Position numbers and translations under genes: made by a program
Assembly (NCBI RefSeq): GCF_036507355.1
Contig: NZ_AP027877.1
Strand: one strand, 5' to 3'
Length of the DNA stretch: 64,000 bases
DNA from: Escherichia coli
Lineage (GTDB): Bacteria; Pseudomonadota; Gammaproteobacteria; Enterobacterales; Enterobacteriaceae
Shown: in pieces, positions 1 to 64,000 of the stretch
How the letters are laid out: each line of letters starts with the position of its first letter
Numbering within the stretch: position 1 is the stretch's first letter
The notes under the pieces: model-generated
Seen by the model: only the letters and a program-made list of their open reading frames with translations
What the model was told of the DNA's origin: nothing
Databases searched by the model: none

Positions 1-42
1 CCTCGACGAACACCAAAAAATGACCAGCGGTAAATAATTCGC

Positions 43-1776
43 GTGAAACAACAGATACAACTTCGTCGCCGTGAAGTCGATGAAACGGCAGACTTGCCCG
101 CTGAATTGCCTCCCTTGCTGCGCCGTTTATACGCCAGCCGAGGAGTACGCAGTGCGCAAGAACTGGAACGCAGTGTTAAAGGTATGTTGCCCTGGCAGCA
201 ACTGAGCGGCGTCGAAAAGGCCGTTGAGATCCTTTACAACGCTTTTCGCGAAGGAACGCGGATTATTGTGGTCGGTGATTTCGACGCTGACGGTGCCACC
301 AGCACGGCTCTAAGCGTGCTGGCGATGCGCTCGCTTGGTTGCAGCAATATCGACTACCTGGTACCAAACCGTTTCGAAGACGGTTACGGCTTAAGCCCGG
401 AAGTGGTCGATCAGGCCCATGCCCGTGGCGCGCAGTTAATTGTCACGGTGGATAACGGTATTTCCTCCCATGCGGGGGTTGAGCACGCTCGCTCGTTGGG
501 CATCCCGGTTATTGTTACCGATCACCATTTGCCGGGCGACACATTACCCGCAGCGGAAGCGATCATTAACCCTAACTTGCGCGACTGTAATTTCCCGTCG
601 AAATCACTGGCAGGCGTGGGTGTGGCGTTTTATCTGATGCTGGCGCTGCGCACCTTTTTGCGCGATCAGGGCTGGTTTGATGAGCGTAACATCGCAATTC
701 CTAACCTGGCAGAACTGCTGGATCTGGTCGCGCTGGGGACAGTAGCGGACGTCGTGCCGCTGGACGCTAATAATCGCATTCTGACCTGGCAGGGGATGAG
801 TCGCATCCGTGCCGGAAAGTGCCGTCCGGGGATTAAAGCGCTGCTGGAAGTGGCAAACCGTGATGCACAAAAACTCGCCGCCAGCGATTTAGGTTTTGCG
901 CTGGGGCCACGTCTCAATGCTGCCGGGCGACTGGACGATATGTCCGTCGGTGTGGCGCTGTTGTTGTGCGACAACATCGGCGAAGCGCGCGTGCTGGCAA
1001 ATGAACTCGATGCGCTAAACCAGACGCGAAAAGAGATCGAACAAGGAATGCAAATTGAAGCCCTGACCCTGTGCGAGAAACTGGAGCGCAGCCGCGACAC
1101 GCTACCCGGCGGGCTGGCAATGTATCACCCCGAATGGCATCAGGGCGTTGTCGGTATTCTGGCTTCGCGCATCAAAGAGCGTTTTCACCGTCCGGTTATC
1201 GCCTTTGCGCCAGCAGGTGATGGTACGCTGAAAGGTTCAGGTCGCTCCATTCAGGGGCTGCATATGCGTGATGCACTGGAGCGATTAGACACACTCTACC
1301 CTGGCATGATGCTGAAGTTTGGCGGTCATGCGATGGCGGCGGGTTTGTCGCTGGAAGAGGATAAATTCGAACTCTTTCAACAACGGTTTGGCGAACTGGT
1401 TACTGAGTGGCTGGACCCTTCGCTATTGCAAGGCGAAGTGGTGTCAGACGGTCCGTTAAGTCCAGCCGAAATGACCATGGAAGTGGCGCAGCTGCTGCGC
1501 GATGCTGGCCCGTGGGGGCAGATGTTCCCGGAGCCGCTGTTTGACGGTCATTTCCGTCTGCTGCAACAGCGGCTGGTGGGCGAACGTCATTTGAAAGTCA
1601 TGGTCGAACCGGTCGGCGGCGGTCCGCTGCTGGATGGTATTGCTTTTAATGTCGATACCGCCCTCTGGCCGGATAACGGCGTGCGCGAAGTGCAACTGGC
1701 TTACAAGCTCGATATCAACGAGTTTCGCGGCAACCGCAGCCTGCAAATTATCATCGACAATATCTGGCCAATTTAG
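43..1776 (+). CDS. recJ: single-stranded-DNA-specific exonuclease RecJ
   Basis: 577-aa ORF with DHH-family motifs (VGDFDADGATS, DHH); full-length enterobacterial RecJ-like sequence; recJ-prfB-lysS synteny. Confidence 0.95.
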   Translation: MKQQIQLRRREVDETADLPAELPPLLRRLYASRGVRSAQELERSVKGMLPWQQLSGVEKAVEILYNAFREGTRIIVVGDFDADGATSTALSVLAMRSLGCSNIDYLVPNRFEDGYGLSPEVVDQAHARGAQLIVTVDNGISSHAGVEHARSLGIPVIVTDHHLPGDTLPAAEAIINPNLRDCNFPSKSLAGVGVAFYLMLALRTFLRDQGWFDERNIAIPNLAELLDLVALGTVADVVPLDANNRILTWQGMSRIRAGKCRPGIKALLEVANRDAQKLAASDLGFALGPRLNAAGRLDDMSVGVALLLCDNIGEARVLANELDALNQTRKEIEQGMQIEALTLCEKLERSRDTLPGGLAMYHPEWHQGVVGILASRIKERFHRPVIAFAPAGDGTLKGSGRSIQGLHMRDALERLDTLYPGMMLKFGGHAMAAGLSLEEDKFELFQQRFGELVTEWLDPSLLQGEVVSDGPLSPAEMTMEVAQLLRDAGPWGQMFPEPLFDGHFRLLQQRLVGERHLKVMVEPVGGGPLLDGIAFNVDTALWPDNGVREVQLAYKLDINEFRGNRSLQIIIDNIWPI

Positions 1777-1866
1777 CGTCATCTTCTCTATAAAAAAGAG
1801 CGTGGATTGGGTACAATCCCGCTCTTATCACCGCATTTTGACTAGCTCAATAAAAGAAATCAGACC

Positions 1867-2965
1867 ATGTTTGAAATTAATCCGGTAAATAATCGCATTC
1901 AGGACCTCACGGAACGCTCCGACGTTCTTAGGGGGTATCTTTGACTACGACGCCAAGAAAGAGCGTCTGGAAGAAGTAAACGCCGAGCTGGAACAGCCGG
2001 ATGTCTGGAACGAACCCGAACGCGCACAGGCGCTGGGTAAAGAGCGTTCCTCCCTCGAAGCCGTTGTCGACACCCTCGACCAAATGAAACAGGGGCTGGA
2101 AGATGTTTCTGGTCTGCTGGAACTGGCTGTAGAAGCTGACGACGAAGAAACCTTTAACGAAGCCGTTGCTGAACTCGACGCCCTGGAAGAAAAACTGGCG
2201 CAGCTTGAGTTCCGCCGTATGTTCTCTGGCGAATATGACAGCGCCGACTGCTACCTCGATATTCAGGCAGGGTCTGGCGGTACGGAAGCACAGGACTGGG
2301 CGAGCATGCTTGAGCGTATGTATCTGCGCTGGGCAGAATCGCGTGGTTTCAAAACTGAAATCATCGAAGAGTCGGAAGGTGAAGTGGCGGGTATTAAATC
2401 CGTGACTATCAAAATCTCCGGCGATTACGCTTACGGCTGGCTGCGTACAGAAACCGGCGTTCACCGCCTGGTGCGTAAAAGCCCGTTTGACTCCGGCGGT
2501 CGTCGCCACACGTCGTTCAGCTCCGCGTTTGTTTATCCGGAAGTTGATGATGATATTGATATCGAAATCAACCCGGCGGATCTGCGCATTGACGTTTATC
2601 GCGCGTCCGGCGCGGGCGGTCAGCACGTTAACCGTACCGAATCTGCGGTGCGTATTACCCACATCCCGACCGGGATCGTGACCCAGTGCCAGAACGACCG
2701 TTCCCAGCACAAGAACAAAGACCAGGCCATGAAGCAGATGAAAGCGAAGCTTTATGAACTGGAGATGCAGAAGAAAAATGCCGAGAAACAGGCGATGGAA
2801 GATAACAAATCCGACATCGGCTGGGGCAGCCAGATTCGTTCTTATGTCCTTGATGACTCCCGCATTAAAGATCTGCGCACTGGGGTAGAAACCCGCAACA
2901 CGCAGGCCGTGCTGGACGGCAGCCTGGATCAATTTATCGAAGCAAGTTTGAAAGCAGGGTTATGA
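1867..2965 (+). CDS. prfB: peptide chain release factor 2, programmed +1 frameshift
   Basis: ATG at 1867 gives [25 protein letters not shown], then in-frame UGA at 1942-1944 in the context AGGGGGUAUCUUUGAC; +1 frame from 1943 continues to the stop at 2965 with GGQ motif (SGAGGQHVN). Confidence 0.93.
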
Positions 2966-2974
2966 GGAACCAAC

Positions 2975-4492
2975 ATGTCTGAACAACACGCACAGGGCGC
3001 TGACGCGGTAGTCGATCTTAACAATGAACTGAAAACGCGTCGTGAGAAGCTGGCGAACCTGCGCGAGCAGGGGATTGCCTTCCCGAACGATTTCCGTCGC
3101 GATCATACCTCTGACCAATTGCACGCAGAATTCGACGGTAAAGAGAACGAAGAACTGGAAGCGCTGAATATCGAAGTCGCCGTTGCTGGCCGCATGATGA
3201 CCCGCCGTATTATGGGTAAAGCGTCTTTCGTTACCCTGCAGGATGTGGGTGGCCGCATTCAGCTGTACGTTGCCCGTGACGATCTGCCGGAAGGCGTTTA
3301 CAACGAGCAGTTCAAAAAATGGGACCTCGGCGACATCCTCGGCGCGAAAGGTAAACTGTTCAAAACCAAAACCGGCGAACTGTCTATCCACTGTACCGAG
3401 CTGCGTCTGCTGACCAAAGCACTGCGTCCGCTGCCGGATAAATTCCACGGCTTGCAGGATCAGGAAGCGCGCTATCGTCAGCGTTATCTGGATCTCATCT
3501 CTAACGATGAATCCCGTAACACCTTTAAAGTGCGCTCGCAGATCCTCTCTGGTATTCGCCAGTTCATGGTGAACCGCGGCTTTATGGAAGTTGAAACGCC
3601 GATGATGCAGGTGATCCCAGGCGGTGCCGCTGCGCGTCCGTTTATCACCCACCATAACGCGCTGGATCTCGACATGTACCTGCGTATCGCGCCGGAACTG
3701 TACCTCAAGCGTCTGGTGGTCGGTGGCTTCGAGCGTGTATTCGAAATCAACCGTAACTTCCGTAACGAAGGTATCTCCGTACGTCATAACCCAGAGTTCA
3801 CCATGATGGAACTCTACATGGCTTACGCAGATTACAAAGATCTGATCGAGCTGACCGAATCGCTGTTCCGTACTCTGGCACAGGATATTCTCGGTAAGAC
3901 GGAAGTGACCTACGGCGACGTGACGCTGGACTTCGGTAAACCGTTCGAAAAACTGACCATGCGAGAAGCGATCAAGAAATATCGCCCGGAAACCGACATG
4001 GCGGATCTGGATAACTTCGACTCTGCGAAAGCGATTGCTGAATCTATCGGTATCCACGTTGAGAAGAGCTGGGGTCTGGGCCGTATCGTTACCGAGATCT
4101 TCGAAGAAGTGGCAGAAGCACATCTGATTCAGCCGACCTTCATTACTGAATATCCGGCAGAAGTTTCTCCGCTGGCGCGTCGTAACGACATTAACCCGGA
4201 AATCACAGACCGCTTTGAGTTCTTCATTGGTGGTCGTGAAATCGGTAACGGCTTTAGCGAGCTGAATGACGCGGAAGATCAGGCGCAGCGCTTCCTGGAT
4301 CAGGTTGCCGCGAAAGATGCAGGTGACGACGAAGCGATGTTCTACGATGAAGATTACGTTACCGCACTGGAACATGGCTTACCGCCGACAGCAGGTCTGG
4401 GGATTGGCATCGACCGTATGGTAATGCTGTTCACCAACAGCCATACCATCCGCGACGTTATTCTGTTCCCGGCGATGCGTCCGGTGAAATAA
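2975..4492 (+). CDS. lysS: lysine--tRNA ligase
   Basis: 505-aa ORF, class II aaRS; typical LysS N-terminus [33 protein letters not shown]. Confidence 0.95.
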
Positions 4493-4512
4493 GCATTACG
4501 TTATGCTCACAA

Positions 4513-4535
4513 CCCCGGCAAATGTCGGGGTTTTT
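4513..4535 (+). terminator. intrinsic terminator after lysS
   Basis: CCCCGGCAAATGTCGGGG hairpin followed by a T-run, ending directly at the IS1 terminus. Confidence 0.6.
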
Positions 4536-4550
4536 GGTAATGACTCCAAC

Positions 4551-5054
4551 TTATTGATAGTGTTTTATGTTCAGATAATGCCCGATGACTTTGTCATGCA
4601 GCTCCACCGATTTTGAGAACGACAGCGACTTCCGTCCCAGCCGTGCCAGGTGCTGCCTCAGATTCAGGTTATGCCGCTCAATTCGCTGCGTATATCGCTT
4701 GCTGATTACGTGCAGCTTTCCCTTCAGGCGGGATTCATACAGCGGCCAGCCATCCGTCATCCATATCACCACGTCAAAGGGTGACAGCAGGCTCATAAGA
4801 CGCCCCAGCGTCGCCATCGTGCGTTCACCGAATACGTGCGCAACAACCGTCTTCCGGAGCCTGTCATACGCGTAAAACAGCCAGCGCTGGCGCGATTTAG
4901 CCCCGACATAGCCCCACTGTTCGTCCATTTCCGCGCAGACGATGACGTCACTGCCCGGCTGTATGCGCGAGGTTACCGACTGCGGCCTGAGTTTTTTAAG
5001 TGACGTAAAATCGTGTTGAGGCCAACGCCCATAATGCGGGCTGTTGCCCGGCAT
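4551..5054 (-). CDS. insB: IS1 InsB (transposase frame, normally expressed as InsAB by -1 frameshift)
   Basis: 167-aa ORF overlapping the insA 3' end in the -1 frame; canonical IS1 InsB sequence. Confidence 0.9.
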
Positions 5055-5248
5055 CCAACGCCATTCATGGCCATATCAATGATTTTCTGGTGCGTACCGG
5101 GTTGAGAAGCGGTGTAAGTGAACTGCAGTTGCCATGTTTTACGGCAGTGAGAGCAGAGATAGCGCTGATGTCCGGCGGTGCTTTTGCCGTTACGCACCAC
5201 CCCGTCAGTAGCTGAACAGGAGGGACAGCTGATAGAAACAGAAGCCAC
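4973..5248 (-). CDS. insA: IS1 InsA
   Basis: 91-aa [46 protein letters not shown], the canonical IS1 InsA. Confidence 0.95.
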
Positions 5249-5504
5249 TGGAGCACCTCAAAAACACCATCATACACTAAATCAGTAAGTTGGCAGCATC
5301 ACCCGCATCAGGATGGGAAATAGGGTAAAAAAGTAAGGAACTTCGATACCTCTACTACAGTGAATATTTTGCTGATGATACTTCCCTTTGCCAAATGAAA
5401 TTAACCTCTTTCTCTATTACCGCGTTTTTCCAGAAGCAAGAGATTGGGTATCAAGAGGCTGGCTGCTATGATATGGCGTCTTGTTTTTTAAGCGAGGAAA
5501 GATT

Positions 5505-6260
5505 TTGAGTGCGGGACGCCTGAATAAAAAATCTCTGGGTATCGTGATGTTGTTATCGGTTGGACTGCTTTTGGCGGGCTGTTCGGGTAGCAAATCATCC
5601 GATACAGGAACGTATTCCGGCTCCGTTTACACCGTGAAACGGGGGGATACGCTATATCGTATTTCGCGCACCACGGGAACCAGCGTAAAAGAACTGGCGC
5701 GACTGAACGGCATTTCCCCCCCTTACACTATTGAAGTAGGTCAGAAACTAAAACTGGGTGGGGCGAAAAGTAGCAGTAGTACACGTAAATCAACCGCCAA
5801 ATCAACGACTAAAACCGCATCGGTTACACCGTCATCAGCGGTACCGAAATCTTCCTGGCCGCCAGTAGGGCAACGTTGTTGGTTATGGCCAACGACAGGG
5901 AAAGTTATCATGCCGTATTCGACAGCAGATGGCGGCAATAAAGGGATTGATATCTCAGCTCCACGGGGTACACCTATTTACGCCGCGGGTGCAGGAAAGG
6001 TGGTGTATGTGGGCAACCAGCTGCGTGGCTACGGTAATCTCATCATGATTAAACACAGTGAAGATTACATTACGGCTTACGCCCATAATGACACGATGCT
6101 GGTAAATAATGGGCAAAGCGTGAGGGCTGGGCAAAAAATCGCCACCATGGGGAGCACGGATGCGGCATCTGTTCGCCTGCATTTCCAGATTCGTTACCGT
6201 GCAACGGCAATTGATCCGCTACGTTACTTGCCGCCGCAGGGCAGCAAGCCAAAATGCTGA
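5505..6260 (+). CDS. ygeR: LysM/peptidase M23 lipoprotein YgeR
   Basis: Probable TTG start at 5505 preceded by GAGGA (the track ORF starts at an upstream ATG at 5481); lipobox LLAGC, LysM segment (YTVKRGDTLYRISR) and C-terminal M23 domain; located immediately upstream of glyU. Confidence 0.85.
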   Translation: MSAGRLNKKSLGIVMLLSVGLLLAGCSGSKSSDTGTYSGSVYTVKRGDTLYRISRTTGTSVKELARLNGISPPYTIEVGQKLKLGGAKSSSSTRKSTAKSTTKTASVTPSSAVPKSSWPPVGQRCWLWPTTGKVIMPYSTADGGNKGIDISAPRGTPIYAAGAGKVVYVGNQLRGYGNLIMIKHSEDYITAYAHNDTMLVNNGQSVRAGQKIATMGSTDAASVRLHFQIRYRATAIDPLRYLPPQGSKPKC

Positions 6261-6338
6261 TGGCGAATTAATCAGCAGTCAGCAGCGCGGCACTTGCTAA
6301 GGAGAGCGTAAGGTTTATAATGCCTTACGCATCTCGAA

Positions 6339-6412
6339 GCGGGCGTAGTTCAATGGTAGAACGAGAGCTTCCCAAGCTCTATACGAGGGTTCGATTCCCT
6401 TCGCCCGCTCCA
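6339..6412 (+). tRNA. glyU: tRNA-Gly (anticodon CCC)
   Basis: 74-nt sequence GCGGGCGTAGTTCAATGGTAGAACGAGAGCTTCCCAAGCTCTATACGAGGGTTCGATTCCCTTCGCCCGCTCCA with cloverleaf and CCC anticodon. Confidence 0.97.
6390..6412 (+). repeat. attL core: 3' end of glyU (23 bp), direct repeat of 10585-10607
   Basis: TTCGATTCCCTTCGCCCGCTCCA occurs identically at 6390-6412 and 10585-10607. Confidence 0.85.
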
Positions 6413-6546
6413 TGACCTTTCTTAAAGTACTCCAACCTACTGAATCCTAAGGGATACGGCTTTAAGCCTTCCGCTAGTTTTACTCACTGTAACCAACACT
6501 GTAACTAAATTTGTTGAAATAGTGAGCAGACTTAAGATCTCAGTAC

Positions 6547-8178
6547 ATGCTCAACTCAAAAACCTATCTTTATCAGCGCAATGGCGTCTTTTATATCCGC
6601 CTCAGGATGAAGTCCACAGATCGCCTGACCGTTTCACATCCTTCCCATAGCCGTTATAAAATAGCGTCAGTATCACTACGGACTAAGGATAGACGTACAG
6701 CTATGGCTTACTCACGGCAAATCAAGGCAGCACTTAGGGCAATCCATGCAGACAGACCCAACGCCTCCTATGAGGAAATGAGGGAACACCTGAGGGACAT
6801 CGCAGAGTGGGAGTTGTCTACAGGTCGTTCAGACCTCTTCGAGCCAGATATGAGAGATCTATACCGTGACCAGTATGGGGAAGTGGGAGAGAATCTTGTC
6901 CATGCTCTGGCAAGCGAGCCACTGACTATTGACCAGCATCGCTATATTAATGAGGCTCTTAATGTACTCAAGGCCTGCATGAAGCGCATTGAAGCGGGAG
7001 ATAGCCAGCCACTTATAGATTATATAGATGGATTTGATGCTGCTGCTGGGGCTAATGGCCAAGCCTCTGCAACTCTATCTGTTAGTGCTCCCCAAAAAAC
7101 AAGCATTACTGAAGGCAAACACTGCGTAACCGTTGCTTCTCTCTTTGAGCAGTACGAGCAGGAAAACGCCCAGAACTGGAAGCCAGCAACATTACGAGAA
7201 AACAAAGCTTCTCATGCTGCGTTAATCGAAGTTTTTGATTATCTGGGCCTCAATGCTGACGCCAATGTGTTAGCTCGTGCGGATATGCTTAGGGTTCGGG
7301 ATATCCTCCAGCAATTGCCGAAGAATCGTAAGCAGCGTTTCAAAGATGTTCCGTTGGTTGACCTGCTAGGTCGTGAGGATAAAACCGATTGTCTGGATAT
7401 TGTTACCATCAATAATAAATATCTCATTAAGATGGCGGCTGTTTTCAAGTGGGCCGTGCGTAATGACCTGATTAAAAAGAATATGACAGAAGGGCTAGAG
7501 CTTAAGGTTCCCCAGCGTAAAGCCTCTGAGGCGCGTAATGCTTTCTCTACGGAGCAGGTAGGACAACTACTGGCTGCCGCCCAAGTTTACTCACAGAGAC
7601 CTTCTGGTAAGCCGTATCATTATTATGTTACCGCCTTGGCTGCTATCACTGGGGCGAGACTCAATGAAATAGCCCAACTACAGGTCAAAGACGTCAGGAC
7701 CACTGAGGCGGGAACCGTTTATATTCATATCAATGAAGACGATAGTAGTCTACCCGGTAAGAGCATCAAGAACGCTCATAGTGACCGCTGTGTGCCTCTG
7801 GTCGATGGGGCCTATGGTTTTATATTGGCTGACTTTATGAGGTTGGTTGAGACCCGTAGAGGCGCTGATGGTGATGACGCTATGGTGTTCGATGGTCTTC
7901 GCCTCATGAAGAACGGTTACGGTGAGCAGGTGAGTAAATGGTTTAATCGGACGTTGTTGCCTAAAGTCCTCGCAGACCGTAGCGGCTTAGCGTTTCACTC
8001 GTTTAGACATACAGTTGCGACCCAGTTAAAACAACATGGGGTCGAGTTGGCGTATGCACAGGCGATCATGGGGCATAGTTCAGGGTCTATTACTTACGAC
8101 CGTTATGCTAAAGAGGTTGAGGTTGATAGACTGGTCAATGTGATGGCTGATGTTTATAAGGAGGTTGTGGCCCCTTAA
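6547..8178 (+). CDS. tyrosine-type integrase (543 aa, extended N-terminal region)
   Basis: C-terminal catalytic motifs ARLNEI (Arg), HSFRHTVAT (H-x-x-R), GHSSGSITYDRYAK (Tyr); first gene after the tRNA att core. Confidence 0.85.
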   Translation: MLNSKTYLYQRNGVFYIRLRMKSTDRLTVSHPSHSRYKIASVSLRTKDRRTAMAYSRQIKAALRAIHADRPNASYEEMREHLRDIAEWELSTGRSDLFEPDMRDLYRDQYGEVGENLVHALASEPLTIDQHRYINEALNVLKACMKRIEAGDSQPLIDYIDGFDAAAGANGQASATLSVSAPQKTSITEGKHCVTVASLFEQYEQENAQNWKPATLRENKASHAALIEVFDYLGLNADANVLARADMLRVRDILQQLPKNRKQRFKDVPLVDLLGREDKTDCLDIVTINNKYLIKMAAVFKWAVRNDLIKKNMTEGLELKVPQRKASEARNAFSTEQVGQLLAAAQVYSQRPSGKPYHYYVTALAAITGARLNEIAQLQVKDVRTTEAGTVYIHINEDDSSLPGKSIKNAHSDRCVPLVDGAYGFILADFMRLVETRRGADGDDAMVFDGLRLMKNGYGEQVSKWFNRTLLPKVLADRSGLAFHSFRHTVATQLKQHGVELAYAQAIMGHSSGSITYDRYAKEVEVDRLVNVMADVYKEVVAP

Positions 8179-8179
8179 G

Positions 8180-8234
8180 GATGACCATAGGCGATGACCA
8201 TAGGCGATGACCATAGGCGATGACACTTGCTACT
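8180..8234 (+). repeat. tandem 13-bp iterons (GATGACCATAGGC x3 plus a variant GATGACACTTGCTACT)
   Basis: Three perfect head-to-tail copies starting one base after the integrase stop; the variant unit recurs at about 8391-8410. Confidence 0.8.
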
Positions 8235-8293
8235 ATTCCTATGGTCCCCTTTGTGGTCCTATGTGGTCCTGTGTGACCCTTTGTGTGGTCATG
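8235..8293 (+). repeat. cluster of TGGTCC/TGTGGTC short repeats
   Basis: ATTCCTATGGTCCCCTTTGTGGTCCTATGTGGTCCTGTGTGACCCTTTGTGTGGTCATG: about five degenerate copies of one motif. Confidence 0.7.
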
Positions 8294-8330
8294 TTTTGAC
8301 TCATAGTTTTCACTACTTGTCAAGCATATT

Positions 8331-8353
8331 TAATACGACTCACTATAGGGAGA
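8331..8353 (+). promoter_or_regulatory. bacteriophage T7 RNA polymerase promoter (exact 23-bp class III consensus)
   Basis: TAATACGACTCACTATAGGGAGA read directly, predicted +1 G at 8348; followed by a TCTCTCTCTGTCTCTCTC tract. Confidence 0.85.
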
Positions 8354-8584
8354 AGGGACACAAAAAGTTTTCTCTCTCTGTCTCTCTCTATGATGACACT
8401 TGCTACTACTTCAGGTAGCTTTAACTCTAACCGTAACTTATCGCATCCTTTCAGGGGCGGGATGACCAATTACAGACACCAAGCGTTCTACTTAAAATGA
8501 ATGCTTCCTGTGTGCTCTGGGTCAGTCGATAAGTGAATAGCCTTAGACATCATATTAATTATGGTCTCTAACCCCTACAGGGGC

Positions 8585-8729
8585 TTAACTTTAAGTATTA
8601 ACTTATAGTCTACTTAAAGACACAATTAAAGATTAACTTAAAGTATTAAATTATAGATTAATTAAAGACCAATTAAAGAGTAACTTTAAGTATTAACTTA
8701 TAGTCTACTTAAAGACACAATTAAAGATT
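8585..8729 (+). repeat. AT-rich iteron array with two ~48-bp direct repeats (TTAAAGA/TTAAAGAC units)
   Basis: AACTTTAAGTATTAACTTATAGTCTACTTAAAGACACAATTAAAGATT at about 8587-8634 and 8682-8729; preceded by CCCCTACAGGGG at about 8570. Confidence 0.8.
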
Positions 8730-8920
8730 GACTCTAAGGGAATACCTTAAGAGGTGATGATATTCATAATAATCAATCACCAAACCTATAGGTCTCCTCA
8801 AGGCATTACCCAGAAGCTAACTGTATGGCCCTGTATGGTCCTGTACGCCATTCTTTAGGATGCCATGTAGTTTCGTATGGCCTGATGCCTAGCGTGGCTC
8901 AGAGACCCTCCCAGTAGTAA

Positions 8921-8945
8921 ATCAATACGACTTACTAATAGGAGA
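8921..8945 (+). promoter_or_regulatory. degenerate T7-like promoter (putative)
   Basis: CAATACGACTTACTAATAGGAGACA: 18 of 23 positions match the T7 consensus, same orientation, about 230 bp upstream of the 9158 ORF. Confidence 0.45.
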
Positions 8946-9157
8946 CACACTCCGAACCACTCACCACGTGTCTCTCAAAGTTCCACCTCTCGCGCTTCAC
9001 CATACAGTAGCTCCGCACAGCTACGACACAATCATTCATTCAATCTCAAAGTCATTCTGTTTGCATCCTGTTGTCCTGCTGGTCTCCCTTCGCTTGGGGA
9101 CTTTGAGTGGGCCAGTAGGGGGCGGTTTAGTGTGCATATTTAAAAGGTAACCAAGCA

Positions 9158-9721
9158 ATGAACAATAAACATAAACATGCAGGTCATATTATCACTATTG
9201 AAGGCCACAGCTTTAAGTCTAATGAGTCTGGCATGTGGAATCTTACAGAAATATGGAAAATCCTCGGATTACCTAACAATAAGCTACCCTCTCAGTGGCG
9301 CGGCAAGGTAACAAAGAGGCTCACCGACATGCAAAAAATGCACGTCGAGAAGATTGGTATTGAAAGCATAACCTACGCAGACAAACAGGCTACCCTCAAG
9401 TATGCAGGATGGGTCTCTGAAGATTTCGAGGACATGGTCTATGCAGCCTTTGAGGCTATCCTTGAGATGCCTGAAGTTGCCACGGTCGTTGCTAATAAGA
9501 TGGTCGAACTTGGCTATCACGCTGAAGCTGAGCTATTGGAACGTCATAAGGACGACTATAGAGAAGCTATGCAGACCCTTAAAAAGATTGGTAAACGTGT
9601 TGACGGCAGGAAGCCTGAGCGCATCTACAAGGCCGTACTTAACGGTAATCTGACGAAATTTCAAGGGTTATCCATGATTTCTCGCAGCAGTGTCTGGTAC
9701 GCCCGAACAGTGAATCTATGA
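9158..9721 (+). CDS. hypothetical protein, possible KilA-N-like N-terminal domain
   Basis: 187-aa ORF with AAGGTAA upstream; N-terminal IITIEGHSFKSNESGMWNLTEIWKILG...AGWVSEDFEDMVYAAF is reminiscent of KilA-N/APSES-type domains (tentative, from recall). Confidence 0.5.
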   Translation: MNNKHKHAGHIITIEGHSFKSNESGMWNLTEIWKILGLPNNKLPSQWRGKVTKRLTDMQKMHVEKIGIESITYADKQATLKYAGWVSEDFEDMVYAAFEAILEMPEVATVVANKMVELGYHAEAELLERHKDDYREAMQTLKKIGKRVDGRKPERIYKAVLNGNLTKFQGLSMISRSSVWYARTVNL

Positions 9722-9844
9722 TGGCTATCGATCACGATAGATGCCAGCGATCAATTTCAGGTTACCGATCGAAACAAACGATCAGCACGATGGTTGCAAT
9801 CGGATATCATATTGACACTTGTCTGACATCCTGAAGGTATCAAT

Positions 9845-10318
9845 ATGTTTGGGCTTTTTAAGAAAAAGGCAAAAGCGGAAAGGTGTTATGATGTAACACG
9901 CATTCAATACGAGCTGGTTGTAATGTCATCTAAGCTGATAAAAAAACAGACCGATATGTTCAAAGTAATAAAAGGGGAGCGAGAGGAGGCTTTAGGAGAC
10001 CCTTTATTATCAGCAGGGTATATAACGCCATGGGTCATTGGATATTGCACTGGTCTCCTGGATGCAGTGACTCAGACGGAGGCTAACAGGATGGCATTTA
10101 CATCAGAAATGCTTGGGCTTCTTTTTGCTGCAGTTTTCGGTGATGATAAGTCTCTTGAGGCCATGGGAACTTATATAGCCTGTAACGAAGCCTCCTCACC
10201 AGACCATGGATTTCATGTTACGTATGAGCTTTATATGTCTGGTCTAGCGAAAGCGTTTAATGAGGTATGTGAGGATAAACCTGCGATAGGACTTCTGAAC
10301 TATTTAATGCAGGATTGA
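9845..10318 (+). CDS. hypothetical protein (157 aa)
   Basis: ORF with no recognisable motifs; TTGACA at about 9810 upstream; last ORF before attR. Confidence 0.45.
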   Translation: MFGLFKKKAKAERCYDVTRIQYELVVMSSKLIKKQTDMFKVIKGEREEALGDPLLSAGYITPWVIGYCTGLLDAVTQTEANRMAFTSEMLGLLFAAVFGDDKSLEAMGTYIACNEASSPDHGFHVTYELYMSGLAKAFNEVCEDKPAIGLLNYLMQD

Positions 10319-10584
10319 AAATTTCCCACAAAAATCTCAGTGCCTATCTAACAGTAATAACCCTGCAACATTCCCCCGTATACCTCCAGAAGTTATCCAG
10401 AAGCCGAAGTAGGTATCCTGTCATGTATTTGAATCATCAAAGTTGTTCGTTCTATTCCTCTTTAGGGAATATTACAGCCCTACAGCCTTGACCAGAGATC
10501 ACTTGATGTGTAACCATAACTGTAACCAAAAGGATTCATCATCCTTTAAGAAACAATTGGTTAGTGAGTGATTGTCTTCGATAC

Positions 10585-10607
10585 TTCGATTCCCTTCGCC
10601 CGCTCCA
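10585..10607 (+). repeat. attR of the 4.2-kb element (also proximal att of the next islet)
   Basis: 23-bp copy of the glyU 3' end; flanking sequence diverges from the tRNA. Confidence 0.85.
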
Positions 10608-10771
10608 AACTCAAGTCTCCTGAAGTCTACCAAACTCAATTTTTCCTTGATAAATCAGCAGTTATAGCTTTCTATTAGTCTATTGAACTCAATTGTACTC
10701 CCCCAGGGTCAAGCTCAATGTGGGGGTATGGATGGGGGTATAATTGTACCCCCTGCTGAGAGGTACCCCCA

Positions 10772-11998
10772 ATGAAGCTGACTGCTCGTCAGGTTGAAAC
10801 TGCGAAACCCAAAGAGAAGCCCTACAAACTGGCCGATGGTGGTGGGCTTTACCTGCTGGTTAATCCCAACGGTAAAAGATACTGGCGTCTCAAATACCGT
10901 TCGTTAGGTAAAGAGAAGCTGCTCGCTATTGGCGTTTATCCCGATGTTTCTTTAGCTGAGGCCCGAAGTAAGCGTGAGGATGCTAAAAGAACATTAGCGG
11001 CTGGCAACGATCCCTCTCTTGAACGAAAAATTGAGAAACTTAGTCGTCAACAAGACGCTGAAAACTCGTTTGAGGCTATCACACGGGAGTGGTATCAGCG
11101 TCGCTATGACCGCTGGTCTGTCTCCTACCGCGAAGAAATGCTGAGAACCTTTGAGAAAGATGTATTTCCTTATATCGGTCACAGGCCAATCAAAGATATC
11201 AAGCCGATGGAGTTGCTTGCAGTTCTTTCAAAGATAGAAGCACGAGGGGCAACAGAGAAAGTCCGCAAGGTTCGTCAGCGTTGTGGAGAGGTCTGGAAGT
11301 ATGCCGTTGTGACTGGGAGGGCCGAGTACAATCCAGCACCTGATCTAGCCAGCGCCGTGAGTCCTCATGAGAAAGAGCACTATGCTTTTTTAACCCAGGA
11401 TGAATTGCCTGAGTTTCTTCGGACTCTGAACGCCTATGCCGGTAGTGTGCTTGTTAAGATTGCGATGCAATTGCTCATTTTAACAGGAGTAAGGCCAGGG
11501 GAGTTGAGGCAAGCGGAGTGGCAGGAGTTTGATTTTGAGAAAAAGGTTTGGAATGTACCAGCGGAACGTATGAAAATGCGCCGCCCTCATCTTGTTCCAT
11601 TATCAAGCCAGGCAATTGACCTGCTTAATCAACTTAAACCCATAACGGGAGCAGGAGCGTTATTATTCCCAGGACGTAATAATCCTAAGAAACCGATGAG
11701 CGATATGGCATTGACTGTGTTGGTCAGGCGTATCGGCTATGCCGGGCGCGTTACAGGGCATGGATTCCGCCACACGATGAGTACCATTTTGCATGAGCAG
11801 GGATTCAACTCGGCCTGGATTGAGTTACAGCTGGCTCACGTCGATAAGAACTCAATTCGTGGGACGTATAACCATGCTCAATATTTGGAAGGTCGGCGGG
11901 AGATGATGCAGTGGTATGGAGATTTCATCGGTCAAGCAGGCAAATCCGGATCATCGCTAGCTTATGCAGCTATTAGCTTGACTGCTGAATTAGAGTGA
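10772..11998 (+). CDS. P4-type tyrosine integrase
   Basis: 408-aa ORF; N-terminus MKLTARQVETAKPKEKPYKLADGGGLYLLVNPNGKRYWRLKY typical of P4-family integrases; HGFRHT and Y-containing C-terminal box; sits 165 bp after the tRNA-derived repeat. Confidence 0.9.
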   Translation: MKLTARQVETAKPKEKPYKLADGGGLYLLVNPNGKRYWRLKYRSLGKEKLLAIGVYPDVSLAEARSKREDAKRTLAAGNDPSLERKIEKLSRQQDAENSFEAITREWYQRRYDRWSVSYREEMLRTFEKDVFPYIGHRPIKDIKPMELLAVLSKIEARGATEKVRKVRQRCGEVWKYAVVTGRAEYNPAPDLASAVSPHEKEHYAFLTQDELPEFLRTLNAYAGSVLVKIAMQLLILTGVRPGELRQAEWQEFDFEKKVWNVPAERMKMRRPHLVPLSSQAIDLLNQLKPITGAGALLFPGRNNPKKPMSDMALTVLVRRIGYAGRVTGHGFRHTMSTILHEQGFNSAWIELQLAHVDKNSIRGTYNHAQYLEGRREMMQWYGDFIGQAGKSGSSLAYAAISLTAELE

Positions 11999-12008
11999 GA
12001 AGGGGCAA

Positions 12009-12056
12009 GTTGAGCCTCTTCGCTGAGAAGAGGCTCAACGTGAACCTATTTTTTTG
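12009..12056 (+). terminator. intrinsic terminator after integrase
   Basis: GTTGAGCCTCTTC-GCTG-AGAAGAGGCTCAAC hairpin followed by a T7 run. Confidence 0.7.
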
Positions 12057-12153
12057 GGAGTTAATACTTTTTGCAATTTTTTTTTTCGTGCCGTTGGATG
12101 TAAAGATCTGTGGGGGTTAGGGAAGAAAATCATGCTATGTTAGTCTTTGAGGA

Positions 12154-13131
12154 GTGAGTCAAAATGTTATAACTTTTTCAAAGAGGCGTTACATCGTGAA
12201 AGTCGTTTTTAATGTTAATGGTAAAAAAGTTCCGCTCAAATCTCTGCAATATATAAGTAAAGCAAATCAACTCGAAGTTATGCGGAATTGGTTTTTTGAG
12301 AATTTTGAAGATCCCGCGAACTCTTGCCCGTATGAATCCCGTGAAGGCGGGTATGCTTACATTTATGGGGGCCCATACGAAGCAAGTGAAGAGTTGCAAG
12401 CGATGTTTGAAGGACACGTGAAATTTGATTATATCCAAGAATTAGTCAATGAATTACAAGAACAGTGCTATGAATGGTCTGGTAATTCAAATAATATTAA
12501 TGATTGGTACGATGAAGACTTGTATGATGCTGTTACATCTTCTGAACATCCTTTTTCTAAGTTCGTTGAAAGCATTGATGGAATAAAATTGCTGTCTAAA
12601 GGCGAATTTAAAGATAAACAAAAAGATCATCTGCTTAGCATCCTATATATTAATGTCATTACAGCCCTGGAAACACTTTATGTTGAGTTATTTATTAACT
12701 CTATAGATAAAAACGACTCATATCTTGCTGACTTTATAGAAAAAGGTAAGACGGAATTTAAGGTAAATAAAGGAATATTGGCTTTGCCATTCAAAGGAGA
12801 AACTATTGAAAACATGAGGGCGCAATTAATTAAGGTAATTAAAGAGCATTTGATTAGTGCAAGTTGGCATAGTACAAACAAAGTTGTAGGACGTTATAAA
12901 GCTACATTTGATATAAAAGTACATAAAGAGTGGCCAATAGATGTGATCGAAATAGCAACTCAAAAGCGTAATCATTTAGTCCATCGTGGCGGGAAAGATA
13001 AAGAAGGTAATTCGGTAGTGATTACTGAACAGGATTTAGAAATGTTGCTGGATCACGCACAATCTCTTGGAGAAAAATTGTTTGATAGCCTTGAGGTGGC
13101 ATTACAGAAAAAAGATGAGAATGAATTTTGA
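12154..13131 (+). CDS. hypothetical protein with C-terminal HEPN-like R-x4-H motif (putative abortive-infection protein)
   Basis: 325-aa ORF; C-terminal KRNHLVHRGG fits the HEPN R-x(4-6)-H signature; AT-rich gene inside an integrase islet. Confidence 0.5.
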   Translation: MSQNVITFSKRRYIVKVVFNVNGKKVPLKSLQYISKANQLEVMRNWFFENFEDPANSCPYESREGGYAYIYGGPYEASEELQAMFEGHVKFDYIQELVNELQEQCYEWSGNSNNINDWYDEDLYDAVTSSEHPFSKFVESIDGIKLLSKGEFKDKQKDHLLSILYINVITALETLYVELFINSIDKNDSYLADFIEKGKTEFKVNKGILALPFKGETIENMRAQLIKVIKEHLISASWHSTNKVVGRYKATFDIKVHKEWPIDVIEIATQKRNHLVHRGGKDKEGNSVVITEQDLEMLLDHAQSLGEKLFDSLEVALQKKDENEF

Positions 13132-13182
13132 GTCTCGGGGTAGGTTGATAGTGCTACCGATAACGAGCAAGCAAATGATACT

Positions 13183-13202
13183 CGGCAGGCAGTGCCTGCC
13201 GG
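13183..13202. terminator. bidirectional hairpin between convergent genes
   Basis: CCGGCAGGCA-G-TGCCTGCCGG perfect inverted repeat between the 13131 and 13207 stop codons. Confidence 0.55.
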
Positions 13203-13206
13203 AGGA

Positions 13207-14910
13207 TTACTTTTTACTTCCAAATTGAATGCCGAGAAGTTTATTCTCTGCTTTATCGCCACGTAGAGTAAGAACAATTTTTGATTTCAGTTCTAACATT
13301 TCGATTTCAGATAAAGTTGTTTCCATAGCATTAAAGTTTTCAGTGTTTAAAGATGCTATATATTGCTTTCCGCTTCGTTTTAATGACTGATTGACAAATG
13401 AGAACCATCTTGCGCGAACACCTGGATCTATATCAGCAAAAAGACGGTTATCATGCCATAGCATATCCATGGCATGGTTTTCACCACATGTAAATACTAA
13501 CCAGTCAAAGCATAATATCCTAGCATCATTGATCCCATCCGAATCATCACCCTCGATTTGGATGCTTAGATCATAACGAATTTTGTTGTCACCAGTATTA
13601 ACATCCAAAACTATTCCTGCTGGTACCCTTGGGTACATTATTTCTGCGAGCTCAGCAAAAATTTTATCGTATTCTGAAAGAGGATTTGTAGAAGCATAGT
13701 TTACCGCTAATCTGTCTTGTTCAACTTTTCGTTCTCTTAGATTTTGAGCTTTCTGTTGAAGGTTAATAGAAAAATTTAAATAATCATGTAACCTTTCTTT
13801 TTCTTCTTTAAATTCAGCTAGTTGTCTAGCTATGACTGCGTATTCATCAAATGCTTTCTTGCCTTGCAGGGATTCCAAATATGAATCACGTAATGCTGAA
13901 ATATCCTTAATGTCAATTTTAAGAGATTCAATTTCTAACAAAAGTTTTACTTTATCATTTTCAAGTCTTTTCTTTCTGTTAAAAGATAATGATTTGTGAA
14001 AATTTTCAACTGACTCAAAATGGGCCAATGTTTCTGGCTTGAAAATCTCTTGTAAGCCATTGTACAGTTCAAGAAGCTCTTCTCTTGAAATGTCAGGGTG
14101 TTCTAATAAAGTTTTTTCTATATTATTTACTTTAAATTCAGCTATATTTTTGTTTTTTTCAACTTCTCGTAATTTTATAGTTAAACTGTTTGTTTCATTC
14201 TCAATAGCTCTGTATTGCTCGTGAACTTGAAATGCATTCAGTTCATCCTGCAGTCTTGGGATCTCTCTTTCTAGCCACTCATAGCGTACTTTAGGTTGAG
14301 AGCCTGCTCTAAACATGTCTTTTAGAATATCATCGTCTTGCCAATTTTTTAGCGATTGACTTACTTTATCCAGCTCTTGCTTATTATTTCTTTTAGATAA
14401 TATTAAATTATGATCTATACCGAGAAGAAATGCGGTACGAAGCAATGCTTCAAAGTCTTGCTCCTTTTTTGTCCTAGTTGGACTGATGCAGTCATCTCTG
14501 GTATATCGCGAAAAACGCTTAAATAAAGATCTGAATGATAAATACGGAATGTTATTCTCAAGATTAAATATTCCTATTTTATCTAATAAATCTTTAAATG
14601 CTTTTAAAGATATTGTTTTGTCATTTAATAATAATTTTTTTCCATTGCCCGTTCTAGATATTAAGTACTCAACTCCATTATGAGAAAAAAGTAAAGAGAA
14701 CCACCAATCTGGAACTGCTGAAGTTAATTTTTTATCAGCATTAGCTCCTAAACAATGTTGAATGAGACCGAGAATAAGTGTCTTACCGACTCCGTTACTA
14801 CTGCCTTCTTTTTCTTTAGAGCTATCACCAATGATCAACGTTAGTCCTGTATCATTGAAATGCACTGGATGAAAAGTTGGCTGATCGCAAGTTAAGCGAA
14901 TTAACTTCAT
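13207..14910 (-). CDS. SMC/ABC-type P-loop ATPase with long coiled-coil region (putative anti-phage ATPase)
   Basis: 567-aa ORF; Walker A GSSNGVGKT near the N-terminus; long K/E-rich heptad-like middle; start codon abuts the stop of the upstream 101-aa gene. Confidence 0.65.
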   Translation of the reverse strand: MKLIRLTCDQPTFHPVHFNDTGLTLIIGDSSKEKEGSSNGVGKTLILGLIQHCLGANADKKLTSAVPDWWFSLLFSHNGVEYLISRTGNGKKLLLNDKTISLKAFKDLLDKIGIFNLENNIPYLSFRSLFKRFSRYTRDDCISPTRTKKEQDFEALLRTAFLLGIDHNLILSKRNNKQELDKVSQSLKNWQDDDILKDMFRAGSQPKVRYEWLEREIPRLQDELNAFQVHEQYRAIENETNSLTIKLREVEKNKNIAEFKVNNIEKTLLEHPDISREELLELYNGLQEIFKPETLAHFESVENFHKSLSFNRKKRLENDKVKLLLEIESLKIDIKDISALRDSYLESLQGKKAFDEYAVIARQLAEFKEEKERLHDYLNFSINLQQKAQNLRERKVEQDRLAVNYASTNPLSEYDKIFAELAEIMYPRVPAGIVLDVNTGDNKIRYDLSIQIEGDDSDGINDARILCFDWLVFTCGENHAMDMLWHDNRLFADIDPGVRARWFSFVNQSLKRSGKQYIASLNTENFNAMETTLSEIEMLELKSKIVLTLRGDKAENKLLGIQFGSKK

Positions 14911-15216
14911 TTAACTTTCCTTATTTTTTAATTTGTCATAATTGCAACAGATTGGCATTATTCTGTTTTCATTATCTAGCGTTATTTGTTTGATGCAAAA
15001 AAGAATGTCTACGGCAAGTATAAATTGTGTAAAAGAGGGCGTGATTATCGTTGATTTATTTTTCCGCTCTATTTTTGTCCATAGTTCTTCTATGGATACC
15101 GGTCCATCAATTAACGAACGGATGTATCCTGCAATCGCAATTAGGGAGTTACTAAACCTAACATGCTTATGTGGCAGAAGCATTGCTTGGATGTTCATAA
15201 GCATCACATGTCTCAA
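14911..15216 (-). CDS. small hypothetical protein coupled to the ATPase
   Basis: 101-aa ORF whose stop (14911-14913) is immediately followed by the ATPase ATG (14908-14910), suggesting translational coupling. Confidence 0.5.
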   Translation of the reverse strand: MRHVMLMNIQAMLLPHKHVRFSNSLIAIAGYIRSLIDGPVSIEELWTKIERKNKSTIITPSFTQFILAVDILFCIKQITLDNENRIMPICCNYDKLKNKES

Positions 15217-15390
15217 AATATTTAGCTAAAATTAACTCTGCAGCAAATCGATAACTCGCGACCGCACTTGTGGGAACTTGCGGGGGAAGGAGTTTATCTA
15301 TCATCCAAGTATATCTTAAATCTGCATAATTGTGGTTATCTTCAGTTATCGCCAATTTACTTTTTGCATAAGTATCTCTAACTTCTTGAG

Positions 15391-16173
15391 CTATAGTTTG
15401 TTCAAGACCACAAGACCATTATCAACAGAATCTAAAAATTCATTTATCAAATATAGTTGATAGCTAAAAGATTCCAGCCTGCTTTTTATTGGTTTTGTAA
15501 TACCATTTATTTTTATTTTATCTTCGAAGTCCGGGGCTGTTTCACTTAAAAAATTCATGGGTGAAGAAGATTTTTGTGCTAAAAAAGTCAATACTTCACC
15601 AACAGCTCGAGTATCTGTAAAGTCTAAATTAACCTCAGGAATGAAACCTACAATATCTTGCTTTTCACCCTCGGATAATGACATAAACTTTTGAAGGAGC
15701 TCCATCCCACCCATTGCACCTGCGTGATTAAGACTTTTACTGATTGCAAGTGTATTTAATGAAAGTCCAACAGGTGCTGGAATACCCTTGAAATAATCAT
15801 TCATTACAAAAGTATATTTTGATACTTTCCCCCATTTGGCGACTAATTTATCAAAGTCGCCAATCGATTTATTAACAGCTTCTAGCTCTTTGGTTTGATT
15901 TGAAGGTTTAGGTCCATAAACTTGGAAGTAATGAGCCTCATGAGCAATCCACCCATCATTCCCGCCATCTCCCCAGTTTCCCCAAGGGGAAACAGCTTGA
16001 AAGCCAGGAGTCGCGTATTGCATAACCTTCGAAAAAAGCGCCTGAAAACTGTCTCCCATACATTCATGTACTTTTAACCGAAAGAACTGTCTGTAGAGGT
16101 AATCTTGCTGTGTCGAACTCATTTTCCTCTCATCCATGATGAACACTTTTGATGATAATATCCTCTCATTCAT
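15391..16173 (-). CDS. hypothetical protein (260 aa), first gene of the ATPase operon, candidate effector
   Basis: ORF with WGNWGDGGNDGWIAHEAHYF segment; no confident family assignment. Confidence 0.5.
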   Translation of the reverse strand: MNERILSSKVFIMDERKMSSTQQDYLYRQFFRLKVHECMGDSFQALFSKVMQYATPGFQAVSPWGNWGDGGNDGWIAHEAHYFQVYGPKPSNQTKELEAVNKSIGDFDKLVAKWGKVSKYTFVMNDYFKGIPAPVGLSLNTLAISKSLNHAGAMGGMELLQKFMSLSEGEKQDIVGFIPEVNLDFTDTRAVGEVLTFLAQKSSSPMNFLSETAPDFEDKIKINGITKPIKSRLESFSYQLYLINEFLDSVDNGLVVLNKL

Positions 16174-16332
16174 TGTTGTAAACCTATGATTAGCAAAATT
16201 GGAGATGCTTTCACTTTAGAGTTGGTATCTAAAGGTTATAAATTATCAAAACAGGTTGTATAGATATCAAATTGAATACGATTTGACATATATGTTAATC
16301 TGATTAGTATCAGAGAAAAACAGGAGTCCTTA

Positions 16333-16683
16333 ATGTCGCTTATCCCCCTACAACTCTTCAAAAACCTCTCCGATGAAACCCGTTTGGGCATCGTGTTGCT
16401 GCTTAGAGAGATGGGAGAGCTGTGCGTGTGCGACCTTTGCACTGCGCTAGAACAGTCGCAGCCCAAGATCTCCCGTCATCTGGCAATGCTCCGGGAAAGT
16501 GGTCTATTGCTGGATCGTAAACAGGGCAAGTGGGTTCACTACCGCTTATCCCCGCATATTCCTTCCTGGGCCGCTCAGGTGATTGAGCAGGCCTGGTTAA
16601 GCCAACAGGACGATGTGCAGGCCATCGCCCGTAAGCTGGCATCAGCAAACTGCTCTGGTAGCGGTAAGGCTGTTTGTATCTAA
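16333..16683 (+). CDS. arsR: arsenical resistance operon repressor ArsR
   Basis: 116-aa ArsR/SmtB-family protein with metal-binding ELCVCDLC and HTH. Confidence 0.9.
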   Translation: MSLIPLQLFKNLSDETRLGIVLLLREMGELCVCDLCTALEQSQPKISRHLAMLRESGLLLDRKQGKWVHYRLSPHIPSWAAQVIEQAWLSQQDDVQAIARKLASANCSGSGKAVCI

Positions 16684-16730
16684 AAAATTTGCCTGAACAT
16701 ATATGATTTTTCGAATGCGAGGTGTTCAGA

Positions 16731-17093
16731 ATGAAAAAGTTAACGGTGTTTGACCCGGCAATGTGCTGCAGTACCGGCGTATGTGGCTCAGATGTCGATC
16801 AGGTTCTGGTTGATTTTTCTGCTGATGTGCAGTGGCTGAAAGGACGTGGCGTACAGGTTGAACGTTACAACCTGGCGCAGCAGCCCATGAGCTTTGTTCA
16901 AAATGAGAAAGCGAAAGCATTCCTCGAAGCATCTGGAGCAGAAGGGCTTCCGTTACTGCTGTTGGACGGTGAAACGGTGATGGCAGGGCGATACCCAAAA
17001 CGCGCTGAGCTGGCTCGCTGGTTCGGTATACCGCTGGAGAAGGTAGGTTTAGCTCCCACCAGCTGCTGTGGTGGTAATACTTCCTGTTGCTGA
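16731..17093 (+). CDS. arsD: arsenical metallochaperone ArsD
   Basis: ATG at 16731 with GAGGTG SD; MKKLTVFDPAMCCSTGVCG with conserved Cys12/13/18. Confidence 0.9.
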   Translation: MKKLTVFDPAMCCSTGVCGSDVDQVLVDFSADVQWLKGRGVQVERYNLAQQPMSFVQNEKAKAFLEASGAEGLPLLLLDGETVMAGRYPKRAELARWFGIPLEKVGLAPTSCCGGNTSCC

Positions 17094-17110
17094 GTATGTC
17101 AGGAGGACAT

Positions 17111-18862
17111 ATGAAATTCTTACAGAATATCCCGCCTTACCTGTTTTTTACCGGTAAGGGAGGTGTAGGAAAAACTTCTATTTCCTGCGCGACGGCAATC
17201 CGCCTTGCTGAACAGGGTAAGCGGGTTTTGCTGGTCAGTACCGATCCGGCCTCCAATGTCGGCCAGGTATTCGATCAGGCTATCGGTAACACCATTCGCC
17301 CTGTGGCAGCAGTTCCTGAACTTTCCGCTCTGGAAATCGACCCGCAGGAAGCCGCCAAACAATATCGTTCCAGAATCGTTGCTCCTATCAAAGATCTTTT
17401 GCCTGATGACGTTGTTAACAGTATCAGCGAGCAGCTTTCAGGAGCCTGTACCACTGAGATTGCGGCGTTTGATGAGTTCACCGGCTTATTGACAGACGCT
17501 TCCCTGCTGACCCGCTTCGATCACATCATTTTTGATACAGCGCCGACGGGCCACACGATTCGCCTTCTCCAGCTTCCCGGTGCCTGGAGTAACTTCATTG
17601 AGAGTAACCCGGATGGTGCTTCCTGTCTTGGCCCAATGGCCGGACTGGAAAAGCAGCGTGAGCAGTATGCTCATGCGGTAGAGGCGTTATCCGATCCTGA
17701 ACGTACCCGCCTGGTTCTGGTTGCAAGACTGCAAAAATCCACGCTGCAGGAAGTCGCCCGCACCCATGAAGAACTCGCCGCAATTGGCCTGAAAAACCAG
17801 TACCTGGTGATTAATGGTGTGCTGCCTAAAGCCGAAGCTGAACATGACGCCCTGGCCGCTGCGATATGGCAACGTGAACAGGAGGCACTGGCAAATCTTC
17901 CTGCCGGTTTATCCGGGTTGCCGACAGATACCCTATTACTACAGCCAGTCAATATGGTTGGTGTTTCAGCATTGAAGGGACTGCTGGATACCCGTTCTGA
18001 GGCATTACCGCTCCCGGTAACGAACATCCAGTACACGCCTGAAAACATATCGCTCTCTGGCCTGGTCAATGATATCGCCCGCAGTGAACACGGCCTGATT
18101 ATGCTGATGGGCAAAGGTGGCGTGGGTAAAACCACGATGGCTGCTGCCATCGCCGTAAGGCTGGCGGATATGGGATTTGATGTCCATCTCACCACCTCAG
18201 ATCCCGCTGCACATCTCAGTACCACGCTGAACGGTAGCCTTAATAACCTGCAGGTCAGCAGGATTAATCCACACGAAGAAACCGAACGCTATCGCCAGCA
18301 TGTTCTTGAGACGAAGGGTAAAGATCTGGACGAAGCAGGGAAACGGCTACTGGAAGAGGATTTGCGCTCTCCCTGTACTGAAGAAATTGCCGTGTTTCAG
18401 GCCTTTTCCAGGGTGATTCGTGAAGCGGGTAAACGGTTTGTTGTCATAGATACCGCCCCTACCGGACACACGCTGTTGCTGCTGGATGCGACCGGGGCTT
18501 ACCACCGAGAGATTGCCAAAAAAATGGGGAGTAAAGGTCATTTTACTACCCCAATGATGCAGCTTCAGGATCCGGATAGAACCAAAGTTCTGCTTGTTAC
18601 GCTTCCTGAAACCACACCGGTTCTGGAAGTGGCAAACCTGCAGGCTGACCTTGAAAGAGCGGGGATTCATCCGTGGGGCTGGATTATCAATAACAGCCTT
18701 TCCATTGCGGATACGCGTTCTCCGTTGCTTTGCCAGCGCGCCCGGCAGGAACGGCCTCAGATTGAGGCTGTTAAGAATCAGCATGCTGAGCGTATAGCGC
18801 TTGTTCCGGTGCTGGCGTCAGAGCCCGCCGGTATTAAAAAGCTCAGAGAGTTGATGAGTTAA
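17111..18862 (+). CDS. arsA: arsenite-transporting ATPase ArsA
   Basis: ATG at 17111 after AGGAGG; two nucleotide-binding halves each with GKGGVGKT; about 583 aa. Confidence 0.92.
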
Positions 18863-18909
18863 TTTTTTGGCATATACAGGGCGGCAAAGTCGCCCTGTCA
18901 GGAGGTTTT

Positions 18910-20199
18910 ATGTTACTGGCAGGCGCTATTTTTGTCCTGACCATTGTTTTGGTTATCTGGCAACCAAAGGGATTAGGGATCGGCTGGAGTGCAATGCTGG
19001 GCGCGGGACTGGCTCTGATATCAGGCGTTGTGCATGTGGGCGATATTCCGGTGGTGTGGAATATCGTCTGGAACGCGACGGCGACCTTTATTGCCGTAAT
19101 TATTATCAGCCTGCTGCTTGATGAGTCCGGTTTTTTCGAATGGGCAGCGCTGCACGTTTCCCGCTGGGGTAACGGTCGTGGACGTTTGCTCTTTACGTAT
19201 ATCGTTCTGCTCGGTGCGGCGGTGGCGGCACTGTTTGCCAACGATGGTGCGGCACTTATTCTGACGCCGATAGTCATCGCCATGCTGCTGGCATTAGGGT
19301 TCAGCAAAGGCACCACGCTGGCATTCGTCATGGCTGCCGGTTTTATTGCCGATACGGCCAGCCTGCCGCTTATCGTGTCGAACCTGGTGAATATAGTCTC
19401 GGCGGACTTCTTTGGACTGGGCTTCACTGAGTATGCGTCGGTAATGGTGCCGGTGGATATTGCCGCTATTATCGCCACGCTGGTGATGCTGCATCTGTTC
19501 TTCCGCAAAGATATTCCACCGACTTACGACCTGGCTCTCCTGAAAGCACCGGCAAAGGCGATTAAAGATCTGGCAACCTTCAGAACCGGCTGGATAGTTT
19601 TAATTCTTCTGCTGGTTGGGTTCTTTGTCCTCGAGCCGCTCGGTATTCCCGTTAGCGCGATTGCGGCTGTTGGAGCTGTGATCCTGTTTGCTGTAGCTAA
19701 ACGAGGCCATGCCATTAACACCGGCAAAGTGCTGCGCGGTGCGCCATGGCAGATCGTCATCTTCTCATTGGGGATGTACCTGGTGGTCTACGGTCTGCGC
19801 AACGCCGGGCTAACCGAATACCTTTCAGGTGTGCTGAACGTACTGGCGTATAAAGGACTCTGGGCCGCAACGCTGGGTACTGGTTTCCTGACGGCTTTCC
19901 TCTCTTCCATCATGAACAACATGCCTACCGTGCTGGTTGGCGCTCTCTCGATCGATGGAAGCACCGCATCCGGCGTTATTAAAGAGGCGATGATCTACGC
20001 CAACGTGATTGGCTGCGATCTGGGGCCGAAAATTACACCTATTGGTAGCCTGGCAACGCTGCTCTGGCTGCATGTACTTTCACAGAAGAATATGACCATC
20101 ACCTGGGGATACTATTTCCGCACCGGGATCGTCATGACTCTGCCTGTGCTGTTTGTAACGCTGGCCGCGCTGGCGCTACGTCTCTCTTTCACTTTGTAA
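18910..20199 (+). CDS. arsB: arsenite efflux pump ArsB
   Basis: 429-aa polytopic membrane protein, ArsB family. Confidence 0.92.
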
Positions 20200-20211
20200 T
20201 GAGATACTGAT

Positions 20212-20637
20212 ATGAGCAACATCACCATTTATCACAACCCGGCCTGCGGCACGTCGCGTAATACGCTGGAGATGATCCGCAACAGTGGTACTGAACCGAC
20301 CGTAATTCTTTACCTTGAGACTCCACCGTCTCGCGATGAGCTGGTCAAACTCATTGCAGATATGGGCATTTCAGTCCGGGCTTTGCTGCGCAAAAACGTC
20401 GAGCCTTATGAAGAACTGGGGCTTGCAGAAGATAAGTTTACTGACGATCAGTTAATCGGCTATATGCTGCAGCATCCGATCCTGATTAACCGCCCGATTG
20501 TGGTGACACCGTTGGGAACGCGCCTGTGCCGTCCTTCCGAAGTGGTACTGGATATTCTTCCGGATGCGCAAAAAGGCGCATTTGCAAAGGAAGACGGCGA
20601 GAAAGTCGTTGATGAAACAGGTAAACGATTGAAATAA
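20212..20637 (+). CDS. arsC: arsenate reductase (glutaredoxin-coupled) ArsC
   Basis: 141-aa ORF MSNITIYHNPACGTSRNTLEMIR with catalytic Cys12. Confidence 0.92.
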   Translation: MSNITIYHNPACGTSRNTLEMIRNSGTEPTVILYLETPPSRDELVKLIADMGISVRALLRKNVEPYEELGLAEDKFTDDQLIGYMLQHPILINRPIVVTPLGTRLCRPSEVVLDILPDAQKGAFAKEDGEKVVDETGKRLK

Positions 20638-20643
20638 ATATAA

Positions 20644-20661
20644 AGGGGGCTGATGCCCCCT
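20644..20661. terminator. hairpin between convergent arsC and acetyltransferase genes
   Basis: AGGGGGC-TGAT-GCCCCCT stem-loop. Confidence 0.5.
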
Positions 20662-20671
20662 TATTCCTGCC

Positions 20672-21208
20672 TCAGAGCATACGATCTGAATCTTCTGGCA
20701 GAGTACTATTCCCTTCACCAAGTTTCATTTGCAGCAAAACCGTGTCAAGCCAGCGGCCATGCTTGAAACCAATGTCCTTTAATGTACCTATTTCAGTAAA
20801 TCCTGCGCGGATATGAAGCGCTACAGAAGCGACGTTAGCGCTGTCACCCACAACAGCAATCATCTGGCGATAGCCTTCGGACTCGGCCCATTTTAATGCA
20901 TGATCGAGCAGTGCTTTTCCGACGCCCTGTCGCTGATAAGCCGAATCAATATATATCGAATTTTCGACCGTATACCGATAGGCATGGCGTTCGCGGTAAC
21001 GGGAAATATAACAGTAGCCGATGACCGTATCGCCATGCAGAGCGACATACCATGGGAATCCTCGAGACTGAATGCTCCTCAGTCGGTTAAGCATTTCCTG
21101 CGTATCCGGAGGTTCGGTTTCGAAGCTACCTGTACCATGCAGAACATGGTGAGCATAGATATTGCGTATCGCGGTAATGTGCTGTTCTTCAGCATTAATA
21201 ATGTGCAT
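20672..21208 (-). CDS. GNAT N-acetyltransferase, phosphinothricin/arsinothricin acetyltransferase-like (ArsN-like)
   Basis: 178-aa ORF with GNAT acetyl-CoA motif QRQGVGKALL; PAT/Bar-like; located in an ars cluster, where ArsN1-type enzymes occur. Confidence 0.6.
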   Translation of the reverse strand: MHIINAEEQHITAIRNIYAHHVLHGTGSFETEPPDTQEMLNRLRSIQSRGFPWYVALHGDTVIGYCYISRYRERHAYRYTVENSIYIDSAYQRQGVGKALLDHALKWAESEGYRQMIAVVGDSANVASVALHIRAGFTEIGTLKDIGFKHGRWLDTVLLQMKLGEGNSTLPEDSDRML

Positions 21209-21332
21209 CGTGTTACTCCAGTAATGGTGTTTTACAAACTACCGGAATTCGCGACAGCAGGTTAAGTACTTAAACTTATAACCTGTATAAGCAAAAGTTT
21301 GGCTGCAGTAAATGGGGCCGTAGCCCCATCTA

Positions 21333-22034
21333 TTAGCCTGCCATTTTTGCCAGCAGAGCCGCACCCACTGGTTCTTCGTTCTGCAGTGGCGTTAATGCAA
21401 TACGCTTTGCAAACTGCTCTGCAACGTCATTTATCAGCGGCAGTTCGCGACTGGCTCGGGTTACCAGGAACGGTGAGGACGGTTTCGCAGCAGCCAGACT
21501 GCTATTGATTACCCATGCCCATGGTTCAATTTCAGCCCGACGCAAATCCTGTTGCAGGTTTGCCGCTTCCAGCACCGGTGTCGTTTCGGCAAGCGTCACG
21601 ATAATCACCTTCGTCTTCTCCGGGTCATCGGCCAGAGACTGCTGGGGACGCCGGTTAAGGTCGGATTCTTCAATCAACCACCGCTCATCTTCAGGTAATG
21701 CCTGCAATGTTTCAGGCAGGCAAATATCCAGCGTTGAGATTGCATCAGTGGATGGATCAGTTAATGGGGCATCATCTTCCAGATCAACGAATTCCCTGGT
21801 GGTGCGGTACTCATCAATCAGCAGATTCCTCGCCGCCCGATACAGCCAGGCTCGCGGATTCTCCATTTCGCAGAAACTGTCTGAATGAGCGCGGGCACGC
21901 AGGAATAGCTCTTGTAGAAGGTCTGCTGCTTTTTCGCTATCACCTGTCTTCTATGTCAGAAAGCGAGAGAGTTCGGCTTCATGTTGCTGCCAGAACACGC
22001 TCATGCAGTTGTTGAATGCCGTTACATCACTCAT
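21333..22034 (-). pseudogene. degenerate ECF sigma factor-like gene with in-frame amber stop, fused to a 3' fragment of arsA
   Basis: Minus-strand frame from ATG 22034 reads MSDVTAFNNCMSVFWQQHEAELSRFLT-stop (TAG = plus 21951-21953), then ...ENPRAWLYRAARNLLIDEYR (ECF region 2-like), ending in KVIIVTLAETTPVLEAANLQQDLRRAEIEPWAWVINSSL, which parallels the ArsA C-terminus. Confidence 0.6.
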
Positions 22035-22042
22035 ACCAGCCC

Positions 22043-22586
22043 TCAAATTTTGCTCTGATTAACCCGCCGTGAAAGTTCTTCTGCAGATTCTTTTCGTTCG
22101 CTGTAGCGATCAACGAGATAGGCTGAGTTACCTCGGGTCAGCAGAGTAAATTTCACCAGTTCTTCCATCACATCCACGATTCGGTCGTAATAAGACGACG
22201 GTTTCATTCGTCCATCTTCATCAAATTCCTGCCAGGCTTTTGCCACAGAGGACTGATTCGGGATGGTGATCATCCGCATCCAGCGGCCAAGAATTCGCAT
22301 CTGGTTTACGGCATTGAAAGACTGAGAGCCACCGCAGACCTGCATAACGGCCAGTGTCTTACCCTGCGAAGGGCGAACAGCGCCTTCTGATAACGGTATC
22401 CAATCAATCTGGGCTTTCATGATGCCGGTCATCGCACCATGGCGTTCAGGGGAACACCACACCATCCCTTCGGACCAACGAACCAGCTCGCGCAGTTCCA
22501 TGACTTTAGGATGTGAGTCAGGCGCATCATCAGGAAGAGGCAAGCCTGAGGGATTGAAGATCCGAACCTCTTCGCCCATGGCTGCA
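22043..22586 (-). pseudogene. arsH: arsH (NADPH-dependent FMN reductase), 5'-truncated by IS insertion
   Basis: ArsH-like sequence from [17 protein letters not shown] onward; the first ~42 codons of the track ORF (22587-22714) lie inside the IS element. Confidence 0.7.
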
Positions 22587-22604
22587 TGAATCGCCACGGA
22601 TAAT

Positions 22605-23417
22605 CTAGACACTTCCGAGCCGTTGATAATACTGGTTTTCATATTCTGTCGGTGACATCTGATCGCTGGAACCATGCCGACGCTTACTGTTATAAAACAT
22701 TTCGATGTAATCAAAAATATCGCTGCGGGCTTCTTCCCGCGTTCCGTAGATCTTTTTCTTTATCCGTTCGCGTTTCAACAACTGGAAAAAGCTTTCTGCA
22801 ACCGCATTATCATGGCAGTTACCGCGACGGCTCATGCTGCCCTCCAGGCCGTGTGATTTCAGGAACGACTGCCACTCATGGCTTGTGTACTGACTGCCCT
22901 GATCCGAATGAACCAGCACCTGTTTTTGGGGATTACGGCGCCATACAGCCATCAGCAGTGCGTTCAGGACAATGTCCTTTGTCATCCGGGATTGCATGGA
23001 CCAGCCGATAATTTTGCGTGAGAACAGATCAACAACCACGGCAAGATACAGCCAGCCTTCGTGGGTCCTGATGTAGGTTATGTCCGTTACCCAACGCTTA
23101 TCCGGAGCATCCGGATTGAACTGTCGCTGGAGCCTGTTGGGCGACACGATACTGGCCTCGCCTTTACGTGCCCGCGGGCTCCGGTATCCGACCTGAGCCT
23201 TTATCCCGACACGTTTCATCAGTCGCCAGACTCTGTTCACTCCGCACTGTTGCCCGCTGTCCCGCAGATCCAGATGGATTTTGCGATAACCATAGACGCA
23301 TCCCGATTCCAGCCAGAACTGTTTAATCTGCCCTGTCAGCCTCAGGTCTGCCTGATGGCGTTGTGAATGCGGCTGCTGAAGCCAGGCGTAAAAACCACTG
23401 GGATGAACATCCAGCAC
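22605..23417 (-). CDS. IS3-family transposase OrfB (DDE integrase domain)
   Basis: DDE catalytic region (WVTDITY...[10 protein letters not shown]...[11 protein letters not shown]); the true frame probably extends upstream to overlap orfA for -1 frameshift fusion. Confidence 0.85.
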
Positions 23418-23473
23418 CCGACAGAGCAGGCGAACAGGCCAGCAACAGGTGTTGTCACGGATAAAGGCGTACC

Positions 23474-23758
23474 TCAGTCGGACAGCTTTGCGAAGTACGC
23501 CGCGGCTTTTTTTAATATGTCCCGTTCGTCGGTAACCCGCTTCAGCTCTTTCTGGAGACGGCGGATCTCGGCCTGAGCATCTGACTGTTCTTTATTAGCG
23601 GAAGAATCCGGACCGTACTTCTTTATCCAGGCGTAAAGGCTGTGGGTGGTGATATCGAGACGTGTTGCAACGCTGGCAACAGAATAACCGCGATCAACAA
23701 CCTGTTTGACTGCTTCAATTTTAAACTCTTCGGGATAACGCTTACCGCTCATGGGCAC
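23474..23758 (-). CDS. IS3-family transposase OrfA (HTH)
   Basis: 94-aa ORF with HTH and leucine-zipper-like C-terminus (RRLQKELKRVTDERDILKKAAAYFA). Confidence 0.85.
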   Translation of the reverse strand: MPMSGKRYPEEFKIEAVKQVVDRGYSVASVATRLDITTHSLYAWIKKYGPDSSANKEQSDAQAEIRRLQKELKRVTDERDILKKAAAYFAKLSD

Positions 23759-23812
23759 CTCTCTTTAAGCCATCTTAAATGACTCTGAGGTGTCTGTTAA
23801 ACCCGTGGCGAT

Positions 23813-24790
23813 TCACTCTAATGCTTTTTGAGCAGCAAGTTCAAGTTCACTTTTTCCATGAAGTGCCAAAGACATATGGCATTCCGCTAGAAGGCAATAA
23901 CATTCTGTTTTTAGCGTCTGTATATCACTTTTATTTTGTAATCCATCAAATATAGTCATGGCCCTGTAAATGCTTTCAGGGGTGAACTCGTAAAGTTCTT
24001 TCTTTCCGGCTAACATTTCATCTGATAAATAATGATTCTTATATCCTTGGTCCTGCTTAGCTAATCTTACAGATCGTTCTGGTTTATGTACCGTTTGAAG
24101 GATATTATCTATAATAAATTGTGATGTATTATGTAGTTCATCAACAGGGAGATGATTACTGGCGATGAGGAAAAGGTTTTTAGCGTCGATCAACTCAATG
24201 TATAAAGTGTTCACTGCATTATTCTGGTTTATTCTTCCTGTAACGAAATAATCTGGCTTGAATCTGCTCAAGAATGAATTTTGAGATATGTGGTCATTAC
24301 AAAAATTTGTCGCAGCCATCGGATAGGTATAGAGACCATCGATTTTTTTATTTGAAATGATTTGTACTAATTCCTGATTAAGTATTAATGGATCCAGTGT
24401 ATTCAATGAAGTGGTGAAAGGGAATATAGCTATGGAATAGTCTGAAGTATTATCTTCATTAATTTTAGTTTTGAAAACCTGCCCGCTGAAACGATAACCT
24501 TTCCGGTAGATTGTTTCTATGCAGCGATCATAGCCAATTTTTTCAAAAATGCAGCGCAAAGAATAGATACATCTTGTCAGGGACTCGTCACTAACAATAA
24601 TATTTTTCCATACTGATTCGATGATCATATCTTTCAGTACAACATGACCAGCGGATTCAAGTAATACTATTAATACACCTAACTCTTTCGGTGGAATATA
24701 AACTTGCTCATTTCCTTGAGTAAGAATTCCATCTTCCGTGAGCGTTAATCCCTCAAGAAAATGATATGAGAATTTATTTTCTAAGTCCAT
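23813..24790 (-). pseudogene. ygeH: ygeH-like HilA/ToxR-type regulator (ETT2), 3'-truncated by the IS3-family element
   Basis: 325 aa with N-terminal winged-helix region; the reading frame stops on the TGA that is the first triplet of the IS terminus; K-12 YgeH is about 458 aa (recall). Confidence 0.65.
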
Positions 24791-25123
24791 TAGTTAACCT
24801 CTATGAAAAAATTGGTTTCTTGCATCCTGCATAAGCAATAGAAATTATGGCTATTCATATTTATATGTCATTAACGCTACAGGAGTTTACATTCGACATA
24901 TCTATGGTTGTGTTCACTAATTTATCTTAGGAATTCAGTGATGTAATCTGAAATAGCCTTATTCAATTTTGATAAAGTAAAATGCTCTCTAAAGCATTGA
25001 AAAATAATGATTTATTGTATGCTCTTAACTGTTTTAAGATGCTGATTTAAGAAAAGATAAGAGGTGCTGGTTATAGTGGTTAATGCACTATAACCAGCAA
25101 TTTTAACCAAATGATTGTAATGC

Positions 25124-25615
25124 TTAGTTATTATCTTCTGAATTATCGGTTAAGAGTTCGACATATGCCTGCGCTTTACTCTTAACACTATCATCCTCAC
25201 AATTGTTAATAATATGAAAGAAACATTGCATTGCGTTATCGATATTTTTAGCCCCAATTTGACATTGACCCATACGATAAATAACTGAATAGTCATCATA
25301 TGGCGAGTAATTATAACTTAGCTTGTAAAGGTCATATGCTTGTTGATATTTCTTTTTTGACTGACATACTGATGCAAAACCTTTTAGATATTCATGATTT
25401 TCGAACGCATAAATGCACAATAATTTATAATAAATTTCTGCCTCCGTTATATTACCCTTTTCATGGTAGTCGAATGCATATGCATATATTCTATCAAGGA
25501 TATCAGGAGTCAAACCATGTAGTAATGCCAGATTTTCTCCTTTCGATAATGCGTGTTTTAGTTGATTTGCCCATTCATCACTATTATTGAATATTTCAAT
25601 TGTTTCTGTGTCCAT
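25124..25615 (-). CDS. ygeG: TPR-containing type III secretion chaperone-like protein YgeG
   Basis: 163-aa acidic TPR protein, SicA/class II chaperone-like; ETT2 position. Confidence 0.7.
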   Translation of the reverse strand: MDTETIEIFNNSDEWANQLKHALSKGENLALLHGLTPDILDRIYAYAFDYHEKGNITEAEIYYKLLCIYAFENHEYLKGFASVCQSKKKYQQAYDLYKLSYNYSPYDDYSVIYRMGQCQIGAKNIDNAMQCFFHIINNCEDDSVKSKAQAYVELLTDNSEDNN

Positions 25616-25861
25616 AATATTCCTCTGTGATGTGTCTCGTGATGCTAAATTATTATTGATTGACTCATTAATATTTCTACATTTATCTTTTTTAAATTAT
25701 GAGTTTTAAGCTTGCATTGCTTATGAGTATATTTCTTCATTATTAGTAAAATTACTGTCCACTACAAACTAATTACATTATTAGTTATTTTGATAATATT
25801 CACCTTATTAGTAATCTTAATTACGACATTCCATAAATGCCTTAATGTGCATGACCATGAT

Positions 25862-26266
25862 TCATATTATCAATTTCCATTTTTCGATCAAAATTAAAAA
25901 GGGGATTTTTGCGAAGGGGCGAATGTCGTTTGTTTTTTTTTCTTTATTATGTCTGGTGATGAGGGGGGATAGAACGTCGGTGCATATAGTAGAGAATTTA
26001 TCCAGGTCTAAATTATTCTCTATTTTGGTCAGTTTTATGAGTTCATTTGTAGCCATACTCATTAAATCATCTGTTATCGGAAATTTATATATGCTCATAG
26101 CAGATAATATTGCTTGCTGAATTATTTCTTCAGAAAAATCCGCTATCTTTATTGACAAATCATGTATTTGATATTTTCCTCCAAGAGATTCTTGTTCAAT
26201 ATAATTTAAACCAGACCTCATAGTAATTTTAACTGGATTAACGAATTTTTCTTCATTTTTCTTCAT
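25862..26266 (-). CDS. ETT2-associated hypothetical protein (ygeF-like)
   Basis: 134-aa AT-rich ORF in the ygeF position relative to ygeG; no motif support. Confidence 0.35.
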   Translation of the reverse strand: MKKNEEKFVNPVKITMRSGLNYIEQESLGGKYQIHDLSIKIADFSEEIIQQAILSAMSIYKFPITDDLMSMATNELIKLTKIENNLDLDKFSTICTDVLSPLITRHNKEKKTNDIRPFAKIPFLILIEKWKLII

Positions 26267-26759
26267 TTTTCTTATTTTTGTTCTCCTGATCAGGAACTAA
26301 TGGTTGCAGTGGTAGGCTATTATTAATATTTCGTGGCTTCATTTTACATTTCTCTCATTTGATTAGAGCAAAATCCGAACTCGCAGCTTCTGATAATGTC
26401 AAATATCACCTTTTCTCATACTTTATTCTATCAAAAATCGCTCATTTTTACTTTTTTTACCATAATGTTACTTTGTAGCATCGGCAATTTACATAACTTA
26501 CACGTTGTTTTTTATATCCTGAAAAAACAGATAGATAGTGTGCGCACTCGAAATGATATTGGTAACATAAATAGCTTTATTCGTGATAAACATCTCAAAA
26601 GATTTCCTTTATTATATTCGAAATTCATTTGATCAAGGTTATCACCTTATGGAGACGTTACGTAGAATGACTATATTTGTTATCGGCACATTAGGGGTAT
26701 TAATTTTAGTATTGATGGAAGGTGATTATTGAACAGTAACATCGAGTCACGGTAAAAAT

Positions 26760-27197
26760 GTGAGGTATATAATGGATATTGAGTTTTCGCAGATTCATGA
26801 AATGGTCTATATGCATGATATTGTAAATTCGGACTCGAAAAAGAAACCAAGGATTCCGTTAAAAAAATTCCTTAATGCTGAGAAGGTTCTCACGCAAACA
26901 ACATCATGGGCATTAAATTCAAGATATGTGAATGTTAATTCTGTTAATAATGCCAACGTAAAGAGTAAAGTTAAAAACAGTTATATCTCACGATCTGTCA
27001 ATGATGAGTTTAGTTTAACAGATGATGAAATCAATTCTTTTAAAGAAACGTTAGTCCTTTCCTCTATTGATTCACTGAGTAAACTGGTTCTTAATAATCC
27101 TCTTTCTGTATTGTTTACTTCGACTGTACGAAGGAATAATAATCGAGCTAAGATGAATGTAGAGTTCGACTCATGGATTTGCACCAGATGTTGTTGA
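26760..27197 (+). CDS. yqeK: hypothetical protein YqeK-like
   Basis: 145-aa ORF; size, orientation and position match K-12 yqeK. Confidence 0.45.
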
Positions 27198-27345
27198 TAC
27201 ATGATATTTTACATTGCAAGGGGATGTCTGAAATGAAAGATGTTGATCAAAACTTTGATGCTTTAGACTGCCATATACTGCAAGCATATTTAATTTTATT
27301 GTTTTATGATTAACGAGGTTCCATCTTTTTGTTATCTATTTTAGT

Positions 27346-27840
27346 TTACCTTGCACAATGCATTATTGCTCTGTTACCAATACTCAAAATAAAAGCATGC
27401 TTACCTTGCTTTAGTATATTATAGCTTACACTTTTTTCTGGAAAGACATAAAAATCAGGAATAAGTTCTGCAAGTCTATCATCATCGACTTGATCCATAA
27501 TCTCAAACTTATTAACTTTCTTTGATGTTAAATGGGCTGTGTCATAGTTTTCAACCCATGTGTATTCAATATTTCGCCGTATTGATTTACTTTCTCTGTT
27601 ACCTTGTTGCCAGGTTCCACTCAACGCAACAGTTCCTGTTTTATTTTTTTGGTTATACATAAAGTCGATAGTAAGATTTGCTCGCCCCTGGTCATTAAAA
27701 ATTACCCAATTTGCAGTGCATGTCTCATTATATATCATTTTTTCTGCAGTGTAAGAATAGACAGTGAAGAGAATAAACCCACTGATAAAAACTAAAATAA
27801 ATAATAAGTTTTTTTTATAATCAATCACGATTAACCTCAC
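27346..27840 (-). CDS. yqeJ: hypothetical membrane-anchored protein YqeJ
   Basis: 164-aa ORF with N-terminal TM helix; overlaps the end of yqeI, suggesting an operon. Confidence 0.55.
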   Translation of the reverse strand: MRLIVIDYKKNLLFILVFISGFILFTVYSYTAEKMIYNETCTANWVIFNDQGRANLTIDFMYNQKNKTGTVALSGTWQQGNRESKSIRRNIEYTWVENYDTAHLTSKKVNKFEIMDQVDDDRLAELIPDFYVFPEKSVSYNILKQGKHAFILSIGNRAIMHCAR

Positions 27841-28630
27841 GGTAAGACAGGGTTAAACAGCCTGCCACTTCATGTTGGTTATAGTTTTTATTGCATGCCA
27901 TAACAATCATCCCCGGTGAGGATTTTGCAAGAGGGAAGTATAACCACGGATATTTTTTACAGTTAATCCCCGAATCCAATATCCGTGTTTTATATTTATC
28001 GAACTCTTTCAACCCATCAATTGTATCTTCTGTTACATTAAAATGGCAGCCATTAATTTCCGCAACAATCTTGTAATCCTTGAAAAATGGCTTCGGTTGA
28101 TTATTATTCCATAGCCAATATGCAAAATATGCGCCTATGACAAATGCGCTCAACATAATTAGATGACTTTTTATATGTTTGAGGATTTTGTTATTGAAAT
28201 TCTTTGCGCCACCAATGCTCTCTTTGTATCCCGCATTAACTTTTATGGCCGGTGGGGTATTGTGTGTATGTGCGTCTGTTGACGAGTTTATTACATGATT
28301 TTGTATGTTAATGTCATTATGGATCTTGAATCCTCTTCTCGGCACGGTTGCAATAAGTGAGTGGGTAGTATCACCAACAGCGCGAAATCCGCGTCTGATA
28401 ATGGATATGTTCTGATATAACGTGTTAGTTGGCACACGCATACCTTCTTCTTCCCAGACTCTGGTGAAAAAATCTTGTTGTGCAACCACATCAGGAAAAG
28501 CTTCAAGTAGAAGGGATAAACAACGACTGGCTGGCGTTGTCAGAACGACGTTAAGATCGGCGTTATGTACCGATATTAATTTTCGGTGCTCAGGCCAGAA
28601 CTCGATATTATCGTTAATAATCCAGTACAT
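27821..28630 (-). CDS. yqeI: ToxR-like winged-helix transcriptional regulator YqeI
   Basis: 269 aa; N-terminal OmpR/ToxR-type DNA-binding region followed by a TM segment (LIMLSAFVIGAYFAYWLW). Confidence 0.65.
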   Translation of the reverse strand: MYWIINDNIEFWPEHRKLISVHNADLNVVLTTPASRCLSLLLEAFPDVVAQQDFFTRVWEEEGMRVPTNTLYQNISIIRRGFRAVGDTTHSLIATVPRRGFKIHNDINIQNHVINSSTDAHTHNTPPAIKVNAGYKESIGGAKNFNNKILKHIKSHLIMLSAFVIGAYFAYWLWNNNQPKPFFKDYKIVAEINGCHFNVTEDTIDGLKEFDKYKTRILDSGINCKKYPWLYFPLAKSSPGMIVMACNKNYNQHEVAGCLTLSYREVNRD

Positions 28631-28963
28631 ACGTCAATAAACACTAAATCAATCGAAATGGAAATCACATAGTTTGCTAAGTATATTGGTATTTACGGCA
28701 TAAATATATATTAATTTTATATTTATCATGATGATTGAAATGAGGCTTTAATGGCGCAACGTAAAACTTTATATAAATTAACATGGTTAACATTTATGCC
28801 ACTATTGTTGATAAATTCATATTTCGTAATGCTTCTGAATTTTTCGTGTGATGGTTTTAAATACTATGTTGTTTACTCTTGGGGTTACTGCTTATTTATA
28901 AAATACGGGCATTCCAATAGATGCCCGTATAAGCAGAGTATGATTCTGGCAGATCGTTGAGTA

Positions 28964-29656
28964 TTAATGTTGGACCGAATGTGAACGAATAAATAACTCG
29001 TTTATTTTACCACCCATTCTCTTTTCGATTCGTTGCTTGTACGCGTAGATGCTACGGATATCCATATCCAGAACTTCAGTAATCTGATATGGGTTATAAC
29101 CAGAAACCATATACCCCATTATGGTGAATTCCATCTGAGTTAATGTGTTACCTCTGGTAAATGATAAATAACGACCAATAAATAGTTGTCTGATCTTTTC
29201 ATTGGCAACATCAAGACCATCATCATTATATATGACAGCAGATATTGCAGAGTTGTGCTTTCGCCAGTAGTTAGCTAACGATTGCATATTGCGGTCGCTG
29301 ACTAAAACAATCCCCATGTCAGTACTTGCAAGATAGTCAATCCAGTCTTTTTCAAGGAATAGACGTAAAAAACTTACTGAAAAATCGACAAAAATATATC
29401 CGCTTAATCTCGCATTGTGGTTTTTTGTTAAGATACCTTCCACCACACCACGATTAAAATATGAACTTTCTTCGGGCCACATACAAAAACACGAGTTTGC
29501 GCAATACTGAAAACGCGGTGACTCTTCTGGCATTATTTGGCAATGCATTGAGCAACTATTGCATGTAAGACTTTTATAACGACTACAAAGCCCCATGTTA
29601 AGAACCTCCCTATCCGTATATAATTGCATAATTTCATTGGTTATTGATGATGTCAA
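28964..29656 (-). CDS. yqeH: LuxR-family (GerE-type HTH) regulator YqeH
   Basis: 230 aa with C-terminal HTH (LTQMEFTIMGYMVSGYNPYQITEVLDMDIRSIYAYKQRI). Confidence 0.6.
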   Translation of the reverse strand: MTSSITNEIMQLYTDREVLNMGLCSRYKSLTCNSCSMHCQIMPEESPRFQYCANSCFCMWPEESSYFNRGVVEGILTKNHNARLSGYIFVDFSVSFLRLFLEKDWIDYLASTDMGIVLVSDRNMQSLANYWRKHNSAISAVIYNDDGLDVANEKIRQLFIGRYLSFTRGNTLTQMEFTIMGYMVSGYNPYQITEVLDMDIRSIYAYKQRIEKRMGGKINELFIRSHSVQH

Positions 29657-30055
29657 TACACCATGATTTTGTAATGTTGCTGGGAAAAATTGCGATTAAT
29701 CTGTATTTGCTATAATTCTGATTAAGACATTTAAAAATGCATTTCTCGTTATTAAATATGATTATGTTTCACTGATTTAATCTTGCATGGTTGAGAGTGG
29801 TCCAGATAACTATCTCATGGTATGAGAATATCTATATCGCAAATTGTTTTTGAATGACCAGAAGATATCTTGCGAATCTAAGTTATGCATCTTAAATAGT
29901 CTTATTTAAGATGTTCAGATCTCTTTGTGTGTTTAACTAACTGATAATTCTAGGATATGATGAGAGAAGTGATAGGGCGGAATAATAACAAATGAACATT
30001 ATGAAAAATGGAATGGTTCAAAATTGTAGTAATTTTGAACCATTCACAATGGATA

Positions 30056-31285
30056 TTAGCTAAAGAACATTACCGATACGCACAGAATACCCACGATCAG
30101 CGTAATCAGATTTCCGATGGAACGCCAGGGTTTAAGCGCCGGGATGAGATACGTTGACAGCGTAGGCATGATGAAAAGTATCATGGCAATGAGTGGGCCG
30201 CTGATCGCATAAATCATCGAAATCGCGTTCGGGTTAATGCAACAAACAATGAAGGTGATCAGCGATACCAACATAATTGATAGTGCGCGGTTAAATGCAC
30301 GACTTTTCTTTACACCAACCTGCTGTAATGTTGTTTTGACGACCTCTGTGGCACCTTCAATAACGCCAAAGTACGTACCCAGGAATGATTTCGACATGGC
30401 AACTACTGCGACAATAATCCCGGAAATTGACAACCATGCTGGGGCGTTCGGCAGCATAGAAAGCGCCGATAAAATGGTGACCCCTTCTTCTTTAGCCGCT
30501 TCAATATACGAAGGTGGAATAGAAAGCAGGCAGCTAAAGACAAAGAACAGTACACTTATGCAGATGATGAGATAAGCGACTTTCATAATTTTTTTGCATT
30601 TATCCATAGCGTGTTCGCCATATTTTTCACGTCTGTCTATGGCAAACGTAGAAATAATGGGCGTATGGCTAAAGGCGAAAACCATCACGGGAATCGATAT
30701 CCATATCTGGTGAAGGGTATTCTGATTGAACTCTACCTGGGTTGTTAATAGATCAGGTTGCCAACTACCGACAAGGTAAATGGAAAGAAATAAGAAATAG
30801 GCAATCAATGGGAATACCAAAAATCCCATTACCCGAATAGTGGCATGACGTCCCATCAGAAAAATGAGATTCAGAATTAATACAACACCCAGACTCACCA
30901 ACATACGGATGCGAAGATCAATAACCATATGCTTTGCCAGCTGTTCCGTAAGTGAGTTGGTAATTGCCACTGCATATATCAACACGACGACAAAAAAGGC
31001 GATGAAGTACAGCGTGGTAATCAGATTACCTATCTTCTTGCCATAGTAGTGTGTTACTGCGCCCGTTATCCCTTCACCTGCTGATGTTTTCGATGAGAGG
31101 ATGAACTGACATAAGGCTTTATGTGGCCAGTATGTTAAAGGCCAGGCGACCAGAGCAGTAATAAACAGGACCACAGCCCCTGCCGAACCTAACTGAATAG
31201 GAAGGAAGAGCGTGCCTGCACCAACGGCTGTGCCGTAGAGCGCGAAACTCCACAGAGTTTCTTCTTTTGACCAAATATTAGACAT
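30056..31285 (-). CDS. yqeG: HAAAP-family amino acid (serine-type) transporter YqeG
   Basis: 409-aa polytopic membrane protein resembling SdaC/TdcC. Confidence 0.85.
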   Translation of the reverse strand: MSNIWSKEETLWSFALYGTAVGAGTLFLPIQLGSAGAVVLFITALVAWPLTYWPHKALCQFILSSKTSAGEGITGAVTHYYGKKIGNLITTLYFIAFFVVVLIYAVAITNSLTEQLAKHMVIDLRIRMLVSLGVVLILNLIFLMGRHATIRVMGFLVFPLIAYFLFLSIYLVGSWQPDLLTTQVEFNQNTLHQIWISIPVMVFAFSHTPIISTFAIDRREKYGEHAMDKCKKIMKVAYLIICISVLFFVFSCLLSIPPSYIEAAKEEGVTILSALSMLPNAPAWLSISGIIVAVVAMSKSFLGTYFGVIEGATEVVKTTLQQVGVKKSRAFNRALSIMLVSLITFIVCCINPNAISMIYAISGPLIAMILFIMPTLSTYLIPALKPWRSIGNLITLIVGILCVSVMFFS

Positions 31286-31536
31286 TATCTGAACGTATCA
31301 TCTACAAATTAAACAAAATAGAGGGCAATTTACCATAAACCAGGTTAAGTATGGGAGATTAACGCCCTATCTACCCCTCTATTGGTGGGTTAGTGGTTGC
31401 AAACCTTACGTGCCAGTTATGTCTCTGACTGCTGGTCAGGCGTATTTCCTTTGTGATAAAAATCACTTTTTTTAAACAATTAAGATAACTGTAATTAACA
31501 ATCATTTACTATTGCACTGTTAATTGGTGCGAGGTT

Positions 31537-32721
31537 GTGATGAAAGACGTTGTGATTGTCGGGGCGTTACGGACACCTATCGGCTGCTTTCGTGGTGCGT
31601 TAGCGGGTCATTCCGCCATGGAACTTGGTAGTCTGGTCGTGAAAGCGTTAATAGAACGTACCGGCGTGCCTGCATATGCGGTGGATGAAGTGATTCTTGG
31701 CCAGGTGTTGACTGCAGGGGCAGGGCAGAATCCGGCAAGGCAATCGGCTATTAAAGGTGGCCTTCCTAATAGCGTTTCTGCAATCACGATTAATGACGTT
31801 TGCGGTTCCGGGCTTAAAGCACTGCATCTGGCTACTCAGGCGATACAGTGTGGCGAGGCTGATATTGTCATCGCCGGTGGCCAGGAAAACATGAGCCGCG
31901 CACCACATGTTCTGACTGATAGCCGCACCGGTGCACAGCTTGGCAATAGCCAGTTGGTTGACAGTCTTGTGCATGATGGGTTGTGGGATGCCTTCAATGA
32001 TTATCATATTGGTGTCACCGCCGAAAATCTGGCTCGCGAATATGGCATCAGCCGTCAGTTGCAGGATGCTTACGCACTTAGCTCGCAACAAAAAGCGCGA
32101 GCGGCGATTGACGCCGGACGATTTAAAGATGAGATCGTCCCGGTAATGACCCAAAGTAATGGTCAGACGTTGGTTATTGATACCGATGAACAGCCACGCA
32201 CTGACGCCAGTGCAGAAGGCTTAGCCCGTTTAAATCCTTCATTTGATAGTCTCGGTTCTGTGACAGCGGGTAATGCATCATCCATAAACGATGGCGCAGC
32301 TGCGGTAATGATGATGAGCGAAGCCAAAGCACGAGCGTTGAATTTACCCGTGCTGGCCCGCATCCGCGCATTTGCCAGCGTTGGTGTAGATCCAGCATTG
32401 ATGGGAATTGCGCCGGTGTATGCGACCCGCCGTTGCCTGGAGCGTGTGGGCTGGCAGTTGGCTGATGTCGATCTTATCGAGGCTAATGAAGCGTTTGCTG
32501 CACAGGCGCTTTCGGTTGGCAAGATGCTTGAATGGGATGAGCGTCGGGTCAATGTCAATGGTGGCGCGATCGCACTCGGTCACCCGATAGGCGCTTCCGG
32601 TTGCCGAATCCTGGTTTCTCTGGTTCATGAAATGGTGAAACGTAATGCCCGCAAAGGACTGGCAATGCTTTGTATCGGCGGGGGCCAGGGCGTAGCATTG
32701 ACCATTGAACGTGACGAGTAG
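31537..32721 (+). CDS. yqeF: acetyl-CoA C-acetyltransferase (thiolase) YqeF
   Basis: Thiolase motifs (active-site Cys in NDVCGSGLKAL; C-terminal GHPIGASGCRIL, CIGGGQGVA). Confidence 0.9.
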   Translation: MMKDVVIVGALRTPIGCFRGALAGHSAMELGSLVVKALIERTGVPAYAVDEVILGQVLTAGAGQNPARQSAIKGGLPNSVSAITINDVCGSGLKALHLATQAIQCGEADIVIAGGQENMSRAPHVLTDSRTGAQLGNSQLVDSLVHDGLWDAFNDYHIGVTAENLAREYGISRQLQDAYALSSQQKARAAIDAGRFKDEIVPVMTQSNGQTLVIDTDEQPRTDASAEGLARLNPSFDSLGSVTAGNASSINDGAAAVMMMSEAKARALNLPVLARIRAFASVGVDPALMGIAPVYATRRCLERVGWQLADVDLIEANEAFAAQALSVGKMLEWDERRVNVNGGAIALGHPIGASGCRILVSLVHEMVKRNARKGLAMLCIGGGQGVALTIERDE

Positions 32722-33007
32722 CTCTGCATTTCCTCCTTACCGATAAATATCTGCCGTCATTAATCTGTTGAATAATGATGGCTGGTGAGTCGACATACCT
32801 TTTCAGGACTCCCTGATTTTTCCATTCTCATGACATATTCGTGATCGACACTGCACTTTTTTTAATCCTTAACTTAAAAATGAAACATTGTTTTATTTTT
32901 AATTGAAAACCCTATCCCATGGGCATATCATCCCCTTATAGAGAAAACGAAACAGTGTTTCACTATCGTTTTCTATTTTCACGCTTCACTGATTATCGGA
33001 GGTTGAT

Positions 33008-33843
33008 GTGGACGTAAGACAGAGCATCCACAGTGCGCACGCAAAAACACTGGATACCCAAGGGCTGCGCAATGAATTTTTGGTTGAAAAGGTATTTGTC
33101 GCCGATGAGTACACCATGGTTTACAGCCACATTGACCGAATTATTGTTGGCGGCATTATGCCGGTAACTAAAACGGTTTCCGTTGGCGGGGAAGTTGGTA
33201 AACAACTCGGCGTAAGCTATTTCCTTGAACGTCGCGAGTTAGGTGTTATCAATATTGGCGGTGCCGGTACGATTACTGTCGATGGTCATGCTATGAAATC
33301 GGTCACCGCGACGCCCTGTATGTTGGTAAAGGTGCAAAAGAAGTTGTCTTTGCCAGTATTGATACCGCCACTCCGGCAAAGTTTTATTACAATTGCGCAC
33401 CTGCGCATACGACGTATCCCACCAAAAAAGTCACACCGGACGAAGTATCTCCAGTCACGTTAGGCGATAACCTCACCAGTAACCGTCGCACAATTAACAA
33501 ATATTTTGTCCCGGATGTGCTGGAAACCTGCCAATTGAGTATGGGGCTGACGGAGCTGGCTCCAGGTAACTTGTGGAACACCATGCCGTGTCACACTCAC
33601 GAGCGCCGGATGGAAGTTTATTTCTATTTCAATATGGATGATGACGCCTGCGTTTTCCACATGATGGGGCAGCCGCAAGAAACGCGTCATATTGTAATGC
33701 ATAACGAGCAGGCGGTGATCTCCCCGAGCTGGTCGATCCATTCCGGCGTCGGAACCAAAGCTTATACCTTTATCTGGGGCATGGTCGGTGAAAACCAGGT
33801 CTTTGATGATATGGACCATGTGGCCGTTAAAGATTTGCGCTAG
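33008..33843 (+). pseudogene. kduI: kduI (5-dehydro-4-deoxy-D-glucuronate isomerase) with an apparent single-base frameshift
   Basis: Two ORFs in different frames (33008-33463 and 33517-33843) together span a kduI-sized locus; the second frame is open back to 33292 and reads [24 protein letters not shown]...; frames meet at about 33288-33290. Confidence 0.75.
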
Positions 33844-33872
33844 TTGTGGGCATAAACGAATAAGGTATTGTT

Positions 33873-34634
33873 ATGATTTTAAGTGCATTTTCTCTCGAAG
33901 GTAAAGTTGCGGTCGTCACTGGTTGTGATACTGGACTGGGCCAGGGGATGGCGTTGGGGCTGGCGCAAGCGGGCTGTGACATTGTTGGCATTAACATCGT
34001 TGAACCGACTGAAACCATCAAGCAAGTCACGGTGCTGGGGCGTCGTTTTTTAAGCCTGACCGCCGATCTGCGAAAGATTGATGGCATTCCAGCACTGCTG
34101 GATCGCGCGGTAGCTGAGTTTGGTCATATTGATATCCTGGTGAATAACGCCGGATTGATTCGCCGCGAAGATGCTCTCGAGTTCAGCGAAAAAGACTGGG
34201 ACGATGTCATGAACCTGAATATCAAGAGCGTATTCTTCATGTCTCAGGCAGCGGCGAAACACTTTATCGCGCAAGGCAATGGCGGCAAGATTATCAATAT
34301 CGCGTCAATGCTCTCCTTCCAGGGCGGGATCCGTGTGCCTTCTTATACCGCATCAAAAAGCGGTGTGATGGGCGTGACGCGATTGATGGCGAACGAATGG
34401 GCTAAACACAACATTAATGTTAATGCGATAGCTCCGGGTTACATGGCGACCAACAATACTCAACAATTGCGGGCAGATGAACAACGTAGCGCGGAAATTC
34501 TCGACCGCATTCCAGCTGGCCGTTGGGGACTGCCGAGTGACCTGATGGGGCCGGTAGTGTTCCTTGCCTCCAGCGCTTCAGATTATGTGAATGGTTATAC
34601 CATTGCCGTGGATGGCGGTTGGCTGGCGCGTTAA
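33873..34634 (+). CDS. kduD: 2-dehydro-3-deoxy-D-gluconate 5-dehydrogenase
   Basis: 253-aa SDR with TGCDTGLG cofactor motif and YTASK active site. Confidence 0.92.
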   Translation: MILSAFSLEGKVAVVTGCDTGLGQGMALGLAQAGCDIVGINIVEPTETIKQVTVLGRRFLSLTADLRKIDGIPALLDRAVAEFGHIDILVNNAGLIRREDALEFSEKDWDDVMNLNIKSVFFMSQAAAKHFIAQGNGGKIINIASMLSFQGGIRVPSYTASKSGVMGVTRLMANEWAKHNINVNAIAPGYMATNNTQQLRADEQRSAEILDRIPAGRWGLPSDLMGPVVFLASSASDYVNGYTIAVDGGWLAR

Positions 34635-34655
34635 TTCATTCTTCTTACTTTTATG

Positions 34656-34681
34656 ACCCTGCCGCATGGCAGGGTTTTTTA
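34656..34681 (+). terminator. intrinsic terminator after kduD
   Basis: ACCCTGCCGCATGGCAGGGT followed by a T6 run. Confidence 0.75.
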
Positions 34682-34948
34682 TATCTGTAGATCATCATAA
34701 TCCATATCATGGTTATGAAATAATCCATATCAATTATCAATTAATGAACTTTATGAATTTTATCTGCTTTAAAATTAGGTGGTTAATAATAATCTCAATA
34801 ATTCAACTTAATTTGAAAATTGGAATATCCATCACATAACGACATGTCGCAGCAATTTAATCCATATTTATGCTGTTTCCGACCTGACACCTGTGTGAGT
34901 TGTTCACGTATTTTTTCACTATGTCTTACTCTCTGCTGGCAGGAAAAA

Positions 34949-36367
34949 ATGGTTACTATCAATACGGAATCTGCTTTAACGCCACGTTCTTTGCGGGATA
35001 CGCGGCGTATGAATATGTTTGTTTCGGTAGCTGCTGCGGTCGCAGGATTGTTATTTGGTCTTGATATCGGCGTAATCGCCGGAGCGTTGCCGTTCATTAC
35101 CGATCACTTTGTGCTGACCAGTCGTTTGCAGGAATGGGTGGTCAGTAGCATGATGCTCGGTGCAGCAATTGGTGCGCTGTTTAATGGTTGGCTGTCGTTC
35201 CGCCTGGGGCGTAAATACAGCCTGATGGCGGGGGCTATCCTGTTTGTACTCGGTTCGATAGGGTCCGCTTTTGCGACCAGCGTAGAGATGTTAATCGCCG
35301 CTCGTGTGGTGCTGGGCATTGCTGTCGGGATCGCGTCTTACACCGCTCCTCTGTATCTTTCTGAAATGGCAAGTGAAAACGTTCGCGGTAAGATGATCAG
35401 TATGTACCAGTTGATGGTCACACTCGGCATTGTGCTGGCGTTTTTATCCGATACAGCGTTCAGTTATAGCGGTAACTGGCGCGCAATGTTGGGGGTTCTT
35501 GCTTTACCAGCAGTCCTGCTGATTATTCTGGTGGTCTTCCTGCCAAATAGCCCGCGCTGGCTAGCGGAAAAGGGGCGTCATATTGAGGCAGAAGAAGTGT
35601 TGCGTATGCTGCGTGATACGTCGGAAAAAGCGCGAGAAGAACTCAACGAAATTCGTGAAAGCCTGAAGTTAAAACAGGGCGGTTGGGCACTGTTTAAGAT
35701 CAACCGTAACGTCCGTCGTGCTGTGTTTCTCGGTATGTTGTTGCAGGCGATGCAGCAGTTTACCGGTATGAACATCATCATGTACTACGCACCGCGTATC
35801 TTCAAAATGGCGGGCTTTACGACGACAGAACAACAGATGATTGCGACTCTGGTCGTGGGGCTGACCTTTATGTTCGCCACCTTTATTGCGGTGTTTACGG
35901 TAGATAAAGCAGGGCGTAAACCGGCTCTGAAAATTGGTTTCAGCGTGATGGCGTTAGGCACTCTGGTGCTGGGCTATTGCCTGATGCAGTTTGATAACGG
36001 TACGGCTTCCAGTGGCTTGTCCTGGCTCTCTGTTGGCATGACGATGATGTGTATTGCCGGTTATGCGATGAGCGCCGCGCCAGTGGTGTGGATCCTGTGC
36101 TCTGAAATTCAGCCGCTGAAATGCCGCGATTTTGGCATCACCTGCTCAACGACGACAAACTGGGTGTCGAATATGATTATCGGCGCGACCTTCCTGACAC
36201 TACTTGATAGCATTGGCGCTGCCGGTACGTTCTGGCTCTACACTGCGCTGAACATTGCGTTTGTAGGCATCACTTTCTGGCTCATTCCGGAAACCAAAAA
36301 TGTCACGCTGGAACATATCGAACGCAAACTGATGGCAGGCGAGAAGTTGAGAAATATCGGCGTCTGA
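34949..36367 (+). CDS. araE: arabinose:H+ symporter
   Basis: MFS sugar porter; start taken at [17 protein letters not shown] (472 aa); the upstream in-frame extension in the track is not coding. Confidence 0.92.
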
Positions 36368-36373
36368 TTTCAC

Positions 36374-36406
36374 GGGCCGGATGTGCTGTACATCCGGCCC
36401 TTTTTT
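36374..36406 (+). terminator. intrinsic terminator after araE
   Basis: GGGCCGGATG-TGCTGTA-CATCCGGCCC followed by TTTTTT. Confidence 0.8.
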
Positions 36407-36495
36407 CGTTAATAGAGATTGGGCACCTGGCCGTTGAGGCGTTTGTCTCGTTCCTTATTCAGCCTTGTTGCGGTAACACACATCAGGAGAGAGGA

Positions 36496-37188
36496 ATGAA
36501 AACAATTGGTTTGCTGGGAGGAATGAGCTGGGAATCCACTATTCCTTACTATCGTCTGATAAATGAAGGCATTAAACAGCGGCTTGGTGGGCTTCACTCT
36601 GCGCAAGTGCTGCTACATAGCGTCGATTTTCATGAAATAGAAGAGTGCCAGCGTCGCGGTGAGTGGGACAAAACCGGGGATATTCTGGCTGAGGCGGCGC
36701 TTGGCTTACAGCGGGCGGGCGCAGAAGGCATTGTGTTATGTACCAATACGATGCACAAAGTGGCGGATGCTATAGAGTCTCGTTGCTCTCTGCCTTTCTT
36801 ACACATTGCGGATGCCACCGGACGTGCAATTACCGGGGCCGGAATGACTCGTGTGGCGCTGCTGGGTACGCGTTACACCATGGAACAGGATTTTTATCGC
36901 GGGCGGCTGACGGAACAATTTTCCATCAATTGTCTTATTCCTGAAGCGGATGAACGGGCGAAGATTAATCAGATTATTTTTGAAGAACTGTGTCTGGGGC
37001 AATTTACCGAAGCGTCACGCGCTTATTATGCGCAAGTGATTGCTCGCCAGGCAGAACAGGGGGCGCAGGGTGTCATTTTTGGCTGTACGGAAATTGGTTT
37101 ACTGGTGCCAGAAGAGCGCAGTGTTCTGCCTGTGTTTGATACCGCGGCGATCCATGCCGAGGATGCTGTCGCTTTTATGCTGTCGTAG
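36496..37188 (+). CDS. ygeA: Asp/Glu-type amino acid racemase YgeA
   Basis: 230-aa Asp/Glu/hydantoin racemase-family protein; position between araE and lysR. Confidence 0.85.
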
Positions 37189-38110
37189 CTGACGACAGAA
37201 TAGCGTCAAGAGAAGTGACCAGTTTCGGTAACCCCGCTTGTAAATGCTCACTAAACGCCTGCACCAGCGCTGATGACGGGCGATGCAGAGGGCGGATCAG
37301 GCTGACGGTGAACGGAACCGCAATACTGAACCGCCGCACCACTAAACCGCTTGCCGCATAATCCAGTGCGGTGAGCGGGTTAACCACCGAAACACCTACC
37401 CCCGCCCGTACCATTGCGCACACTGACGCGGCGCTGTGGGTTTCTACGATCATGCGTCGTTTAACCTGATGTTCAGTAAACAATTGATCCAGCAACTGGC
37501 GATAGCTGTCAGTACGGGAAAGGCTGATGTAGTTCTCACTGTGAAAATCTTCTGGCGTTAATATCTCTTTTGTCGTCAGCGGATGACCCGGAGGTAACAC
37601 ACACACTTCATCTAAAGAGAGTAATTCGGTTCGTTCTGTTCCCGCAGGCGTATGGAGCGTCTCAGTGAGTCCTAAATCATGACGCTGGGCCGAGAGCCAC
37701 TCTTCAAGTAGCGGTGATTCCTGGGGCACGATATTTAAGCTGACATCGGGATAACGTGCCAGAAAGAGTTGCAGGAGCTGCGGTAAAAAAGATTGCGAAA
37801 AGACCGGCAGGCAGGCAATAGACAGTTCTCCCTGGCGAAACTCGCGCAGACTTTCTGCAGCGCTGACAATTCGATCCAGTCCGTACCAGGATCGTTGCAC
37901 TTCTTCAAACAGACGCAGTCCTTGCACGGTAGGATGTAATCGTCCACGTACGCGCTCAAACAATTTCAGCCCGATCACCTTCTCAAAGCGCGCCAGTTCG
38001 CGGCTGACGGTTGGCTGTGAGGTGTGTAGCAGGTGTGCTGCCTCAGTCAGGCTTCCGGCGGTCATTACCGCATGAAAAATTTCAATATGACGTAAGTTAA
38101 CGGCGGCCAT
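37175..38110 (-). CDS. lysR: LysR transcriptional activator of lysA
   Basis: 311-aa LTTR with N-terminal HTH; divergent from lysA. Confidence 0.92.
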
Positions 38111-38231
38111 TAGCGCTCTCTCGCAATCCGGTAATCCATATCATTTTTGCATAGACTCGACATAAATCGATATTTTTTATTCTTTTTATGATGTGGCGTA
38201 ATCATAAAAAAGCACTTATCTGGAGTTTGTT

Positions 38232-39494
38232 ATGCCACATTCACTGTTCAGCACCGATACCGATCTCACCGCCGAAAATCTGCTGCGTTTGCCCGCTGAA
38301 TTTGGCTGCCCGGTGTGGGTCTACGATGCGCAAATTATTCGTCGGCAGATTGCAGCGCTGAAACAGTTTGATGTGGTGCGCTTCGCGCAGAAAGCCTGTT
38401 CCAATATTCATATTTTGCGCTTAATGCGCGAGCAGGGCGTGAAAGTGGATTCCGTCTCATTGGGGGAAATCGAACGCGCGTTGGCGGCGGGATATAATCC
38501 GCAGACGCATCCCGATGACATTGTTTTTACTGCGGATGTTATCGATCAGGCGACCCTCGAGCGCGTCAGTGAATTGCAAATTCCGGTGAATGCGGGTTCT
38601 GTTGATATGCTCGACCAACTGGGCCAGGTTTCGCCAGGGCATCGGGTATGGCTGCGCGTTAACCCGGGGTTTGGTCACGGACATAGCCAAAAAACCAATA
38701 CCGGTGGCGAAAACAGCAAGCACGGTATCTGGTACACCGATCTGCCCGCCGCACTGGACGTGATACAACGTCATCATCTGCAGCTGGTCGGCATTCACAT
38801 GCACATTGGTTCTGGCGTTGATTATGCCCATCTGGAACAGGTGTGTGGTGCGATGGTGCGTCAGGTCCTCGAATTCGGTCAGGATTTACAGGCTATTTCT
38901 GCGGGCGGTGGGCTTTCTGTTCCTTATCAACAGGGTGAAGAGGCGGTTGATACCGAACATTATTATGGTCTGTGGAATGCCGCGCGTGAGCAAATTGCCC
39001 GCCATTTGGGCCACCCTGTGAAACTGGAAATTGAACCGGGTCGCTTCCTGGTAGCGCAGTCTGGCGTATTAATTACTCAGGTGCGGAGCGTCAAACAAAT
39101 GGGTAGCCGCCACTTTGTGCTTGTTGATGCCGGGTTCAACGATCTGATGCGCCCGGCAATGTACGGTAGTTACCACCATATCAGTGCTCTGGCAGCTGAT
39201 GGTCGTTCTCTGGAACACGCGCCAACGGTGGAAACCGTCGTCGCCGGGCCGTTATGTGAATCGGGCGATGTCTTTACCCAGCAGGAAGGGGGAAATGTCG
39301 AAACCCGCGCCTTGCCGGAAGTGAAGGCGGGTGATTATCTGGTACTGCATGATACAGGGGCATATGGCGCATCAATGTCATCCAACTACAACAGCCGTCC
39401 GCTGTTACCAGAAGTTCTGTTTGATAATGGCCAGGCGCGGTTGATTCGCCGTCGCCAGACCATCGAAGAATTACTGGCGCTGGAATTGCTTTAA
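38232..39494 (+). CDS. lysA: diaminopimelate decarboxylase
   Basis: 420-aa PLP-dependent fold-III decarboxylase. Confidence 0.93.
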   Translation: MPHSLFSTDTDLTAENLLRLPAEFGCPVWVYDAQIIRRQIAALKQFDVVRFAQKACSNIHILRLMREQGVKVDSVSLGEIERALAAGYNPQTHPDDIVFTADVIDQATLERVSELQIPVNAGSVDMLDQLGQVSPGHRVWLRVNPGFGHGHSQKTNTGGENSKHGIWYTDLPAALDVIQRHHLQLVGIHMHIGSGVDYAHLEQVCGAMVRQVLEFGQDLQAISAGGGLSVPYQQGEEAVDTEHYYGLWNAAREQIARHLGHPVKLEIEPGRFLVAQSGVLITQVRSVKQMGSRHFVLVDAGFNDLMRPAMYGSYHHISALAADGRSLEHAPTVETVVAGPLCESGDVFTQQEGGNVETRALPEVKAGDYLVLHDTGAYGASMSSNYNSRPLLPEVLFDNGQARLIRRRQTIEELLALELL

Positions 39495-39500
39495 CTGCGG

Positions 39501-40532
39501 TTAGTCGCTGGTTGCATGATGACTTGCCTCCAGCGACGGAGTTGACACTGAATGGCGACGTACCAGCGTCGGACTAAAGACATTAGTGATTTCCGGGAGA
39601 GGGCGATTATCCGCCAGCGCCAAAGCCAGTTCGGCAGCCTGGGTCGCCATCGTCACGATTGGATAACGCACGGTGGTCAGGCGCGGTCGCACATAGCGTG
39701 ACACCAGCACATCATCAAAGCCAATTAACGAAATCTCACCTGGTACATCAATACCATTATCATTGAGCACGCCCATCGCACCCGCCGCCATTGAATCGTT
39801 ATAACAGGCTACCGCAGTGAAATTTCTTCCTCGTCCCAAAAGCTCGGTCATTGCCTGTTCGCCGCCGCTTTCGTCTGGTTCGCCAAATGTCACCAGCCGG
39901 TCATTGGCCGCAATACCACTTTCAGCAAGGGCATCGTAATACCCTTGCAGACGATCTTCGGCGTCAGAAATAGAGTGGTTAGAGCACAGATAACCAATGC
40001 GGGTATGACCTTGCTGAATTAAATGACGCGTTGCCAGCCAGGCACCGTAACGATCGTCCAGAGCAATACAACGGTTTTCAAAGCCAGGCAGGATACGGTT
40101 GATCAGCACCATACCGGGCATTTGTTTCATTAATGAGGCTAAATCGGCATCCGGGATCATTTTGGCATGGACGACCAACGCAGCACAGCGATGGCGGATC
40201 AGTTGCTCAATAGCCTGACGCTCTTTTTGTTCGTTGTGGTAACCGTTGCCAATCAATAAGAAATTACCGGTGTGATAAGCCACCTGTTCGACCGCTTTCA
40301 CCATTGCACCGAAAAACGGATCGGAAACATCACCAACGACCAGACCGACTGTTTCAGTGGTCTGCTGTGCCAGCGCACGGGCGTTGGCGTTCGGGTGATA
40401 GCTAAGAGACTCCATTGCACTATGCACAGCCAGCCGGGACGCTTCGCTGGCTTTGGGTGAATTATTAATGACGCGGGAAACGGTGGCGACTGAAACGCCT
40501 GCCAGTCGGGCTACATCCTTTATGGTCGCCAT
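39501..40532 (-). CDS. galR: galactose operon repressor GalR (LacI family)
   Basis: 343 aa; N-terminal HTH MATIKDVARLAGVSVATVSRVIN. Confidence 0.92.
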   Translation of the reverse strand: MATIKDVARLAGVSVATVSRVINNSPKASEASRLAVHSAMESLSYHPNANARALAQQTTETVGLVVGDVSDPFFGAMVKAVEQVAYHTGNFLLIGNGYHNEQKERQAIEQLIRHRCAALVVHAKMIPDADLASLMKQMPGMVLINRILPGFENRCIALDDRYGAWLATRHLIQQGHTRIGYLCSNHSISDAEDRLQGYYDALAESGIAANDRLVTFGEPDESGGEQAMTELLGRGRNFTAVACYNDSMAAGAMGVLNDNGIDVPGEISLIGFDDVLVSRYVRPRLTTVRYPIVTMATQAAELALALADNRPLPEITNVFSPTLVRRHSVSTPSLEASHHATSD

Positions 40533-40746
40533 GAAAATACCTTAGTGGGTAAACGCTTACATTCTTTCAGTGTTACGGAAAACGCCCGTTGGTTCAAGGG
40601 GCGGTGTGTTTTCATCAGTGGGAATGTGAGCCAAACGCAAATAAGTAAGACAAAAAAAGAGATTGCAAACCTTTGGTTACACTTTGCGAAACGCTGTTGC
40701 GATTGACCGCTGGTGGCGTTTGGCTTCAGGTTGCTAAAGTGGTGAT

Positions 40747-40828
40747 CCCAGAGGTATTGATAGGTGAAGTCAACTTCGGGTTGAGCACATGAATTACACC
40801 AGCCTGCGCAGATGCGCAGGTTTTTTTT
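40747..40828 (+). ncRNA. omrB: small regulatory RNA OmrB
   Basis: CCCAGAGGTATTGATAGGTGAAGTCAACTTCGGGTTGAGC... ending in the CCTGCGCAGATGCGCAGG-T9 terminator; galR-aas intergenic location. Confidence 0.85.
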
Positions 40829-40943
40829 TGCCGGTCATCAATCTGTAACAGTAACCGACAATTTACACACCTCGTTGCATTTCCCTTCATTCCTTTGCGT
40901 TTTCTCGCTGGCGAAGAGTCGTCGTGCAGACCACAATCAAGAT

Positions 40944-41031
40944 CCCAGAGGTATTGATTGGTGAGATTATTCGGTACGCTCTTCGTACCCTGTCTCTTGC
41001 ACCAACCTGCGCGGATGCGCAGGTTTTTTTT
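40944..41031 (+). ncRNA. omrA: small regulatory RNA OmrA
   Basis: CCCAGAGGTATTGATTGGTGAGATTATTCGGTACGCTCTTCGTACC... with CCTGCGCGGATGCGCAGG-T8 terminator; tandem with omrB and sharing the 5' seed. Confidence 0.85.
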
Positions 41032-41097
41032 CGCACCTAATTTACTGTCGCTCGCGTTCTTTATCTCGTGTAATCTCCCTCCATTCGCTTTTACTGA

Positions 41098-44464
<3,367 letters not shown>

Positions 44465-44467
44465 TAT

Positions 44468-44494
44468 TTAACGCCGGTTTTAACCGGCGTTAAT
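44468..44494. terminator. bidirectional terminator between lplT and tas
   Basis: TTAACGCCGGTT-TTAACCGGCGTTAA palindrome. Confidence 0.6.
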
Positions 44495-44496
44495 CT

Positions 44497-45537
44497 TTAT
44501 GGTGCCGGATAAGTATAAACCTGATGTACCGCTTCAATTTCAGCTAATACGTCTTCGCTTAACTCCAGATGTAAACTTTCGACGTTAGTTTTCAGCTGCT
44601 CCATCGTGGTTGCGCCCAGCAGAGTGCTGGCAACAAACGGTTGACGGCGTACAAAAGCGAGCGCCATCTGAGCAGGATCCAGTCCATGACGTCTGGCAAT
44701 ATCAACATACGCCGCGACGGCTTTTTGCGTTTGCTCACCGCTATAGCGGGTGAACCGACTAAAGAGCGTATTACGTGCGCCAGCGGGTTTTGCACCGTTG
44801 AGATATTTCCCGGTCAGCGTGCCGAAACCCAGGCACGAATAGGCCAGCAGTTCGACCCCTTCATACTGGCTGACTTCTGCCAGACCTACTTCAAAACTGC
44901 GGTTTAACAGACTGTAAGGGTTCTGAATGGTGACAATACGCGGCAGATCGTGTTTGTCCGCCAGATGCAGGTAGCGCATTACGCCAAATGCAGTTTCGTT
45001 CGACACGCCGATATAACGAATTTTTCCCGCTCGTTGGTACTCTGCCAGTGCGTCCAGCGTATCCAGCAGCGAAACCGCAGGCGCAGAATCTGTCCAGCTA
45101 TAACCGAGTTTGCCGAAGCAGTTGGTTGGGCGCTGCGGCCAGTGCACCTGATAAAGATCGAGGTAATCAGTCTGCAGACGCTTGAGGCTGTCATGCAGCG
45201 CTTCGCGGATATTCTTCCGATCCAGCGCCTGATCCGGGCGGATGCCCTTGTCATTATTGCGCGACGGTCCGCTCACTTTGGAGGCGATAATTAACTTTTC
45301 GCGGCTGCCATGTTTCGCCAGCCAGTTGCCGACGTAGGTTTCGGTTAACCCTTGCGTTTCGGGGCGCGGAGGTACTGGGTACATTTCGGCAACGTCGATA
45401 AGGTTAATGCCCTGAGCGACGGCATAGTCGAGTTGTGCGTGGGCGTCGGCTTCGCTGTTCTGTTCACCAAACGTCATCGTGCCAAGCCCCAGCGTGCTGA
45501 CTTCCAGCGAACTGTGGGGTATACGGTGATATTGCAT
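44497..45537 (-). CDS. tas: aldo-keto reductase Tas
   Basis: 346-aa AKR-family protein. Confidence 0.9.
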   Translation of the reverse strand: MQYHRIPHSSLEVSTLGLGTMTFGEQNSEADAHAQLDYAVAQGINLIDVAEMYPVPPRPETQGLTETYVGNWLAKHGSREKLIIASKVSGPSRNNDKGIRPDQALDRKNIREALHDSLKRLQTDYLDLYQVHWPQRPTNCFGKLGYSWTDSAPAVSLLDTLDALAEYQRAGKIRYIGVSNETAFGVMRYLHLADKHDLPRIVTIQNPYSLLNRSFEVGLAEVSQYEGVELLAYSCLGFGTLTGKYLNGAKPAGARNTLFSRFTRYSGEQTQKAVAAYVDIARRHGLDPAQMALAFVRRQPFVASTLLGATTMEQLKTNVESLHLELSEDVLAEIEAVHQVYTYPAP

Positions 45538-45644
45538 AGCCGTTTCCTTTTTATAATCACGACATAAGGAATATAAAAATGGCAGAGGGAAGGGAAAAGG
45601 GAAAGAGAAAAATCTTAAGGCCAGCCGGATGCTGACCTTATTTG

Positions 45645-45863
45645 TTAACGTTCAATTATTTGCGAAACATCATCACGATTAATTTGCATCGCGTTACCTT
45701 GCTGATCGTGATAACTCACCAGCCCGGTATCATCATCAATTTCAGGTTTTCCATCGGTCAAAATCATACGGCCATCTTTGGTCGCCATGACGTAATCACT
45801 GGAACACCCGGAAACAGCAAACGCCAGTCCGACTGCAGAAATCATTACTGCCCATTTTTTCAT
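45645..45863 (-). CDS. ygdR: small lipoprotein YgdR
   Basis: 72 aa with signal peptide and lipobox (AVSGC). Confidence 0.85.
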
Positions 45864-46000
45864 CCGGTTATCCTCATTTGGCCCACCTATGATAATAGTC
45901 TGTTTATAAACTGACGTTATATATCTTGAAAGCAGGAAAATCTTAAACTGTGAGGGTAACAGGAGTGAGTACGCCCTCCCGCAGGAGAGCGTACGGAGTA

Positions 46001-46714
46001 TCAGAGCGGGTTCTTTTTGTTGCGAATCAGGTTGAGGCTTTCAACCGCAATAGAGAAGAACATCGCGAAGTAGATGTAACCTTTCGGTACGTGGATGTCG
46101 AAACTTTCCAGAATCAGGGTAAAGCCCACCAGAATCAGGAAAGAGAGCGCCAGCATTTTTACCGAAGGATGGCGCTCGACAAAATCACCAATCGAGCGCG
46201 CGGCGAACATCATCACGCCTACGGCAATCACCACGGCGGCCATCATAATAAACAGGTGATCTGACAGACCCACAGCGGTAATCACCGAGTCGAGGCTGAA
46301 GATAATATCCAGCAGCATAATCTGCACGATAGCGCCGAGGAATGATGAAACGCGTGTTTTCAGCCCTTCTTCTTCACCTTCAATGGATTCGTGGATTTCC
46401 TTGCTGGCTTTCCAGATAAGGAACAAGCCACCCAGAAGCAGAATCAAATCACGGGCGGAAATTTCCTGACTGAATATTGTAAAAAGCGGATTCGTCAGGC
46501 GCGTAACCCAGGCGATTGATGCCAGCAGCGCCAGACGCATAACCATGGCTCCCGCCAACCCCAGACGGCGCGCATGAGCACGTTGTGCTGTGGGGAGCTT
46601 TGCCACCACCAGAGAAAGGAAAATAATATTGTCGATCCCAAGAACGATCTCTAGCAGCGTCAGCGTACCGAGCGCAAGCCAGGCGTTAGGATCGGTTATC
46701 CATGCAAATAACAT
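46001..46714 (-). CDS. ygdQ: TerC-family inner membrane protein YgdQ
   Basis: 237-aa polytopic membrane protein. Confidence 0.85.
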
Positions 46715-46782
46715 CTAAAAAGCCCTGCCAAAAAAATGAAGCGGTAATTATATGCCCGGAAAGCGGCAGGTCAAAGCGATGG

Positions 46783-47472
46783 CTACTGGATCAGAAAATG
46801 ACGGGCCAGCAGCGCACTGGTGAAATTTTTCTTCAAATAAAAGCCGCGCGGCAGCGTCAGAATCCGTTCGCCCCGGGAACCAATGGCTTCGGTAAGCGCT
46901 TTCGCATTCGCTGCTTTCGGTCGTATCTGTAAATATTCCCCGTGACGAGCGGTAATCCGCTCAACCTGACCGAGAACAATCATATCCATTAATTCTTCCC
47001 AGTCTTCGCGTAGCTGCCGGTCTTCCTCTTCATTCGGGCTCCACAGTAACGGTGATCCTATGCGACGCTGCGCCAGCGGGATGCTGCGCTCGCCTTCAAC
47101 CGGTATCCACAGTACGCGTTTGAGCTTGTGGCGTACGTGGCTGGTTTCCCAGGTCACCCCGCTATTACCCGTTAACGGGGCAACACAAACGAATGTTGTT
47201 TCCAGCGGACGACCAAGACTATCCACAGGGATAGTTTTAAGTTCCACGCCCAGAGCAGCAAAATCTTGCTCAGGTTTACTCCCTGCGCTGGCACCTAGCC
47301 AGATCTCCAGTAACACGCCAATCCAGCCTTTATCGCGTTTTAAATTCTCTGGCGTAACCAGCCCGGCAAGTGCCGCCAGTTCTCCCAATGTATAACCAGA
47401 AAGTTGCTGTGCTTGCGCTAACAACTGTTCTTCAGTTTCGGGAGGAGAGAGCAGTGGGCGAGGTTGGGACAT
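46783..47472 (-). CDS. mutH: DNA mismatch repair endonuclease MutH
   Basis: 229 aa; [33 protein letters not shown] typical of MutH. Confidence 0.95.
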
Positions 47473-48156
47473 GTCATGATACCTTGGTTAAAAAACAAAC
47501 AGCAATTATGTGCCGAATATTCGCAGTGTAACTTTTTCCACATGCGTTGTTCAATTCTCTGATTTATATTGCTTTTTAGGTTGCCGGTAATCGAGTTGCG
47601 CAACACTGCAACGGGTTTTCCAAATCTGGTCACTGAAAATAAACAGGATCTTACACCATGTTATCCACAGAAAGCTGGGATAACTGTGAAAAACCTCCAC
47701 TACTGTTTCCATTTACAGCCTTGACGTGCGACGAAACTCCAGTTTTTAGTGGTTCAGTGCTTAACTTAGTGGCACATTCTGTGGATAAATACGGCATTGG
47801 TTGATCTTTCGCCAACCCGTAAAAGAGAGGTGTGACCTGGGTCACGAATTACTCTTTTTCATTACTTAAATTACATGTAATGCATTGACTGATAATGAAT
47901 ATTTTAAAATGTCTATATCGGGCTTATTCAGAATGCTCCGGGTTTTCCCGTAGTAATTCCGTAGTTCTTCACAACTCTATCCACAGAAAAGGTGAATAAA
48001 AACGGCTATCCACCCCTTCCTCTGTTTATAACTCTGCACATAACTGTGAGTTATTCAATTGTTATTAGTGTGTAATGCTCTGCAGAGAGTGGTTTACCGT
48101 CTTCCTGGAGTATGAAACAATCATTCGTATATAAAGCTTTATATTGAGGTAGTCCG

Positions 48157-48687
48157 GTGATTGATGACGATGGCTACCGCCCAAACGTAGGTATCGTGAT
48201 TTGTAATCGCCAGGGGCAGGTAATGTGGGCCCGGCGATTTGGTCAGCACTCCTGGCAATTTCCGCAAGGCGGAATTAACCCCGGAGAATCCGCAGAGCAG
48301 GCGATGTACCGTGAATTGTTTGAAGAAGTAGGATTAAGCCGCAAAGACGTTCGAATCCTTGCTTCAACGCGTAACTGGTTGCGCTACAAATTACCGAAAC
48401 GTTTGGTGCGTTGGGACACGAAGCCGGTTTGTATCGGCCAAAAACAAAAATGGTTTCTCTTGCAGCTGGTGAGCGGCGATGCAGAAATCAATATGCAAAC
48501 CAGCAGTACACCAGAGTTTGACGGCTGGCGATGGGTAAGTTACTGGTATCCGGTCAGACAGGTGGTGTCATTTAAACGTGATGTCTACCGTAGGGTAATG
48601 AAAGAGTTCGCGAGTGTGGTGATGTCACTGCAGGAAAATACGCCAAAACCACAAAACGCATCTGCTTATCGACGTAAAAGAGGTTAA
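48157..48687 (+). CDS. rppH: RNA pyrophosphohydrolase (Nudix)
   Basis: 176 aa with Nudix box ([22 protein letters not shown]). Confidence 0.93.
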
Positions 48688-48699
48688 GTCACGCCAATT

Positions 48700-50946
48700 A
48701 TGCTCACTCGCCTGCGCGAAATAGTCGAAAAGGTAGCCAGCGCACCACGCCTGAATGAGGCGTTAAATATTCTGGTTACCGACATCTGTCTTGCGATGGA
48801 TACCGAGGTCTGTTCGGTCTACCTGGCCGATCATGATCGACGTTGTTACTACCTGATGGCGACCCGGGGGCTGAAAAAACCACGCGGTCGCACTGTAACG
48901 CTTGCGTTTGATGAAGGGATCGTCGGCCTGGTTGGCAGGCTGGCGGAACCGATAAACCTTGCAGATGCGCAAAAGCACCCCAGCTTCAAATACATCCCCT
49001 CCGTAAAAGAAGAACGTTTCCGCGCGTTTTTAGGCGTACCAATTATTCAACGTCGCCAGTTGCTTGGTGTACTGGTGGTACAGCAACGAGAGTTGCGCCA
49101 GTATGACGAAAGTGAAGAATCCTTCCTGGTGACGCTTGCCACCCAGATGGCAGCTATTCTTTCTCAGTCGCAGTTGACTGCCTTGTTTGGGCAATATCGC
49201 CAGACGCGAATCCGCGCATTACCGGCAGCACCTGGTGTGGCGATTGCCGAAGGCTGGCAGGATGCCACGTTACCTTTAATGGAACAGGTGTATCAGGCAT
49301 CAACGCTGGATCCGGCTCTGGAACGCGAACGACTGACCGGGGCGCTGGAAGAAGCGGCAAACGAGTTTCGCCGCTACAGCAAACGCTTTGCCGCCGGAGC
49401 ACAAAAAGAAACGGCGGCTATTTTCGATCTTTACTCGCACCTGCTTTCGGACACCCGGCTGCGTCGCGAATTGTTTGCCGAGGTTGATAAAGGCTCGGTG
49501 GCAGAGTGGGCGGTAAAAACGGTCATTGAAAAATTTGCCGAACAGTTTGCCGCGCTAAGCGATAACTATCTCAAAGAGCGGGCTGGCGATTTACGTGCGC
49601 TGGGTCAGCGATTGCTGTTTCATCTTGATGACGCTAATCAAGGGCCGAACGCCTGGCCGGAACGTTTCATTCTGGTGGCAGATGAACTGTCAGCGACAAC
49701 TCTTGCTGAGCTGCCCCAGGATCGCTTAGTCGGTGTTGTCGTGCGAGATGGCGCAGCCAACTCCCATGCTGCGATCATGGTACGTGCGCTGGGGATCCCT
49801 ACCGTGATGGGCGCGGATATTCAGCCTTCGGTGCTGCATCGTCGGACGCTGATCGTCGATGGTTATCGCGGTGAATTGCTGGTCGATCCGGAGCCGGTAC
49901 TGCTGCAAGAATATCAGCGGCTAATTAGTGAAGAGATTGAGCTTAGCCGTCTGGCGGAAGATGACGTCAATTTACCCGCGCAGTTAAAAAGTGGCGAGCG
50001 TATAAAAGTCATGCTCAATGCCGGTTTAAGCCCGGAACATGAAGAAAAACTGGGTAGCCGTATTGATGGCATCGGTCTTTATCGCACTGAAATCCCATTC
50101 ATGCTGCAAAGTGGTTTCCCGTCGGAAGAAGAACAGGTGGCGCAGTATCAGGGGATGCTGCAAATGTTCAATGATAAACCCGTCACCTTGCGTACGCTGG
50201 ATGTCGGAGCAGATAAGCAGCTGCCTTACATGCCGATCAGCGAAGAGAATCCATGCCTGGGTTGGCGTGGGATTCGCATTACGCTCGATCAGCCGGAGAT
50301 CTTCTTGATCCAGGTGCGGGCGATGCTGCGTGCTAATGCCGCTACGGGCAACCTGAATATTCTGTTGCCGATGGTCACAAGCCTCGATGAAGTTGACGAA
50401 GCACGCCGCCTGATTGAACGTGCCGGACGTGAAGTCGAGGAGATGATCGGTTACGAAATTCCCAAACCACGTATCGGCATCATGCTGGAAGTGCCGTCAA
50501 TGGTATTTATGCTGCCGCATCTGGCAAAGCGGGTCGATTTCATCTCTGTTGGCACCAACGATCTGACTCAATACATTCTGGCCGTTGATCGCAACAATAC
50601 CCGGGTGGCGAACATTTATGACAGTCTTCATCCTGCAATGTTACGAGCTCTGGCGATGATCGCCCGGGAAGCGGAAATACATGGAATCGATCTCCGTTTG
50701 TGCGGTGAAATGGCGGGCGATCCCATGTGCGTGGCAATCCTCATTGGGCTTGGGTATCGCCATCTGTCTATGAACGGACGTTCTGTAGCGCGGGTAAAAT
50801 ACCTGCTGCGGCGCATTGATTTTGCCGAAGCAGAAAATCTTGCGCAGCGTAGTCTGGAAGCGCAACTGGCGACCGAAGTTCGCCATCAGGTTGCAGCCTT
50901 TATGGAGCGTCGCGGCATGGGCGGGTTGATTCGCGGAGGGTTATAG
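48700..50946 (+). CDS. ptsP: phosphoenolpyruvate-protein phosphotransferase PtsP (enzyme I-Ntr)
   Basis: 748 aa; N-terminal GAF domain plus enzyme I domains. Confidence 0.93.
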   Translation: MLTRLREIVEKVASAPRLNEALNILVTDICLAMDTEVCSVYLADHDRRCYYLMATRGLKKPRGRTVTLAFDEGIVGLVGRLAEPINLADAQKHPSFKYIPSVKEERFRAFLGVPIIQRRQLLGVLVVQQRELRQYDESEESFLVTLATQMAAILSQSQLTALFGQYRQTRIRALPAAPGVAIAEGWQDATLPLMEQVYQASTLDPALERERLTGALEEAANEFRRYSKRFAAGAQKETAAIFDLYSHLLSDTRLRRELFAEVDKGSVAEWAVKTVIEKFAEQFAALSDNYLKERAGDLRALGQRLLFHLDDANQGPNAWPERFILVADELSATTLAELPQDRLVGVVVRDGAANSHAAIMVRALGIPTVMGADIQPSVLHRRTLIVDGYRGELLVDPEPVLLQEYQRLISEEIELSRLAEDDVNLPAQLKSGERIKVMLNAGLSPEHEEKLGSRIDGIGLYRTEIPFMLQSGFPSEEEQVAQYQGMLQMFNDKPVTLRTLDVGADKQLPYMPISEENPCLGWRGIRITLDQPEIFLIQVRAMLRANAATGNLNILLPMVTSLDEVDEARRLIERAGREVEEMIGYEIPKPRIGIMLEVPSMVFMLPHLAKRVDFISVGTNDLTQYILAVDRNNTRVANIYDSLHPAMLRALAMIAREAEIHGIDLRLCGEMAGDPMCVAILIGLGYRHLSMNGRSVARVKYLLRRIDFAEAENLAQRSLEAQLATEVRHQVAAFMERRGMGGLIRGGL

Positions 50947-51096
50947 CGCGGATCATATACATATCTTTTAACGGTATCCGGCAACCAGCCAGGTCCCCTT
51001 GTGCTATTATTCGCACCTTTGGAGCGCCTGAAACCTGCGGCGCGCATTTCAATCGCTGTTCTCTTTCAGCGAAATAACAAGAACTTGTGGTGACAG

Positions 51097-51972
51097 ATGA
51101 CCAGTAGCTATCTGCATTTTCCGGAGTTTGATCCGGTCATTTTCTCAATAGGACCCGTGGCGCTTCACTGGTACGGCCTGATGTATCTGGTGGGTTTCAT
51201 TTTTGCAATGTGGCTGGCAACACGTCGGGCGAATCGTCCGGGCAGCGGCTGGACCAAAAATGAAGTTGAAAACTTACTCTATGCGGGCTTCCTCGGCGTC
51301 TTCCTCGGGGGACGTATTGGTTATGTTCTGTTCTACAATTTCCCGCAGTTTATGGCCGATCCGCTGTATCTGTTCCGTGTCTGGGACGGCGGCATGTCCT
51401 TCCACGGCGGCCTGATTGGCGTTATCGTGGTGATGATTATCTTCGCCCGCCGTACTAAACGTTCCTTCTTCCAGGTTTCTGATTTTATCGCACCACTCAT
51501 TCCGTTTGGTCTTGGTGCCGGGCGTCTGGGCAACTTTATTAACGGTGAATTGTGGGGCCGCGTTGACCCGAACTTCCCGTTTGCCATGCTGTTCCCAGGC
51601 TCCCGTACAGAAGATATTTTGCTGCTGCAAACCAACCCGCAGTGGCAATCCATTTTCGACACTTACGGTGTGCTGCCGCGCCACCCATCACAGCTTTACG
51701 AACTGCTGCTGGAAGGTGTGGTGCTGTTTATTATCCTCAACCTGTATATTCGTAAACCGCGCCCAATGGGAGCTGTCTCAGGCTTGTTCCTGATTGGCTA
51801 CGGCGCGTTTCGCATCATTGTTGAGTTTTTCCGCCAGCCCGACGCGCAGTTTACCGGTGCCTGGGTGCAGTACATCAGCATGGGGCAAATTCTTTCCATC
51901 CCGATGATTGTCGCGGGTGTGATCATGATGGTCTGGGCATATCGTCGCAGCCCACAGCAACACGTTTCCTGA
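51097..51972 (+). CDS. lgt: prolipoprotein diacylglyceryl transferase
   Basis: 291-aa membrane protein with Lgt signature region. Confidence 0.93.
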
Positions 51973-51978
51973 GGAACC

Positions 51979-52773
51979 ATGAAACAGTATTTAGAACTGA
52001 TGCAAAAAGTGCTCGACGAAGGCACACAGAAAAACGACCGTACCGGAACCGGAACGCTTTCCATTTTTGGTCATCAGATGCGTTTTAACCTGCAGGATGG
52101 ATTCCCGCTGGTGACAACTAAACGTTGCCACCTGCGTTCCATCATCCATGAACTGCTGTGGTTTCTGCAGGGCGACACTAACATTGCTTATCTACACGAA
52201 AACAATGTCACCATCTGGGACGAATGGGCCGATGAAAACGGCGACCTCGGACCAGTGTATGGTAAACAGTGGCGCGCCTGGCCAACGCCAGATGGTCGTC
52301 ATATTGACCAGATCACTACGGTACTGAACCAGCTGAAAAACGACCCGGATTCCCGCCGCATTATTGTTTCAGCGTGGAACGTAGGCGAACTGGATAAAAT
52401 GGCGCTGGCACCGTGCCATGCATTCTTCCAGTTCTATGTGGCAGACGGCAAACTCTCTTGCCAGCTTTATCAGCGCTCCTGTGACGTCTTCCTCGGCCTG
52501 CCGTTCAACATTGCCAGCTACGCGTTACTGGTGCATATGATGGCGCAGCAGTGCGATCTGGAAGTGGGTGATTTTGTCTGGACCGGTGGCGATACGCACC
52601 TGTACAGCAATCATATGGATCAAACTCATCTGCAATTAAGCCGCGAACCGCGTCCGCTGCCGAAGTTGATTATCAAACGTAAACCCGAATCCATCTTCGA
52701 CTACCGTTTCGAAGACTTTGAGATTGAAGGCTACGATCCGCATCCGGGCATTAAAGCGCCGGTGGCTATCTAA
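51979..52773 (+). CDS. thyA: thymidylate synthase
   Basis: 264 aa with active-site region ([24 protein letters not shown]). Confidence 0.95.
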
Positions 52774-52793
52774 TTACGAAACATCCTGCCAGA

Positions 52794-52821
52794 GCCGACG
52801 CTAGTGTGCGTCGGTTTTTTT
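52794..52821 (+). terminator. intrinsic terminator after thyA
   Basis: CCGACGC-TAGTGT-GCGTCGG followed by T7. Confidence 0.8.
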
Positions 52822-52956
52822 ACCCTCCGTTAAATTCTTCGAGACGCCTTCCCGAAATTTTGCAACGTCCTGCAACGGCGTAAATAGTCCGGAAGATGCG
52901 CCGAAGAAATAGAAACTGGCCCTCGTCTTTTTTTCTCCTCGCTCCATACTGCCGGC

Positions 52957-53427
52957 ATGAAAACACAACGTGGTTATACGCTGATTGAAACGCTGGTCGC
53001 GATGCTGATTCTGGTCATGCTAAGCGCAAGTGGACTCTATGGCTGGCAATACTGGCAGCAGTCGCAACAGCTTTGGCAAACCGCCAGCCAGGCGCGGGAC
53101 TATTTGCTCTATTTACGTGAAGATGCCAACTGGCATAACCGCGACCACAGTATCAGTGTTATCAGGGAGGGGATGTTATGGTGCCTTGTGAGTTCCGTTG
53201 CTGGGGCGAATACCTGTCATGGCAGTTCACCATTGGTCTTTGTGCCACGCTGGCCCGAAGTCGAAATGAGCGACCTGACACCTTCGCTTGCTTTCTTTGG
53301 CCTGCGCAATACCGCATGGGCCGGGCATATTCGCTTCAAAAACACAACGGGCGAGTGGTGGCTGGTGGTTTCGCCGTGGGGAAGACTCCGGCTTTGTCAG
53401 CAAGGAGAAACAGAAGGATGCCTGTAA
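52957..53427 (+). CDS. ppdA: prepilin peptidase-dependent protein A
   Basis: 156 aa with type IV pilin-like N-terminus ([13 protein letters not shown]). Confidence 0.85.
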
Positions 53428-53981
53428 AAGAGCAAGGTTTTTCTCTGCTGGAAGTGTTGATTGCTATGGCGATCAGTAGCGTATTGTTGCTGGGAGCGGC
53501 ACGCTTTCTGCCTGCGTTACAGCGTGAAAGTTTAACGGGCACCCGTAAGCTGGCGCTGGAAGATGAAATCTGGCTGCGGGTATTTACCGTCGCGAAGCAT
53601 CTCCAGAGGGCGGGTTATTGTCATGGCAGCTGTACCGGCGAAGGGCTGGAAATTGTCGGACAGGGTGACTGTATCATTGTGCAGTGGGATGCGAACAGTA
53701 ACGGTATCTGGGATCGCGAACCGGTAAAAGAGTCCGACCAGATTGGATTTCGTTTGAAGGAGCATGTGCTGGAAACGCTACGCGGTGCGACATCCTGTGA
53801 AGGTAAGGGCTGGGATAAAGTCACTAATCCGGATGCCATCATTATCGACACTTTTCAGGTCGTACGTCAGGATGTCAGCGGCTTCTCGCCGGTGTTGACG
53901 GTTAATATGCGTGCTGCCAGTAAGTCTGAACCGCAAACCGTGGTGAATGCCAGCTATAGCGTGACAGGATTCAACCTGTGA
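53418..53981 (+). CDS. ppdB: prepilin peptidase-dependent protein B
   Basis: Start taken at [17 protein letters not shown] (ATG 53418, overlapping the ppdA end); the longer track ORF from 53178 is an upstream extension. Confidence 0.8.
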
Positions 53982-54385
53982 ACCGCGAAAAGGGTGTTTC
54001 GTCACTGGCTCTGGTCCTGATGCTGCTGGTTTTGGGTAGCTTGCTATTACAAGGAATGAGCCAACAGGATCGCAGTTTTGCCTCTCGCGTGAGCATGGAA
54101 AGTCAGTCATTGCGCCGCCAGGCCATCGTTCAGTCGGCGCTGGCGTGGGGAAAAATGCACTCCTGGCAGACGCAGCCAGCAGTTCAGTGCTCGCAGTACG
54201 CTGGAACCGATGCCCGGGTTTGTTTGCGTTTATTGGCAGATAATGAAGCCTTATTGATTGCCGGTTATGAAGGCGTTTCGTTGTGGCGAACAGGTGAAGT
54301 CATCGATGGAAACATTGGTTTTTCGCCACGCGGCTGGAGCGATTTTTGTCCGCTGAAAGAGGGGGCGTTATGTCAGCTTCCCTGA
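53978..54385 (+). CDS. ygdB: YgdB (DUF2509) protein
   Basis: 135-aa ORF with 4-nt overlap with ppdB; ppdAB-ygdB-ppdC-recC operon context. Confidence 0.8.
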
Positions 54386-54693
54386 AGAATCAACAAGGCT
54401 TTAGCCTGCCGGAGGTAATGTTGGCGATGGTGTTGATGGTGATGATTGTCACTGCGTTATCGGGTTTCCAGCGAACATTAATGAACAGTCTTGCCAGCAG
54501 AAACCAGTACCAACAGCTCTGGCGGCATGGTTGGCAGCAAACGCAACTGCGCGCGATTTCGCCACCTGCCAACTGGCAGGTCAACCGAATGCAGACATCG
54601 CAGGCGGGATGTGTCAGCATCAGCGTTACGCTAGTTTCACCCGGGGGCAGAGAAGGCGAGATGACCCGCCTGCATTGCCCGAATCGTCAGTAG
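54370..54693 (+). CDS. ppdC: prepilin peptidase-dependent protein C
   Basis: Start taken at [20 protein letters not shown] (pilin-like N-terminus); 107 aa. Confidence 0.8.
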
Positions 54694-54705
54694 TCAGGAG
54701 CCGCT

Positions 54706-57700
54706 ATGTTAAGGGTCTACCATTCCAATCGTCTGGACGTGCTGGAAGCGTTGATGGAGTTTATTGTCGAACGCGAACGGCTGGACGATCCTTTCGAACC
54801 AGAGATGATTCTGGTGCAAAGTACCGGTATGGCACAGTGGCTGCAAATGACCCTGTCGCAAAAGTTTGGTATTGCGGCAAACATTGATTTTCCGCTGCCT
54901 GCGAGCTTTATCTGGGATATGTTCGTCCGGGTGTTACCGGAGATCCCCAAAGAGAGCGCCTTTAACAAACAGAGCATGAGCTGGAAACTGATGACTCTGC
55001 TGCCGCAATTGCTGGATCGCGAAGACTTTACCCTGTTGCGGCATTATCTGACTGACGATAGCGACAAGCGAAAACTGTTCCAGCTTTCCTCAAAAGCGGC
55101 GGACCTGTTTGACCAGTATCTGGTCTATCGTCCGGACTGGCTGGCACAGTGGGAAACAGGACATTTGGTTGAAGGGCTGGGAGAGGCACAGGCCTGGCAA
55201 GCGCCGTTGTGGAAGGCGCTGGTGGAATATACACATGAACTCGGACAACCGCGTTGGCACCGCGCCAATCTCTATCAGCGCTTTATCGAAACGCTGGAGT
55301 CCGCGACGACCTGCCCGCCGGGGTTACCTTCGCGCGTCTTTATATGCGGTATTTCCGCGTTACCGCCTGTTTATCTCCAGGCGCTCCAGGCGCTGGGTAA
55401 ACATATTGAAATCCATCTCCTGTTTACCAACCCCTGCCGTTATTACTGGGGCGATATTAAAGATCCTGCTTATCTGGCGAAACTGCTGACCCGTCAGCGT
55501 CGACACAGTTTTGAAGATCGCGAATTGCCGCTATTTCGCGATAGCGAAAATGCCGGGCAGCTCTTTAACAGCGATGGTGAACAGGATGTCGGCAACCCGC
55601 TGCTGGCTTCATGGGGTAAGCTTGGGCGCGACTACATTTATCTCCTTTCTGACCTGGAGAGCAGCCAGGAGCTGGACGCCTTTGTCGATGTCACGCCAGA
55701 TAACCTGCTGCATAACATTCAGTCTGACATTCTGGAACTGGAAAACCGCGCCGTTGCTGGTGTGAACATCGAAGAGTTTTCCCGTAGCGATAACAAACGC
55801 CCGCTTGATCCACTGGATAGCAGTATCACCTTCCACGTTTGCCATAGCCCGCAGCGTGAAGTTGAAGTTTTGCACGATCGCCTGCTGGCGATGCTGGAGG
55901 AAGACCCGACACTTACTCCGCGCGACATCATCGTGATGGTGGCCGACATCGACAGCTACAGTCCGTTTATTCAGGCAGTGTTTGGTAGCGCACCTGCGGA
56001 TCGTTACCTGCCTTACGCCATTTCCGACCGTCGTGCGCGGCAGTCACATCCGGTACTGGAAGCGTTTATCAGCCTGTTATCACTGCCTGACAGTCGCTTT
56101 GTGTCAGAGGATGTGCTGGCGCTGCTGGATGTGCCGGTGCTGGCGGCGCGGTTTGACATCACCGAAGAAGGGCTGCGTTATTTACGCCAGTGGGTCAACG
56201 AGTCCGGCATTCGTTGGGGCATAGATGACGACAACGTTCGCGAGCTGGAACTCCCCGCCACCGGACAACACACCTGGCGATTTGGCCTGACGCGTATGTT
56301 GTTGGGCTACGCGATGGAGAGCGCGCAGGGCGAGTGGCAATCGGTTCTACCTTATGATGAATCGAGCGGCTTAATTGCAGAACTGGTGGGGCATCTGGCT
56401 TCACTGCTAATGCAGCTAAACATCTGGCGTCGCGGGCTGGCACAGGAGCGTCCGCTGGAAGAGTGGTTGCCGGTTTGTCGCGATATGCTCAACGCCTTCT
56501 TCCTGCCGGATGCGGAAACCGAAGCGGCGATGACGCTGATCGAACAACAATGGCAGGCGATTATCGCCGAAGGTTTAGGTGCGCAGTATGGCGACGCGGT
56601 GCCGCTGTCACTATTGCGTGATGAACTGGCACAGCGTCTGGATCAAGAACGTATCAGCCAGCGTTTTCTCGCCGGACCGGTTAACATTTGTACTCTGATG
56701 CCAATGCGTTCAATTCCGTTCAAAGTGGTTTGCCTGCTGGGAATGAACGACGGCGTTTATCCACGTCAGCTTGCGCCATTGGGCTTTGACCTGATGAGCC
56801 AGAAACCGAAGCGTGGCGACCGTAGCCGTCGCGATGACGACCGCTACCTGTTCCTGGAAGCGTTAATTTCCGCGCAGCAAAAACTCTATATCAGCTATAT
56901 CGGGCGTTCCATTCAGGATAACAGTGAACGTTTCCCGTCGGTACTGGTGCAGGAACTGATCGACTACATCGGGCAAAGTCATTATCTACCGGGCGATGAA
57001 GCGCTCAACTGTGATGAAAGCGAGGCAAGGGTAAAAGCGCATCTTACTTGCCTACATACCCGGATGCCGTTTGATCCGCAAAACTACCAGCCAGGCGAAC
57101 GACAAAGCTATGCTCGTGAATGGCTACCTGCGGCCAGCCAGGCTGGTAAAGCACATTCTGAATTTGTTCAGCCGCTGCCGTTTACCTTACCGGAAACCGT
57201 GCCGCTGGAAACGCTACAACGATTCTGGGCACATCCGGTGCGGGCGTTCTTCCAGATGCGTTTGCAGGTGAACTTCCGTACTGAAGACAGCGAAATCCCC
57301 GACACCGAGCCATTTATTCTGGAAGGACTTAGCCGTTATCAAATCAATCAGCAGTTATTGAATGCACTGGTTGAGCAGGATGATGCCGAACGCTTGTTCC
57401 GCCGCTTCCGGGCGGCAGGGGATTTACCGTATGGCGCTTTTGGTGAAATTTTCTGGGAAACACAGTGCCAGGAGATGCAGCAGCTTGCCGACAGAGTCAT
57501 TGCCTGTCGCCAGCCGGGGCAGAGTATGGAAATTGATCTCGCTTGCAACGGTGTGCAGATAACTGGCTGGTTGCCGCAGGTGCAGCCGGATGGCTTGTTG
57601 CGCTGGCGTCCCTCTTTATTAAGTGTGGCGCAGGGAATGCAACTTTGGCTGGAACACCTTGTCTACTGTGTCAGCGGTGGTAATGGTGAAAGTCGCCTTT

Positions 57701-58074
57701 TTCTACGCAAAGACGGCGAGTGGCGTTTTCCGCCGCTTGCAGCCGAACAGGCTTTGCATTACCTCTCACAACTGATTGAGGGGTATCGTGAAGGGATGTC
57801 CGCGCCATTGCTGGTGTTACCTGAAAGTGGCGGCGCGTGGCTAAAAACCTGTTATGACGCGCAAAACGATGCCATGCTGGATGACGATTCCACGTTGCAA
57901 AAAGCCCGTACGAAATTCCTTCAGGCTTACGAAGGCAACATGATGGTGCGTGGCGAAGGTGATGATATCTGGTATCAACGGCTCTGGCGGCAATTAACAC
58001 CAGAGACAATGGAGGCAATCGTTGAACAGTCGCAACGTTTCCTGTTACCGCTGTTTCGCTTTAATCAGTCATGA
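54706..58074 (+). CDS. recC: exodeoxyribonuclease V gamma subunit RecC
   Basis: 1122 aa; MLRVYHSNRLDVLEALMEFIVERERLDDPFEPEMILVQSTGMAQW typical of RecC. Confidence 0.95.
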   Translation: MLRVYHSNRLDVLEALMEFIVERERLDDPFEPEMILVQSTGMAQWLQMTLSQKFGIAANIDFPLPASFIWDMFVRVLPEIPKESAFNKQSMSWKLMTLLPQLLDREDFTLLRHYLTDDSDKRKLFQLSSKAADLFDQYLVYRPDWLAQWETGHLVEGLGEAQAWQAPLWKALVEYTHELGQPRWHRANLYQRFIETLESATTCPPGLPSRVFICGISALPPVYLQALQALGKHIEIHLLFTNPCRYYWGDIKDPAYLAKLLTRQRRHSFEDRELPLFRDSENAGQLFNSDGEQDVGNPLLASWGKLGRDYIYLLSDLESSQELDAFVDVTPDNLLHNIQSDILELENRAVAGVNIEEFSRSDNKRPLDPLDSSITFHVCHSPQREVEVLHDRLLAMLEEDPTLTPRDIIVMVADIDSYSPFIQAVFGSAPADRYLPYAISDRRARQSHPVLEAFISLLSLPDSRFVSEDVLALLDVPVLAARFDITEEGLRYLRQWVNESGIRWGIDDDNVRELELPATGQHTWRFGLTRMLLGYAMESAQGEWQSVLPYDESSGLIAELVGHLASLLMQLNIWRRGLAQERPLEEWLPVCRDMLNAFFLPDAETEAAMTLIEQQWQAIIAEGLGAQYGDAVPLSLLRDELAQRLDQERISQRFLAGPVNICTLMPMRSIPFKVVCLLGMNDGVYPRQLAPLGFDLMSQKPKRGDRSRRDDDRYLFLEALISAQQKLYISYIGRSIQDNSERFPSVLVQELIDYIGQSHYLPGDEALNCDESEARVKAHLTCLHTRMPFDPQNYQPGERQSYAREWLPAASQAGKAHSEFVQPLPFTLPETVPLETLQRFWAHPVRAFFQMRLQVNFRTEDSEIPDTEPFILEGLSRYQINQQLLNALVEQDDAERLFRRFRAAGDLPYGAFGEIFWETQCQEMQQLADRVIACRQPGQSMEIDLACNGVQITGWLPQVQPDGLLRWRPSLLSVAQGMQLWLEHLVYCVSGGNGESRLFLRKDGEWRFPPLAAEQALHYLSQLIEGYREGMSAPLLVLPESGGAWLKTCYDAQNDAMLDDDSTLQKARTKFLQAYEGNMMVRGEGDDIWYQRLWRQLTPETMEAIVEQSQRFLLPLFRFNQS

Positions 58075-58249
58075 GTGCTGTATAAAAATTGCGCAATCTA
58101 TCCGCTTACTTTATGATGCGCACCAGTCACGGACTGATGGTTATATAAACATAGGCTGACTCGTGCAGCACAAGATTAAATTCTGGCAGATCATTTGCGT
58201 TAACCTGTTGAATCTGTCCAGAAAATAAAGTTGATTATGAGGTCCGTGA

Positions 58250-61138
58250 ATGCCCCGCAGCACCTGGTTCAAAGCATTATTGTTGTTTGTTGCCCTCTGG
58301 GCACCATTAAGTCAGGCAGAAACGGGATGGCAGCCGATTCAGGAAACCATCCGTAAAAGTGATAAAGATAACCGCCAGTATCAGGCTATACGTCTGGATA
58401 ACGGTATGGTGGTCTTGCTGGTTTCTGATCCGCAGGCAGTTAAATCGCTATCGGCGCTGGTGGTGCCCGTTGGGTCGCTGGAAGATCCCGAGGCGTACCA
58501 GGGGCTGGCACATTACCTTGAACATATGAGTCTGATGGGGTCGAAAAAGTACCCGCAGGCTGACAGTCTGGCCGAATATCTCAAAATGCACGGCGGTAGT
58601 CACAATGCCAGCACTGCGCCGTATCGCACGGCTTTCTATCTGGAAGTTGAGAACGACGCCTTGCCCGGTGCGGTAGACCGCCTGGCCGATGCTATTGCAG
58701 AACCCTTGCTCGACAAGAAATACGCCGAACGTGAGCGTAATGCAGTGAACGCTGAATTAACCATGGCGCGTACGCGTGACGGGATGCGCATGGCACAGGT
58801 CAGCGCAGAAACCATTAACCCGGCACATCCCGGTTCAAAGTTTTCTGGTGGTAACCTCGAAACTTTAAGCGACAAACCTGGTAATCCGGTGCAGCAGGCG
58901 CTGAAAGATTTCCACGAGAAGTACTATTCCGCCAATCTGATGAAGGCGGTTATTTACAGTAATAAACCGCTGCCGGAGTTGGCAAAAATGGCGGCGGACA
59001 CTTTTGGTCGCGTGCCGAACAAAGAGAGCAAAAAACCGGAAATCACCGTGCCGGTAGTCACCGACGCGCAAAAGGGCATTATCATTCATTACGTCCCTGC
59101 GCTGCCGCGTAAAATGTTGCGCGTTGAGTTTCGCATCGATAACAACTCAGCGAAGTTCCGTAGTAAAACCGATGAATTGATTACCTATCTGATTGGCAAT
59201 CGCAGCCCAGGTACACTTTCTGACTGGCTGCAAAAGCAGGGATTAGTTGAGGGCATTAGCGCCAACTCCGATCCTATCGTCAACGGCAACAGCGGCGTAT
59301 TAGCGATCTCTGCGTCTTTAACCGATAAAGGCCTGGCTAATCGCGATCAGGTTGTGGCGGCAATTTTTAGCTATCTCAATCTGTTACGTGAAAAAGGCAT
59401 TGATAAACAATACTTCGATGAACTGGCGAATGTGCTGGATATCGACTTCCGTTATCCGTCGATCACCCGTGATATGGATTACGTCGAATGGCTGGCAGAT
59501 ACCATGATTCGCGTTCCTGTTGAGCATACGCTGGATGCAGTCAATATTGCCGATCGGTACGATGCTAAAGCAGTAAAGGAACGTCTGGCGATGATGACGC
59601 CGCAGAATGCGCGTATCTGGTATATCAGCTCGAAAGAGCCGCACAATAAAACGGCTTATTTTGTCGATGCGCCGTATCAGGTCGATAAAATTAGCGCACA
59701 AACTTTCGCTGACTGGCAGAAAAAAGCCGCCGACATTGCGCTCTCTTTGCCAGAGCTTAACCCTTATATTCCTGATGATTTCTCGCTGATTAAGTCAGAG
59801 AAGAAATACGACCATCCAGAGCTGATTGTTGATGAGTCGAATCTGCGCGTGGTGTATGCGCCAAGCCGTTATTTTGCCAGCGAGCCCAAAGCTGATGTCA
59901 GCCTGATTTTGCGTAATCCGAAAGCCATGGACAGCGCCCGCAATCAGGTGATGTTTGCGCTCAATGATTATCTCGCAGGGCTGGCGCTTGATCAGTTAAG
60001 CAACCAGGCGTCGGTTGGTGGCATAAGTTTTTCCACCAACGCTAACAACGGCCTTATGGTTAATGCTAATGGTTACACACAGCGTCTGCCGCAGCTGTTC
60101 CAGGCATTGCTCGAGGGGTACTTTAGCTATACCGCTACGGAAGATCAGCTTGAGCAGGCAAAGTCCTGGTATAACCAGATGATGGATTCCGCAGAAAAGG
60201 GTAAAGCGTTTGAGCAGGCGATTATGCCCGCGCAGATGCTCTCGCAAGTGCCGTACTTCTCGCGAGATGAACGGCGTAAAATTTTGCCCTCCATTACGTT
60301 GAAAGAGGTGCTGGCCTATCGCGACGCCTTAAAATCAGGGGCTCGACCAGAGTTTATGGTTATCGGCAACATGACCGAGGCCCAGGCAACAACGCTGGCA
60401 CGCGATGTGCGAAAACAGTTGGGCGCTGATGGTTCAGAGTGGTGTCGTAACAAAGATGTCGTGGTCGATAAAAAACAATCCGTCATCTTTGAAAAAGCCG
60501 GTAACAGCACCGACTCCGCACTGGCAGCGGTATTTGTACCGACTGGCTACGATGAATACACCAGCTCAGCCTATAGCTCTCTGTTGGGGCAGATCGTACA
60601 GCCGTGGTTCTACAATCAGTTGCGTACCGAAGAACAGTTGGGCTATGCCGTGTTTGCGTTTCCAATGAGCGTGGGGCGTCAGTGGGGCATGGGCTTCCTT
60701 TTGCAAAGCAATGATAAACAGCCTTCATTCTTGTGGGAGCGTTACAAGACGTTTTTCCCAACCGCAGAGGCAAAATTGCGGGCGATGAAGCCAGAAGAGT
60801 TTGCGCAAATCCAGCAGGCGGTAATTACCCAGATGCTGCAGGCACCGCAAACGCTCGGCGAAGAAGCATCGAAGTTAAGTAAAGATTTCGATCGCGGCAA
60901 TATGCGCTTCGATTCGCGTGATAAAATCGTGGCCCAGATAAAACTGCTGACGCCGCAAAAACTTGCTGATTTCTTCCATCAGGCGGTGGTCGAGCCGCAA
61001 GGCATGGCTATTCTGTCGCAGATTTCCGGCAGCCAGAACGGGAAAGCCGAATATGTGCATCCTGAAGGCTGGAAAGTGTGGGAGAACGTCAGCGCGTTGC
61101 AGCAAACAATGCCCCTGATGAGTGAAAAGAATGAGTGA
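58250..61138 (+). CDS. ptrA: protease III (pitrilysin)
   Basis: 962 aa with signal peptide and inverted zinc-binding motif HYLEH (M16 family). Confidence 0.95.
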   Translation: MPRSTWFKALLLFVALWAPLSQAETGWQPIQETIRKSDKDNRQYQAIRLDNGMVVLLVSDPQAVKSLSALVVPVGSLEDPEAYQGLAHYLEHMSLMGSKKYPQADSLAEYLKMHGGSHNASTAPYRTAFYLEVENDALPGAVDRLADAIAEPLLDKKYAERERNAVNAELTMARTRDGMRMAQVSAETINPAHPGSKFSGGNLETLSDKPGNPVQQALKDFHEKYYSANLMKAVIYSNKPLPELAKMAADTFGRVPNKESKKPEITVPVVTDAQKGIIIHYVPALPRKMLRVEFRIDNNSAKFRSKTDELITYLIGNRSPGTLSDWLQKQGLVEGISANSDPIVNGNSGVLAISASLTDKGLANRDQVVAAIFSYLNLLREKGIDKQYFDELANVLDIDFRYPSITRDMDYVEWLADTMIRVPVEHTLDAVNIADRYDAKAVKERLAMMTPQNARIWYISSKEPHNKTAYFVDAPYQVDKISAQTFADWQKKAADIALSLPELNPYIPDDFSLIKSEKKYDHPELIVDESNLRVVYAPSRYFASEPKADVSLILRNPKAMDSARNQVMFALNDYLAGLALDQLSNQASVGGISFSTNANNGLMVNANGYTQRLPQLFQALLEGYFSYTATEDQLEQAKSWYNQMMDSAEKGKAFEQAIMPAQMLSQVPYFSRDERRKILPSITLKEVLAYRDALKSGARPEFMVIGNMTEAQATTLARDVRKQLGADGSEWCRNKDVVVDKKQSVIFEKAGNSTDSALAAVFVPTGYDEYTSSAYSSLLGQIVQPWFYNQLRTEEQLGYAVFAFPMSVGRQWGMGFLLQSNDKQPSFLWERYKTFFPTAEAKLRAMKPEEFAQIQQAVITQMLQAPQTLGEEASKLSKDFDRGNMRFDSRDKIVAQIKLLTPQKLADFFHQAVVEPQGMAILSQISGSQNGKAEYVHPEGWKVWENVSALQQTMPLMSEKNE

Positions 61139-64000
61139 TGTCGCCGAGACACTAGATCCTTTGCGCTTGCCCTTACAGGGTGAGCGCCTGATTGAAGCCT
61201 CTGCCGGCACAGGCAAAACCTTTACGATTGCGGCGCTCTATTTGCGCCTGTTACTTGGACTAGGCGGTTCCGCCGCCTTTCCCCGCCCGCTGACCGTTGA
61301 AGAACTGCTGGTGGTCACCTTTACCGAGGCTGCCACGGCAGAATTGCGCGGTCGTATCCGTAGCAATATCCACGAGTTGCGCATCGCCTGTCTGCGTGAA
61401 ACCACCGACAATCCACTGTACGAACGCCTGCTGGAAGAGATCGACGATAAAGCGCAAGCCGCGAAGTGGTTGTTGTTAGCCGAACGGCAGATGGATGAAG
61501 CGGCAGTCTTTACTATTCACGGTTTTTGCCAGCGCATGCTCAACCTGAATGCCTTTGAATCCGGCATGCTGTTTGAGCAGCAGCTGATTGAAGATGAGTC
61601 TCTGCTACGTTACCAGGCCTGCGCCGATTTCTGGCGTCGCCACTGCTACCCGCTGCCGCGTGAAATAGCCCAGGTCGTCTTTGAAACCTGGAAAGGGCCG
61701 CAGGCGTTGCTGCGCGATATTAATCGTTATCTGCAAGGCGAAGCGCCGGTTATCAAAGCACCGCCGCCCGATGATGAAACGCTGGCTTCCCGCCACGCGC
61801 AAATTGTGGCGCGTATTGCTACGGTAAAACAGCAGTGGCGCGACGCAGTGGGTAAACTGGATGCGCTGATCGAATCTTCTGGTATTGATCGACGCAAGTT
61901 TAACCGTAGCAATCAGGCTAAATGGATCGACAAGATCAGCGCCTGGGCAGAAGAAGAGACCAACAGTTATCAGTTGCCAGAGTCGCTGGAAAAATTCTCT
62001 CAGCGTTTCTTAGAAGATCGCACGAAAGCCGGGGGGGAAACCCCACGACATCCACTGTTTGAGGCGATCGATCAACTGCGTGCAGAACCATTGTCGATCC
62101 GCGATCTGGTGATCACCCGCGCATTGGCTGAGATCCGCGAAACAGTAGCGCGTGAGAAACGCCGCCGTGGCGAATTGGGTTTTGATGACATGTTAAGTCG
62201 GCTCGATTCCGCGCTGCGTAGCGAAAGCGGCGAGGTGTTGGCAGCGGCGATCCGTACGCGATTCCCGGTGGCAATGATCGATGAATTTCAGGATACCGAC
62301 CCCCAGCAGTACCGAATTTTTCGCCGTATCTGGCACCATCAGCCGGAAACCGCATTGTTGCTGATTGGCGACCCGAAACAGGCCATATATGCATTCCGGG
62401 GTGCGGATATCTTCACTTATATGAAGGCGCGTAGCGAAGTTCACGCCCACTACACCTTAGACACCAACTGGCGCTCCGCACCAGGAATGGTGAACAGTGT
62501 GAATAAGCTTTTCAGCCAGACTGATGACGCGTTCATGTTTCGCGAAATACCGTTTATTCCAGTGAAATCAGCCGGGAAAAATCAGGCGTTACGTTTTGTC
62601 TTTAAAGGTGAAACGCAGCCTGCGATGAAAATGTGGCTGATGGAAGGCGAAAGCTGCGGCGTTGGCGACTATCAAAGTACCATGGCGCAGGTATGTGCTG
62701 CGCAAATCCGCGACTGGCTACAAGCCGGACAGCGGGGCGAAGCGTTGCTGATGAACGGCGACGAAGCGCGTCCGGTGCGTGCTTCGGACATCAGTGTGCT
62801 GGTGCGCAGCCGCCAGGAGGCCGCCCAGGTGCGCGATGCCTTAACGTTGCTGGAAATCCCTTCCGTTTACCTTTCGAACCGCGACAGTGTTTTTGAAACT
62901 CTGGAAGCACAGGAGATGCTTTGGCTGTTGCAGGCGGTGATGACACCCGAACGTGAGAACACCCTGCGCAGTGCGCTGGCAACGTCAATGATGGGGCTGA
63001 ATGCGCTGGATATTGAAACGCTGAATAATGACGAACATGCGTGGGATGCGGTAGTCGAAGAGTTCGATGGTTATCGGCAAATCTGGCGCAAACGTGGCGT
63101 TATGCCGATGCTGCGGGCGCTGATGTCGGCGCGTAACATTGCAGAAAACTTGCTGGCAACGGCAGGCGGTGAGCGGCGTCTTACCGATATCTTGCATATC
63201 AGCGAACTGCTACAAGAAGCCGGAACGCAGCTGGAAAGTGAACATGCCCTGGTACGCTGGTTATCGCAACATATCCTCGAGCCAGACAGTAATGCCTCCA
63301 GCCAACAAATGCGCCTCGAAAGTGATAAGCATCTGGTACAGATTGTCACGATCCATAAATCAAAAGGGCTGGAATATCCGCTGGTCTGGTTGCCATTTAT
63401 TACCAATTTCCGCGTCCAGGATCAGGCGTTTTATCACGATCGCCACTCGTTTGAGGCTGTTCTGGATCTTAACGCTGCGCCAGAAAGCGTCGAGCTTGCG
63501 GAGGTCGAACGTCTGGCGGAAGATCTGCGTTTGCTTTACGTGGCGCTGACGCGTTCGGTTTGGCATTGCAGTCTCGGCGTTGCACCGCTGGTGCGCCGTC
63601 GTGGCGATAAAAAAGGTGACACCGACGTCCACCAAAGTGCGCTCGGGCGTTTGCTGCAAAAAGGGGAACCGCAAGATGCGGCAGGGCTTCGCACCTGTAT
63701 TGAAGCGTTATGCGATGATGATATTGCCTGGCAAACGGCACAAACTGGTGATAACCAGCCCTGGCAGGTTAATGATGCTTTAACTGCAGAACTGAATGCG
63801 AGGACGCTACAACGATTGCCCGGCGATAACTGGCGTGTCACCAGCTACTCCGGCTTGCAGCAGCGTGGTCACGGTATCGCTCAGGATCTGATGCCACGGC
63901 TGGATGTTGATGCCGCAGGCGTGGTCAGCGTCGTTGAAGAACCGACGTTAACACCGCATCAGTTCCCGCGCGGTGCGTCACCGGGGACATTCTTGCACAG
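61131..64000 (+). CDS. recB: exodeoxyribonuclease V beta subunit RecB (5' partial, runs off the window)
   Basis: ATG at 61131 overlapping the ptrA stop; MSDVAETLDPLRLPLQGERLIEASAGTGKTFTIAALYLRLLLG (Walker A); open to the window end, so absent from the ORF track. Confidence 0.93.
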   Translation, partial: MSDVAETLDPLRLPLQGERLIEASAGTGKTFTIAALYLRLLLGLGGSAAFPRPLTVEELLVVTFTEAATAELRGRIRSNIHELRIACLRETTDNPLYERLLEEIDDKAQAAKWLLLAERQMDEAAVFTIHGFCQRMLNLNAFESGMLFEQQLIEDESLLRYQACADFWRRHCYPLPREIAQVVFETWKGPQALLRDINRYLQGEAPVIKAPPPDDETLASRHAQIVARIATVKQQWRDAVGKLDALIESSGIDRRKFNRSNQAKWIDKISAWAEEETNSYQLPESLEKFSQRFLEDRTKAGGETPRHPLFEAIDQLRAEPLSIRDLVITRALAEIRETVAREKRRRGELGFDDMLSRLDSALRSESGEVLAAAIRTRFPVAMIDEFQDTDPQQYRIFRRIWHHQPETALLLIGDPKQAIYAFRGADIFTYMKARSEVHAHYTLDTNWRSAPGMVNSVNKLFSQTDDAFMFREIPFIPVKSAGKNQALRFVFKGETQPAMKMWLMEGESCGVGDYQSTMAQVCAAQIRDWLQAGQRGEALLMNGDEARPVRASDISVLVRSRQEAAQVRDALTLLEIPSVYLSNRDSVFETLEAQEMLWLLQAVMTPERENTLRSALATSMMGLNALDIETLNNDEHAWDAVVEEFDGYRQIWRKRGVMPMLRALMSARNIAENLLATAGGERRLTDILHISELLQEAGTQLESEHALVRWLSQHILEPDSNASSQQMRLESDKHLVQIVTIHKSKGLEYPLVWLPFITNFRVQDQAFYHDRHSFEAVLDLNAAPESVELAEVERLAEDLRLLYVALTRSVWHCSLGVAPLVRRRGDKKGDTDVHQSALGRLLQKGEPQDAAGLRTCIEALCDDDIAWQTAQTGDNQPWQVNDALTAELNARTLQRLPGDNWRVTSYSGLQQRGHGIAQDLMPRLDVDAAGVVSVVEEPTLTPHQFPRGASPGTFLH

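Follow-up and report, generated by a model that had tools for sequence, protein, structure and literature searches.

The window analysed here, a 64-kb stretch of Escherichia coli DNA, contains at positions 1867-2965 the gene for release factor 2 (RF2), prfB. Reading of the window sequence and translation of both frames place the start of the gene at ATG 1867-1869, from which frame 0 is open for 25 amino acids (ORF 1867-1944) before it is closed by a TGA at codon 26 (1942-1944), as the original prediction had claimed. The frame-0 segment proper (1867-1941, plus strand, codons 1-25) matches residues 1-25 of the solved E. coli RF2. The rest of RF2, residues 26-365, is encoded one base forward (1943-2965, plus strand), where the +1 frame is open from GAC 1943 for 340 codons up to a terminal TGA at 2963-2965. 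Upstream, the +1 frame is closed by a TAA at 1886-1888, and from this TAA on it holds no ATG, GTG or TTG before ATG 2084, so that the open +1 frame has no nearby start of its own. No continuous single-frame ORF spans 1867-2965, and frame 0 has many stops past 1944.

The two frames meet at a compact set of elements, all on the plus strand, that can be read from the sequence and compared with the published consensus (PMC12421855). An internal Shine-Dalgarno (SD)-like element, AGGGGG (1930-1935), is followed by a 3-nt spacer, UAU (1936-1938), which encodes Tyr24 and would be the E-site codon of a paused ribosome. The slippery CUU-U (1939-1942) consists of the Leu25 codon (CTT, 1939-1941) and the first base of the stop, and thus overlaps the premature in-frame UGA at codon 26 (1942-1944), which is an RF2-specific stop (PMC12421855). 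A C immediately 3' of it (1945) makes the UGA-C of a weak termination context (PMC12421855). The proposed CUU-UGA-C at 1939-1945 is therefore exact to the base, and the SD-like element proposed upstream of the UGA is in place, 3 nt before the CUU and 6 nt before the stop. We are close to certain that 1867-2965 is the E. coli prfB gene with its canonical autoregulatory programmed +1 frameshift site.

Joining the two segments gives a product of 365 aa that scores 525.9 bits against the NCBIfam RF2 model TIGR00020 (cut-off 370; flagged as kind 'exception' in NCBIfam). On the two RF1 models the same product reaches 305.7 and 303.8 bits, under their cut-offs of 400 and 423. It aligns from residue 1 to residue 365 with solved E. 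coli RF2 chains (E ~1e-240), and Pfam places the PCRF domain (PF03462) at residues 31-219 and the RF-1 domain (PF00472) at residues 228-337. The stop-codon recognition motif of RF2, the tripeptide SPF, occupies residues 205-207 of the joined product (2480-2488, plus strand). The peptidyl-tRNA hydrolysis motif GGQ (PMC5373646) is found at residues 250-252 (2615-2623, plus strand), and codon 246 is GCG (Ala, 2603-2605). With TIGR00020 above its cut-off, the PCRF and RF-1 architecture and both motifs present, the product falls in the RF2 class. Thus the +1 frame (1943-2965) does carry the catalytic portion, and the joined frames do give full-length RF2, as had been predicted.

Because of this layout of the frames, a mechanical ORF list contains only two entries for prfB, 1867-1944 (25 aa) and 2084-2965 (293 aa). 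Plain ORF finders of this kind would indeed split or truncate prfB, as was expected of automated annotation, but the NCBI pipeline PGAP does not. Each of the six RefSeq records inspected has prfB as a join of two pieces, and the five that are not K-12 also carry the note 'programmed frameshift'; the K-12 MG1655 record has the identical join without that note.

The order of genes around prfB is as in K-12, with recJ (43-1776) upstream. Downstream, lysS (lysine-tRNA ligase; 2975-4492, plus strand), which lies outside the recoding site and is given as context, starts 9 nt past the prfB stop. The SD of lysS (GAGGA) overlaps the terminal TGA of prfB (region 2960-2974; duplex -6.3 kcal/mol), which suggests that the two genes are translationally coupled. 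A scan of 1500-4700 found no sigma-70-like promoter on the plus strand between recJ and prfB. The single promoter-like match in the scanned interval (2235-2263) lies inside coding sequence, and such sites are fewer there than expected by chance. The same scan returned one terminator-like hairpin, on the minus strand (1819-1804).

A complete copy of IS1 (4536-5303, minus strand) begins 43 nt past the lysS stop, where K-12 has idi. It has both terminal inverted repeats, insA (5248-4973, minus strand) and the insB frame (5054-4551, minus strand), and carries the -1 programmed-frameshift motif AAAAAAC (A6C) at 4997-4991 on the minus strand, a second recoding site 3 kb from that of prfB. Like prfB, the IS1 transposase is annotated in RefSeq as a two-piece join with 'programmed frameshift', and both genes rely on a programmed ribosomal frameshift for the full-length product. 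However, the shift that yields InsAB' is opposite in direction (-1, on A AAA AAC), and it involves neither stop-codon sensing nor autoregulation via the catalytic activity of the product, but sets a fixed InsA:InsAB' ratio. Relative to K-12 MG1655, the window lacks 33.5 kb (3,000,089-3,033,613, xdhA through idi) and has IS1 in their place. No target-site duplication is seen in the sequences flanking IS1, GGGGTTTTT on one side (4535/4536) and CGCATCAGG on the other (5303/5304), and a deletion associated with IS1 therefore seems likelier than a simple insertion. In other strains (e.g., D72) an IS1 copy lies between yqfG and xdhA, and the region is thus a recurrent IS1 target.

Further along the window, two integrase-bounded islands lie in tandem after a tRNA-Gly(CCC) gene (glyU; 6339-6412). 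The first of them (6389-10608) shares about 91% identity with a segment annotated 'site-specific integrase / DUF4145'. At the start of the second (10585-22584) the tRNA 3' end is repeated, and the island has 99.9% identity to a segment of NZ_OZ197100.1. That segment encodes a tyrosine recombinase, DUF2326 together with an 'ABC-three component system', a GNAT acetyltransferase and arsRDABC, and extends into arsH. From this match, the second island is judged to carry arsRDABC and the 'ABC-three component system'. The tandem small RNA genes OmrA/OmrB (40747-40828 and 40944-41031; Rfam RF00079, 86.1 and 96.6 bits) are expected for that region of the E. coli chromosome. Across 44000-64000, which includes recB, recC, ptrA and ptsP, the closest of 5,426 complete RefSeq E. 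coli genomes has 99.2% identity, and an identity of at least 99% is reached by only 13 records. The lineage from which the window comes is absent from that collection, and may be Shigella or a branch of E. coli that is under-sampled.

Alignment with E. coli prfB, proposed in the original prediction as a check, agrees with it closely. The gene, its neighbours (recJ-prfB-lysS) and its length of 365 aa are all shared with prfB of K-12 MG1655 (b2891), and the 16-nt cassette AGGGGGTATCTTTGAC is identical in the two at equal codons, as are the 90 nt upstream of the gene. Over the whole gene, 1,094 of 1,099 nt match. None of the five differences falls in the cassette; four are synonymous, and the fifth, G2603, gives alanine at residue 246, where K-12 has an A and hence threonine (ACG), the one residue that differs. 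Ala246 is the canonical, more active form of RF2 (the 'RF2-B' type, shared by E. coli B and further lineages), and Thr246 is a less active peculiarity of K-12 (PMC5373646). The window thus does not stem from a K-12 strain. The window product has no amino-acid difference from RefSeq WP_001701073.1, a non-K-12 RF2 annotated as 'programmed frameshift'. Strains ES5, 13TMH22, Z1323HEC0475 and TBE6 all have prfB annotated as this protein, and the genes of strains with WP_001701073.1 differ from that of the window only synonymously, at 2 to 19 positions per 1,099 nt.

The same arrangement is found throughout the species. The interval 1780-3000 is matched once in each of 5,425 of the 5,426 complete E. 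coli genomes, with a best identity of 99.8%. The 70-nt segment around the site (1907-1976) is likewise found in 5,425 of 5,426, in every case at 95% identity or more and in 4,410 at 99% or more, and the variants that were inspected differ only at 1908 and 1948, which are outside the cassette and synonymous.

Two genomes in this set stand apart. One complete E. coli genome has no prfB match, and another has it on a record labelled as a plasmid. Both are probably oddities of assembly or labelling, or involve a chromid-like replicon.

Within the window, the composite motif AGGGGGNNNCTTTGAC occurs once in total over both strands, even with one mismatch allowed, against an expectation of 0.05 from dinucleotide-preserving shuffles. 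The pairing of its SD-like element is less distinctive. The 9-mer at 1929 that contains the frameshift AGGGGG would form a duplex of -10.7 kcal/mol with the anti-SD sequence at the 16S 3' end, and GGAAGGTGA at 2374, inside prfB, one of -10.9 kcal/mol. These are the two strongest anti-SD sites in the gene and are effectively tied, and the frameshift SD ranks only about 93rd among all plus-strand 9-mers of the window. We therefore rejected pairing strength alone as proof of the site, given that GGAAGGTGA pairs slightly better and that the rank in the window is low. Because SD-likeness by itself is not unique, the weight rests on the composite motif and its exact spacing. What is unique is the combination of the SD-like element, the 3-nt spacer, CUU-U, UGA and C at the junction of the two frames of one protein.

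Some other features of the gene bear on pairing and folding. The GGAAGGTGA site (2374-2382) has neither a slippery sequence nor a stop after it, and may be a translational pause site or have no function. The initiation region of prfB, the 20 nt before its ATG (1847-1866), has nearly no complementarity to the anti-SD (-1.3 kcal/mol), so the SD of the gene's own start is far weaker than the internal frameshift SD (-1.3 versus -10.7 kcal/mol). Downstream of the site no significant stimulatory RNA structure was detected: the fold of 1946-2045 has an energy of -29.3 kcal/mol (z = -1.31), which is reached by 22 of 200 shuffles. This is consistent with the known mechanism, which needs no such fold. 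No Rfam family matched at the frameshift site, which is unsurprising since none is expected for a recoding signal of this kind.

Sequence variation follows the change of frame. Across five E. coli records, prfB has 26 variable sites. The sole one upstream of the frameshift (1908) occupies a third codon position in frame 0, and 24 of the 25 downstream are third positions of the +1 frame; the remaining one is A246T.

The prfB frameshift motif across Bacteria was reportedly the subject of a study by Baranov et al. in 2002. Among the 12,753 bacterial genomes surveyed more recently by Prince, Lin and Feaga (2025; PMC12421855), 64% contain it, with the consensus AGGGGG-N3-CTTTGAC, CTTT placed 3 nt past the SD-like element, and a premature stop that is almost always TGA and never TAG. 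The window agrees with this consensus at every position. It has the commonest variant, with a UAU spacer and an RGYL|DYD junction, and nothing distinctive.

The DNA pattern TAGGGGGNNNCTTTGAC was also searched for in a set made up of a single genome for each species (298 Gb). As the sample was seeded with the motif, it is conditioned on the motif, and so it demonstrates the specificity of the motif for prfB, the prevalence figure being that of the literature. The scan gave at least 120 matches, and the hosts listed include Bacillota, Gammaproteobacteria and other groups. Among the 120 matches listed, 100 are in prfB, at the equivalent codon. In 96 of these the downstream +1 frame encodes RF2 with an alignment offset of exactly 0 (96/96), and the other four are prfB by eye, three of them being cut by the end of the locus. 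Where the downstream part is complete (76 of the matches listed), it is 340-352 aa long. The remaining 20 of the 120 listed matches lie outside prfB and have random-looking spacer triplets (GAG, AAG, CGC and others); they fit chance, since 14 specified bases should be matched about 2,200 times at random in 298 Gb. In the 96 listed prfB loci, by comparison, the spacer is TAT in 46, TCT in 35 and TAC in 12 (93/96 together), and the frame-0 peptide ends in RGYL or RGSL in 95. Of the listed loci, 95 have full flanks, and their low-information columns are 1890, 1893 and so on to 1926 upstream of the site, and 1948, 1951 and so on to 1966 downstream. The positions of these wobble columns on both sides indicate that the phase shifts by exactly +1 across the prfB site.

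One listed host deserves separate mention. In Psychrobacillus sp. NEAU-3TGS (NZ_JAPNOZ010000012.1) prfB has the canonical motif, yet a second stop occurs 30 codons into the +1 frame, about 90 nt past the frameshift site. The likely cause is an error in the sequence or a genuine disruption of the gene.

Several other readings of the locus can be weighed against a programmed frameshift. It is very unlikely that the 25-aa frame-0 product has a function of its own, or that IS1, 43 nt past lysS, alters termination or read-through of the prfB-lysS transcript. The present results hold no pointers to either, and the conservation of codons 1-25 is fully accounted for by their being the N-terminus of RF2. 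Still less probable is that the locus is disrupted or consists of two genes, a 25-aa leader ORF and an N-terminally truncated RF2 of 293 aa that starts at ATG 2084 (Met73), although this is the very split that a mechanical ORF list gives. Residues 26-72 (1943-2083), which such a truncated protein would lack, align without gaps to the solved full-length RF2 and lie inside the TIGR00020 match (12-362), and the PCRF domain spans 31-219. The +1 frame has no start codon between TAA 1886 and 2084, and synonymous-only variation in the +1 phase starts directly past the site, at 1948. In all 96 listed loci scored this way the RF2 alignment begins at the first post-shift codon, and the joined protein is identical to WP_001701073.1, a ubiquitous RF2.

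Transcriptional slippage, in which RNA polymerase would restore the frame at the RNA level on the T run, is as improbable as a split into two genes. Some bacterial genes and insertion sequences are indeed recoded in this manner, but the known sites are longer homopolymers, and the run in prfB consists of only three T's. Moreover, the conserved elements are translational in their logic, namely a stop specific to RF2, a weak context given by the C and an anti-SD-pairing element at a fixed 3-nt spacing. The absence of TAG, an RF1-specific stop, from the motif fits competition between the ribosome and RF2 and would be meaningless to RNA polymerase (PMC12421855). The least credible reading is an assembly or sequencing error, a spurious extra T in CTTT that splits an otherwise continuous prfB: single-base indels in short homopolymers are a common artefact and the frame break does sit in a TTT run, but the interrupted arrangement recurs in complete and independent E. 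coli genomes (5,425 of 5,426), K-12 MG1655 included, and in about 100 prfB loci from distant taxa among the matches listed, and the break coincides with the full conserved set of stimulatory elements, so the claim that the site is no assembly error holds.

A programmed +1 frameshift thus remains the preferred reading. The analysis demonstrates the elements of the site and how they are spaced, what the product is, how the sequence is conserved and that the reading frame switches. The order of events would be as follows. Initiation at ATG 1867 would be followed by 25 codons of frame 0, which bring CUU (Leu25) to the P site and UGA-C to the A site; there termination and slippage would compete. 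If free RF2 is abundant, the UGA would be recognised and the 25-aa peptide released. If RF2 is scarce, the ribosome would pause at the UGA with AGGGGG paired to the 3' end of the 16S rRNA, and the peptidyl-tRNA-Leu could let go of CUU and re-pair one base forward, on UUU. The A site would then receive GAC (1943-1945), and translation in the +1 frame would give the full-length 365-aa RF2. As output of RF2 would drop while RF2 activity climbs, the site would act as a negative feedback.

We infer this competition, and the contribution of each element to it, from experiments on the identical cassette of K-12. For the E. coli cassette, it is established that RF2-limited termination competes with a +1 slip, that pairing of the SD-like element with the anti-SD displaces the E-site tRNA, and that altering any element of the site reduces frameshifting (PMC12421855). 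An inverse relation between frameshift efficiency and cellular RF2 concentration was likewise established by experiment on this cassette (PMC12421855), and ribosome-profiling estimates of frameshifting at prfB are available as well (PMC5373646). For the more active RF2-B in K-12, reduced frameshifting and a lower amount of RF2 are reported (PMC5373646). With a cassette equal to that of K-12 and a fit to the published consensus (PMC12421855), the predicted label of a classic autoregulatory recoding site appears apt.

For the annotation of this genome, the analysis means that prfB needs a two-piece join (1867..1941, 1943..2965), rather than being called a pseudogene, an assembly error or a truncated ORF of 293 aa. 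Characterisation of the prfB site in E. coli goes back to the 1980s, and the site is the textbook bacterial case of a +1 programmed frameshift and of a protein that controls its own synthesis by means of its catalytic activity. Because public genomes already annotate it in this way, the site is ordinary; it is already known and adds no new biology, and its importance here is one of annotation quality only. The one fact of relevance to the strain is that its RF2 has the canonical Ala246, rather than the less active Thr246 of K-12.

Follow-up and report, generated by a model that had tools for sequence, protein, structure and literature searches.

An IS1 element joins lysS to actS in the window (the whole 64-kb stretch of Escherichia coli DNA that was analysed), and the xdhA-idi block that separates these two genes in K-12 is missing. 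Judged from comparison with other genomes, this absence is a real, derived deletion, amounting to 33.5 kb in K-12 terms, and the missing DNA was ancestral to the lineage. What gives the locus added interest is the repeated loss of an anaerobic urate block behind IS1.

The retained flanks and the missing block

MG1655 positions 2,990,000-3,039,000 served as the reference, to which the window was aligned by BLAST. Window positions 1-4535 are collinear with K-12 recJ-prfB-lysS, stopping one base past the idi stop codon, and positions 5304-6412 follow K-12 without a break from a point 197 bp upstream of actS through the end of glyU. Both flanks map to the same K-12 strand in the same orientation, with their endpoints 33,525 bp apart (NC_000913.3 3,000,089-3,033,613). 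The K-12 interval absent here contains 25 annotated CDS, from xdhA to idi (xdhABC, ygeV, ygeW, ygeX, ygeY, hyuA, yqeA, yqeB, yqeC, mocA, ygfK, ssnA, ygfM, xdhD, xanQ, guaD, ghxQ, ygfS, ygfT, uacT, yqfG, yqfH and idi). The gene order given in the initial annotation, about 25 genes between ygeR and lysS, was thus correct, as was its claim that the K-12 xdh-ygf-idi block is absent at the junction; the alignment skips the entire interval, and BLAST against the K-12 segment gave no match to the block anywhere else in the 64-kb window. The closest complete E. coli genome is 99.2% identical to the window over 25 kb, in one single collinear piece. Exact-protein look-ups showed that ActS, the integrase of the island beside glyU, RecJ and LysS of the window are all common alleles, LysS being the commonest allele of that protein.

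On the left, recJ (43-1776, plus strand) is followed by prfB and lysS, also on the plus strand. The lysS gene (lysine-tRNA ligase; 2975-4492, plus strand), an open reading frame collinear with its K-12 counterpart, is the last gene before the junction. It is followed by the lysS/idi bidirectional terminator hairpin (4511-4535, plus strand), which IS1 abuts. A consensus terminator scan gave no match at this site; the hairpin was found by direct folding (-20.7 kcal/mol, z = -3.7). Its T-run is polymorphic, with 7 T in K-12 (43613-43619 of L004), 6 T in L052 (near 13493) and 5 T in the window (4531-4535). The K-12 site reads GGGGTTTTTTTATTTAAG, where the final two of the 7 T form part of the opposite-strand idi stop codon; in the window the 5 T are followed by the GG of IS1.

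On the right, the retained DNA upstream of actS (5304-5504, plus strand), presumed to hold the actS promoter, is 201 bp long, compared with 197 bp in K-12. It leads into actS itself (5505-6260, plus strand; the current name of ygeR), which encodes a LysM/M23 amidase activator with a TTG start, and then into the tRNA-Gly(CCC) gene glyU (6339-6412, plus strand), where collinearity with K-12 stops on this side. Genomes with an intact block read ...GGATTATTA followed directly by CGCATCAGGATGGG at the right site. The nearest IS1 junction to the actS start in any genome lies at 111 bp. The window scar keeps exactly the lysS terminator stem with five U and the 201 bp before actS, and these endpoints fit a deletion able to grow only up to DNA that matters.

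The IS1 element at the scar

The element is a complete IS1 of 768 bp (4536-5303, minus strand), with its IRR end at 4536 facing lysS and its IRL end at 5303 facing actS. The IRR end, GGTAATGACTCC, opens the element five T past the terminator stem. The terminal inverted repeats (GGTGATGCTGCCAACTTACTGAT / GGTAATGACTCCAACTTATTGAT) show no mismatch to the consensus and each occurs once in the 64-kb window. The insA frame is open (4973-5248, minus strand; 91 codons), the insB' frame is intact (4551-5054, minus strand; 167 codons), and the A6C -1 frameshift motif AAAAAAC is readable on the minus strand near 4992-4998. The copy has the length, inverted repeats, insA/insB' frames and A6C frameshift site of the IS1 family. 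The IS1 at the A30 junction, whose transposase RefSeq assigns to the IS1A family with a programmed frameshift, matches it at 100% identity, and several other copies match at 99.9%. The IS1 left at the scar is active-looking. The IS content of the window consists of this IS1 and one IS3-family fragment.

The 9-mers immediately outside IS1 are GGGGTTTTT on the left (4527-4535) and CGCATCAGG on the right (5304-5312); they differ, so there is no target-site duplication (TSD). The missing 8-9 bp direct duplication leaves the assignment of the element to the IS1 family unaffected. Differing 9-mers, together with flanks that lie 33.5 kb apart in K-12, exclude a simple insertion. The exact inverted repeats, the unequal 9-mers and the K-12 alignment bear out what had been proposed for this site from the sequence, namely an IS1 at the lysS/ygeR junction that lacks a TSD and whose unequal flanks do not fit a simple insertion. 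Of the two boundaries given at that stage, 4536 stands, and 5304 needs correction: the element stops at 5303, and 5304 is the first base of the flank.

The loss is derived

The block was scored as present when at least 80% of its 25-kb core (ygeV to ygfS) was found in one place. By this measure the core is present in 5,151 of 5,426 complete E. coli genomes (approximately 95%), and about 275 (approximately 5%) fall below 80%. All contigs encoding the exact ActS protein of the window carry xdhA-xdhB-xdhC-ygeV-ygeW upstream. In six genomes with the same ActS allele, the right flank is 99.9% identical to that of the window (1 mismatch in 1,109 bp) with xdhA adjacent, and these genomes read ...ATTATTA followed by CGCATCAGG... 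without interruption. The right flank closest to that of the window is found in NZ_CP057470.1. The presence of the block in about 95% of genomes, and of xdhA beside the same ActS allele within a 99.9% identical flank, indicates that the lineage had the block and lost it.

The contrary reading, in which the block was never in the lineage and IS1 simply inserted where lysS and actS were ancestrally joined, is effectively refuted: such an insertion would show a 9-bp TSD, the same actS haplotype is found with xdhA adjacent, the retained flanks stop at precisely the same points as those of K-12, and an IS-free lysS-actS junction was found in none of the 5,426 genomes.

Since the roughly 275 genomes below 80% far outnumber the catalogued IS1-bridged alleles, other routes of loss or interruption must exist. 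E. coli O127:H6 (NZ_LT827011.1) retains just 49% of the 25-kb core.

Recurrent IS1-bridged deletions in other E. coli

The 5,426 complete E. coli genomes were surveyed with probes combining a flank and an IS1 end, in both IS1 orientations, and two exact-protein look-ups were added. The probes were anchored on the lysS-proximal and actS-proximal flanks, so simple insertions deep inside the block would be missed. This census returned 25 other alleles in which a deletion within the same interval is bridged by one 768-bp IS1 lacking a TSD, making at least 26 with that of the window. Dozens of finished genomes, produced by many laboratories, carry scars of this single-IS1 kind. In A30 the order is yqfG-IS1-actS; in KH_005, EC556, N-01, AST217, EC24 and the 7/2 group it is uacT-IS1-actS; in the C21 group and PSJ-23, idi'-IS1-actS; and in XJ6.2, mocA-IS1-actS. 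Other alleles stop short of actS: idi-IS1-ygeV' in 702/18, idi'-IS1-ygeV' in PSJ-14 and NCCP12480, and idi'-IS1-ygfT in the Ecol_AZ155 group. Literature searches returned no report of recurrent IS1 deletions of the xdhA-idi block.

The flanks of the carriers are at most 99.4% identical to those of the window, so these are independent events and not one inherited scar. The window allele is the largest of the set and the sole one ending in the lysS terminator, so that idi is removed completely. Its double junction is absent from the 5,426 complete genomes; three near-matches proved to be different alleles in which extra DNA (idi or uacT') is retained.

Near actS, 20 deletion alleles with an endpoint compare with only two simple TSD-flanked IS1 insertions, in isolate 10 (TTGCTGATG) and in NR3736 (inside xdhA). 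The same neighbourhood also holds one inversion (AF3) and one larger rearrangement (N10). In AF3 (L015, NZ_OZ547117.1), the IS1 at 2883-3650 has the opposite orientation and terminates exactly at CGCATCAGG, with ETT2 type III secretion genes on its other side; the arrangement is an IS1-mediated inversion at the same hot spot as the right junction of the window. Two more IS1 copies with perfect 9-bp TSDs lie nearby in AF3. In N10 (L021, NZ_CM165902.1), IS1 stands upstream of actS with speB/dagR, about 80 kb off in K-12, across it; because the essential prfB lies between actS and speB/dagR, a deletion is excluded, and the event must be an inversion or translocation.

The IS1 copies at these scars occur in both orientations, are 91% to 100% identical to the window copy and form mosaics of isoform blocks. 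Among the mosaic copies compared (L005, L007, L009, L010, L012, L013, L019-L022, L045, L046 and L050), variant blocks are shared among scars, for example at IS1 positions 4-127 and 298-304, and L045 and L046 differ in one IS1 block while their junctions are identical. These patterns indicate gene conversion among IS1 copies within genomes. Many carrier genomes hold at least 38 IS1 copies.

Endpoint choice

On the right, endpoints form a cluster in the actS-xdhA spacer (K-12 locus coordinates 10003-10162); on the left they cluster in the ygfT-uacT spacer (40942-41096) and around idi. The DNA of these clusters is 35-41% GC, compared with 51% for the block. Exact endpoints are reused, 10089 three times and 10129, 10145, 43034, 14882 and 41033 twice each. 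The right junction of the window, with IS1 abutting CGCATCAGG, recurs to the base in two lineages unrelated to the window. In KH_005 the IS1 is oriented as in the window but is only 96.9% identical to the window copy, and the flanks are K-12-like; in AF3 the IS1 is reversed. A laboratory study of a K-12 derivative recorded that IS1 had inserted de novo in the ygeR-xdhA spacer, 229 bp upstream of xdhA (PMC12416847, Table 1); this position falls within the actS-xdhA cluster and provides laboratory support for IS1 targeting there. Exact reuse and AT-rich clustering argue against IS1 capture at random breaks. Both junctions of the window are IS1 transposition junctions, with endpoints apparently chosen by the transposase.

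Mechanism of the deletion

Two textbook routes lead to a scar of this kind, adjacent deletion and recombination between directly repeated IS1 copies, and both leave IS1 abutting a target 9-mer. In an adjacent deletion, IS1 would first have landed in or beside the xdhA-idi block. Its transposase would then have linked one end of the element to another target in that chromosome by intramolecular replicative transposition, the intervening DNA leaving as a circle and IS1 staying behind without a TSD. There was probably more than one step, with the deletion growing outward to the lysS terminator and to about 200 bp upstream of actS. Adjacent deletion had been suggested in the initial annotation; it fits the scar, and nested alleles in other strains support it at this locus, although the window alone cannot separate it from recombination between IS1 copies. 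We regard IS1 adjacent deletion, possibly in several steps, as the probable origin of the window scar, with only limited confidence; for this genome, the preference for adjacent deletion over recombination is an inference, as are the resident end and how many steps were involved.

The nested alleles speak for both processes. N-01 and 23CRST013 have left flanks (2,882 bp) and IS1 copies that are 100% identical, and 23CRST013 is short of 64 bp more at the IRL end, so the deletion has grown from a fixed IS1 end. L045 and L050 have flanks that are 100% identical and share the same right junction; L050 lacks a further 1.9 kb on the left, and its IS1 differs from that of L045 only in the left 371 bp. 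This pattern looks like recombination between IS1 copies, or gene conversion, also at work at the locus, and counts against a view based on adjacent deletion only. The reading of L045/L050 as a crossover is tempered by L046, in which IS1 blocks change with no change of junction. Taken across the population, the data show that adjacent deletion and recombination between IS1 copies both operate here.

For the window scar, RecA-dependent recombination would have taken place between two direct IS1 repeats with a TSD apiece, the first in the lysS/idi terminator and the second upstream of actS, excising the block and one IS1. This route is a possible one, to which we give clearly less credence than to adjacent deletion. 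It predicts the exact scar, to which one copy would contribute its left half-TSD and the other its right half-TSD, and both window endpoints resemble targets chosen by transposase; the chimera-like IS1 of L045/L050 and the mosaic isoforms show that IS1 copies recombine at the locus, many carriers are rich in IS1, and recombination between identical copies would leave no trace. The left junction, placed in the terminator T-run, is not a reused site, which also counts against adjacent deletion. Recombination, however, requires that IS1 had inserted twice, independently and in direct orientation. Simple insertions near actS are rare, and the excess of deletion alleles over them makes a two-insertion precursor less parsimonious; at the lysS terminator, the flank and IS1-end probes found no IS1 in either orientation in the 5,426 complete genomes. 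No progenitor with two direct IS1 copies was found; nor, to the detriment of adjacent deletion, was a relative with a TSD-flanked IS1 at either window junction. The window IS1 is non-mosaic and identical to the A30 copy, and the 64-bp nested extension of 23CRST013 is awkward to explain by recombination. It is the rarity of single precursors, their absence at the lysS terminator and the lack of a mosaic in the window IS1 that favour adjacent deletion.

Two further explanations are improbable. An assembly artefact, in which IS1 stood at both sites of an intact block and the collapsed repeat joined the outer flanks, would yield precisely such a TSD-less join, and the same left junction occurs in no independent sequence, whether among complete E. 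coli genomes or, by exact-pattern scans, in GTDB species representatives or JGI metagenomes. Yet the join sits inside a contiguous 64-kb stretch, assemblies usually break at IS copies instead of leaping over 33 kb, and, given the analogous scars known from finished genomes, a real deletion is far likelier. Slightly less credible still is a one-step event, in which the deletion arose by another route and IS1 was captured into the break without target cleavage of the transposase type (Ngan et al., 2024). An IS5 at the centre of a fresh deletion has been documented (PMC11708052), and such capture would suit the preponderance of deletions over simple insertions near actS; endpoint reuse in both IS1 orientations and AT-rich clustering, on the other hand, bespeak target choice by transposase, and the nested alleles imply histories of several steps.

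The island beyond glyU

Directly past glyU lies an island of approximately 17.4 kb (6413-23815), in place of K-12 ygeQ-ygeI, the ETT2 remnant. With an IS1 scar on one side and an integrase island on the other, actS and glyU form a conserved islet of 1.1 kb. The island encodes two integrases, one of 543 aa that is very common beside actS and another at 10772-11998, as well as arsA/arsB, an FMN reductase and an ArsN-like acetyltransferase. Across 12 kb it matches E. coli NZ_OZ197100.1 at 99.9% identity. Three sparsely annotated genes occupy 12154-16173. Their products are a 325-aa protein with a weak N-terminal HEPN/RES match, a 567-aa DUF2326 protein that matches the PADLOC candidate defence model PDC-M68B (E = 7.7e-73) and a 260-aa protein with no match; RefSeq names their homologues 'ABC-three component system protein'. 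These genes may constitute a phage-defence cassette. At the far edge of the island is an IS3-family transposase (22605-23417, minus strand; 270 aa) covering model positions 110-369, and homology to K-12 resumes just past it at ygeH/ygeG/ygeF (23816-27132). The transposase may mark another IS-associated boundary.

Consequences of the loss

The functions lost with the block are XdhABC, the anaerobic uric-acid genes xdhD, ygfK, ssnA, ygeW/X/Y, hyuA and yqeA, as well as guaD and idi, together with the purine and urate transporters XanQ, GhxQ and UacT. Idi is dispensable in E. coli, in which the MEP pathway yields both IPP and DMAPP. The reductive uric-acid pathway was characterised in 2025: XdhD converts urate to 2,8-dioxopurine, YgfK, SsnA and further hydrolases then act, and YgeX comes last (PMC12507026). 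From its gene content, the strain should be unable to use XdhABC and the reductive anaerobic uric-acid pathway. This calls for caution in inferring purine and urate metabolism from species identity.

The recurrence may reflect selection, or only IS1 target preference combined with dispensability. One tentative proposal, which we consider rather doubtful, is that the xdhA-idi interval behaves as a 'deletion ratchet' combining IS1 targeting of AT-rich sites, growing deletions and positive selection for loss of the pathway. A few intergenic sites (actS-xdhA, ygfT-uacT and around idi) would be hit repeatedly, and deletions would grow until halted by lysS and the actS promoter, the window representing the end state. 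The excess of 20 deletion alleles over two simple insertions would then reflect selection, in some niches, against the selenium-/molybdenum-dependent anaerobic urate/purine pathway, beyond neutral decay. The locus offers a convenient natural system for the study of IS1 target choice, of adjacent deletion versus recombination between IS copies, and of selection on the loss of urate catabolism in the gut.

Comparison with known systems

The window resembles the classical IS1 adjacent deletions of the gal type (Reif and Saedler) in keeping one IS1 with no TSD, in a size of tens of kb and in having a new junction at an AT-rich target of the IS1 type, with one flank presumably original. Unlike those laboratory-selected deletions, the window comes from a natural isolate, and its scar may have built up in several steps. 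In the long-term evolution experiment (LTEE), IS150-adjacent deletions start at a pre-existing IS and grow stepwise with time (Ngan et al., mBio 2024, PMC11708052). The TSD-less IS at deletion scars and the nested pairs N-01/23CRST013 and L045/L050 at the xdhA-idi locus are similar; the differences are that the element is IS1 and not the IS3-family IS150, and that natural populations provide no time series. In the 'black holes' of Shigella and enteroinvasive E. coli (cadA) and in the IS1 deletions that distinguish E. coli B from K-12, a dispensable metabolic block bridged by an IS is likewise lost repeatedly in independent lineages. The window differs from IS-saturated Shigella in its sparse IS content, limited over 64 kb to this IS1 and an IS3-family fragment; such sparseness, together with the single 25-kb piece collinear with E. 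coli, makes a Shigella origin unlikely. The closest parallels are the A30, KH_005 and C21 alleles, which share the interval and the type of scar; KH_005 and AF3 share the right junction, and A30 the 100% identical IS1. The deletion is of a textbook type, and the window is a new allele of a well-known class, ordinary in itself.

Follow-up and report, generated by a model that had tools for sequence, protein, structure and literature searches.

The window analysed here, a 64-kb stretch of Escherichia coli DNA, contains a 4195-bp mobile element that, judging from its sequence, is probably a minimal satellite of T7-like virulent phages and a member of an undescribed family of elements in the Enterobacterales. 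The element (E1, 6413-10607) has a T7 promoter, copies of T7-group genome ends, and a layout like that of a T7 origin, and these features together suggest that it is probably a parasite that moves with T7-like viruses. No description of such a T7-satellite element was found in the literature. All E1 features described below are on the + strand.

Integration of E1 at glyU

The only tRNA gene that ARAGORN finds in the window is glyU, encoding tRNA-Gly(CCC), at 6339-6412 on the + strand (Rfam tRNA 71.6 bits). The last 23 nt of glyU, TTCGATTCCCTTCGCCCGCTCCA, form the attL core of E1 (6390-6412). An exact copy at 10585-10607 is the attR core of E1 and at the same time the attL core of a second element (E2). 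This recurrence had been pointed out in the initial annotation, and it was confirmed. No further copies of the core are present in the window at up to three or up to six mismatches, and a repeat of the core occurred in none of 100 shuffles (chance expectation 0). The second copy was also considered as part of a longer tRNA pseudogene. This was ruled out because the sequence upstream of it, ..GTGATTGTCTTCGATAC, has no similarity to the body of the tRNA.

Comparison with the glyU loci of other E. coli strains shows that E1 is a discrete indel with exact junctions. K-12 has an empty site, in which the tRNA is followed by ATTTATCTTCGCCG. LR-71-1 and SBF22 have E1 without E2, and the K-12 flank ATTTATCTTCGCCG begins exactly 3' of the 23-bp repeat. 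In L26 and 23S01245-7 the P4-type-integrase island (E2) is found directly at glyU, without the 4.2-kb element there, while in the window the order is glyU, E1, E2. Since there are strains with either element alone, as well as the empty site of K-12, E1 and E2 are discrete site-specific insertions, and the earlier proposal of two such insertions at one attB stands. The cargo part of E1 is found in 90 of the 5426 complete genomes of E. coli, and copies of E1 from unrelated strains are 99.6% identical.

E1 is thus a real mobile element of the tyrosine-integrase type, with the 3' end of glyU as its insertion site. It has the integrase gene beside an intact tRNA, the tRNA-derived border repeats, and the precise empty site that characterize tRNA-targeting elements with tyrosine integrases. 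The attP junction of excised E1 was not found in IMG/VR or in JGI metagenome contigs. The integrase gene int1 (6547-8178) starts 135 bp after the tRNA, as previously noted, and encodes a tyrosine recombinase of 543 aa with a long N-terminal extension (PHROG 1 integrase; Pfam PF00589 at residues 334-522, E 5e-18). Homologs with 64-85% identity adjoin tRNA-Gly(CCC) in 16 species of Enterobacterales. The integrase of E2 is unrelated to int1 apart from the catalytic motif. Two copies of TGTAACC on the left (6488-6509) are matched by two on the right (10509-10530), forming direct-repeat family D7. Both sets are kept in relatives of E1, and they are probably integrase arm sites.

Promoters and AT-rich DNA

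E1 contains an exact T7 RNA polymerase class III promoter, TAATACGACTCACTATAGGGAGA, at 8331-8353, with +1 at 8348. It is identical at 23 of 23 positions to T7 phi6.5, phi9, phi10, phi13, phi17, and phiOR, and it scores 40.4 bits with a weight matrix built from 17 natural T7 promoters. All seven E. coli variants (7/7) retain it. A second, weaker T7-like promoter, CAATACGACTTACTAATAGGAGA, is found at 8923-8945 (+1 near 8940), upstream of ORF187 and ORF157. Its score of 24.5 bits is below those of all 17 natural promoters, the lowest of which has 26.5 bits, and it is identical in four E. coli variants. These are the only two matches of at least 12 bits in the whole 64 kb. Both sit in the ORF-free gap after int1, are directed at the two cargo genes, and are conserved across the E. 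coli variants. What chiefly distinguishes this region is the set of T7 cis-signals inside E1, which the initial annotation did not include.

Across 15 loci the sequence CACTATAGG occurs 33 times on the + strand within 1.6 kb after int, and it does not occur on either strand in the remaining 435 kb of those loci. The type of promoter varies among the relatives, matching other T7-like genera (K11, Kayfunavirus, and ICP3 types). The Klebsiella elements have a K11-type promoter, one base off K11 phiOL, plus an exact T7 promoter. The promoter type of Proteus and Kluyvera is identical at 27 of 27 positions to an annotated ICP3 promoter. Kayfunavirus promoters are matched by the second type found in Citrobacter. 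Some single elements have promoters of more than one phage genus.

Downstream of the first promoter is the most AT-rich part of E1 (8581-8744, 75-85% AT), which contains 47-bp repeats with CTTAAAG motifs. Most relatives have the same layout. Together with the upstream promoter, this stretch is a candidate T7-type replication origin. Positions 8618-8717 align with T7 408-498, just after phiOL, with a local score of 49 compared to 22.6 +/- 3.0 for shuffles, in DNA that is AT-rich and of low complexity; the origin-like similarity did not reach significance in a database-wide blastn search. Other repeats in this gap are three exact 13-bp tandem copies of GATGACCATAGGC directly after the int1 stop codon (8180-8224, repeat family D3), and TGTGGTCC-type repeats with a 10-bp period at 8239-8282 and again at 8821-8844 (repeat family D2).

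Similarity to T7-group genome ends

Two further sites in E1 resemble the ends of T7-group genomes, and these homologs of T7, T3, and K11 sequences are candidate helper packaging signals. The pac-like site (pac-left, 10315-10400) is a homolog of the T7-group boundary between the unique right end and the terminal repeat. The boundary is between 10346 and 10347, with ..CCCACAAAAATCTCAGTGCCTA before it and TCTAACAGT.. after it, and the core of the homology to T7 and T3 is at 10319-10355, about 250 bp before attR. The E. coli site is identical to T7 at 34 of 41 positions (-32 to +9 around position 39778), with a score of 47 compared to 21 +/- 2 for shuffles. The Klebsiella site has a score of 60 against T3, and the Proteus site is identical to T3 at 83 of 112 positions (-41 to +71). 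In blastn against 50,697 phages, pac-left matches only T7-like phages, and where the match can be placed it is at the edge of the right terminal repeat. The site is found 220-280 bp before attR in all 14 of the complete elements scanned. A hairpin, GTTCTATTCC-N-GGGAAT, follows at 10449-10475; it is conserved in most of the relatives compared and absent in C. braakii and Proteus.

The second site is a signal in int1 similar to the concatemer junction (CJ). At 7064-7086, CTCTGCAACTCTA and TCTGTTAGT flank a boundary between 7077 and 7078, corresponding to the T7-group signal CTA/TCTGTT, and this is the only ATCTGTT in E1. It has CTATCTGTTA in common with T7 157-166. Relatives have CCTCTGTGTCCCTATCTGTTAGT where T7 has CTCTCTGTGTCCCTATCTGTTACAG, a comparison also made with T3 and K11, and in the Klebsiella type 19-20 nt are identical to T7, T3, and K11. 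The motif is at a fixed position in 14 of 14 complete elements scanned and in the same reading frame in 12; in the reading-frame comparison it was not seen in C. braakii or Kluyvera. Because the motif is within coding sequence in a fixed frame (peptide SLSV), its conservation may be at the protein level.

The two sites have a constant arrangement. In 14 of 14 complete elements scanned the order is pac-left, attP, CJ, in one orientation, with pac-left and CJ 785-944 bp apart. In E1 this distance is 926 bp, and it exists only when the two are joined in an excised circle or concatemer.

Gene content of E1 and its relatives

E1 in the window has only three ORFs. ORF187 (9158-9721) encodes a KilA-N-like protein (Pfam KilA-N E 0.003; PHROG 129 E 8e-10), and its homologs in RefSeq relatives are annotated as KilA-N. 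ORF157 (9845-10318) encodes an all-helical protein with hydrophobic helices, and it occupies the slot of the scaffold-like and HK97-fold genes of the relatives. Searches with Pfam, PHROG, and NCBIfam found no capsid, scaffold, terminase, primase, or recognizable excisionase genes in E1.

The family extends over at least 16 species of Enterobacterales, with sizes of 3.6-6.5 kb, a compact layout, intact ORFs, and usually intact att repeats. Larger relatives encode an HK97-fold shell protein, for which neither the 50,697 phage records nor PHROGs contain a relative, and a scaffold-like protein. In the relatives L008, L012, and L041, the DUF4145 zinc-finger HEPN gene RAZR is found directly after int; in the window this slot has repeats and the promoter. 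E1 in the window is a reduced variant without the shell, scaffold, and RAZR genes. Lacking these, it would depend wholly on the capsid of the helper if it is a satellite.

A possible life cycle and other explanations

A life cycle can be proposed from these features. The integrated element would be inert, because the two halves of the junction are at its opposite ends. On infection by a T7-like phage, the phage RNA polymerase would fire the E1 promoters, leading to expression of ORF187 and ORF157, and in relatives of the scaffold-like and HK97-fold shell proteins. The same polymerase would also prime replication at the AT-rich region, with the phage replisome. After excision by Int, pac-left and CJ would be connected through the attP core and the 5' part of int, giving a 926-bp segment equivalent to a terminal repeat. 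Concatemers could then be substrates for processing and packaging by the phage terminase, with a predicted unit of 5121 bp (4195 + 926). In a new cell, host RNA polymerase would transcribe int from the leading end, and Int would integrate the element at glyU.

Several observations count against E1 being a satellite. The predicted 5.1-kb unit is far below the T7 headful, and T7 quickly degrades the host chromosome. The attP junction is missing from IMG/VR and JGI metagenome contigs, E1 is absent from 50,697 phage records, and no form of E1 that is excised, circular, concatemeric, or encapsidated was seen. Other points against are the low score of the second promoter, the low complexity of the origin-like DNA, the possible protein-level conservation of the CJ motif, and the lack of capsid, scaffold, terminase, primase, and recognizable excisionase genes in E1. 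Abortion of T7 infection by the RAZR of relatives fits defence as well as parasitism. The lack of a packaged form in these collections would also be expected of a defence islet, in which the T7-type promoters only sense infection, ORF187 and ORF157 (and other cargo in relatives), switched on by T7 RNA polymerase, abort or impede it, and int moves the islet between genomes in some other way. This explanation is unlikely. In its favor, the promoters are directed at cargo genes, ORF157 has hydrophobic helices, and the gene right after int in relatives is RAZR/PD-T7-4, a proven anti-T7 abortive-infection RNase (PMC13017515). According to PMC9519451, homologs of PD-T7-4 frequently overlap with the gene for an integrase. 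However, RAZR is upstream of the phage-type promoters and not under their control. A defence islet also leaves unexplained the promoter-plus-AT-rich layout, the HK97-fold and scaffold-like genes of larger relatives, and the family-wide presence of homologs of both T7-group terminal-repeat boundaries, correctly ordered and oriented across attP.

That order could instead have been inherited from a temperate T7-like prophage, with int, the terminal-repeat region, some promoters, and the capsid gene of the relatives left over after deletion. Temperate T7-like phages with integrases exist, such as LUZ100 and cyanophages, and the succession of pac-left, terminal repeat, CJ, and promoter with AT-rich region is as at T7 genome ends. 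Nevertheless decay is improbable for elements that share the same compact layout of 3.6-6.5 kb with intact ORFs in at least 16 species and are 99.6% identical between unrelated E. coli strains. Comparison with T7 gives only the promoter and pac matches and no other T7 gene fragments, the shell protein lacks relatives in the phage records and PHROGs, and promoters from several phage genera occur together in single elements. Least probable, and very unlikely, is an ordinary small tRNA-associated islet with functionless T7-like sequences, the plain reading of the initial annotation. The integrase, att repeats, and indel behavior are typical of tRNA islands, but the 23/23 promoter, the switching of promoters with host, the enrichment of 33 versus 0, and the homologies of pac and CJ go far beyond what chance would give.

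Comparison with known systems

The E1 family may well represent the first satellites of T7-like virulent coliphages. Such miniature satellites would not need a regulator, primase, or terminase of their own, as they would copy the promoters, origin layout, and genome ends of the helper. The attP-split junction would allow only excised copies to be packaged, and larger relatives would add an HK97-fold mini-capsid and an anti-helper RNase.

Other satellites are built differently. The cf-PICIs are larger than 10 kb, have a full head and packaging module, and exploit temperate phages. None of their capsid, portal, protease, connector, or terminase small subunit genes is present in E1, and its relatives have only the HK97-fold shell and the scaffold-like protein. 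Similarly, E1 at 4.2 kb lacks the defining features of PICIs, which are about 10-15 kb and have an alpA/stl-type regulator, a primase/replication gene, and terS or capsid-redirection genes. Engineered plasmids with a T7 origin and the T7 concatemer junction were reportedly described by Chung and Hinkle (J Mol Biol, 1990) as being packaged by T7 as transducing concatemers. E1 would have the same three cis requirements (promoter/origin, terminal-repeat region, and right-end pac), but those plasmids are laboratory constructs, whereas E1 is natural and chromosomal, with an integrase and an attP-split junction that is complete only when excised.

The PICMI of Vibrionaceae are also small and integrase-bearing. 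They are about 6 kb, need virulent phages, carry defence cargo, lack capsid-remodelling genes, and are packaged as concatemers (PMC10803314), a solution that the 4.2-kb E1 would need as well. PICMI are inserted beside fis, and their core consists of the three genes int, alpA, and prim (PMC10803314), while E1 is in glyU, has neither alpA nor prim, and copies the promoters, origin layout, and genome ends of its presumed helper. The RAZR/PD-T7-4 loci (PMC13017515, PMC9519451) have the same defence gene directly after an integrase of this family, an arrangement present in relatives and absent from E1 in the window. Term searches of these two papers, which describe only the gene, found nothing on natural T7 promoters, on a role as satellite, or on the element around the gene.

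The second element and the order of insertion

E2 (10608-22584, + strand) is a truncated P4-type-integrase island with 99.86% identity over 11,977 bp to E. coli 23S01245-7, and its gene names are taken from the annotation of that island. Its integrase gene int2 (10772-11998, + strand) starts 165 bp after the repeat, in agreement with the initial annotation. The 408-aa product matches NCBIfam PRK09692 with 307 bits (E 2e-91), which falls short of the curated cutoff (434 bits). Next come ABC-three-component defence genes (about 13207-16173, - strand) and arsRDABC (16333-20637), and arsH is cut at its 5' end, with profile positions 1-51 missing from the match. E2 resembles P4-like satellites in having a P4-type integrase at a tRNA and defence/resistance cargo. 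It differs in that psu, delta, sid, and alpha (primase) are absent from the RefSeq annotation of the near-identical island. An IS3-family insertion sequence (22585-23815, - strand; NCBIfam transpos_IS3 E 5e-101), placed by match breakpoints, truncates both E2 and the ETT2 island, and a truncated ygeH follows at 23813-24790 (ygeH and ETT2 being named from annotation). No third copy of the core that could serve as attR of E2 is present in the window at up to six mismatches. Because it lacks attR and is cut by the IS, E2 is a fixed remnant.

The initial annotation took the proximal element, E1, to be the more recent arrival, which is not established. Whether E1 entered the tRNA-side core of an E2 already in place, or E2 entered the attR of an E1 already in place, the resulting array would be the same. 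The order of arrival cannot be read from position, because 23S01245-7 has the opposite order, with glyU followed by E2 and then a relative of E1. The tandem array arises because unrelated integrases use one and the same glyU core. Strain 81EVA has a prophage between glyU and E1.

Integration at the glyU locus

The proximal element of the window (E1, 6413-10607, 4195 bp) is a discrete insertion at glyU. The glyU gene, encoding tRNA-Gly(CCC), lies at 6339-6412 and is the sole tRNA gene in the window. Its 3' terminal 23 nt have a second exact copy at 10585-10607; no further copies of this core are present in the window at up to 3 or up to 6 mismatches, and none occur in shuffled sequences. An ORF for a 543-aa tyrosine recombinase (int1, 6547-8178) starts 135 bp past the tRNA, and an ORF for a 408-aa P4-type integrase (int2) starts 165 bp past the repeat. 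The initial annotation had described the repeat, the two integrases and these distances, and a repeat search and ORF calls find the description accurate in every detail. The repeat at 10585 is not part of a longer tRNA pseudogene, since nothing upstream of its 23 bp resembles the tRNA body. An Rfam scan of 6200-12200 finds nothing besides the tRNA.

Comparison with other strains confirms that the element is a discrete indel. The site is empty in K-12, where glyU is followed by ATTTATCTTCGCCG. Strains LR-71-1 and SBF22 have E1 alone, with the K-12 flank ATTTATCTTCGCCG directly after its 23-bp repeat; D72 and NCTC10973 also carry E1. Strains L26 and 23S01245-7 have the distal island (E2) directly at glyU, without E1 between. 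Of 5426 complete E. coli genomes, about 90 (~1.7%) contain the cargo region of E1, 32 of them at 80% coverage or more, and none of the E. coli genomes with this region has the arrangement of the window, E1 followed by E2.

Phage promoters and an origin-like stretch

E1 has three credible genes and two promoters of the T7 type. The genes are int1, the KilA-N-like ORF187, and the all-helical ORF157, which has no detectable relatives of known function and no meaningful match in a fold search. No excisionase is recognizable in E1. A 980-bp stretch without a credible gene separates int1 from ORF187. A T7 class III-type promoter, TAATACGACTCACTATAGGGAGA, lies at 8331-8353 on the plus strand; it is identical to six T7 class III promoters at 23/23 positions and scores 40.4 bits with a weight matrix built from 17 natural T7 promoters. 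The second, CAATACGACTTACTAATAGGAGA, at 8923-8945 on the plus strand, scores 24.5 bits and is located just upstream of ORF187 and ORF157. These are the only matches of at least 12 bits in the 64 kb. One to three T7-type promoters are kept in all seven E. coli variants examined, always on the plus strand. A scan for sigma-70 promoters and terminators gives nothing above background.

The layout around the first promoter resembles that of a T7 origin, in which AT-rich DNA follows a T7 promoter. AT content in E1 is highest at 8581-8744, about 250 bp downstream of this promoter, and this stretch aligns to T7 408-498, directly after phiOL, with a score of 49 versus 22.6 +/- 3.0 for shuffles. The likeness is no more than suggestive: this DNA has low complexity, and blastn against the whole database gives no significant match. 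The RNA predicted from the perfect promoter (8348-8600) folds better than 200/200 shuffles (z -2.8) and may serve as a primer or as a non-coding RNA. No such excess over shuffles is seen for the leader that follows the second promoter. Repeats are also present: three exact 13-bp tandem copies of GATGACCATAGGC stand right after the int1 stop codon within 8180-8282, and repeats of the TGTGGTCC type, with a period of 10 bp, form two blocks, one in the same interval and one at 8821-8844. These repeats are iteron-like.

Terminal-repeat-like signals across attP

Two signals in E1 correspond to the edges of the terminal repeat of T7-like phages. The first, pac-left (10319-10355), matches T7 39750-39786 at 31/37 positions. 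The site at which the unique right end gives way to the terminal repeat falls within it and reads CTA/TCTCACAGT in the phage and CTA/TCTAACAGT in E1. In blastn searches of 50,697 phage records, pac-left regions match T7-like phages only, with best E-values of 5e-6 (Klebsiella) and 6e-4 (E. coli), and the matches that can be placed map to the right terminal repeat, at its edge.

The second signal, CJ, resembles a concatemer junction and lies within int1. It reads CTCTA/TCTGTTAGT, with the boundary between 7077 and 7078, and contains the sole ATCTGTT in E1. T7 has this heptamer once on its plus strand, at the right edge of the terminal repeat; this site is the class II pause signal required for concatemer processing. 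The Klebsiella-type CJ is CCTCTGTGTCCCTATCTGTTAGT; the phage sequences are CTCTCTGTGTCCCTATCTGTTACAG (T7), CTATGTGTCCCTATCTGTTAGCC (T3), and TCTCTGTGTCCCTATCTGTTGG (K11). The motif encodes the peptide SLSV, and its rare leucine codon CTA is kept in 11/12. The linker aligns poorly in a synonymous-codon comparison, which therefore does not separate constraint on DNA from constraint on protein. The CJ motif was not found in the elements of Citrobacter braakii and Kluyvera.

The positions of the two signals are conserved. In all 14 complete elements scanned, pac-left precedes attR by 220-280 bp and CJ follows attL by 580-675 bp. In the integrated state the halves of the junction are at opposite ends of the element. 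In an excised circle or concatemer, the plus strand would carry pac-left, the attP core, the int promoter and 5' part of int, and CJ, followed by the rest of int, the phage promoter(s), the AT-rich region and the cargo. The ends of the T7 genome have their signals in this same order. Pac-left and CJ are separated by 926 bp in E. coli, and family members in general have a spacing of 785-944 bp. The split junction may act as a simple switch tying packaging to excision. A hairpin, GTTCTATTCC-N5/6-GGGAAT, is located at 10449-10475, some 135 bp upstream of the core of attR. Most family members compared have kept this hairpin, which is absent from C. braakii and Proteus.

Distribution and variation of the family

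Relatives of E1 occur in Enterobacterales beyond E. coli. Integrase homologs with 64-85% identity are found in 16 species, and in each of the 10 loci with a detected tRNA gene, tRNA-Gly(CCC) is directly upstream of int. Element sizes range over 3.6-6.5 kb, and tRNA 3'-end repeats bound the elements where the fetched DNA includes both ends. The 9-mer CACTATAGG occurs 33 times on the plus strand in the 1.6 kb after int in 15 loci, and not once on either strand of the other 435 kb of these loci. Two relatives among IMG/VR UViGs from isolate genomes (L032 and L036) have a different core, TTCGATTCCCGCTGCCCGCTCCA, and are presumably inserted in another tRNA gene; each has three perfect T7 promoters, identical to one another and set at intervals of about 120 bp.

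The specificity region of the promoters varies between elements and matches real phage promoters. A promoter type found in Proteus and Kluyvera is identical at 27/27 positions to an annotated promoter of Vibrio phage ICP3, and a Kayfunavirus type (EcoDS1, Dev2) is found in Citrobacter. Klebsiella pneumoniae ATCC 13883 combines an exact T7 promoter with AATTAGGGCACACTATAGGGAGA, which differs from K11 phiOL by one base. A stretch of 600 bp in this element (7036-7615 of its locus) contains two K11-consensus promoters, the exact T7 promoter and a fourth variant, which suggests that this element can respond to several T7-like genera.

The larger members encode an anti-T7 function. Those of 6.2-6.5 kb have four additions: int is directly followed by a DUF4145 gene, and the elements further encode a small protein, a coiled-coil protein with DUF6971, and one of 326-402 aa. 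None of the four is present in E1 of the window, where ORF157 stands instead. Klebsiella ATCC 13883 encodes a 375-aa protein of HK97 fold. The DUF4145 gene is identified by PADLOC as PD-T7-4, or RAZR (E 8e-99). RAZR is a HEPN RNase that responds to the portal rings of T7/T3, which activate it (PMC13017515), and frequent overlap of PD-T7-4 homologs with an integrase gene has been noted before (PMC9519451).

A candidate satellite of T7-like phages

The simplest account of the combined signals is that E1 is probably a satellite of T7-like virulent phages, working mainly through copied cis-signals. The signals in question are perfect cognate promoters whose type changes from element to element, the promoter-plus-AT-rich layout, both T7-type terminal-repeat edges across attP, and a shell protein in relatives. 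We infer that E1 would undergo induction, replication, excision, packaging and re-integration, and a satellite genome of 5.1 kb would have to fill the T7 head. The main rival is a defence islet that is not transferred and uses the phage promoters as an infection sensor. It agrees with the presence of RAZR and with the lack of any packaged form: the attP junction has no matches in IMG/VR and JGI metagenomes, no particle-borne copy of E1 was found, and E1 DNA does not occur in the 50,697 phage records. The HK97-fold protein of its relatives is absent from these records as well. Stand-alone Logan contigs of 6.5 kb and 4.5 kb were rejected as free forms, being integrated copies broken at the repeats, the 4.5-kb contig as judged by gene layout only. 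A defence islet would leave pac-left, CJ and the shell protein unexplained, and we consider it unlikely. Descent from a temperate T7-like prophage by decay is less probable still, since the compact architecture is recurrent and single elements contain mixed promoter types. A chance origin of the T7-like signals is excluded.

A satellite of T7 would have several implications. T7 is the standard example of a virulent phage and is much used in biotechnology and phage therapy. Searches of open-access papers and bioRxiv found no description of a natural T7 parasite, T7 satellite or T7-promoter-bearing island. If the satellite reading is true, no known satellite strategy would be as minimal as this use of copied cis-signals alone for induction, replication and packaging, and T7-like lytic phages would offer chromosomal islands an additional route of horizontal transfer. 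RAZR/PD-T7-4 would gain a mobile-element context, possibly that of a satellite-helper conflict. Therapeutic T7-like lysates could then be contaminated or blunted by carriers of such elements, which make up about 1.7% of complete E. coli genomes and include Klebsiella ATCC 13883.

Tandem arrays and the distal island

Arrays at the glyU core arise in either order. The initial annotation took the proximal element to be the more recent arrival, which is possible but not established. Insertion of E1 into the tRNA-side core of a resident E2 and insertion of E2 into the attR of a resident E1 give identical arrays, and strain 23S01245-7 has the reverse order: glyU, a complete E2, an E1 relative with RAZR, and the GH15/ETT2 flank (L041, record 16279-43056). 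In 81EVA, glyU and E1 are separated by a prophage that encodes an integrase of its own and adds another kind of element to those on the same core. At least three unrelated elements share this core; Int1 and Int2 are themselves unrelated apart from the catalytic motif. The same tandem is not claimed for Klebsiella ATCC 13883, where about 50 bp past attR resemble the left end of E2 and no Int2 homolog follows.

E2 (10608-22584) has lost its distal end in the window. It is 99.86% identical to the 23S01245-7 island over 11,977 bp. Its attR is absent here, with no third core copy at up to 6 mismatches, and was found only in 23S01245-7, as TTCTAATCCCTTCGCCCGCTCCA; the 2 positions at which this differs from the tRNA core imply a crossover by Int2 inside the 3' 16-17 bp. 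E2 carries an ABC-three-component defence system (~13207-16173, minus strand), an arsRDABC operon (16333-20637) and remnants of a second ars cluster, ending in an arsH without its first ~51 codons. The arsH gene is cut by an IS3-family element (~22585-23815), which joins it to a truncated ygeH of the ETT2 island. Missing at this junction are the distal ~9 kb of E2 and, from the ETT2 type III secretion island, the half nearer to glyU.

Two further regions of the window lie on either side of the array. Positions 1-5400 match recJ-prfB-lysS-idi, joined in two to three pieces to the xdhA/actS side of other strains; from this pattern the xdh-uacT block, which normally separates idi from actS, seems largely absent here. 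On the other side, ygeG and yqeK/J/I/H remain in 23813-31285, with yqeG at 30056-31285.

Follow-up and report, generated by a model that had tools for sequence, protein, structure and literature searches.

A 4.2-kb island in the 3′ end of glyU

The window, that is, the whole 64-kb stretch of Escherichia coli DNA that was analysed, contains a discrete island of 4,195 bp (6413-10607), which is inserted in the 3′ end of the tRNA-Gly gene glyU and bounded by an exact 23-bp core repeat (Table 1). The attL copy of this core constitutes the final 23 bp of glyU. In strain CFSAN061769 the site is empty, with the flank directly abutting the tRNA end, and the same junction-spanning arrangement was found in 3,427 of 5,426 E. 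coli genomes. Besides the integrase, the island encodes a KilA-N-like DNA-binding protein and small unassigned ORFs.

The first-pass annotation had suggested that the island can still recombine. The intact catalytic motifs, the exact core, the intact arms, and the precise empty sites in most E. coli speak for such competence; against it, no excisionase-like gene was recognised among the island ORFs in a Pfam search, and no excised (attP) junction was present in the viral or metagenome contigs searched. Taken together, the sequence is consistent with an island that is still recombination-competent.

Table 1 Features of the glyU island and its att sites in the window.
Feature	Position	Strand	Basis
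tRNA-Gly(CCC) gene (glyU), integration target	6339..6412	+	ARAGORN, Rfam tRNA match, RefSeq annotation of relatives
attL core, left copy of exact 23-bp direct repeat TTCGATTCCCTTCGCCCGCTCCA	6390..6412	+	100% identical to 10585-10607
Conserved attL-arm blocks TTTCTTAAAG (6418-6427) and TGAATCC (6441-6447), candidate accessory/bending sites	6418..6447	+	20-arm conservation, inverted repeat, IHF scan
attL-side (integrase-proximal) candidate arm-type pair TGTAACCA-N4-TGTAACTA (units 6488-6495 and 6500-6507)	6488..6507	+	Motif counts, weight matrix, conservation
Tyrosine integrase, 543 aa	6547..8178	+	ORF, Pfam, AlphaFold2 N-terminus model, motif alignment
Exact T7 class III promoter consensus TAATACGACTCACTATAGGGAGA, outside att site	8331..8353	+	0 mismatches, 0 expected; identical to T7 late promoters
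Conserved attR-arm start: palindrome TTCTATTCCTCTTTAGGGAATA (10450-10471) and block TTGACC (10488-10493)	10450..10493	+	15 attR arms
attR-side candidate arm-type pair TGTAACCA-N4-TGTAACCA (units 10509-10516 and 10521-10528)	10509..10528	+	Motif counts, weight matrix, conservation
Conserved attR-arm blocks GGATTCA (10532-10538), CTTTAAGAAA (10544-10553), and AAACAA-N4-TTAG (10551-10564)	10532..10564	+	Conservation, IHF scan
attR core, right copy of 23-bp direct repeat TTCGATTCCCTTCGCCCGCTCCA	10585..10607	+	Repeat search

The island integrase and its N-terminal domain

The integrase comprises an N-terminal DUF6538-type domain (approximately aa 1-70), an extended helical region in the middle, and a catalytic domain (aa 334-522), and it matches the Pfam Phage_integrase profile with an E value of 2e-18. 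Its tyrosine recombinase signature of Arg, His-x-x-Arg, His/Trp, and Tyr is complete: the motifs TGARLNE, HSFRHT, GHSS, and YDRYAK align to those of Tn1549 Int and XerA, and the catalytic motifs do not vary among 27 homologues. Of the solved full-length structures, Tn1549 Int (6EN0, E 4e-4) is the closest match, with the similarity lying in the catalytic region only.

Against PF20172 (DUF6538), the protein scores 17.8 bits, or 19.7 bits on the trimmed domain, which is below the gathering threshold of 27. Of 23 aligned N-terminal sequences, however, 22 match Pfam DUF6538 at E ≤ 1 (best 1.3e-6), and most relatives at 77-81% identity carry a precomputed PF20172 assignment. Judged by homology, the window integrase is a divergent DUF6538 member, though it falls under the curated cut-off. 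The AlphaFold2 model of the N-terminus (pLDDT 77) predicts three strands (residues 4-11, 14-22, and 37-43) followed by a helix (49-69). Aligned by hhalign, the DUF6538 domain lies in register with the arm-binding domain of lambda Int over 43 columns at 30% identity, a match that is not significant; fold and profile comparisons of the N-terminal domain with known arm-binding domains likewise gave no significant match.

Tandem pairs confined to the two arms

The first-pass annotation had reported the repeats CTGTAACCAACACTGTAAC at 6487-6505 and GTGTAACCATAACTGTAACCAAAAG at 10508-10532, all on the plus strand, and both the sequences and the coordinates proved to be correct. In each arm only two units were detected, of the form TGTAAC(C/T)A, lying 12 bp apart from start to start on the strand of the integrase gene and differing in sequence from the core. 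The first unit of the attL pair begins 75 bp past the core end, and the pair ends approximately 40 bp before the integrase ATG; on the other side, the second unit of the attR pair ends 56 bp short of the core. Aligned with each other, the blocks form a direct repeat of 22 nt in which 19 positions are identical.

The octamer TGTAACCA occurs five times in the window against 1.5 expected, a count reached in one of 100 shuffles, and three of the five copies lie inside the two blocks. The hexamer by itself showed no enrichment across the window. Furthermore, the layout TGTRAC-N6-TGTRAC is present exactly twice in the 64 kb, both times in the arms, with an expectation of 0.00 from 100 shuffles. In a weight-matrix scan of the window, the four arm units were the top matches (15-17 bits), and only two other sites, each isolated, reached 15 bits. 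A similar density of the motif across the window, which the annotation had named as evidence against its reading, was thus not observed; the tandem layout is confined to the arms.

Conservation of the pairs among enterobacterial relatives

To compare the arms, we collected 20 non-identical attL and 15 attR sequences from E. coli and from 16 loci in other genera (Rouxiella, Klebsiella, Lonsdalea, Citrobacter, Buttiauxella, Shimwellia, Enterobacter, Kluyvera, Proteus, Pectobacterium, Edaphovirga, and Serratia), whose integrases are 64-85% identical. The first attL unit is invariant in all 20 arms, while the spacers vary, and the attL pair is the best-conserved 6+6 window at its spacing (rank 1 of 107); because the enteric attL arms are about 90% conserved throughout, with several other blocks equally conserved, the resolution of such a footprint is limited there. 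The attR pair ranks second among 132 windows at its spacing. On this side, homology is limited to roughly the last 130 bp before the core, upstream of which the relatives carry unrelated cargo.

In 15 of 17 attL arms the pair lies 75 bp from the core, the exceptions being Proteus with 54 bp (a difference of 21) and C. braakii with 73 bp; in the attR arms the distance is either 52-53 or 64-65 bp (a difference of 12). This comparison indicates that the pairs, their 12-bp period, and their helical phase to the core are kept across more than 12 enterobacterial genera. The integrase is the sole gene common to all the compared elements, and the cargo is wholly different between relatives that keep the pairs.

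A constant layout with lineage-specific words

Tandem units were also found in more distant integrase lineages, for most of which the comparison covers the integrase-proximal arm only. At the integrase 5′ end, with a period of 10-12 bp, lineage L026 carries GGTAACCT twice, L030 carries TGTCACCAG three times, and L038 and L039/L040 carry CTGTTAGA(A) twice; in distant lineages the tandem pair overlaps the 5′ end of the integrase ORF. Marine elements (L027-L029) have TGTTAGAAA at both ends, all four copies in 13.5 kb being in the arms and on one strand, and in one marine element the lineage motif flanks the integrase-proximal junction on both sides.

A comparable arrangement exists in the phage vB_PsyP_3MF5, whose integrase is a full-length homologue (31% identity, with 98% of the query covered). 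In the region that precedes the integrase gene, TGTTAGAA occurs as three tandem units, one single unit, and two tandem units, and in the contiguous candidate attP these units lie on both sides of the integrase-proximal junction. Two further copies are located in each terminal repeat. All 11 copies in the 41.6-kb genome are on one strand, against approximately 1.3 expected. Across six further lineages and this phage, the tandem layout thus appears constant while the word changes with the integrase lineage.

These data bear on whether the similarity of the blocks has any function at all. The units are short, their hexamer shows no enrichment over the window, and the enteric attL arms resemble one another along their whole length, all of which would fit chance resemblance or neutral shared ancestry. 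We nevertheless disfavour this explanation as the least probable one, given the zero expectation for the tandem layout, the conservation of the units amid varying spacers and neighbouring columns, and the recurrence of the layout with different words in the other lineages and the phage.

The integrase as the probable ligand of the pairs

The first-pass proposal that the repeats are candidate arm-type integrase sites is supported by the conservation of the units, their phased distances, the lineage-linked change of the motif, and the integrase being the only common gene. Given that the pairs stay at fixed distances and in helical phase although cargo and spacers differ, we consider that the TGTAAC(C) pairs probably serve the heterobivalent tyrosine integrase of the island as its arm-type binding sites.

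Other conserved blocks accompany the pairs. The attL-arm blocks TTTCTTAAAG and TGAATCC form inverted repeats with CTTTAAGAAA and GGATTCA of the attR arm. A scan of the arms gave no strict IHF consensus; one-mismatch candidates lie within conserved blocks at 10551 (plus strand) and at 6433-6445 (minus strand). The former, AAACAA-N4-TTAG, is conserved at the positions that the consensus specifies and is a candidate bending site between the attR pair and the core; the inverted-repeat and IHF-like blocks of the attL arm are candidate accessory or bending sites.

Lambda-type arms also hold Xis, IHF, and Fis sites, and the presence here of several further conserved blocks together with an island-encoded KilA-N-like DNA-binding protein and small ORFs would be compatible with pairs that bind an accessory protein, either an element-encoded recombination directionality factor or a host nucleoid protein, rather than the integrase. 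This seems unlikely to us, since no accessory gene is common to the family and the cargo differs completely where the pairs are kept. As for a host factor, the motif is unlike the IHF consensus and tracks the integrase lineage from enterobacteria to marine bacteria and Pseudomonas phages.

The position of the proximal pair, so close to the integrase start codon and overlapping the ORF in distant lineages, could instead mean that it is only an operator or promoter element of the integrase gene, the attR pair being a relic of arm duplication without a role in recombination. We regard this as rather improbable: the distal pair lies more than 4 kb from the integrase gene and is equally conserved and phased to the core, and a simple sigma-70 scan gave no promoter over either block. 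Moreover, an operator role is compatible with an arm-site role and not an alternative to it.

Under the arm-site reading, the catalytic/core-binding part of the integrase would bind the glyU-derived core, and we infer that the N-terminal DUF6538 domain, with its predicted three-stranded sheet and helix, binds the TGTAACC units. Excision would yield a circle with the following order: palindrome, TTGACC, TGTAACCA-N4-TGTAACCA, GGATTCA, CTTTAAGAAA with the IHF-like block, core, TTTCTTAAAG, TGAATCC, GGC-N5-GCC, TGTAACCA-N4-TGTAACTA, and the integrase gene. The integrase could then bridge arm and core sites, aided by bends at the inverted-repeat/IHF-like blocks, and the resulting intasome would make integration into glyU and excision from attL/attR efficient and directional. 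Since some 40 bp separate the proximal pair from the start codon, and since in distant relatives the pair overlaps the ORF 5′ end, occupancy of this pair may also autoregulate the integrase gene.

Comparison with known integration systems

The arm sites appear to be a further case of the known lambda-type (heterobivalent) att layout. As in lambda Int/attP (P1, P2, and P′1-P′3), each arm has, at a distance of tens of bp from the core, short tandem repeats that differ from it in sequence and are spaced by roughly one helical turn; bending sites (here candidates) lie between arm sites and core, and the integrase-proximal sites adjoin the integrase gene. The integrase likewise has an extra N-terminal domain, predicted here as three strands and a helix. 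Unlike that of lambda Int, however, this domain is the uncharacterised DUF6538, with no significant sequence or fold match to the lambda N-domain, and at 543 aa, some 250 of them in a helical region, the protein is much longer. The island also differs in having 2+2 detectable units, all direct, no recognised xis, and a tRNA 3′ end as its target.

Integrases of the Tn916/Tn1549 family use a small N-terminal domain, consisting of a sheet and a helix, to bind direct repeats in the two arms. The island has candidate arm-type direct repeats near both ends, and Tn1549 Int is, as noted, the closest solved full-length match of its integrase, but the N-terminal domains are not detectably related; furthermore, the island is a 4.2-kb tRNA-specific islet, unlike the conjugative transposons of the Tn916 type, which have Xis and show low target specificity.

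P4-type island integrases (Arm-DNA-bind_3/DUF4102) resemble the present one in inserting at tRNA 3′ ends and in having paired repeats just upstream of the integrase gene. One of them, with a bona fide Arm-DNA-bind_3 domain, is encoded in the same window (10772-11998) and preceded by GGGGGTA four times at 10722-10770. The two types differ in N-terminal domain family, motif, and size class, and beyond the catalytic fold no relationship between the integrases is detectable. Pairs of their own, spaced by 12 bp and located 55-80 bp before the core, are also present at the ends of unrelated elements in glyU arrays.

The integrases of temperate T7-subfamily phages (Pseudomonas phage vB_PsyP_3MF5, Warsawvirus) are full-length homologues, with the same arm layout in the candidate attP. 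The DUF6538 integrase family, common to T7-like phages, is unstudied, although its mechanism would itself be ordinary. In contrast to the island, 3MF5 is a complete virus of 41.6 kb that encodes an RNA polymerase and has a different motif; the E. coli island lacks polymerase, structural, and replication genes, and its phage-type promoters face away from the integrase gene.

Phage-type promoters and island cargo

The island is more unusual than its arm sites, in that it carries exact T7-type promoters and no polymerase gene. The promoter at 8331..8353 is directed at the KilA-N-like ORF, a 157-aa ORF, and the attR arm. Relatives carry T7-, K11-, and T3-like promoters, also without a polymerase gene, while no T7-type promoter was detectable in the relatives L002, L006, and L007.

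Transcripts from such a promoter would run through the attR pair, and two more motif copies lie in each 3MF5 terminal repeat, so that the repeats might serve a phage-linked function (packaging, replication, or sensing of a T7-like helper) instead of site-specific recombination. This appears very improbable, since the T7 similarity of the island is confined to the promoter, with nothing matching T7 ends or the concatemer junction, and since the pairs invariably accompany the att core and the integrase gene, even in the three relatives without a detectable T7-type promoter. The non-coding region of the island had no match in the phage genome collection. No replication or packaging domains were found in the island ORFs, which is weak evidence of the absence of such signals. 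As regards the phage satellite class, the island has the promoter consensus without a polymerase gene as a sequence feature, and packaging signals, capsid-redirecting genes, and a replication module were not found, which again is weak evidence.

We tentatively suggest, with somewhat less than even confidence, that the arm sites and the integrase form the mobility module of undescribed, widespread small tRNA-borne islands that respond to T7-group phages. If so, such islands would bear promoters read by single-subunit RNA polymerases of those phages that are relevant locally (T7, K11-type, or T3-like), and the polymerase of an infecting phage would turn on the island cargo and transcribe through the attR arm, resulting in an inducible defence or a satellite-like mobilisation. 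DUF6538 would then represent a new class of arm-binding domain reading TGT(A/T/C)A(C/G)-type words. Many islands of the family carry the anti-T7 RNase RAZR (PD-T7-4).

The probable arm-type repeat pairs of the glyU island

The DNA is E. coli chromosome, in which the 3'-terminal 23 bp of a tRNA-Gly(CCC) gene recur exactly downstream, and this recurrence sets the limits of a 4,195-bp insertion (see the table). The tRNA was the sole family matched in an Rfam scan of the island. Directly 3' of attR lies another island, which has a P4-type integrase; therefore, glyU holds an array of elements. The far end of the P4-type island could not be located, as the window contains neither a third copy of the glyU core nor the canonical right flank.

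The first-pass annotation had proposed arm-type integrase binding sites just inside both ends of the insertion, and its repeat sequences and positions were matched exactly on re-reading. Each block consists of two tandem TGTAAC(C/T)A units with a 12-bp period, in the orientation of the tRNA and integrase genes; the attL pair begins 75 bp past the core, the attR pair stops 56 bp short of it, and an alignment of the blocks has 19 identities in 22 nt. In the window, TGTAACCA occurred five times versus 1.5 expected, and the bare hexamer showed no enrichment. The tandem TGTRAC-N6-TGTRAC was restricted to the two arms (0.00 expected), and a weight-matrix scan of the window placed the four arm units on top, besides two isolated sites elsewhere. 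Thus, the rest of the window does not have the motif at a comparable density, and the first proposal held on this point. A simple scan revealed no sigma-70 promoter over the repeats.

Coordinates of features in the window and in related loci (L numbers)
Feature	Coordinates	Remarks
tRNA-Gly(CCC)	6339-6412	follows a LysM/M23 gene, which RefSeq annotates as actS (ygeR) in relatives
Core repeat TTCGATTCCCTTCGCCCGCTCCA	6390-6412; 10585-10607	
Insertion	6413-10607	
Candidate arm-type pairs	6488-6507 (attL); 10509-10528 (attR)	
Tyrosine integrase	6547-8178	543 aa
Non-coding DNA rich in repeats	8179-9157	~980 bp, between integrase and KilA-N-like ORF
GATGACCATAGGC array	8180-8224	3.5 tandem copies
TGTGGTCC/TGTATGGCC	8239-8285; 8821-8845	10-bp repeats, non-coding
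T7 class III promoter TAATACGACTCACTATAGGGAGA	8331-8353 (+)	exact, 23 bp
AT-rich 48-bp unit	8585-8738	3.2 copies, many TTAAAG words
Second promoter copy	8923-8945 (+)	degenerate, 592 bp downstream
Hairpin block	9041-9140 (+)	~90 nt, non-coding
KilA-N-like ORF	9158-9721	sub-threshold Pfam match; KilA-N annotation in relatives
157-aa ORF		within insertion, no family match
Palindrome TTCTATTCC-N4-GGGAATA	10450-10471	start of attR-arm homology
GGGGGTA	10722, 10734 (direct); 10747, 10764 (inverted)	just 5' of P4-type integrase gene
P4-type integrase	10772-11998	408 aa; Arm-DNA-bind_3, Phage_int_M and catalytic domains
RAZR gene	L001 10745-11377; L003 4759-5388; L004 4761-5390; L009 about 6397-7030	
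Upstream elements in glyU arrays	L010 8750-8850; L014 8770-8866; L015 8760-8866; L021 8760-8860	
Marine element	L027 1770-11661	metagenome contig; also L028, L029
CCAAAAGTCCTCACTAAAAGGAG in L027	10022; 10638; 5047	T3-like promoter type; third copy weaker
Repeats read as N-terminal extensions	L027 1990-2040; L030 105-170	proteins P0134-P0165
vB_PsyP_3MF5 (L041)	39455-41608; 138-155	NC_054890

Conservation of the arms across E. coli and other genera

Among 5,426 complete E. coli genomes, 384 had a match and 35 had 80% or more of the island; about 278 carried a version with an integrase only ~82% identical in DNA and with different cargo. In a further 3,427 E. coli genomes glyU and the right flank were found together, and in the one empty site that was read the flank joins the tRNA end exactly as it joins attR in occupied genomes. 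The island is polymorphic in E. coli. A cross-genus scan with one genome per species added 16 loci with an integrase 64-85% identical (in Rouxiella, Klebsiella, Lonsdalea, Citrobacter, Buttiauxella, Shimwellia, Enterobacter, Kluyvera, Proteus, Pectobacterium, Edaphovirga and Serratia), nearly all of them at tRNA-Gly(CCC).

The sequence layout of the arms is conserved among these relatives, as compared in 20 distinct attL and 15 distinct attR arms. Unit 1, TGTAACC, was invariant in the attL arms; in both sets unit 2 reads TGTrAC and the 12-bp period is constant, with variable spacers. Ranked among all 6+6 column windows of the same spacing, the motif pair came 1/107 in attL and 2/132 in attR. 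The attR homology begins ~130 bp before the core, with unrelated cargo upstream, and the core-to-pair distances fall into classes 12 or 21 bp apart, that is, whole helical turns. Chance similarity of the blocks is excluded by the layout statistics and by the recurrence of the layout. The palindrome at the start of the attR-arm homology, kept in most of the 15 arms, may serve for dimer binding or as a transcript hairpin.

Four loci with a degenerate core and no tRNA before the integrase (L010, L014, L015 and L021), considered as self-junctions, proved instead to be glyU arrays of other genera with unrelated elements upstream of the integrase. These upstream elements end in their own 12-bp-spaced pair, 55-80 bp before the degenerate core, with the words ATGTGTATAGGA, TGTATAG and GGGGGTA (two copies each), which suggests that the arm layout is common among tRNA-Gly islands.

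The repeat word changes with the integrase lineage

An exhaustive search that used no profile, with the first 143 integrase residues as query, reached relatives down to ~31-41% identity. Wherever DNA could be fetched, a different word formed a tandem pair before or overlapping the integrase 5' end: GGTAACCT twice with a third unit near the core (L026, 12-bp period), TGTCACCAG three times (L030, 12 and 24 bp), CTGTTAGAAA twice (L038, 11 bp), CTGTTAGA twice (L039/L040, 10 bp) and TGTTAGAAA twice (L027-L029, 11 bp). The last word also stands at the far end of its element, which is marine, 9.5 kb long and flanked by a 178-nt repeat (71% identical); the two arms contain all four exact copies in 13.5 kb, on one strand. 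That the repeats are binding sites of an accessory protein is unlikely, given that the word follows the integrase lineage across very different hosts and that no accessory gene is common to the family.

The insertion site of the marine element is the 3' end of an sdhA-like gene; the element encodes a Bro-N protein, an HNH protein and a 1,342-aa SLT-domain protein, which we take to resemble T7-type internal virion proteins; it also contains two good copies and a weaker third of CCAAAAGTCCTCACTAAAAGGAG.

Many database integrases of the DUF6538-type family begin with odd N-terminal "extensions" that are translations of such repeats, which explains them. By direct reading, PVRNLLE is the translation of CCTGTTAGAAATCTGTTAGAA and HQRCHQRCHQR that of the TGTCACCAG array; PVTSAVTS and GTNLLQ were assigned by back-translation only. 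Either the gene calls begin too early, or the arm sites truly overlap the 5' coding sequence.

The integrase family was also found in T7-subfamily phages. Pseudomonas phage vB_PsyP_3MF5 (Autographiviridae, Studiervirinae) encodes a full-length homologue at its right genome end, and 5' of this gene come first three TGTTAGAA units in tandem, then a single one, and then another tandem two at the integrase 5' end. The 41.6-kb genome has 11 copies of TGTTAGAA, all on one strand (~1.3 expected); besides the six around this candidate attP, in which both arms would be expected to be contiguous, each terminal repeat holds two. No description of DUF6538 or of a 3MF5 attP was found in the literature. The same integrase family occurs in phTUNSm, phTUNSv and vB_PaeM-G11.

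The integrase and a proposed att mechanism

Pfam recognized only the catalytic domain of the window integrase (aa 334-522), where four motifs that do not vary within the family (TGARLNE, HSFRHT, GHSS and YDRYAK) line up with the catalytic residues of Tn1549 Int and XerA. The N terminus bears the signature Y-x-Y-x-R-x-G-x-Y-Y-x-R-x-R, a variable loop and S-L-R-T-x-D-R-x-x-A-M. The uncharacterised Pfam family DUF6538 was matched by 22 of 23 signature-bearing N-terminal sequences; the window integrase scored under the Pfam cut-off. An AlphaFold2 model of residues 1-143 (pLDDT 77) shows three strands and a helix, with more helices after them; the full-length model (pLDDT 51.6) was too poor for fold assignment. 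Three strands plus a helix is the topology of the arm-binding domains of lambda Int and Tn916 Int. Fold and profile comparisons of the N terminus with such domains were not significant, and for this reason the DUF6538 domain is proposed only as a putative arm-binding domain.

The att architecture is of the lambda type, here in an uncharacterised integrase family. We infer that the integrase binds the repeats and bridges arm and core, and that the DNA between them is bent. Its C-terminal part would bind the glyU-derived core and its N-terminal domain the TGTAACC units, and other conserved arm blocks may be bending or accessory-protein sites that bring the arms to the core. Candidates are the inverted pairs CTTTAAGAAA/TTTCTTAAAG and GGATTCA/TGAATCC, roughly symmetric about the core, and a conserved IHF-like block, AAACAA-N4-TTAG, with one mismatch; the arms hold no strict IHF consensus, only one-mismatch candidates. 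Because the proximal pair ends ~40 bp before the integrase ATG, it may double as an operator. A pure operator role would leave the distal pair unexplained.

The window island fits an element that is functional or recently functional: its integrase motifs are intact, its core is exact, both arms have consensus-grade units, copies 99.6% identical occur in differing array contexts in strains of water, human and pig origin, and empty sites are precise. Some relatives look disabled: in L003 an IS3 is inserted between pair and core, and in L007 and L012 the attR units are degenerate and the core identity is shortened. No excisionase gene was recognized among the island ORFs, and searches of viral and metagenome contigs with exact and degenerate patterns found no excised junction (attP). 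The relatives in IMG/VR are not virion DNA; they were predicted as prophages in the genomes of isolates.

The repeats alone are a modest gain. The att architecture of this integrase family is now concrete and testable (core, two phased tandem pairs and inverted accessory blocks), and it yields a functional prediction for DUF6538, namely arm-type DNA binding to TGTAACC, or to TGTTAGAA in other lineages.

T7-type promoters, RAZR and the non-coding region

The surroundings are more unusual than the att architecture. Downstream of the integrase gene in the island are an exact T7 class III promoter and a degenerate second copy; an RNA polymerase gene is absent from the island and its relatives. Phage-type promoters were also found in L001, L003-L005, L009, L015, L017-L019, L022, L031 and L035. 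Those of Klebsiella and one E. coli include the K11 type, AATTAGGGCACACTATAGGGAGA, and Kluyvera and Proteus have a T3-like form, TAATTAACCCACACTATAGGGAGA; some relatives combine several types or have three tandem exact T7 copies. All face cargo and attR, away from the integrase gene. We found no paper on native T7-type promoters in this island.

In most relatives a DUF4145 protein (PADLOC PD-T7-4, E 8e-99) directly follows the integrase, often overlapping its stop codon, and the phage promoters come immediately after this gene. The protein found beside the integrase in many relatives is RAZR (PMC9519451; PMC13017515), a HEPN RNase whose activation by T7 and T3 portal proteins has been reported. 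The window island lacks RAZR (8179-8330) and has the GATGACCATAGGC array instead. The wider value lies in what is mobilised: the integrase/att module moves this anti-T7 gene among Enterobacterales, adjoins exact T7-type promoters and is common to temperate T7-like phages. Defining the att sites is a first step to learning whether infection by T7-group phages induces or mobilises such islands. A phage-linked role of the repeats has no sequence support besides the promoters.

The non-coding repeat arrangement, which includes the 10-bp repeats and the AT-rich array, is superficially like the T7 end arrays or an origin, with the promoter as the only detectable T7 similarity. Mimicry of T7 genome ends or a concatemer junction by this region was dropped, because BLAST against T7 returned the promoter only and a phage genome collection gave no match. 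The hairpin block, which comes immediately before the next gene's ribosome-binding site and start codon, is kept in almost all relatives, Proteus included, whatever gene comes next. It has no Rfam entry; RNAalifold predicted a long hairpin of 30 pairs (-31.4 kcal/mol) with weak covariation, one pair being altered on both sides. The block may act as a leader or, in transcripts made by a phage polymerase, as a processing site of the RNase III type.

Follow-up and report, generated by a model that had tools for sequence, protein, structure and literature searches.

Positions 6547 to 8178 of the E. coli DNA analysed here, a stretch of 64,000 nt (the window), hold an intact open reading frame (ATG at 6547, stop codon at 8176-8178) for a tyrosine integrase of 543 amino acids. 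The locus raises the question of why this protein is so much longer than familiar phage integrases, and what it mobilises. The ORF is read here as the integrase of a mobile mini-island in the glyU tRNA gene: it belongs to a clade of long integrases, and its island mimics signals of phage T7 and is proposed to depend on T7 for its life cycle (probability of about 0.7 for the reading as a whole). The integrase alone is a modest point, and the larger one is the T7-mimicking island that it mobilises.

A first-pass annotation had called the ORF an unusually long tyrosine integrase, which is borne out by the match of Pfam Phage_integrase (PF00589) to residues 334-522 (E 2e-18), by further matches in NCBIfam and PDB sequence searches, and by the counterpart in E. 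coli SBF22 (WP_064734255.1, 99.6% DNA identity), where the same ORF is annotated as 'site-specific integrase'. The two marks of a tyrosine recombinase were found, namely, a helical core-binding domain and, behind it, a C-terminal catalytic fold with the full R-K-H-R-H-Y set. In an alignment of 65 integrase sequences, R371 is invariant, K408, H484, R487 and Y520 are each at least 90% conserved, and H510 stands directly after the conserved G509. All six residues lie in the C-terminal third, as had been noted, and the region that precedes the catalytic domain, estimated earlier at roughly 300 residues, comes to about 330. It is scarcely credible that the length is an artefact, be it of a misassigned start codon or of an ordinary integrase fused to a small gene upstream of it. 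There is indeed no obvious Shine-Dalgarno sequence upstream of the ATG, but NCBI's pipeline calls the identical ORF, one confident structural model covers the entire chain, and all four of its segments are common to distant relatives. Moreover, 24 orthologues from varied Enterobacterales genera (516-552 aa, 64-92% identical, all catalytic residues retained) align end to end from residue 1, sharing the N-terminus MLNS..YLYQRNG and many invariant columns in residues 7-160. Judged by these alignments, the 543-aa length is not an annotation artefact.

The architecture of the protein was taken from an AlphaFold model with a pLDDT of 87. This model needed the 65-sequence alignment, which includes distant relatives; a first run with only the 24 close orthologues gave a pLDDT of 51 and was discarded. 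The model has four parts: I) an N-domain with strands at 6-11, 14-22 and 37-43 and a helix at 49-66; II) a helical bundle followed by a disordered linker; III) a core-binding domain; and IV) the catalytic domain. The N-domain shows no BLASTP similarity to the arm domain of lambda Int (residues 1-72). Its match to DUF6538, a domain for which we know of no demonstrated function, is below threshold (E 0.055), and the same domain is matched in 33 of the 65 relatives, down to E 1.7e-21. The core-binding and catalytic domains fold like those of Tn1549 Int, lambda Int, XerH and Cre, and profile residues 187-516 align with lambda Int 67-339 (hhalign probability 98.7%, E 5e-16). Since the alignment covers only this part, about 120 residues (67-186) are left without a lambda counterpart. 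The N-terminal region is thus ordinary in its core-binding part, and residues 67-186 match no segment of lambda Int.

The additional helical bundle (75-169) and linker have no known counterpart and are confined to one clade, which upholds the idea of an extended N-terminal region; that this region would be specific to a single element does not hold, as more than 50 relatives at about 30% identity retain all four parts. Of the roughly 55 distant relatives that were aligned, nearly all have the middle segment. The integrase is therefore a member of a conserved clade of about 480-590 aa with a four-part build, and because this build is conserved clade-wide, the extra length characterises the clade as a whole and did not arise as an adaptation of the element in the window. 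As with heterobivalent integrases (lambda; Tn1549/Tn916; P4-type), integration is into the 3' end of a tRNA gene, and each att end has repeated motifs of putative arm type nearby that differ from the core. The small sheet-and-helix domain at the N-terminus of the model is a candidate counterpart of their arm-binding domain. The about 120 extra residues of bundle and linker between the N-domain and the core-binding domain set it apart from them. It also differs from the P4-type integrase 2.6 kb downstream (10772-11998), which matches PF13356 (Arm-DNA-bind_3) at E 3e-28 and PF22022 (Phage_int_M) at E 2e-33; Pfam returned no match to either domain in the 543-aa protein.

The island itself is 4,195 bp long, is flanked by an exact 23-nt repeat of the 3' end of tRNA-Gly(CCC), and contains only three ORFs (the integrase and proteins of 187 and 157 aa), with no phage RNA polymerase gene and about 1 kb of repeat-rich noncoding DNA. 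Its features are collected in Table 1. A second, unrelated island begins immediately past attR. In E. coli SBF22 the island sits alone at glyU, and in strain 23S01245-7 it is missing and the neighbouring ars island directly adjoins the tRNA. Only 35 of 5,426 E. coli genomes contain 80% or more of the island query (window 6300-10800). Bounded relatives span 4.2-6.4 kb, and IS elements break up some of the related copies. Arm sites were compared in six bounded elements, of which two are near-identical E. coli copies: pairs of TGTAACC with 12-nt spacing occur 75-100 nt inside both ends, and the only occurrence elsewhere is a single inverted copy close to attR of locus L013. By their placement, these paired repeats look like arm sites, to which the N-domain of DUF6538 type probably binds. 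The island has no recognisable excisionase gene, and for this reason it may be guessed that the helical bundle and linker aid intasome assembly or control directionality.

Table 1. Features of the glyU island and its target (window coordinates)
Feature	Position	Strand	Details
tRNA-Gly (anticodon CCC, glyU), integration target	6339..6412	+	ARAGORN; Rfam tRNA 71.6 bits
attL core, last 23 nt of glyU tRNA	6390-6412		exact 23-nt repeat
P-arm candidate arm-type sites	TGTAACC 6488-6494, TGTAACT 6500-6506	+	12 nt apart, about 80 nt inside attL
Tyrosine integrase	6547..8178	+	543 aa; N-domain 6-66, helical bundle 75-169, linker 170-195, core-binding 196-305, catalytic about 330-541
Short tandem repeats	8180..8282	+	3 x 13-nt GATGACCATAGGC (8180-8224); 3-4 x 10-nt (C)TATGTGGTCC (8239-8282)
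T7 class III consensus promoter	8331..8353	+	TAATACGACTCACTATAGGGAGA; exact 23 nt; predicted +1 = G 8348; points towards the two small genes
Conserved noncoding block	8425..8585	+	core about 55 nt, roughly 8431-8488; ends in hairpin CCCCTACAGGGG
Three AT-rich tandem repeats of 47-48 nt	8586..8738	+	79% A+T, rich in TTAAAG; candidate T7-type origin region
Degenerate second T7-like promoter	8923..8945	+	CAATACGACTTACTAATAGGAGA; 5/23 mismatches; nearest phi2.5 type
Conserved RNA hairpin	9059..9139	+	30 pairs, asymmetric internal loop; ends 18 nt before the start codon at 9158
187-aa protein, weak KilA-N / phage transcriptional-regulator type	9158..9721	+
157-aa protein, WP_000467315.1 type	9845..10318	+
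Putative T7 concatemer-junction mimic (mature left-end cut)	10315..10355	+	TTGAAAATTTCCCACAAAAATCTCAGTGCCTA / TCTAACAGT (slash, cut position)
P'-arm candidate arm-type sites	10509..10527	+	TGTAACC at 10509 and 10521
attR core, exact 23-nt copy of tRNA 3' end	10585..10607	+

Metagenome contigs of 4.1-4.6 kb that carry the integrase were considered as excised circles, which was rejected for L026: this contig begins in the tRNA and has no terminal overlap, and so represents the integrated form. The gene layout of another metagenome contig, L027, is the same as that of L026. Matches in IMG/VR are probably provirus calls rather than virion DNA, as their identifiers resemble those of isolate genomes.

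The 187-aa protein matches phrog_129 (E 8e-10), KilA-N (E 1e-3, below cut-off) and, weakly, the defence family PD-T4-2_B (E 1e-4), and the 157-aa protein has no match in Pfam, PHROGs, NCBIfam, PADLOC or PDB; no relatives of either were found in PDB and NCBIfam. Neither matches a defence family at a convincing score. Markers of P4 (Psu/Delta/Sid/AlpA) and of PICIs (primase-replicase, TerS, capsid-remodelling) are absent from the island proteins in Pfam, PHROGs, NCBIfam and PADLOC, and the island holds no remnants of T7 structural or replication genes.

The signals that point to T7 lie in the noncoding DNA. The consensus promoter has no mismatch (chance expectation from 100 shuffles, 0). It has the same sequence as the core of T7 phi6.5, phi9, phi10, phi13, phi17 and phiOR, and it is the only noncoding stretch with BLAST matches among 50,697 phage records (168 records, mostly T7-group). 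With one strong and one degenerate promoter, the island has no clean tandem array. A scan for sigma-70 promoters found nothing above chance in the island and no site in the AT-rich repeats, despite their likeness to the region of T7 promoter A1. In these repeats TAAAG occurs 7 times against 0.6 expected. When the whole T7 genome was scanned on both strands, their top match was 5952-6017, the AT-rich region after phi1.1B at the primary origin (z 8.8), followed by 408-498, after phiOL and overlapping A1 (z 8.5), a similarity that sits in AT-rich, low-complexity sequence. Each T7 origin requires a T7 promoter (PMC8373140).

Near the right end of the island, the putative junction mimic resembles T7 39746-39786 (TTTAAAATATACCATAAAAATCTGAGTGACTA / TCTCACAGT), with the equivalent cut position between 10346 and 10347. 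Nowhere else in T7 is this arm matched as well (z 10.5; 30 of 37 positions identical, ungapped), and with promoters masked the junction mimic is the strongest island-phage similarity in three island-phage pairs. Both the origin-like and the junction-like similarities were seen only by local alignment against T7, K11 and EcoDS1. A candidate for the right end of the T7 terminal repeat, TCTCTCTCTGTCTCTCTCTAT (8371-8391), was unremarkable in a genome-wide scan and was dropped.

Two further noncoding elements are conserved among related islands. The core at roughly 8431-8488 is identical or nearly so in seven loci from five genera, one of them incomplete at its 5' end. Of 26 related loci, 15 have the RNA hairpin. 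In 13 sequences taken together, pairing holds in 98.7% of cells and 5 pairs show compensatory changes, with many G-U to G-C switches. The observed values were reached in none of 500 shuffles for four of five measures and in one of 500 for the fifth, and slid controls gave 38-53% pairing. Rfam has no family for it, the tRNA being the only match. In position and shape, the hairpin appears to resemble the RNase III processing sites of T7. The short repeats downstream of the integrase (8180-8224 and 8239-8282) are mutually inverted copies of CTATGGTC. The T7 primase sites TGGTC and GTGTC are over-represented in them, counts that are not independent evidence because the repeats are tandem copies.

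Comparison with related islands indicates that these signals follow the phage. In all 14 related loci with enough downstream sequence, int is followed on its own strand by 1-4 phage-type promoters, whose specificity regions match those of real phages (Kayfunavirus, Klebsiella Przondovirus, and Vibrio phage ICP3/N4 type). At the position of the junction mimic, other islands have a sequence that matches the junction of their cognate type of phage. In islands of other genera, a change of promoter type goes with a change of junction type, and both match local T7-like phages; the joint switches are to Klebsiella-type and K1F-type phages. A regular-expression search found no T7-consensus promoter in the islands of the more distant integrase relatives L028-L030.

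Sister islands also link the integrase to a known defence gene. A full-length homologue of RAZR (PD-T7-4), a zinc finger and DUF4145 (HEPN) protein, is encoded in the E. coli islands L026 and L027 and in K. pneumoniae L003 (PD-T7-4 at E 8e-99 for L003; DUF4145 for all three). Its start overlaps the integrase stop codon in the E. coli islands and directly adjoins it in K. pneumoniae, upstream of the phage promoters. In the window's island RAZR is absent, and comparison with L026 and L003 places 150 nt of short repeats where the gene stands in the sister islands. PMC9519451 states that PD-T7-4 'often overlaps an integrase gene', and the integrase described here is the one that PD-T7-4/RAZR overlaps in published defence screens. 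According to PMC13017515, RAZR is activated by T7 and T3 portal proteins, and in that work it was expressed from its own native promoter. The searched text of these two papers has no mention of T7 promoters or island structure.

The island is a further case of a type already described. Chen and Schneider (Nucleic Acids Res 2006; 34:1133) reportedly described, by computation, enterobacterial islands of 4-13 kb with tandem T7-like promoters, a tyrosine integrase upstream of these, no RNA polymerase gene, two to five small downstream genes and direct repeats of 17-24 nt at the ends, and proposed them as satellites of T7-like phages. Each of these traits is found here (4.2 kb, int, T7 promoter(s), two genes, 23-nt repeat), except that one consensus and one degenerate promoter take the place of a clean tandem set. 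PICMIs (phage-inducible chromosomal minimalist islands), for which AlpA, Fis or primase are reportedly the accessory genes, offer a second comparison; no such accessory gene is recognisable in the island in Pfam and PHROGs scans. The two kinds of integrative element are alike in their very small size, their few genes and their lack of capsid-remodelling genes. Host clade and helper family differ, the helper phage being a candidate in the case of the island, which would rely on mimicking in cis the promoter, origin and junction sequences of T7. In Vibrionaceae, PICMIs require a virulent phage as helper, and their packaging is reported to be in the form of concatemers (PMC10803314), a mode that a 4.2-kb element would need in a T7 head.

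Going by its sequence signals, the island looks like a parasite of T7, and a life cycle can be proposed accordingly with each step conditional. Upon infection, T7 RNA polymerase would fire the consensus promoter; the transcript would be processed at the conserved hairpin, and the two small genes would be expressed. The promoter, together with the origin-like AT-rich repeats, may allow the T7 replisome to copy the island, and the junction mimic may allow T7 terminase to cut and package island concatemers. In a new cell, the integrase would then insert the island into glyU. The most specific form of this proposal, i.e., a genuine satellite of T7-group phages that acts by cis mimicry only, travels as a concatemer that holds about nine units (9 x 4,195 = 37.8 kb) and uses the helical domain in place of an excisionase, is offered tentatively, at slightly less than even odds. 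What can be shown for the island is cis-signal mimicry (promoter, origin-like repeats, junction mimic). To our knowledge, no satellite has been demonstrated for virulent phages of the T7 group, and the searchable literature yielded no study on experimental excision, replication or packaging of such islands or on a T7 satellite. The junctions at which T7 cuts are defined and are spaced by one genome length, and it is hard to see how an element that could be cut every 4.2 kb would fill a 40-kb head.

Alternatively, the island may be a defence element, in which the phage promoters serve as an infection sensor and T7 RNA polymerase switches on a cargo that aborts infection or hampers the phage, while transfer is by ordinary horizontal routes and the integrase merely maintains the island. 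This overlaps with the satellite explanation, because satellites and defence functions often coexist. The promoters do stand directly upstream of the cargo, the 187-aa protein has its weak PD-T4-2_B match, and RAZR, a proven anti-T7 abortive-infection RNase, adjoins the integrase in sister islands. In those islands, however, RAZR lies upstream of the phage promoters, and a native promoter drove it in PMC13017515; the window's island is without RAZR, and its cargo matches no known defence family convincingly. A pure sensor would need a promoter alone, which leaves the origin-like repeats unexplained, as well as a junction mimic that changes with phage type. We consider a defence element unlikely as the whole explanation. 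Far less probable is a decaying remnant, either a T7-like prophage fragment or an eroded island, with the integrase as a relic whose length has no functional meaning. Three genes beside about 1 kb of repeat-rich noncoding DNA, a degenerate second promoter, and IS elements in some related copies would fit decay. Against it stand an intact integrase with orthologues at 64-92% identity that keep all catalytic residues, the lack of T7 structural or replication gene remnants, and presence/absence polymorphism with exact att repeats. In addition, the compact layout, the arm sites, the hairpin and the junction mimic keep their positions from island to island, even as their sequences follow different phages.

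The reading of a mobile glyU mini-island with T7-signal mimicry, which is preferred here, has consequences at two levels. The integrase marks a clade of long integrases that is widespread and uncharacterised and whose extra domain is conserved. The island links the computational proposal of 2006 to RAZR, a defence system now understood structurally, and allows that proposal to be tested directly with T7 and T3 in ordinary laboratory strains. If confirmed, such islands would be the smallest type of phage satellite known from enterobacteria, and a natural mobile element that senses infection via the phage's own RNA polymerase.

Downstream of the chromosomal genes recJ, prfB, lysS, IS1, actS (ygeR) and the tRNA-Gly(CCC) gene glyU (6339-6412), the window carries int, the ORF that the first-pass annotation called an unusually long tyrosine integrase. 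It is present exactly as claimed, and a near-identical ORF is annotated as a site-specific integrase in strain SBF22. The catalytic set comprises R371, K408, H484, R487, H510 and Y520, and the Pfam Phage_integrase match covers residues 334-522 (E 2e-18). Pfam gave no significant arm-binding or SAM-like family match, only a faint DUF6538 match at residues 41-64, and PDB sequence matches (Tn1549 Int, XerA, XerD, Cre) start at residue 283 at the earliest. In a confident AlphaFold model (pLDDT 87, 65-sequence alignment), an extra helical bundle lies between an ordinary N-domain and the core-binding domain. The suggestion that the N-terminal region has an extra function specific to this element thus stands in part: an extra domain exists, but it is clade-wide and the N-terminal parts flanking it are ordinary. 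Inspection of 6511-6549 revealed a possible weak sigma-70 promoter (TTGTTG, 16 nt, TAAGAT) whose end lies 8 nt upstream of the int ATG; a Shine-Dalgarno sequence is absent, so the int mRNA may be leaderless.

Positions of the main features (nucleotides in the window; residues for domains of int in the AlphaFold model)
Feature	Position	Strand	Description
int	ATG 6547 to stop 8178	+	543 aa
int N-domain	residues 6-66		three strands and a helix
int helical bundle	residues 75-169		long helices
int linker	residues 170-195		disordered
int core-binding domain	residues 196-305		helical
int catalytic domain	after core-binding domain		
T7 class III consensus promoter	8331-8353		exact, 23 nt; 0 expected by chance
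AT-rich repeats	8586-8738		three, 47-48 nt; origin-like
Degenerate promoter copy	8923-8945		
RNA hairpin	9059-9139		81 nt; 18 nt upstream of first cargo gene
Cargo protein 1	9158-9721	+	187 aa; weak KilA-N/regulator type
Junction mimic	10315-10355		directly after last gene; TTGAAAATTTCCCACAAAAATCTCAGTGCCTA then TCTAACAGT
P4-type integrase of second island	10772-11998		

Close relatives of int number in the hundreds (516-552 aa) and occur in E. coli, Klebsiella, Serratia, Yersinia, Citrobacter, Proteus, Pectobacterium, Plesiomonas and others, with conservation over the full length except for a variable stretch around residues 160-195. Searching 1.8 billion cluster representatives with residues 1-323 yielded 278 relatives, many of them 480-590 aa long and 30-40% identical over the entire N-terminal region; they come from Pseudomonas, Stutzerimonas, Morganella, Aquitalea and others, and all bear generic names only. 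Among the 65 aligned proteins, DUF6538 was matched in 33, Phage_int_SAM_5 in 15 and Phage_int_M in 11. The middle segment (about 110-170 residues long) is kept in all but a few aligned distant relatives and, at about 30% identity to int in the closer of these, is conserved at least as well as the other domains, which makes the extra domain a feature of the clade rather than of the element. Int is therefore a new member of a known, uncharacterised integrase clade, its length being a family trait, and confidence is high that it is intact and conserved and that its extra domain is specific to the clade. Four IMG/VR loci (L018, L019, L021, L022) carry an integrase subgroup with a different N-terminus (MIQLSSSHKLP...) and are integrated beside a tRNA cluster, with tRNA-Gly(TCC) at its end, rather than at glyU; in two of them the T7 consensus promoter occurs in three identical copies spaced about 120 nt apart. 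The distant relatives L028 (Pseudomonas-like metagenome), L029 (Craterilacuibacter) and L030 (Morganella) lie in small islands (4.8-7.3 kb), and in two of the three cases the gene for tRNA-Gly or tRNA-Thr is adjacent. A small serine recombinase (Resolvase) is encoded in all three, a gene of the ORF6N or pRha type in two, and an AIPR abortive-infection protein in one; a pattern search found no T7-consensus promoter in them.

The final 23 nt of the tRNA gene are repeated exactly at 10585-10607; this repeat and the tRNA copy enclose 4,195 bp that contain int, some 980 nt lacking a convincing ORF, and two cargo genes, of which the one encoding 157 aa had no match in any database searched. Related bounded elements measure 4.2-6.4 kb. 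In each bounded element, including the island in the window, a TGTAACC pair (12 nt apart, same orientation) lies about 75-100 nt inside both ends; the only further occurrence is an inverted copy close to the attR of the related island L013. Arm-type sites would be expected to show such a pattern, which fits a putative arm-binding role of the int N-domain. Of 5,426 complete E. coli genomes, only 35 contain 80% or more of the island query (window 6300-10800). A different island, with a P4-type integrase, an ABC-three-component system and an ars operon, starts right after the second repeat. Since the mini-island is the sole occupant of glyU in SBF22, and the ars island in strain 23S01245-7, the two are independent elements stacked in tandem at the same site. 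The ars island spans 10608 to about 27000, with 13207-14910 and the arsenic-resistance genes (arsRDABC/arsH) beyond its integrase; its ABC-three-component system (DUF2326) is a candidate defence system. Elsewhere in the window, an IS1 copy (4551-5248 plus flanks) joins lysS directly to actS, which in other E. coli genomes neighbours xdhABC, so the glyU region of this strain seems to have undergone an IS1-associated rearrangement. The stretch 24000-30000, with a very low G+C of 0.30-0.36 against 0.50-0.55 around it, probably represents further horizontally acquired DNA, close to the ETT2/yge locus.

The consensus promoter is the only part of the island's noncoding region that matches phage records. 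Phage-type promoters occur downstream of int in all 14 related loci with enough sequence there to be judged (one to four each, same strand, within 1.3 kb). Their specificity regions vary with the host, and those types that were tested correspond to real phages: in K. pneumoniae, the island combines a T7-type promoter with K11-type promoters, which match Klebsiella Przondovirus phages (about 10 sites per genome); the type in Citrobacter, Buttiauxella and Enterobacter islands matches Kayfunavirus phages, e.g., EcoDS1, Dev2 and SFPH2; and that in Proteus and Kluyvera islands has 27-nt identity to promoters of the Vibrio phages ICP3 and N4.

Further similarity to T7 was found when the AT-rich repeats were scanned against both strands of the whole T7 genome (score 49, against a maximum of 38 in dinucleotide shuffles). 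The two best matches were T7 408-498 (z 8.5), directly after phiOL and regarded in older literature as a secondary origin, and T7 5952-6017 (z 8.8), the AT-rich stretch directly after phi1.1B. The primary T7 origins are phi1.1A and phi1.1B, and every T7 origin requires a T7 promoter (PMC8373140). The junction mimic is identical, ungapped, at 30 of 37 positions (z 10.5) to T7 39746-39786, which reads TTTAAAATATACCATAAAAATCTGAGTGACTA followed by TCTCACAGT, the latter beginning at the start of the terminal repeat, i.e., the mature left end. At the equivalent position, 150-270 nt upstream of attR, islands with Kayfunavirus-type promoters align with neither T7 nor K11 but, for about 100 nt, with the junction and left end of EcoDS1 (z 10.7 and 9.9); the best match of the Klebsiella island to phage K11 is the K11 junction (z 6.5). 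With promoters masked, the junction is the strongest similarity anywhere in all three island-phage pairs. As the junctions match the cognate phage in the islands examined, promoter type and junction type change together. The 13-nt and 10-nt repeat arrays (8180-8282, 8821-8844) are copies of CTATGGTC inverted relative to each other. They include TGGTC, the recognition core of the T7 primase, which occurs 12 times (both strands, 979 nt) against about 2 expected.

The hairpin has been kept in 15 of 26 loci, also where the flanking genes differ (homologues in the related loci L003, L006, L008, L009, L013-L015, L019-L021, L024 and L026). Of its 30 pairs, five show compensatory changes; 98.7% of cells are paired, and G-U to G-C switches are numerous. 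For four of five measures none of 500 shuffles reached the observed value, for the fifth one did, and pairing in slid controls was 38-53%. G-U pairs are frequent, which suggests a + strand RNA. No Rfam family matched. Its asymmetric internal loop and its place before a ribosome-binding site recall T7 RNase III sites, and it may be a processing site of this type. A noncoding core of about 55 nt (8431-8488, in block 8425-8585; TAACCGTAACTTATCGCATCCTTTCAGGGGCGGGATGACCAATTACAGACACCAAGCG) is identical or near-identical in seven loci from five genera (one incomplete at the 5' end) and more conserved than neighbouring genes, with too little variation for a structure test.

Some sister islands carry a DUF4145 protein of 210-213 aa beginning at the int stop codon (L026 and L027, both E. 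coli metagenome contigs, and K. pneumoniae ATCC 13883), the gene overlapping that codon in the E. coli copies; the K. pneumoniae protein is a full-length match to PD-T7-4 (E 8e-99). PD-T7-4 came from selection for T7 resistance and is said to 'often overlap an integrase gene' (PMC9519451), and, renamed RAZR, is an HEPN RNase activated by T7 and T3 portal rings (PMC13017515); the searched portions of both mention neither promoters nor an island. The window island lacks the gene, short repeats (8180-8282) occupying its place.

In 2006, Chen and Schneider reportedly described such islands on computational grounds, and the window island fits the definition ascribed to them. Full-text literature searches found no experimental T7 satellite study and no later paper on these islands. 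The nearest studied satellite in logic is PICMI, with minimal gene content, a virulent helper and reported concatemer packaging (PMC10803314); no PICMI-type accessory gene is recognisable in the window island by Pfam or PHROGs.

The intact integrase, exact att repeats, presence/absence polymorphism, conserved arm-type motifs and authentic phage promoters can be read directly from the DNA. At the same level, the similarities to T7 origin regions and the concatemer junction co-vary with phage type, and the hairpin covaries. The main rival is a purely defensive island in which the phage promoters serve as an infection sensor; it fits much of this evidence, but leaves the origin and junction mimicry unexplained. 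Satellite behaviour is given a probability of about 0.55: the island would be induced by T7 RNA polymerase and replicated by the T7 replisome, its concatemers would be cut and packaged by the T7 terminase, and int would then insert it into glyU. All island genes run in the direction of the junction mimic (left end inward), so the att region and int would be the first DNA to arrive if a concatemer entered a new cell by its left end. As a separate observation, in a small, partly non-independent sample (window, L003, L010, L012, L013, L030), bounded lengths times an integer (4195x9, 4810x8, 5452x7, 6160x6, 6435x6, 6447x6) all give 37.0-38.7 kb, close to genome sizes in the T7 group; packaging as concatemers would require this. 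The combined statement, an integrase in a satellite-like island with the steps of its cycle marked as conditional, is considered likely. The integrase finding is correct but ordinary; it is the surrounding element that deserves attention, and it is directly testable with T7 in the laboratory.
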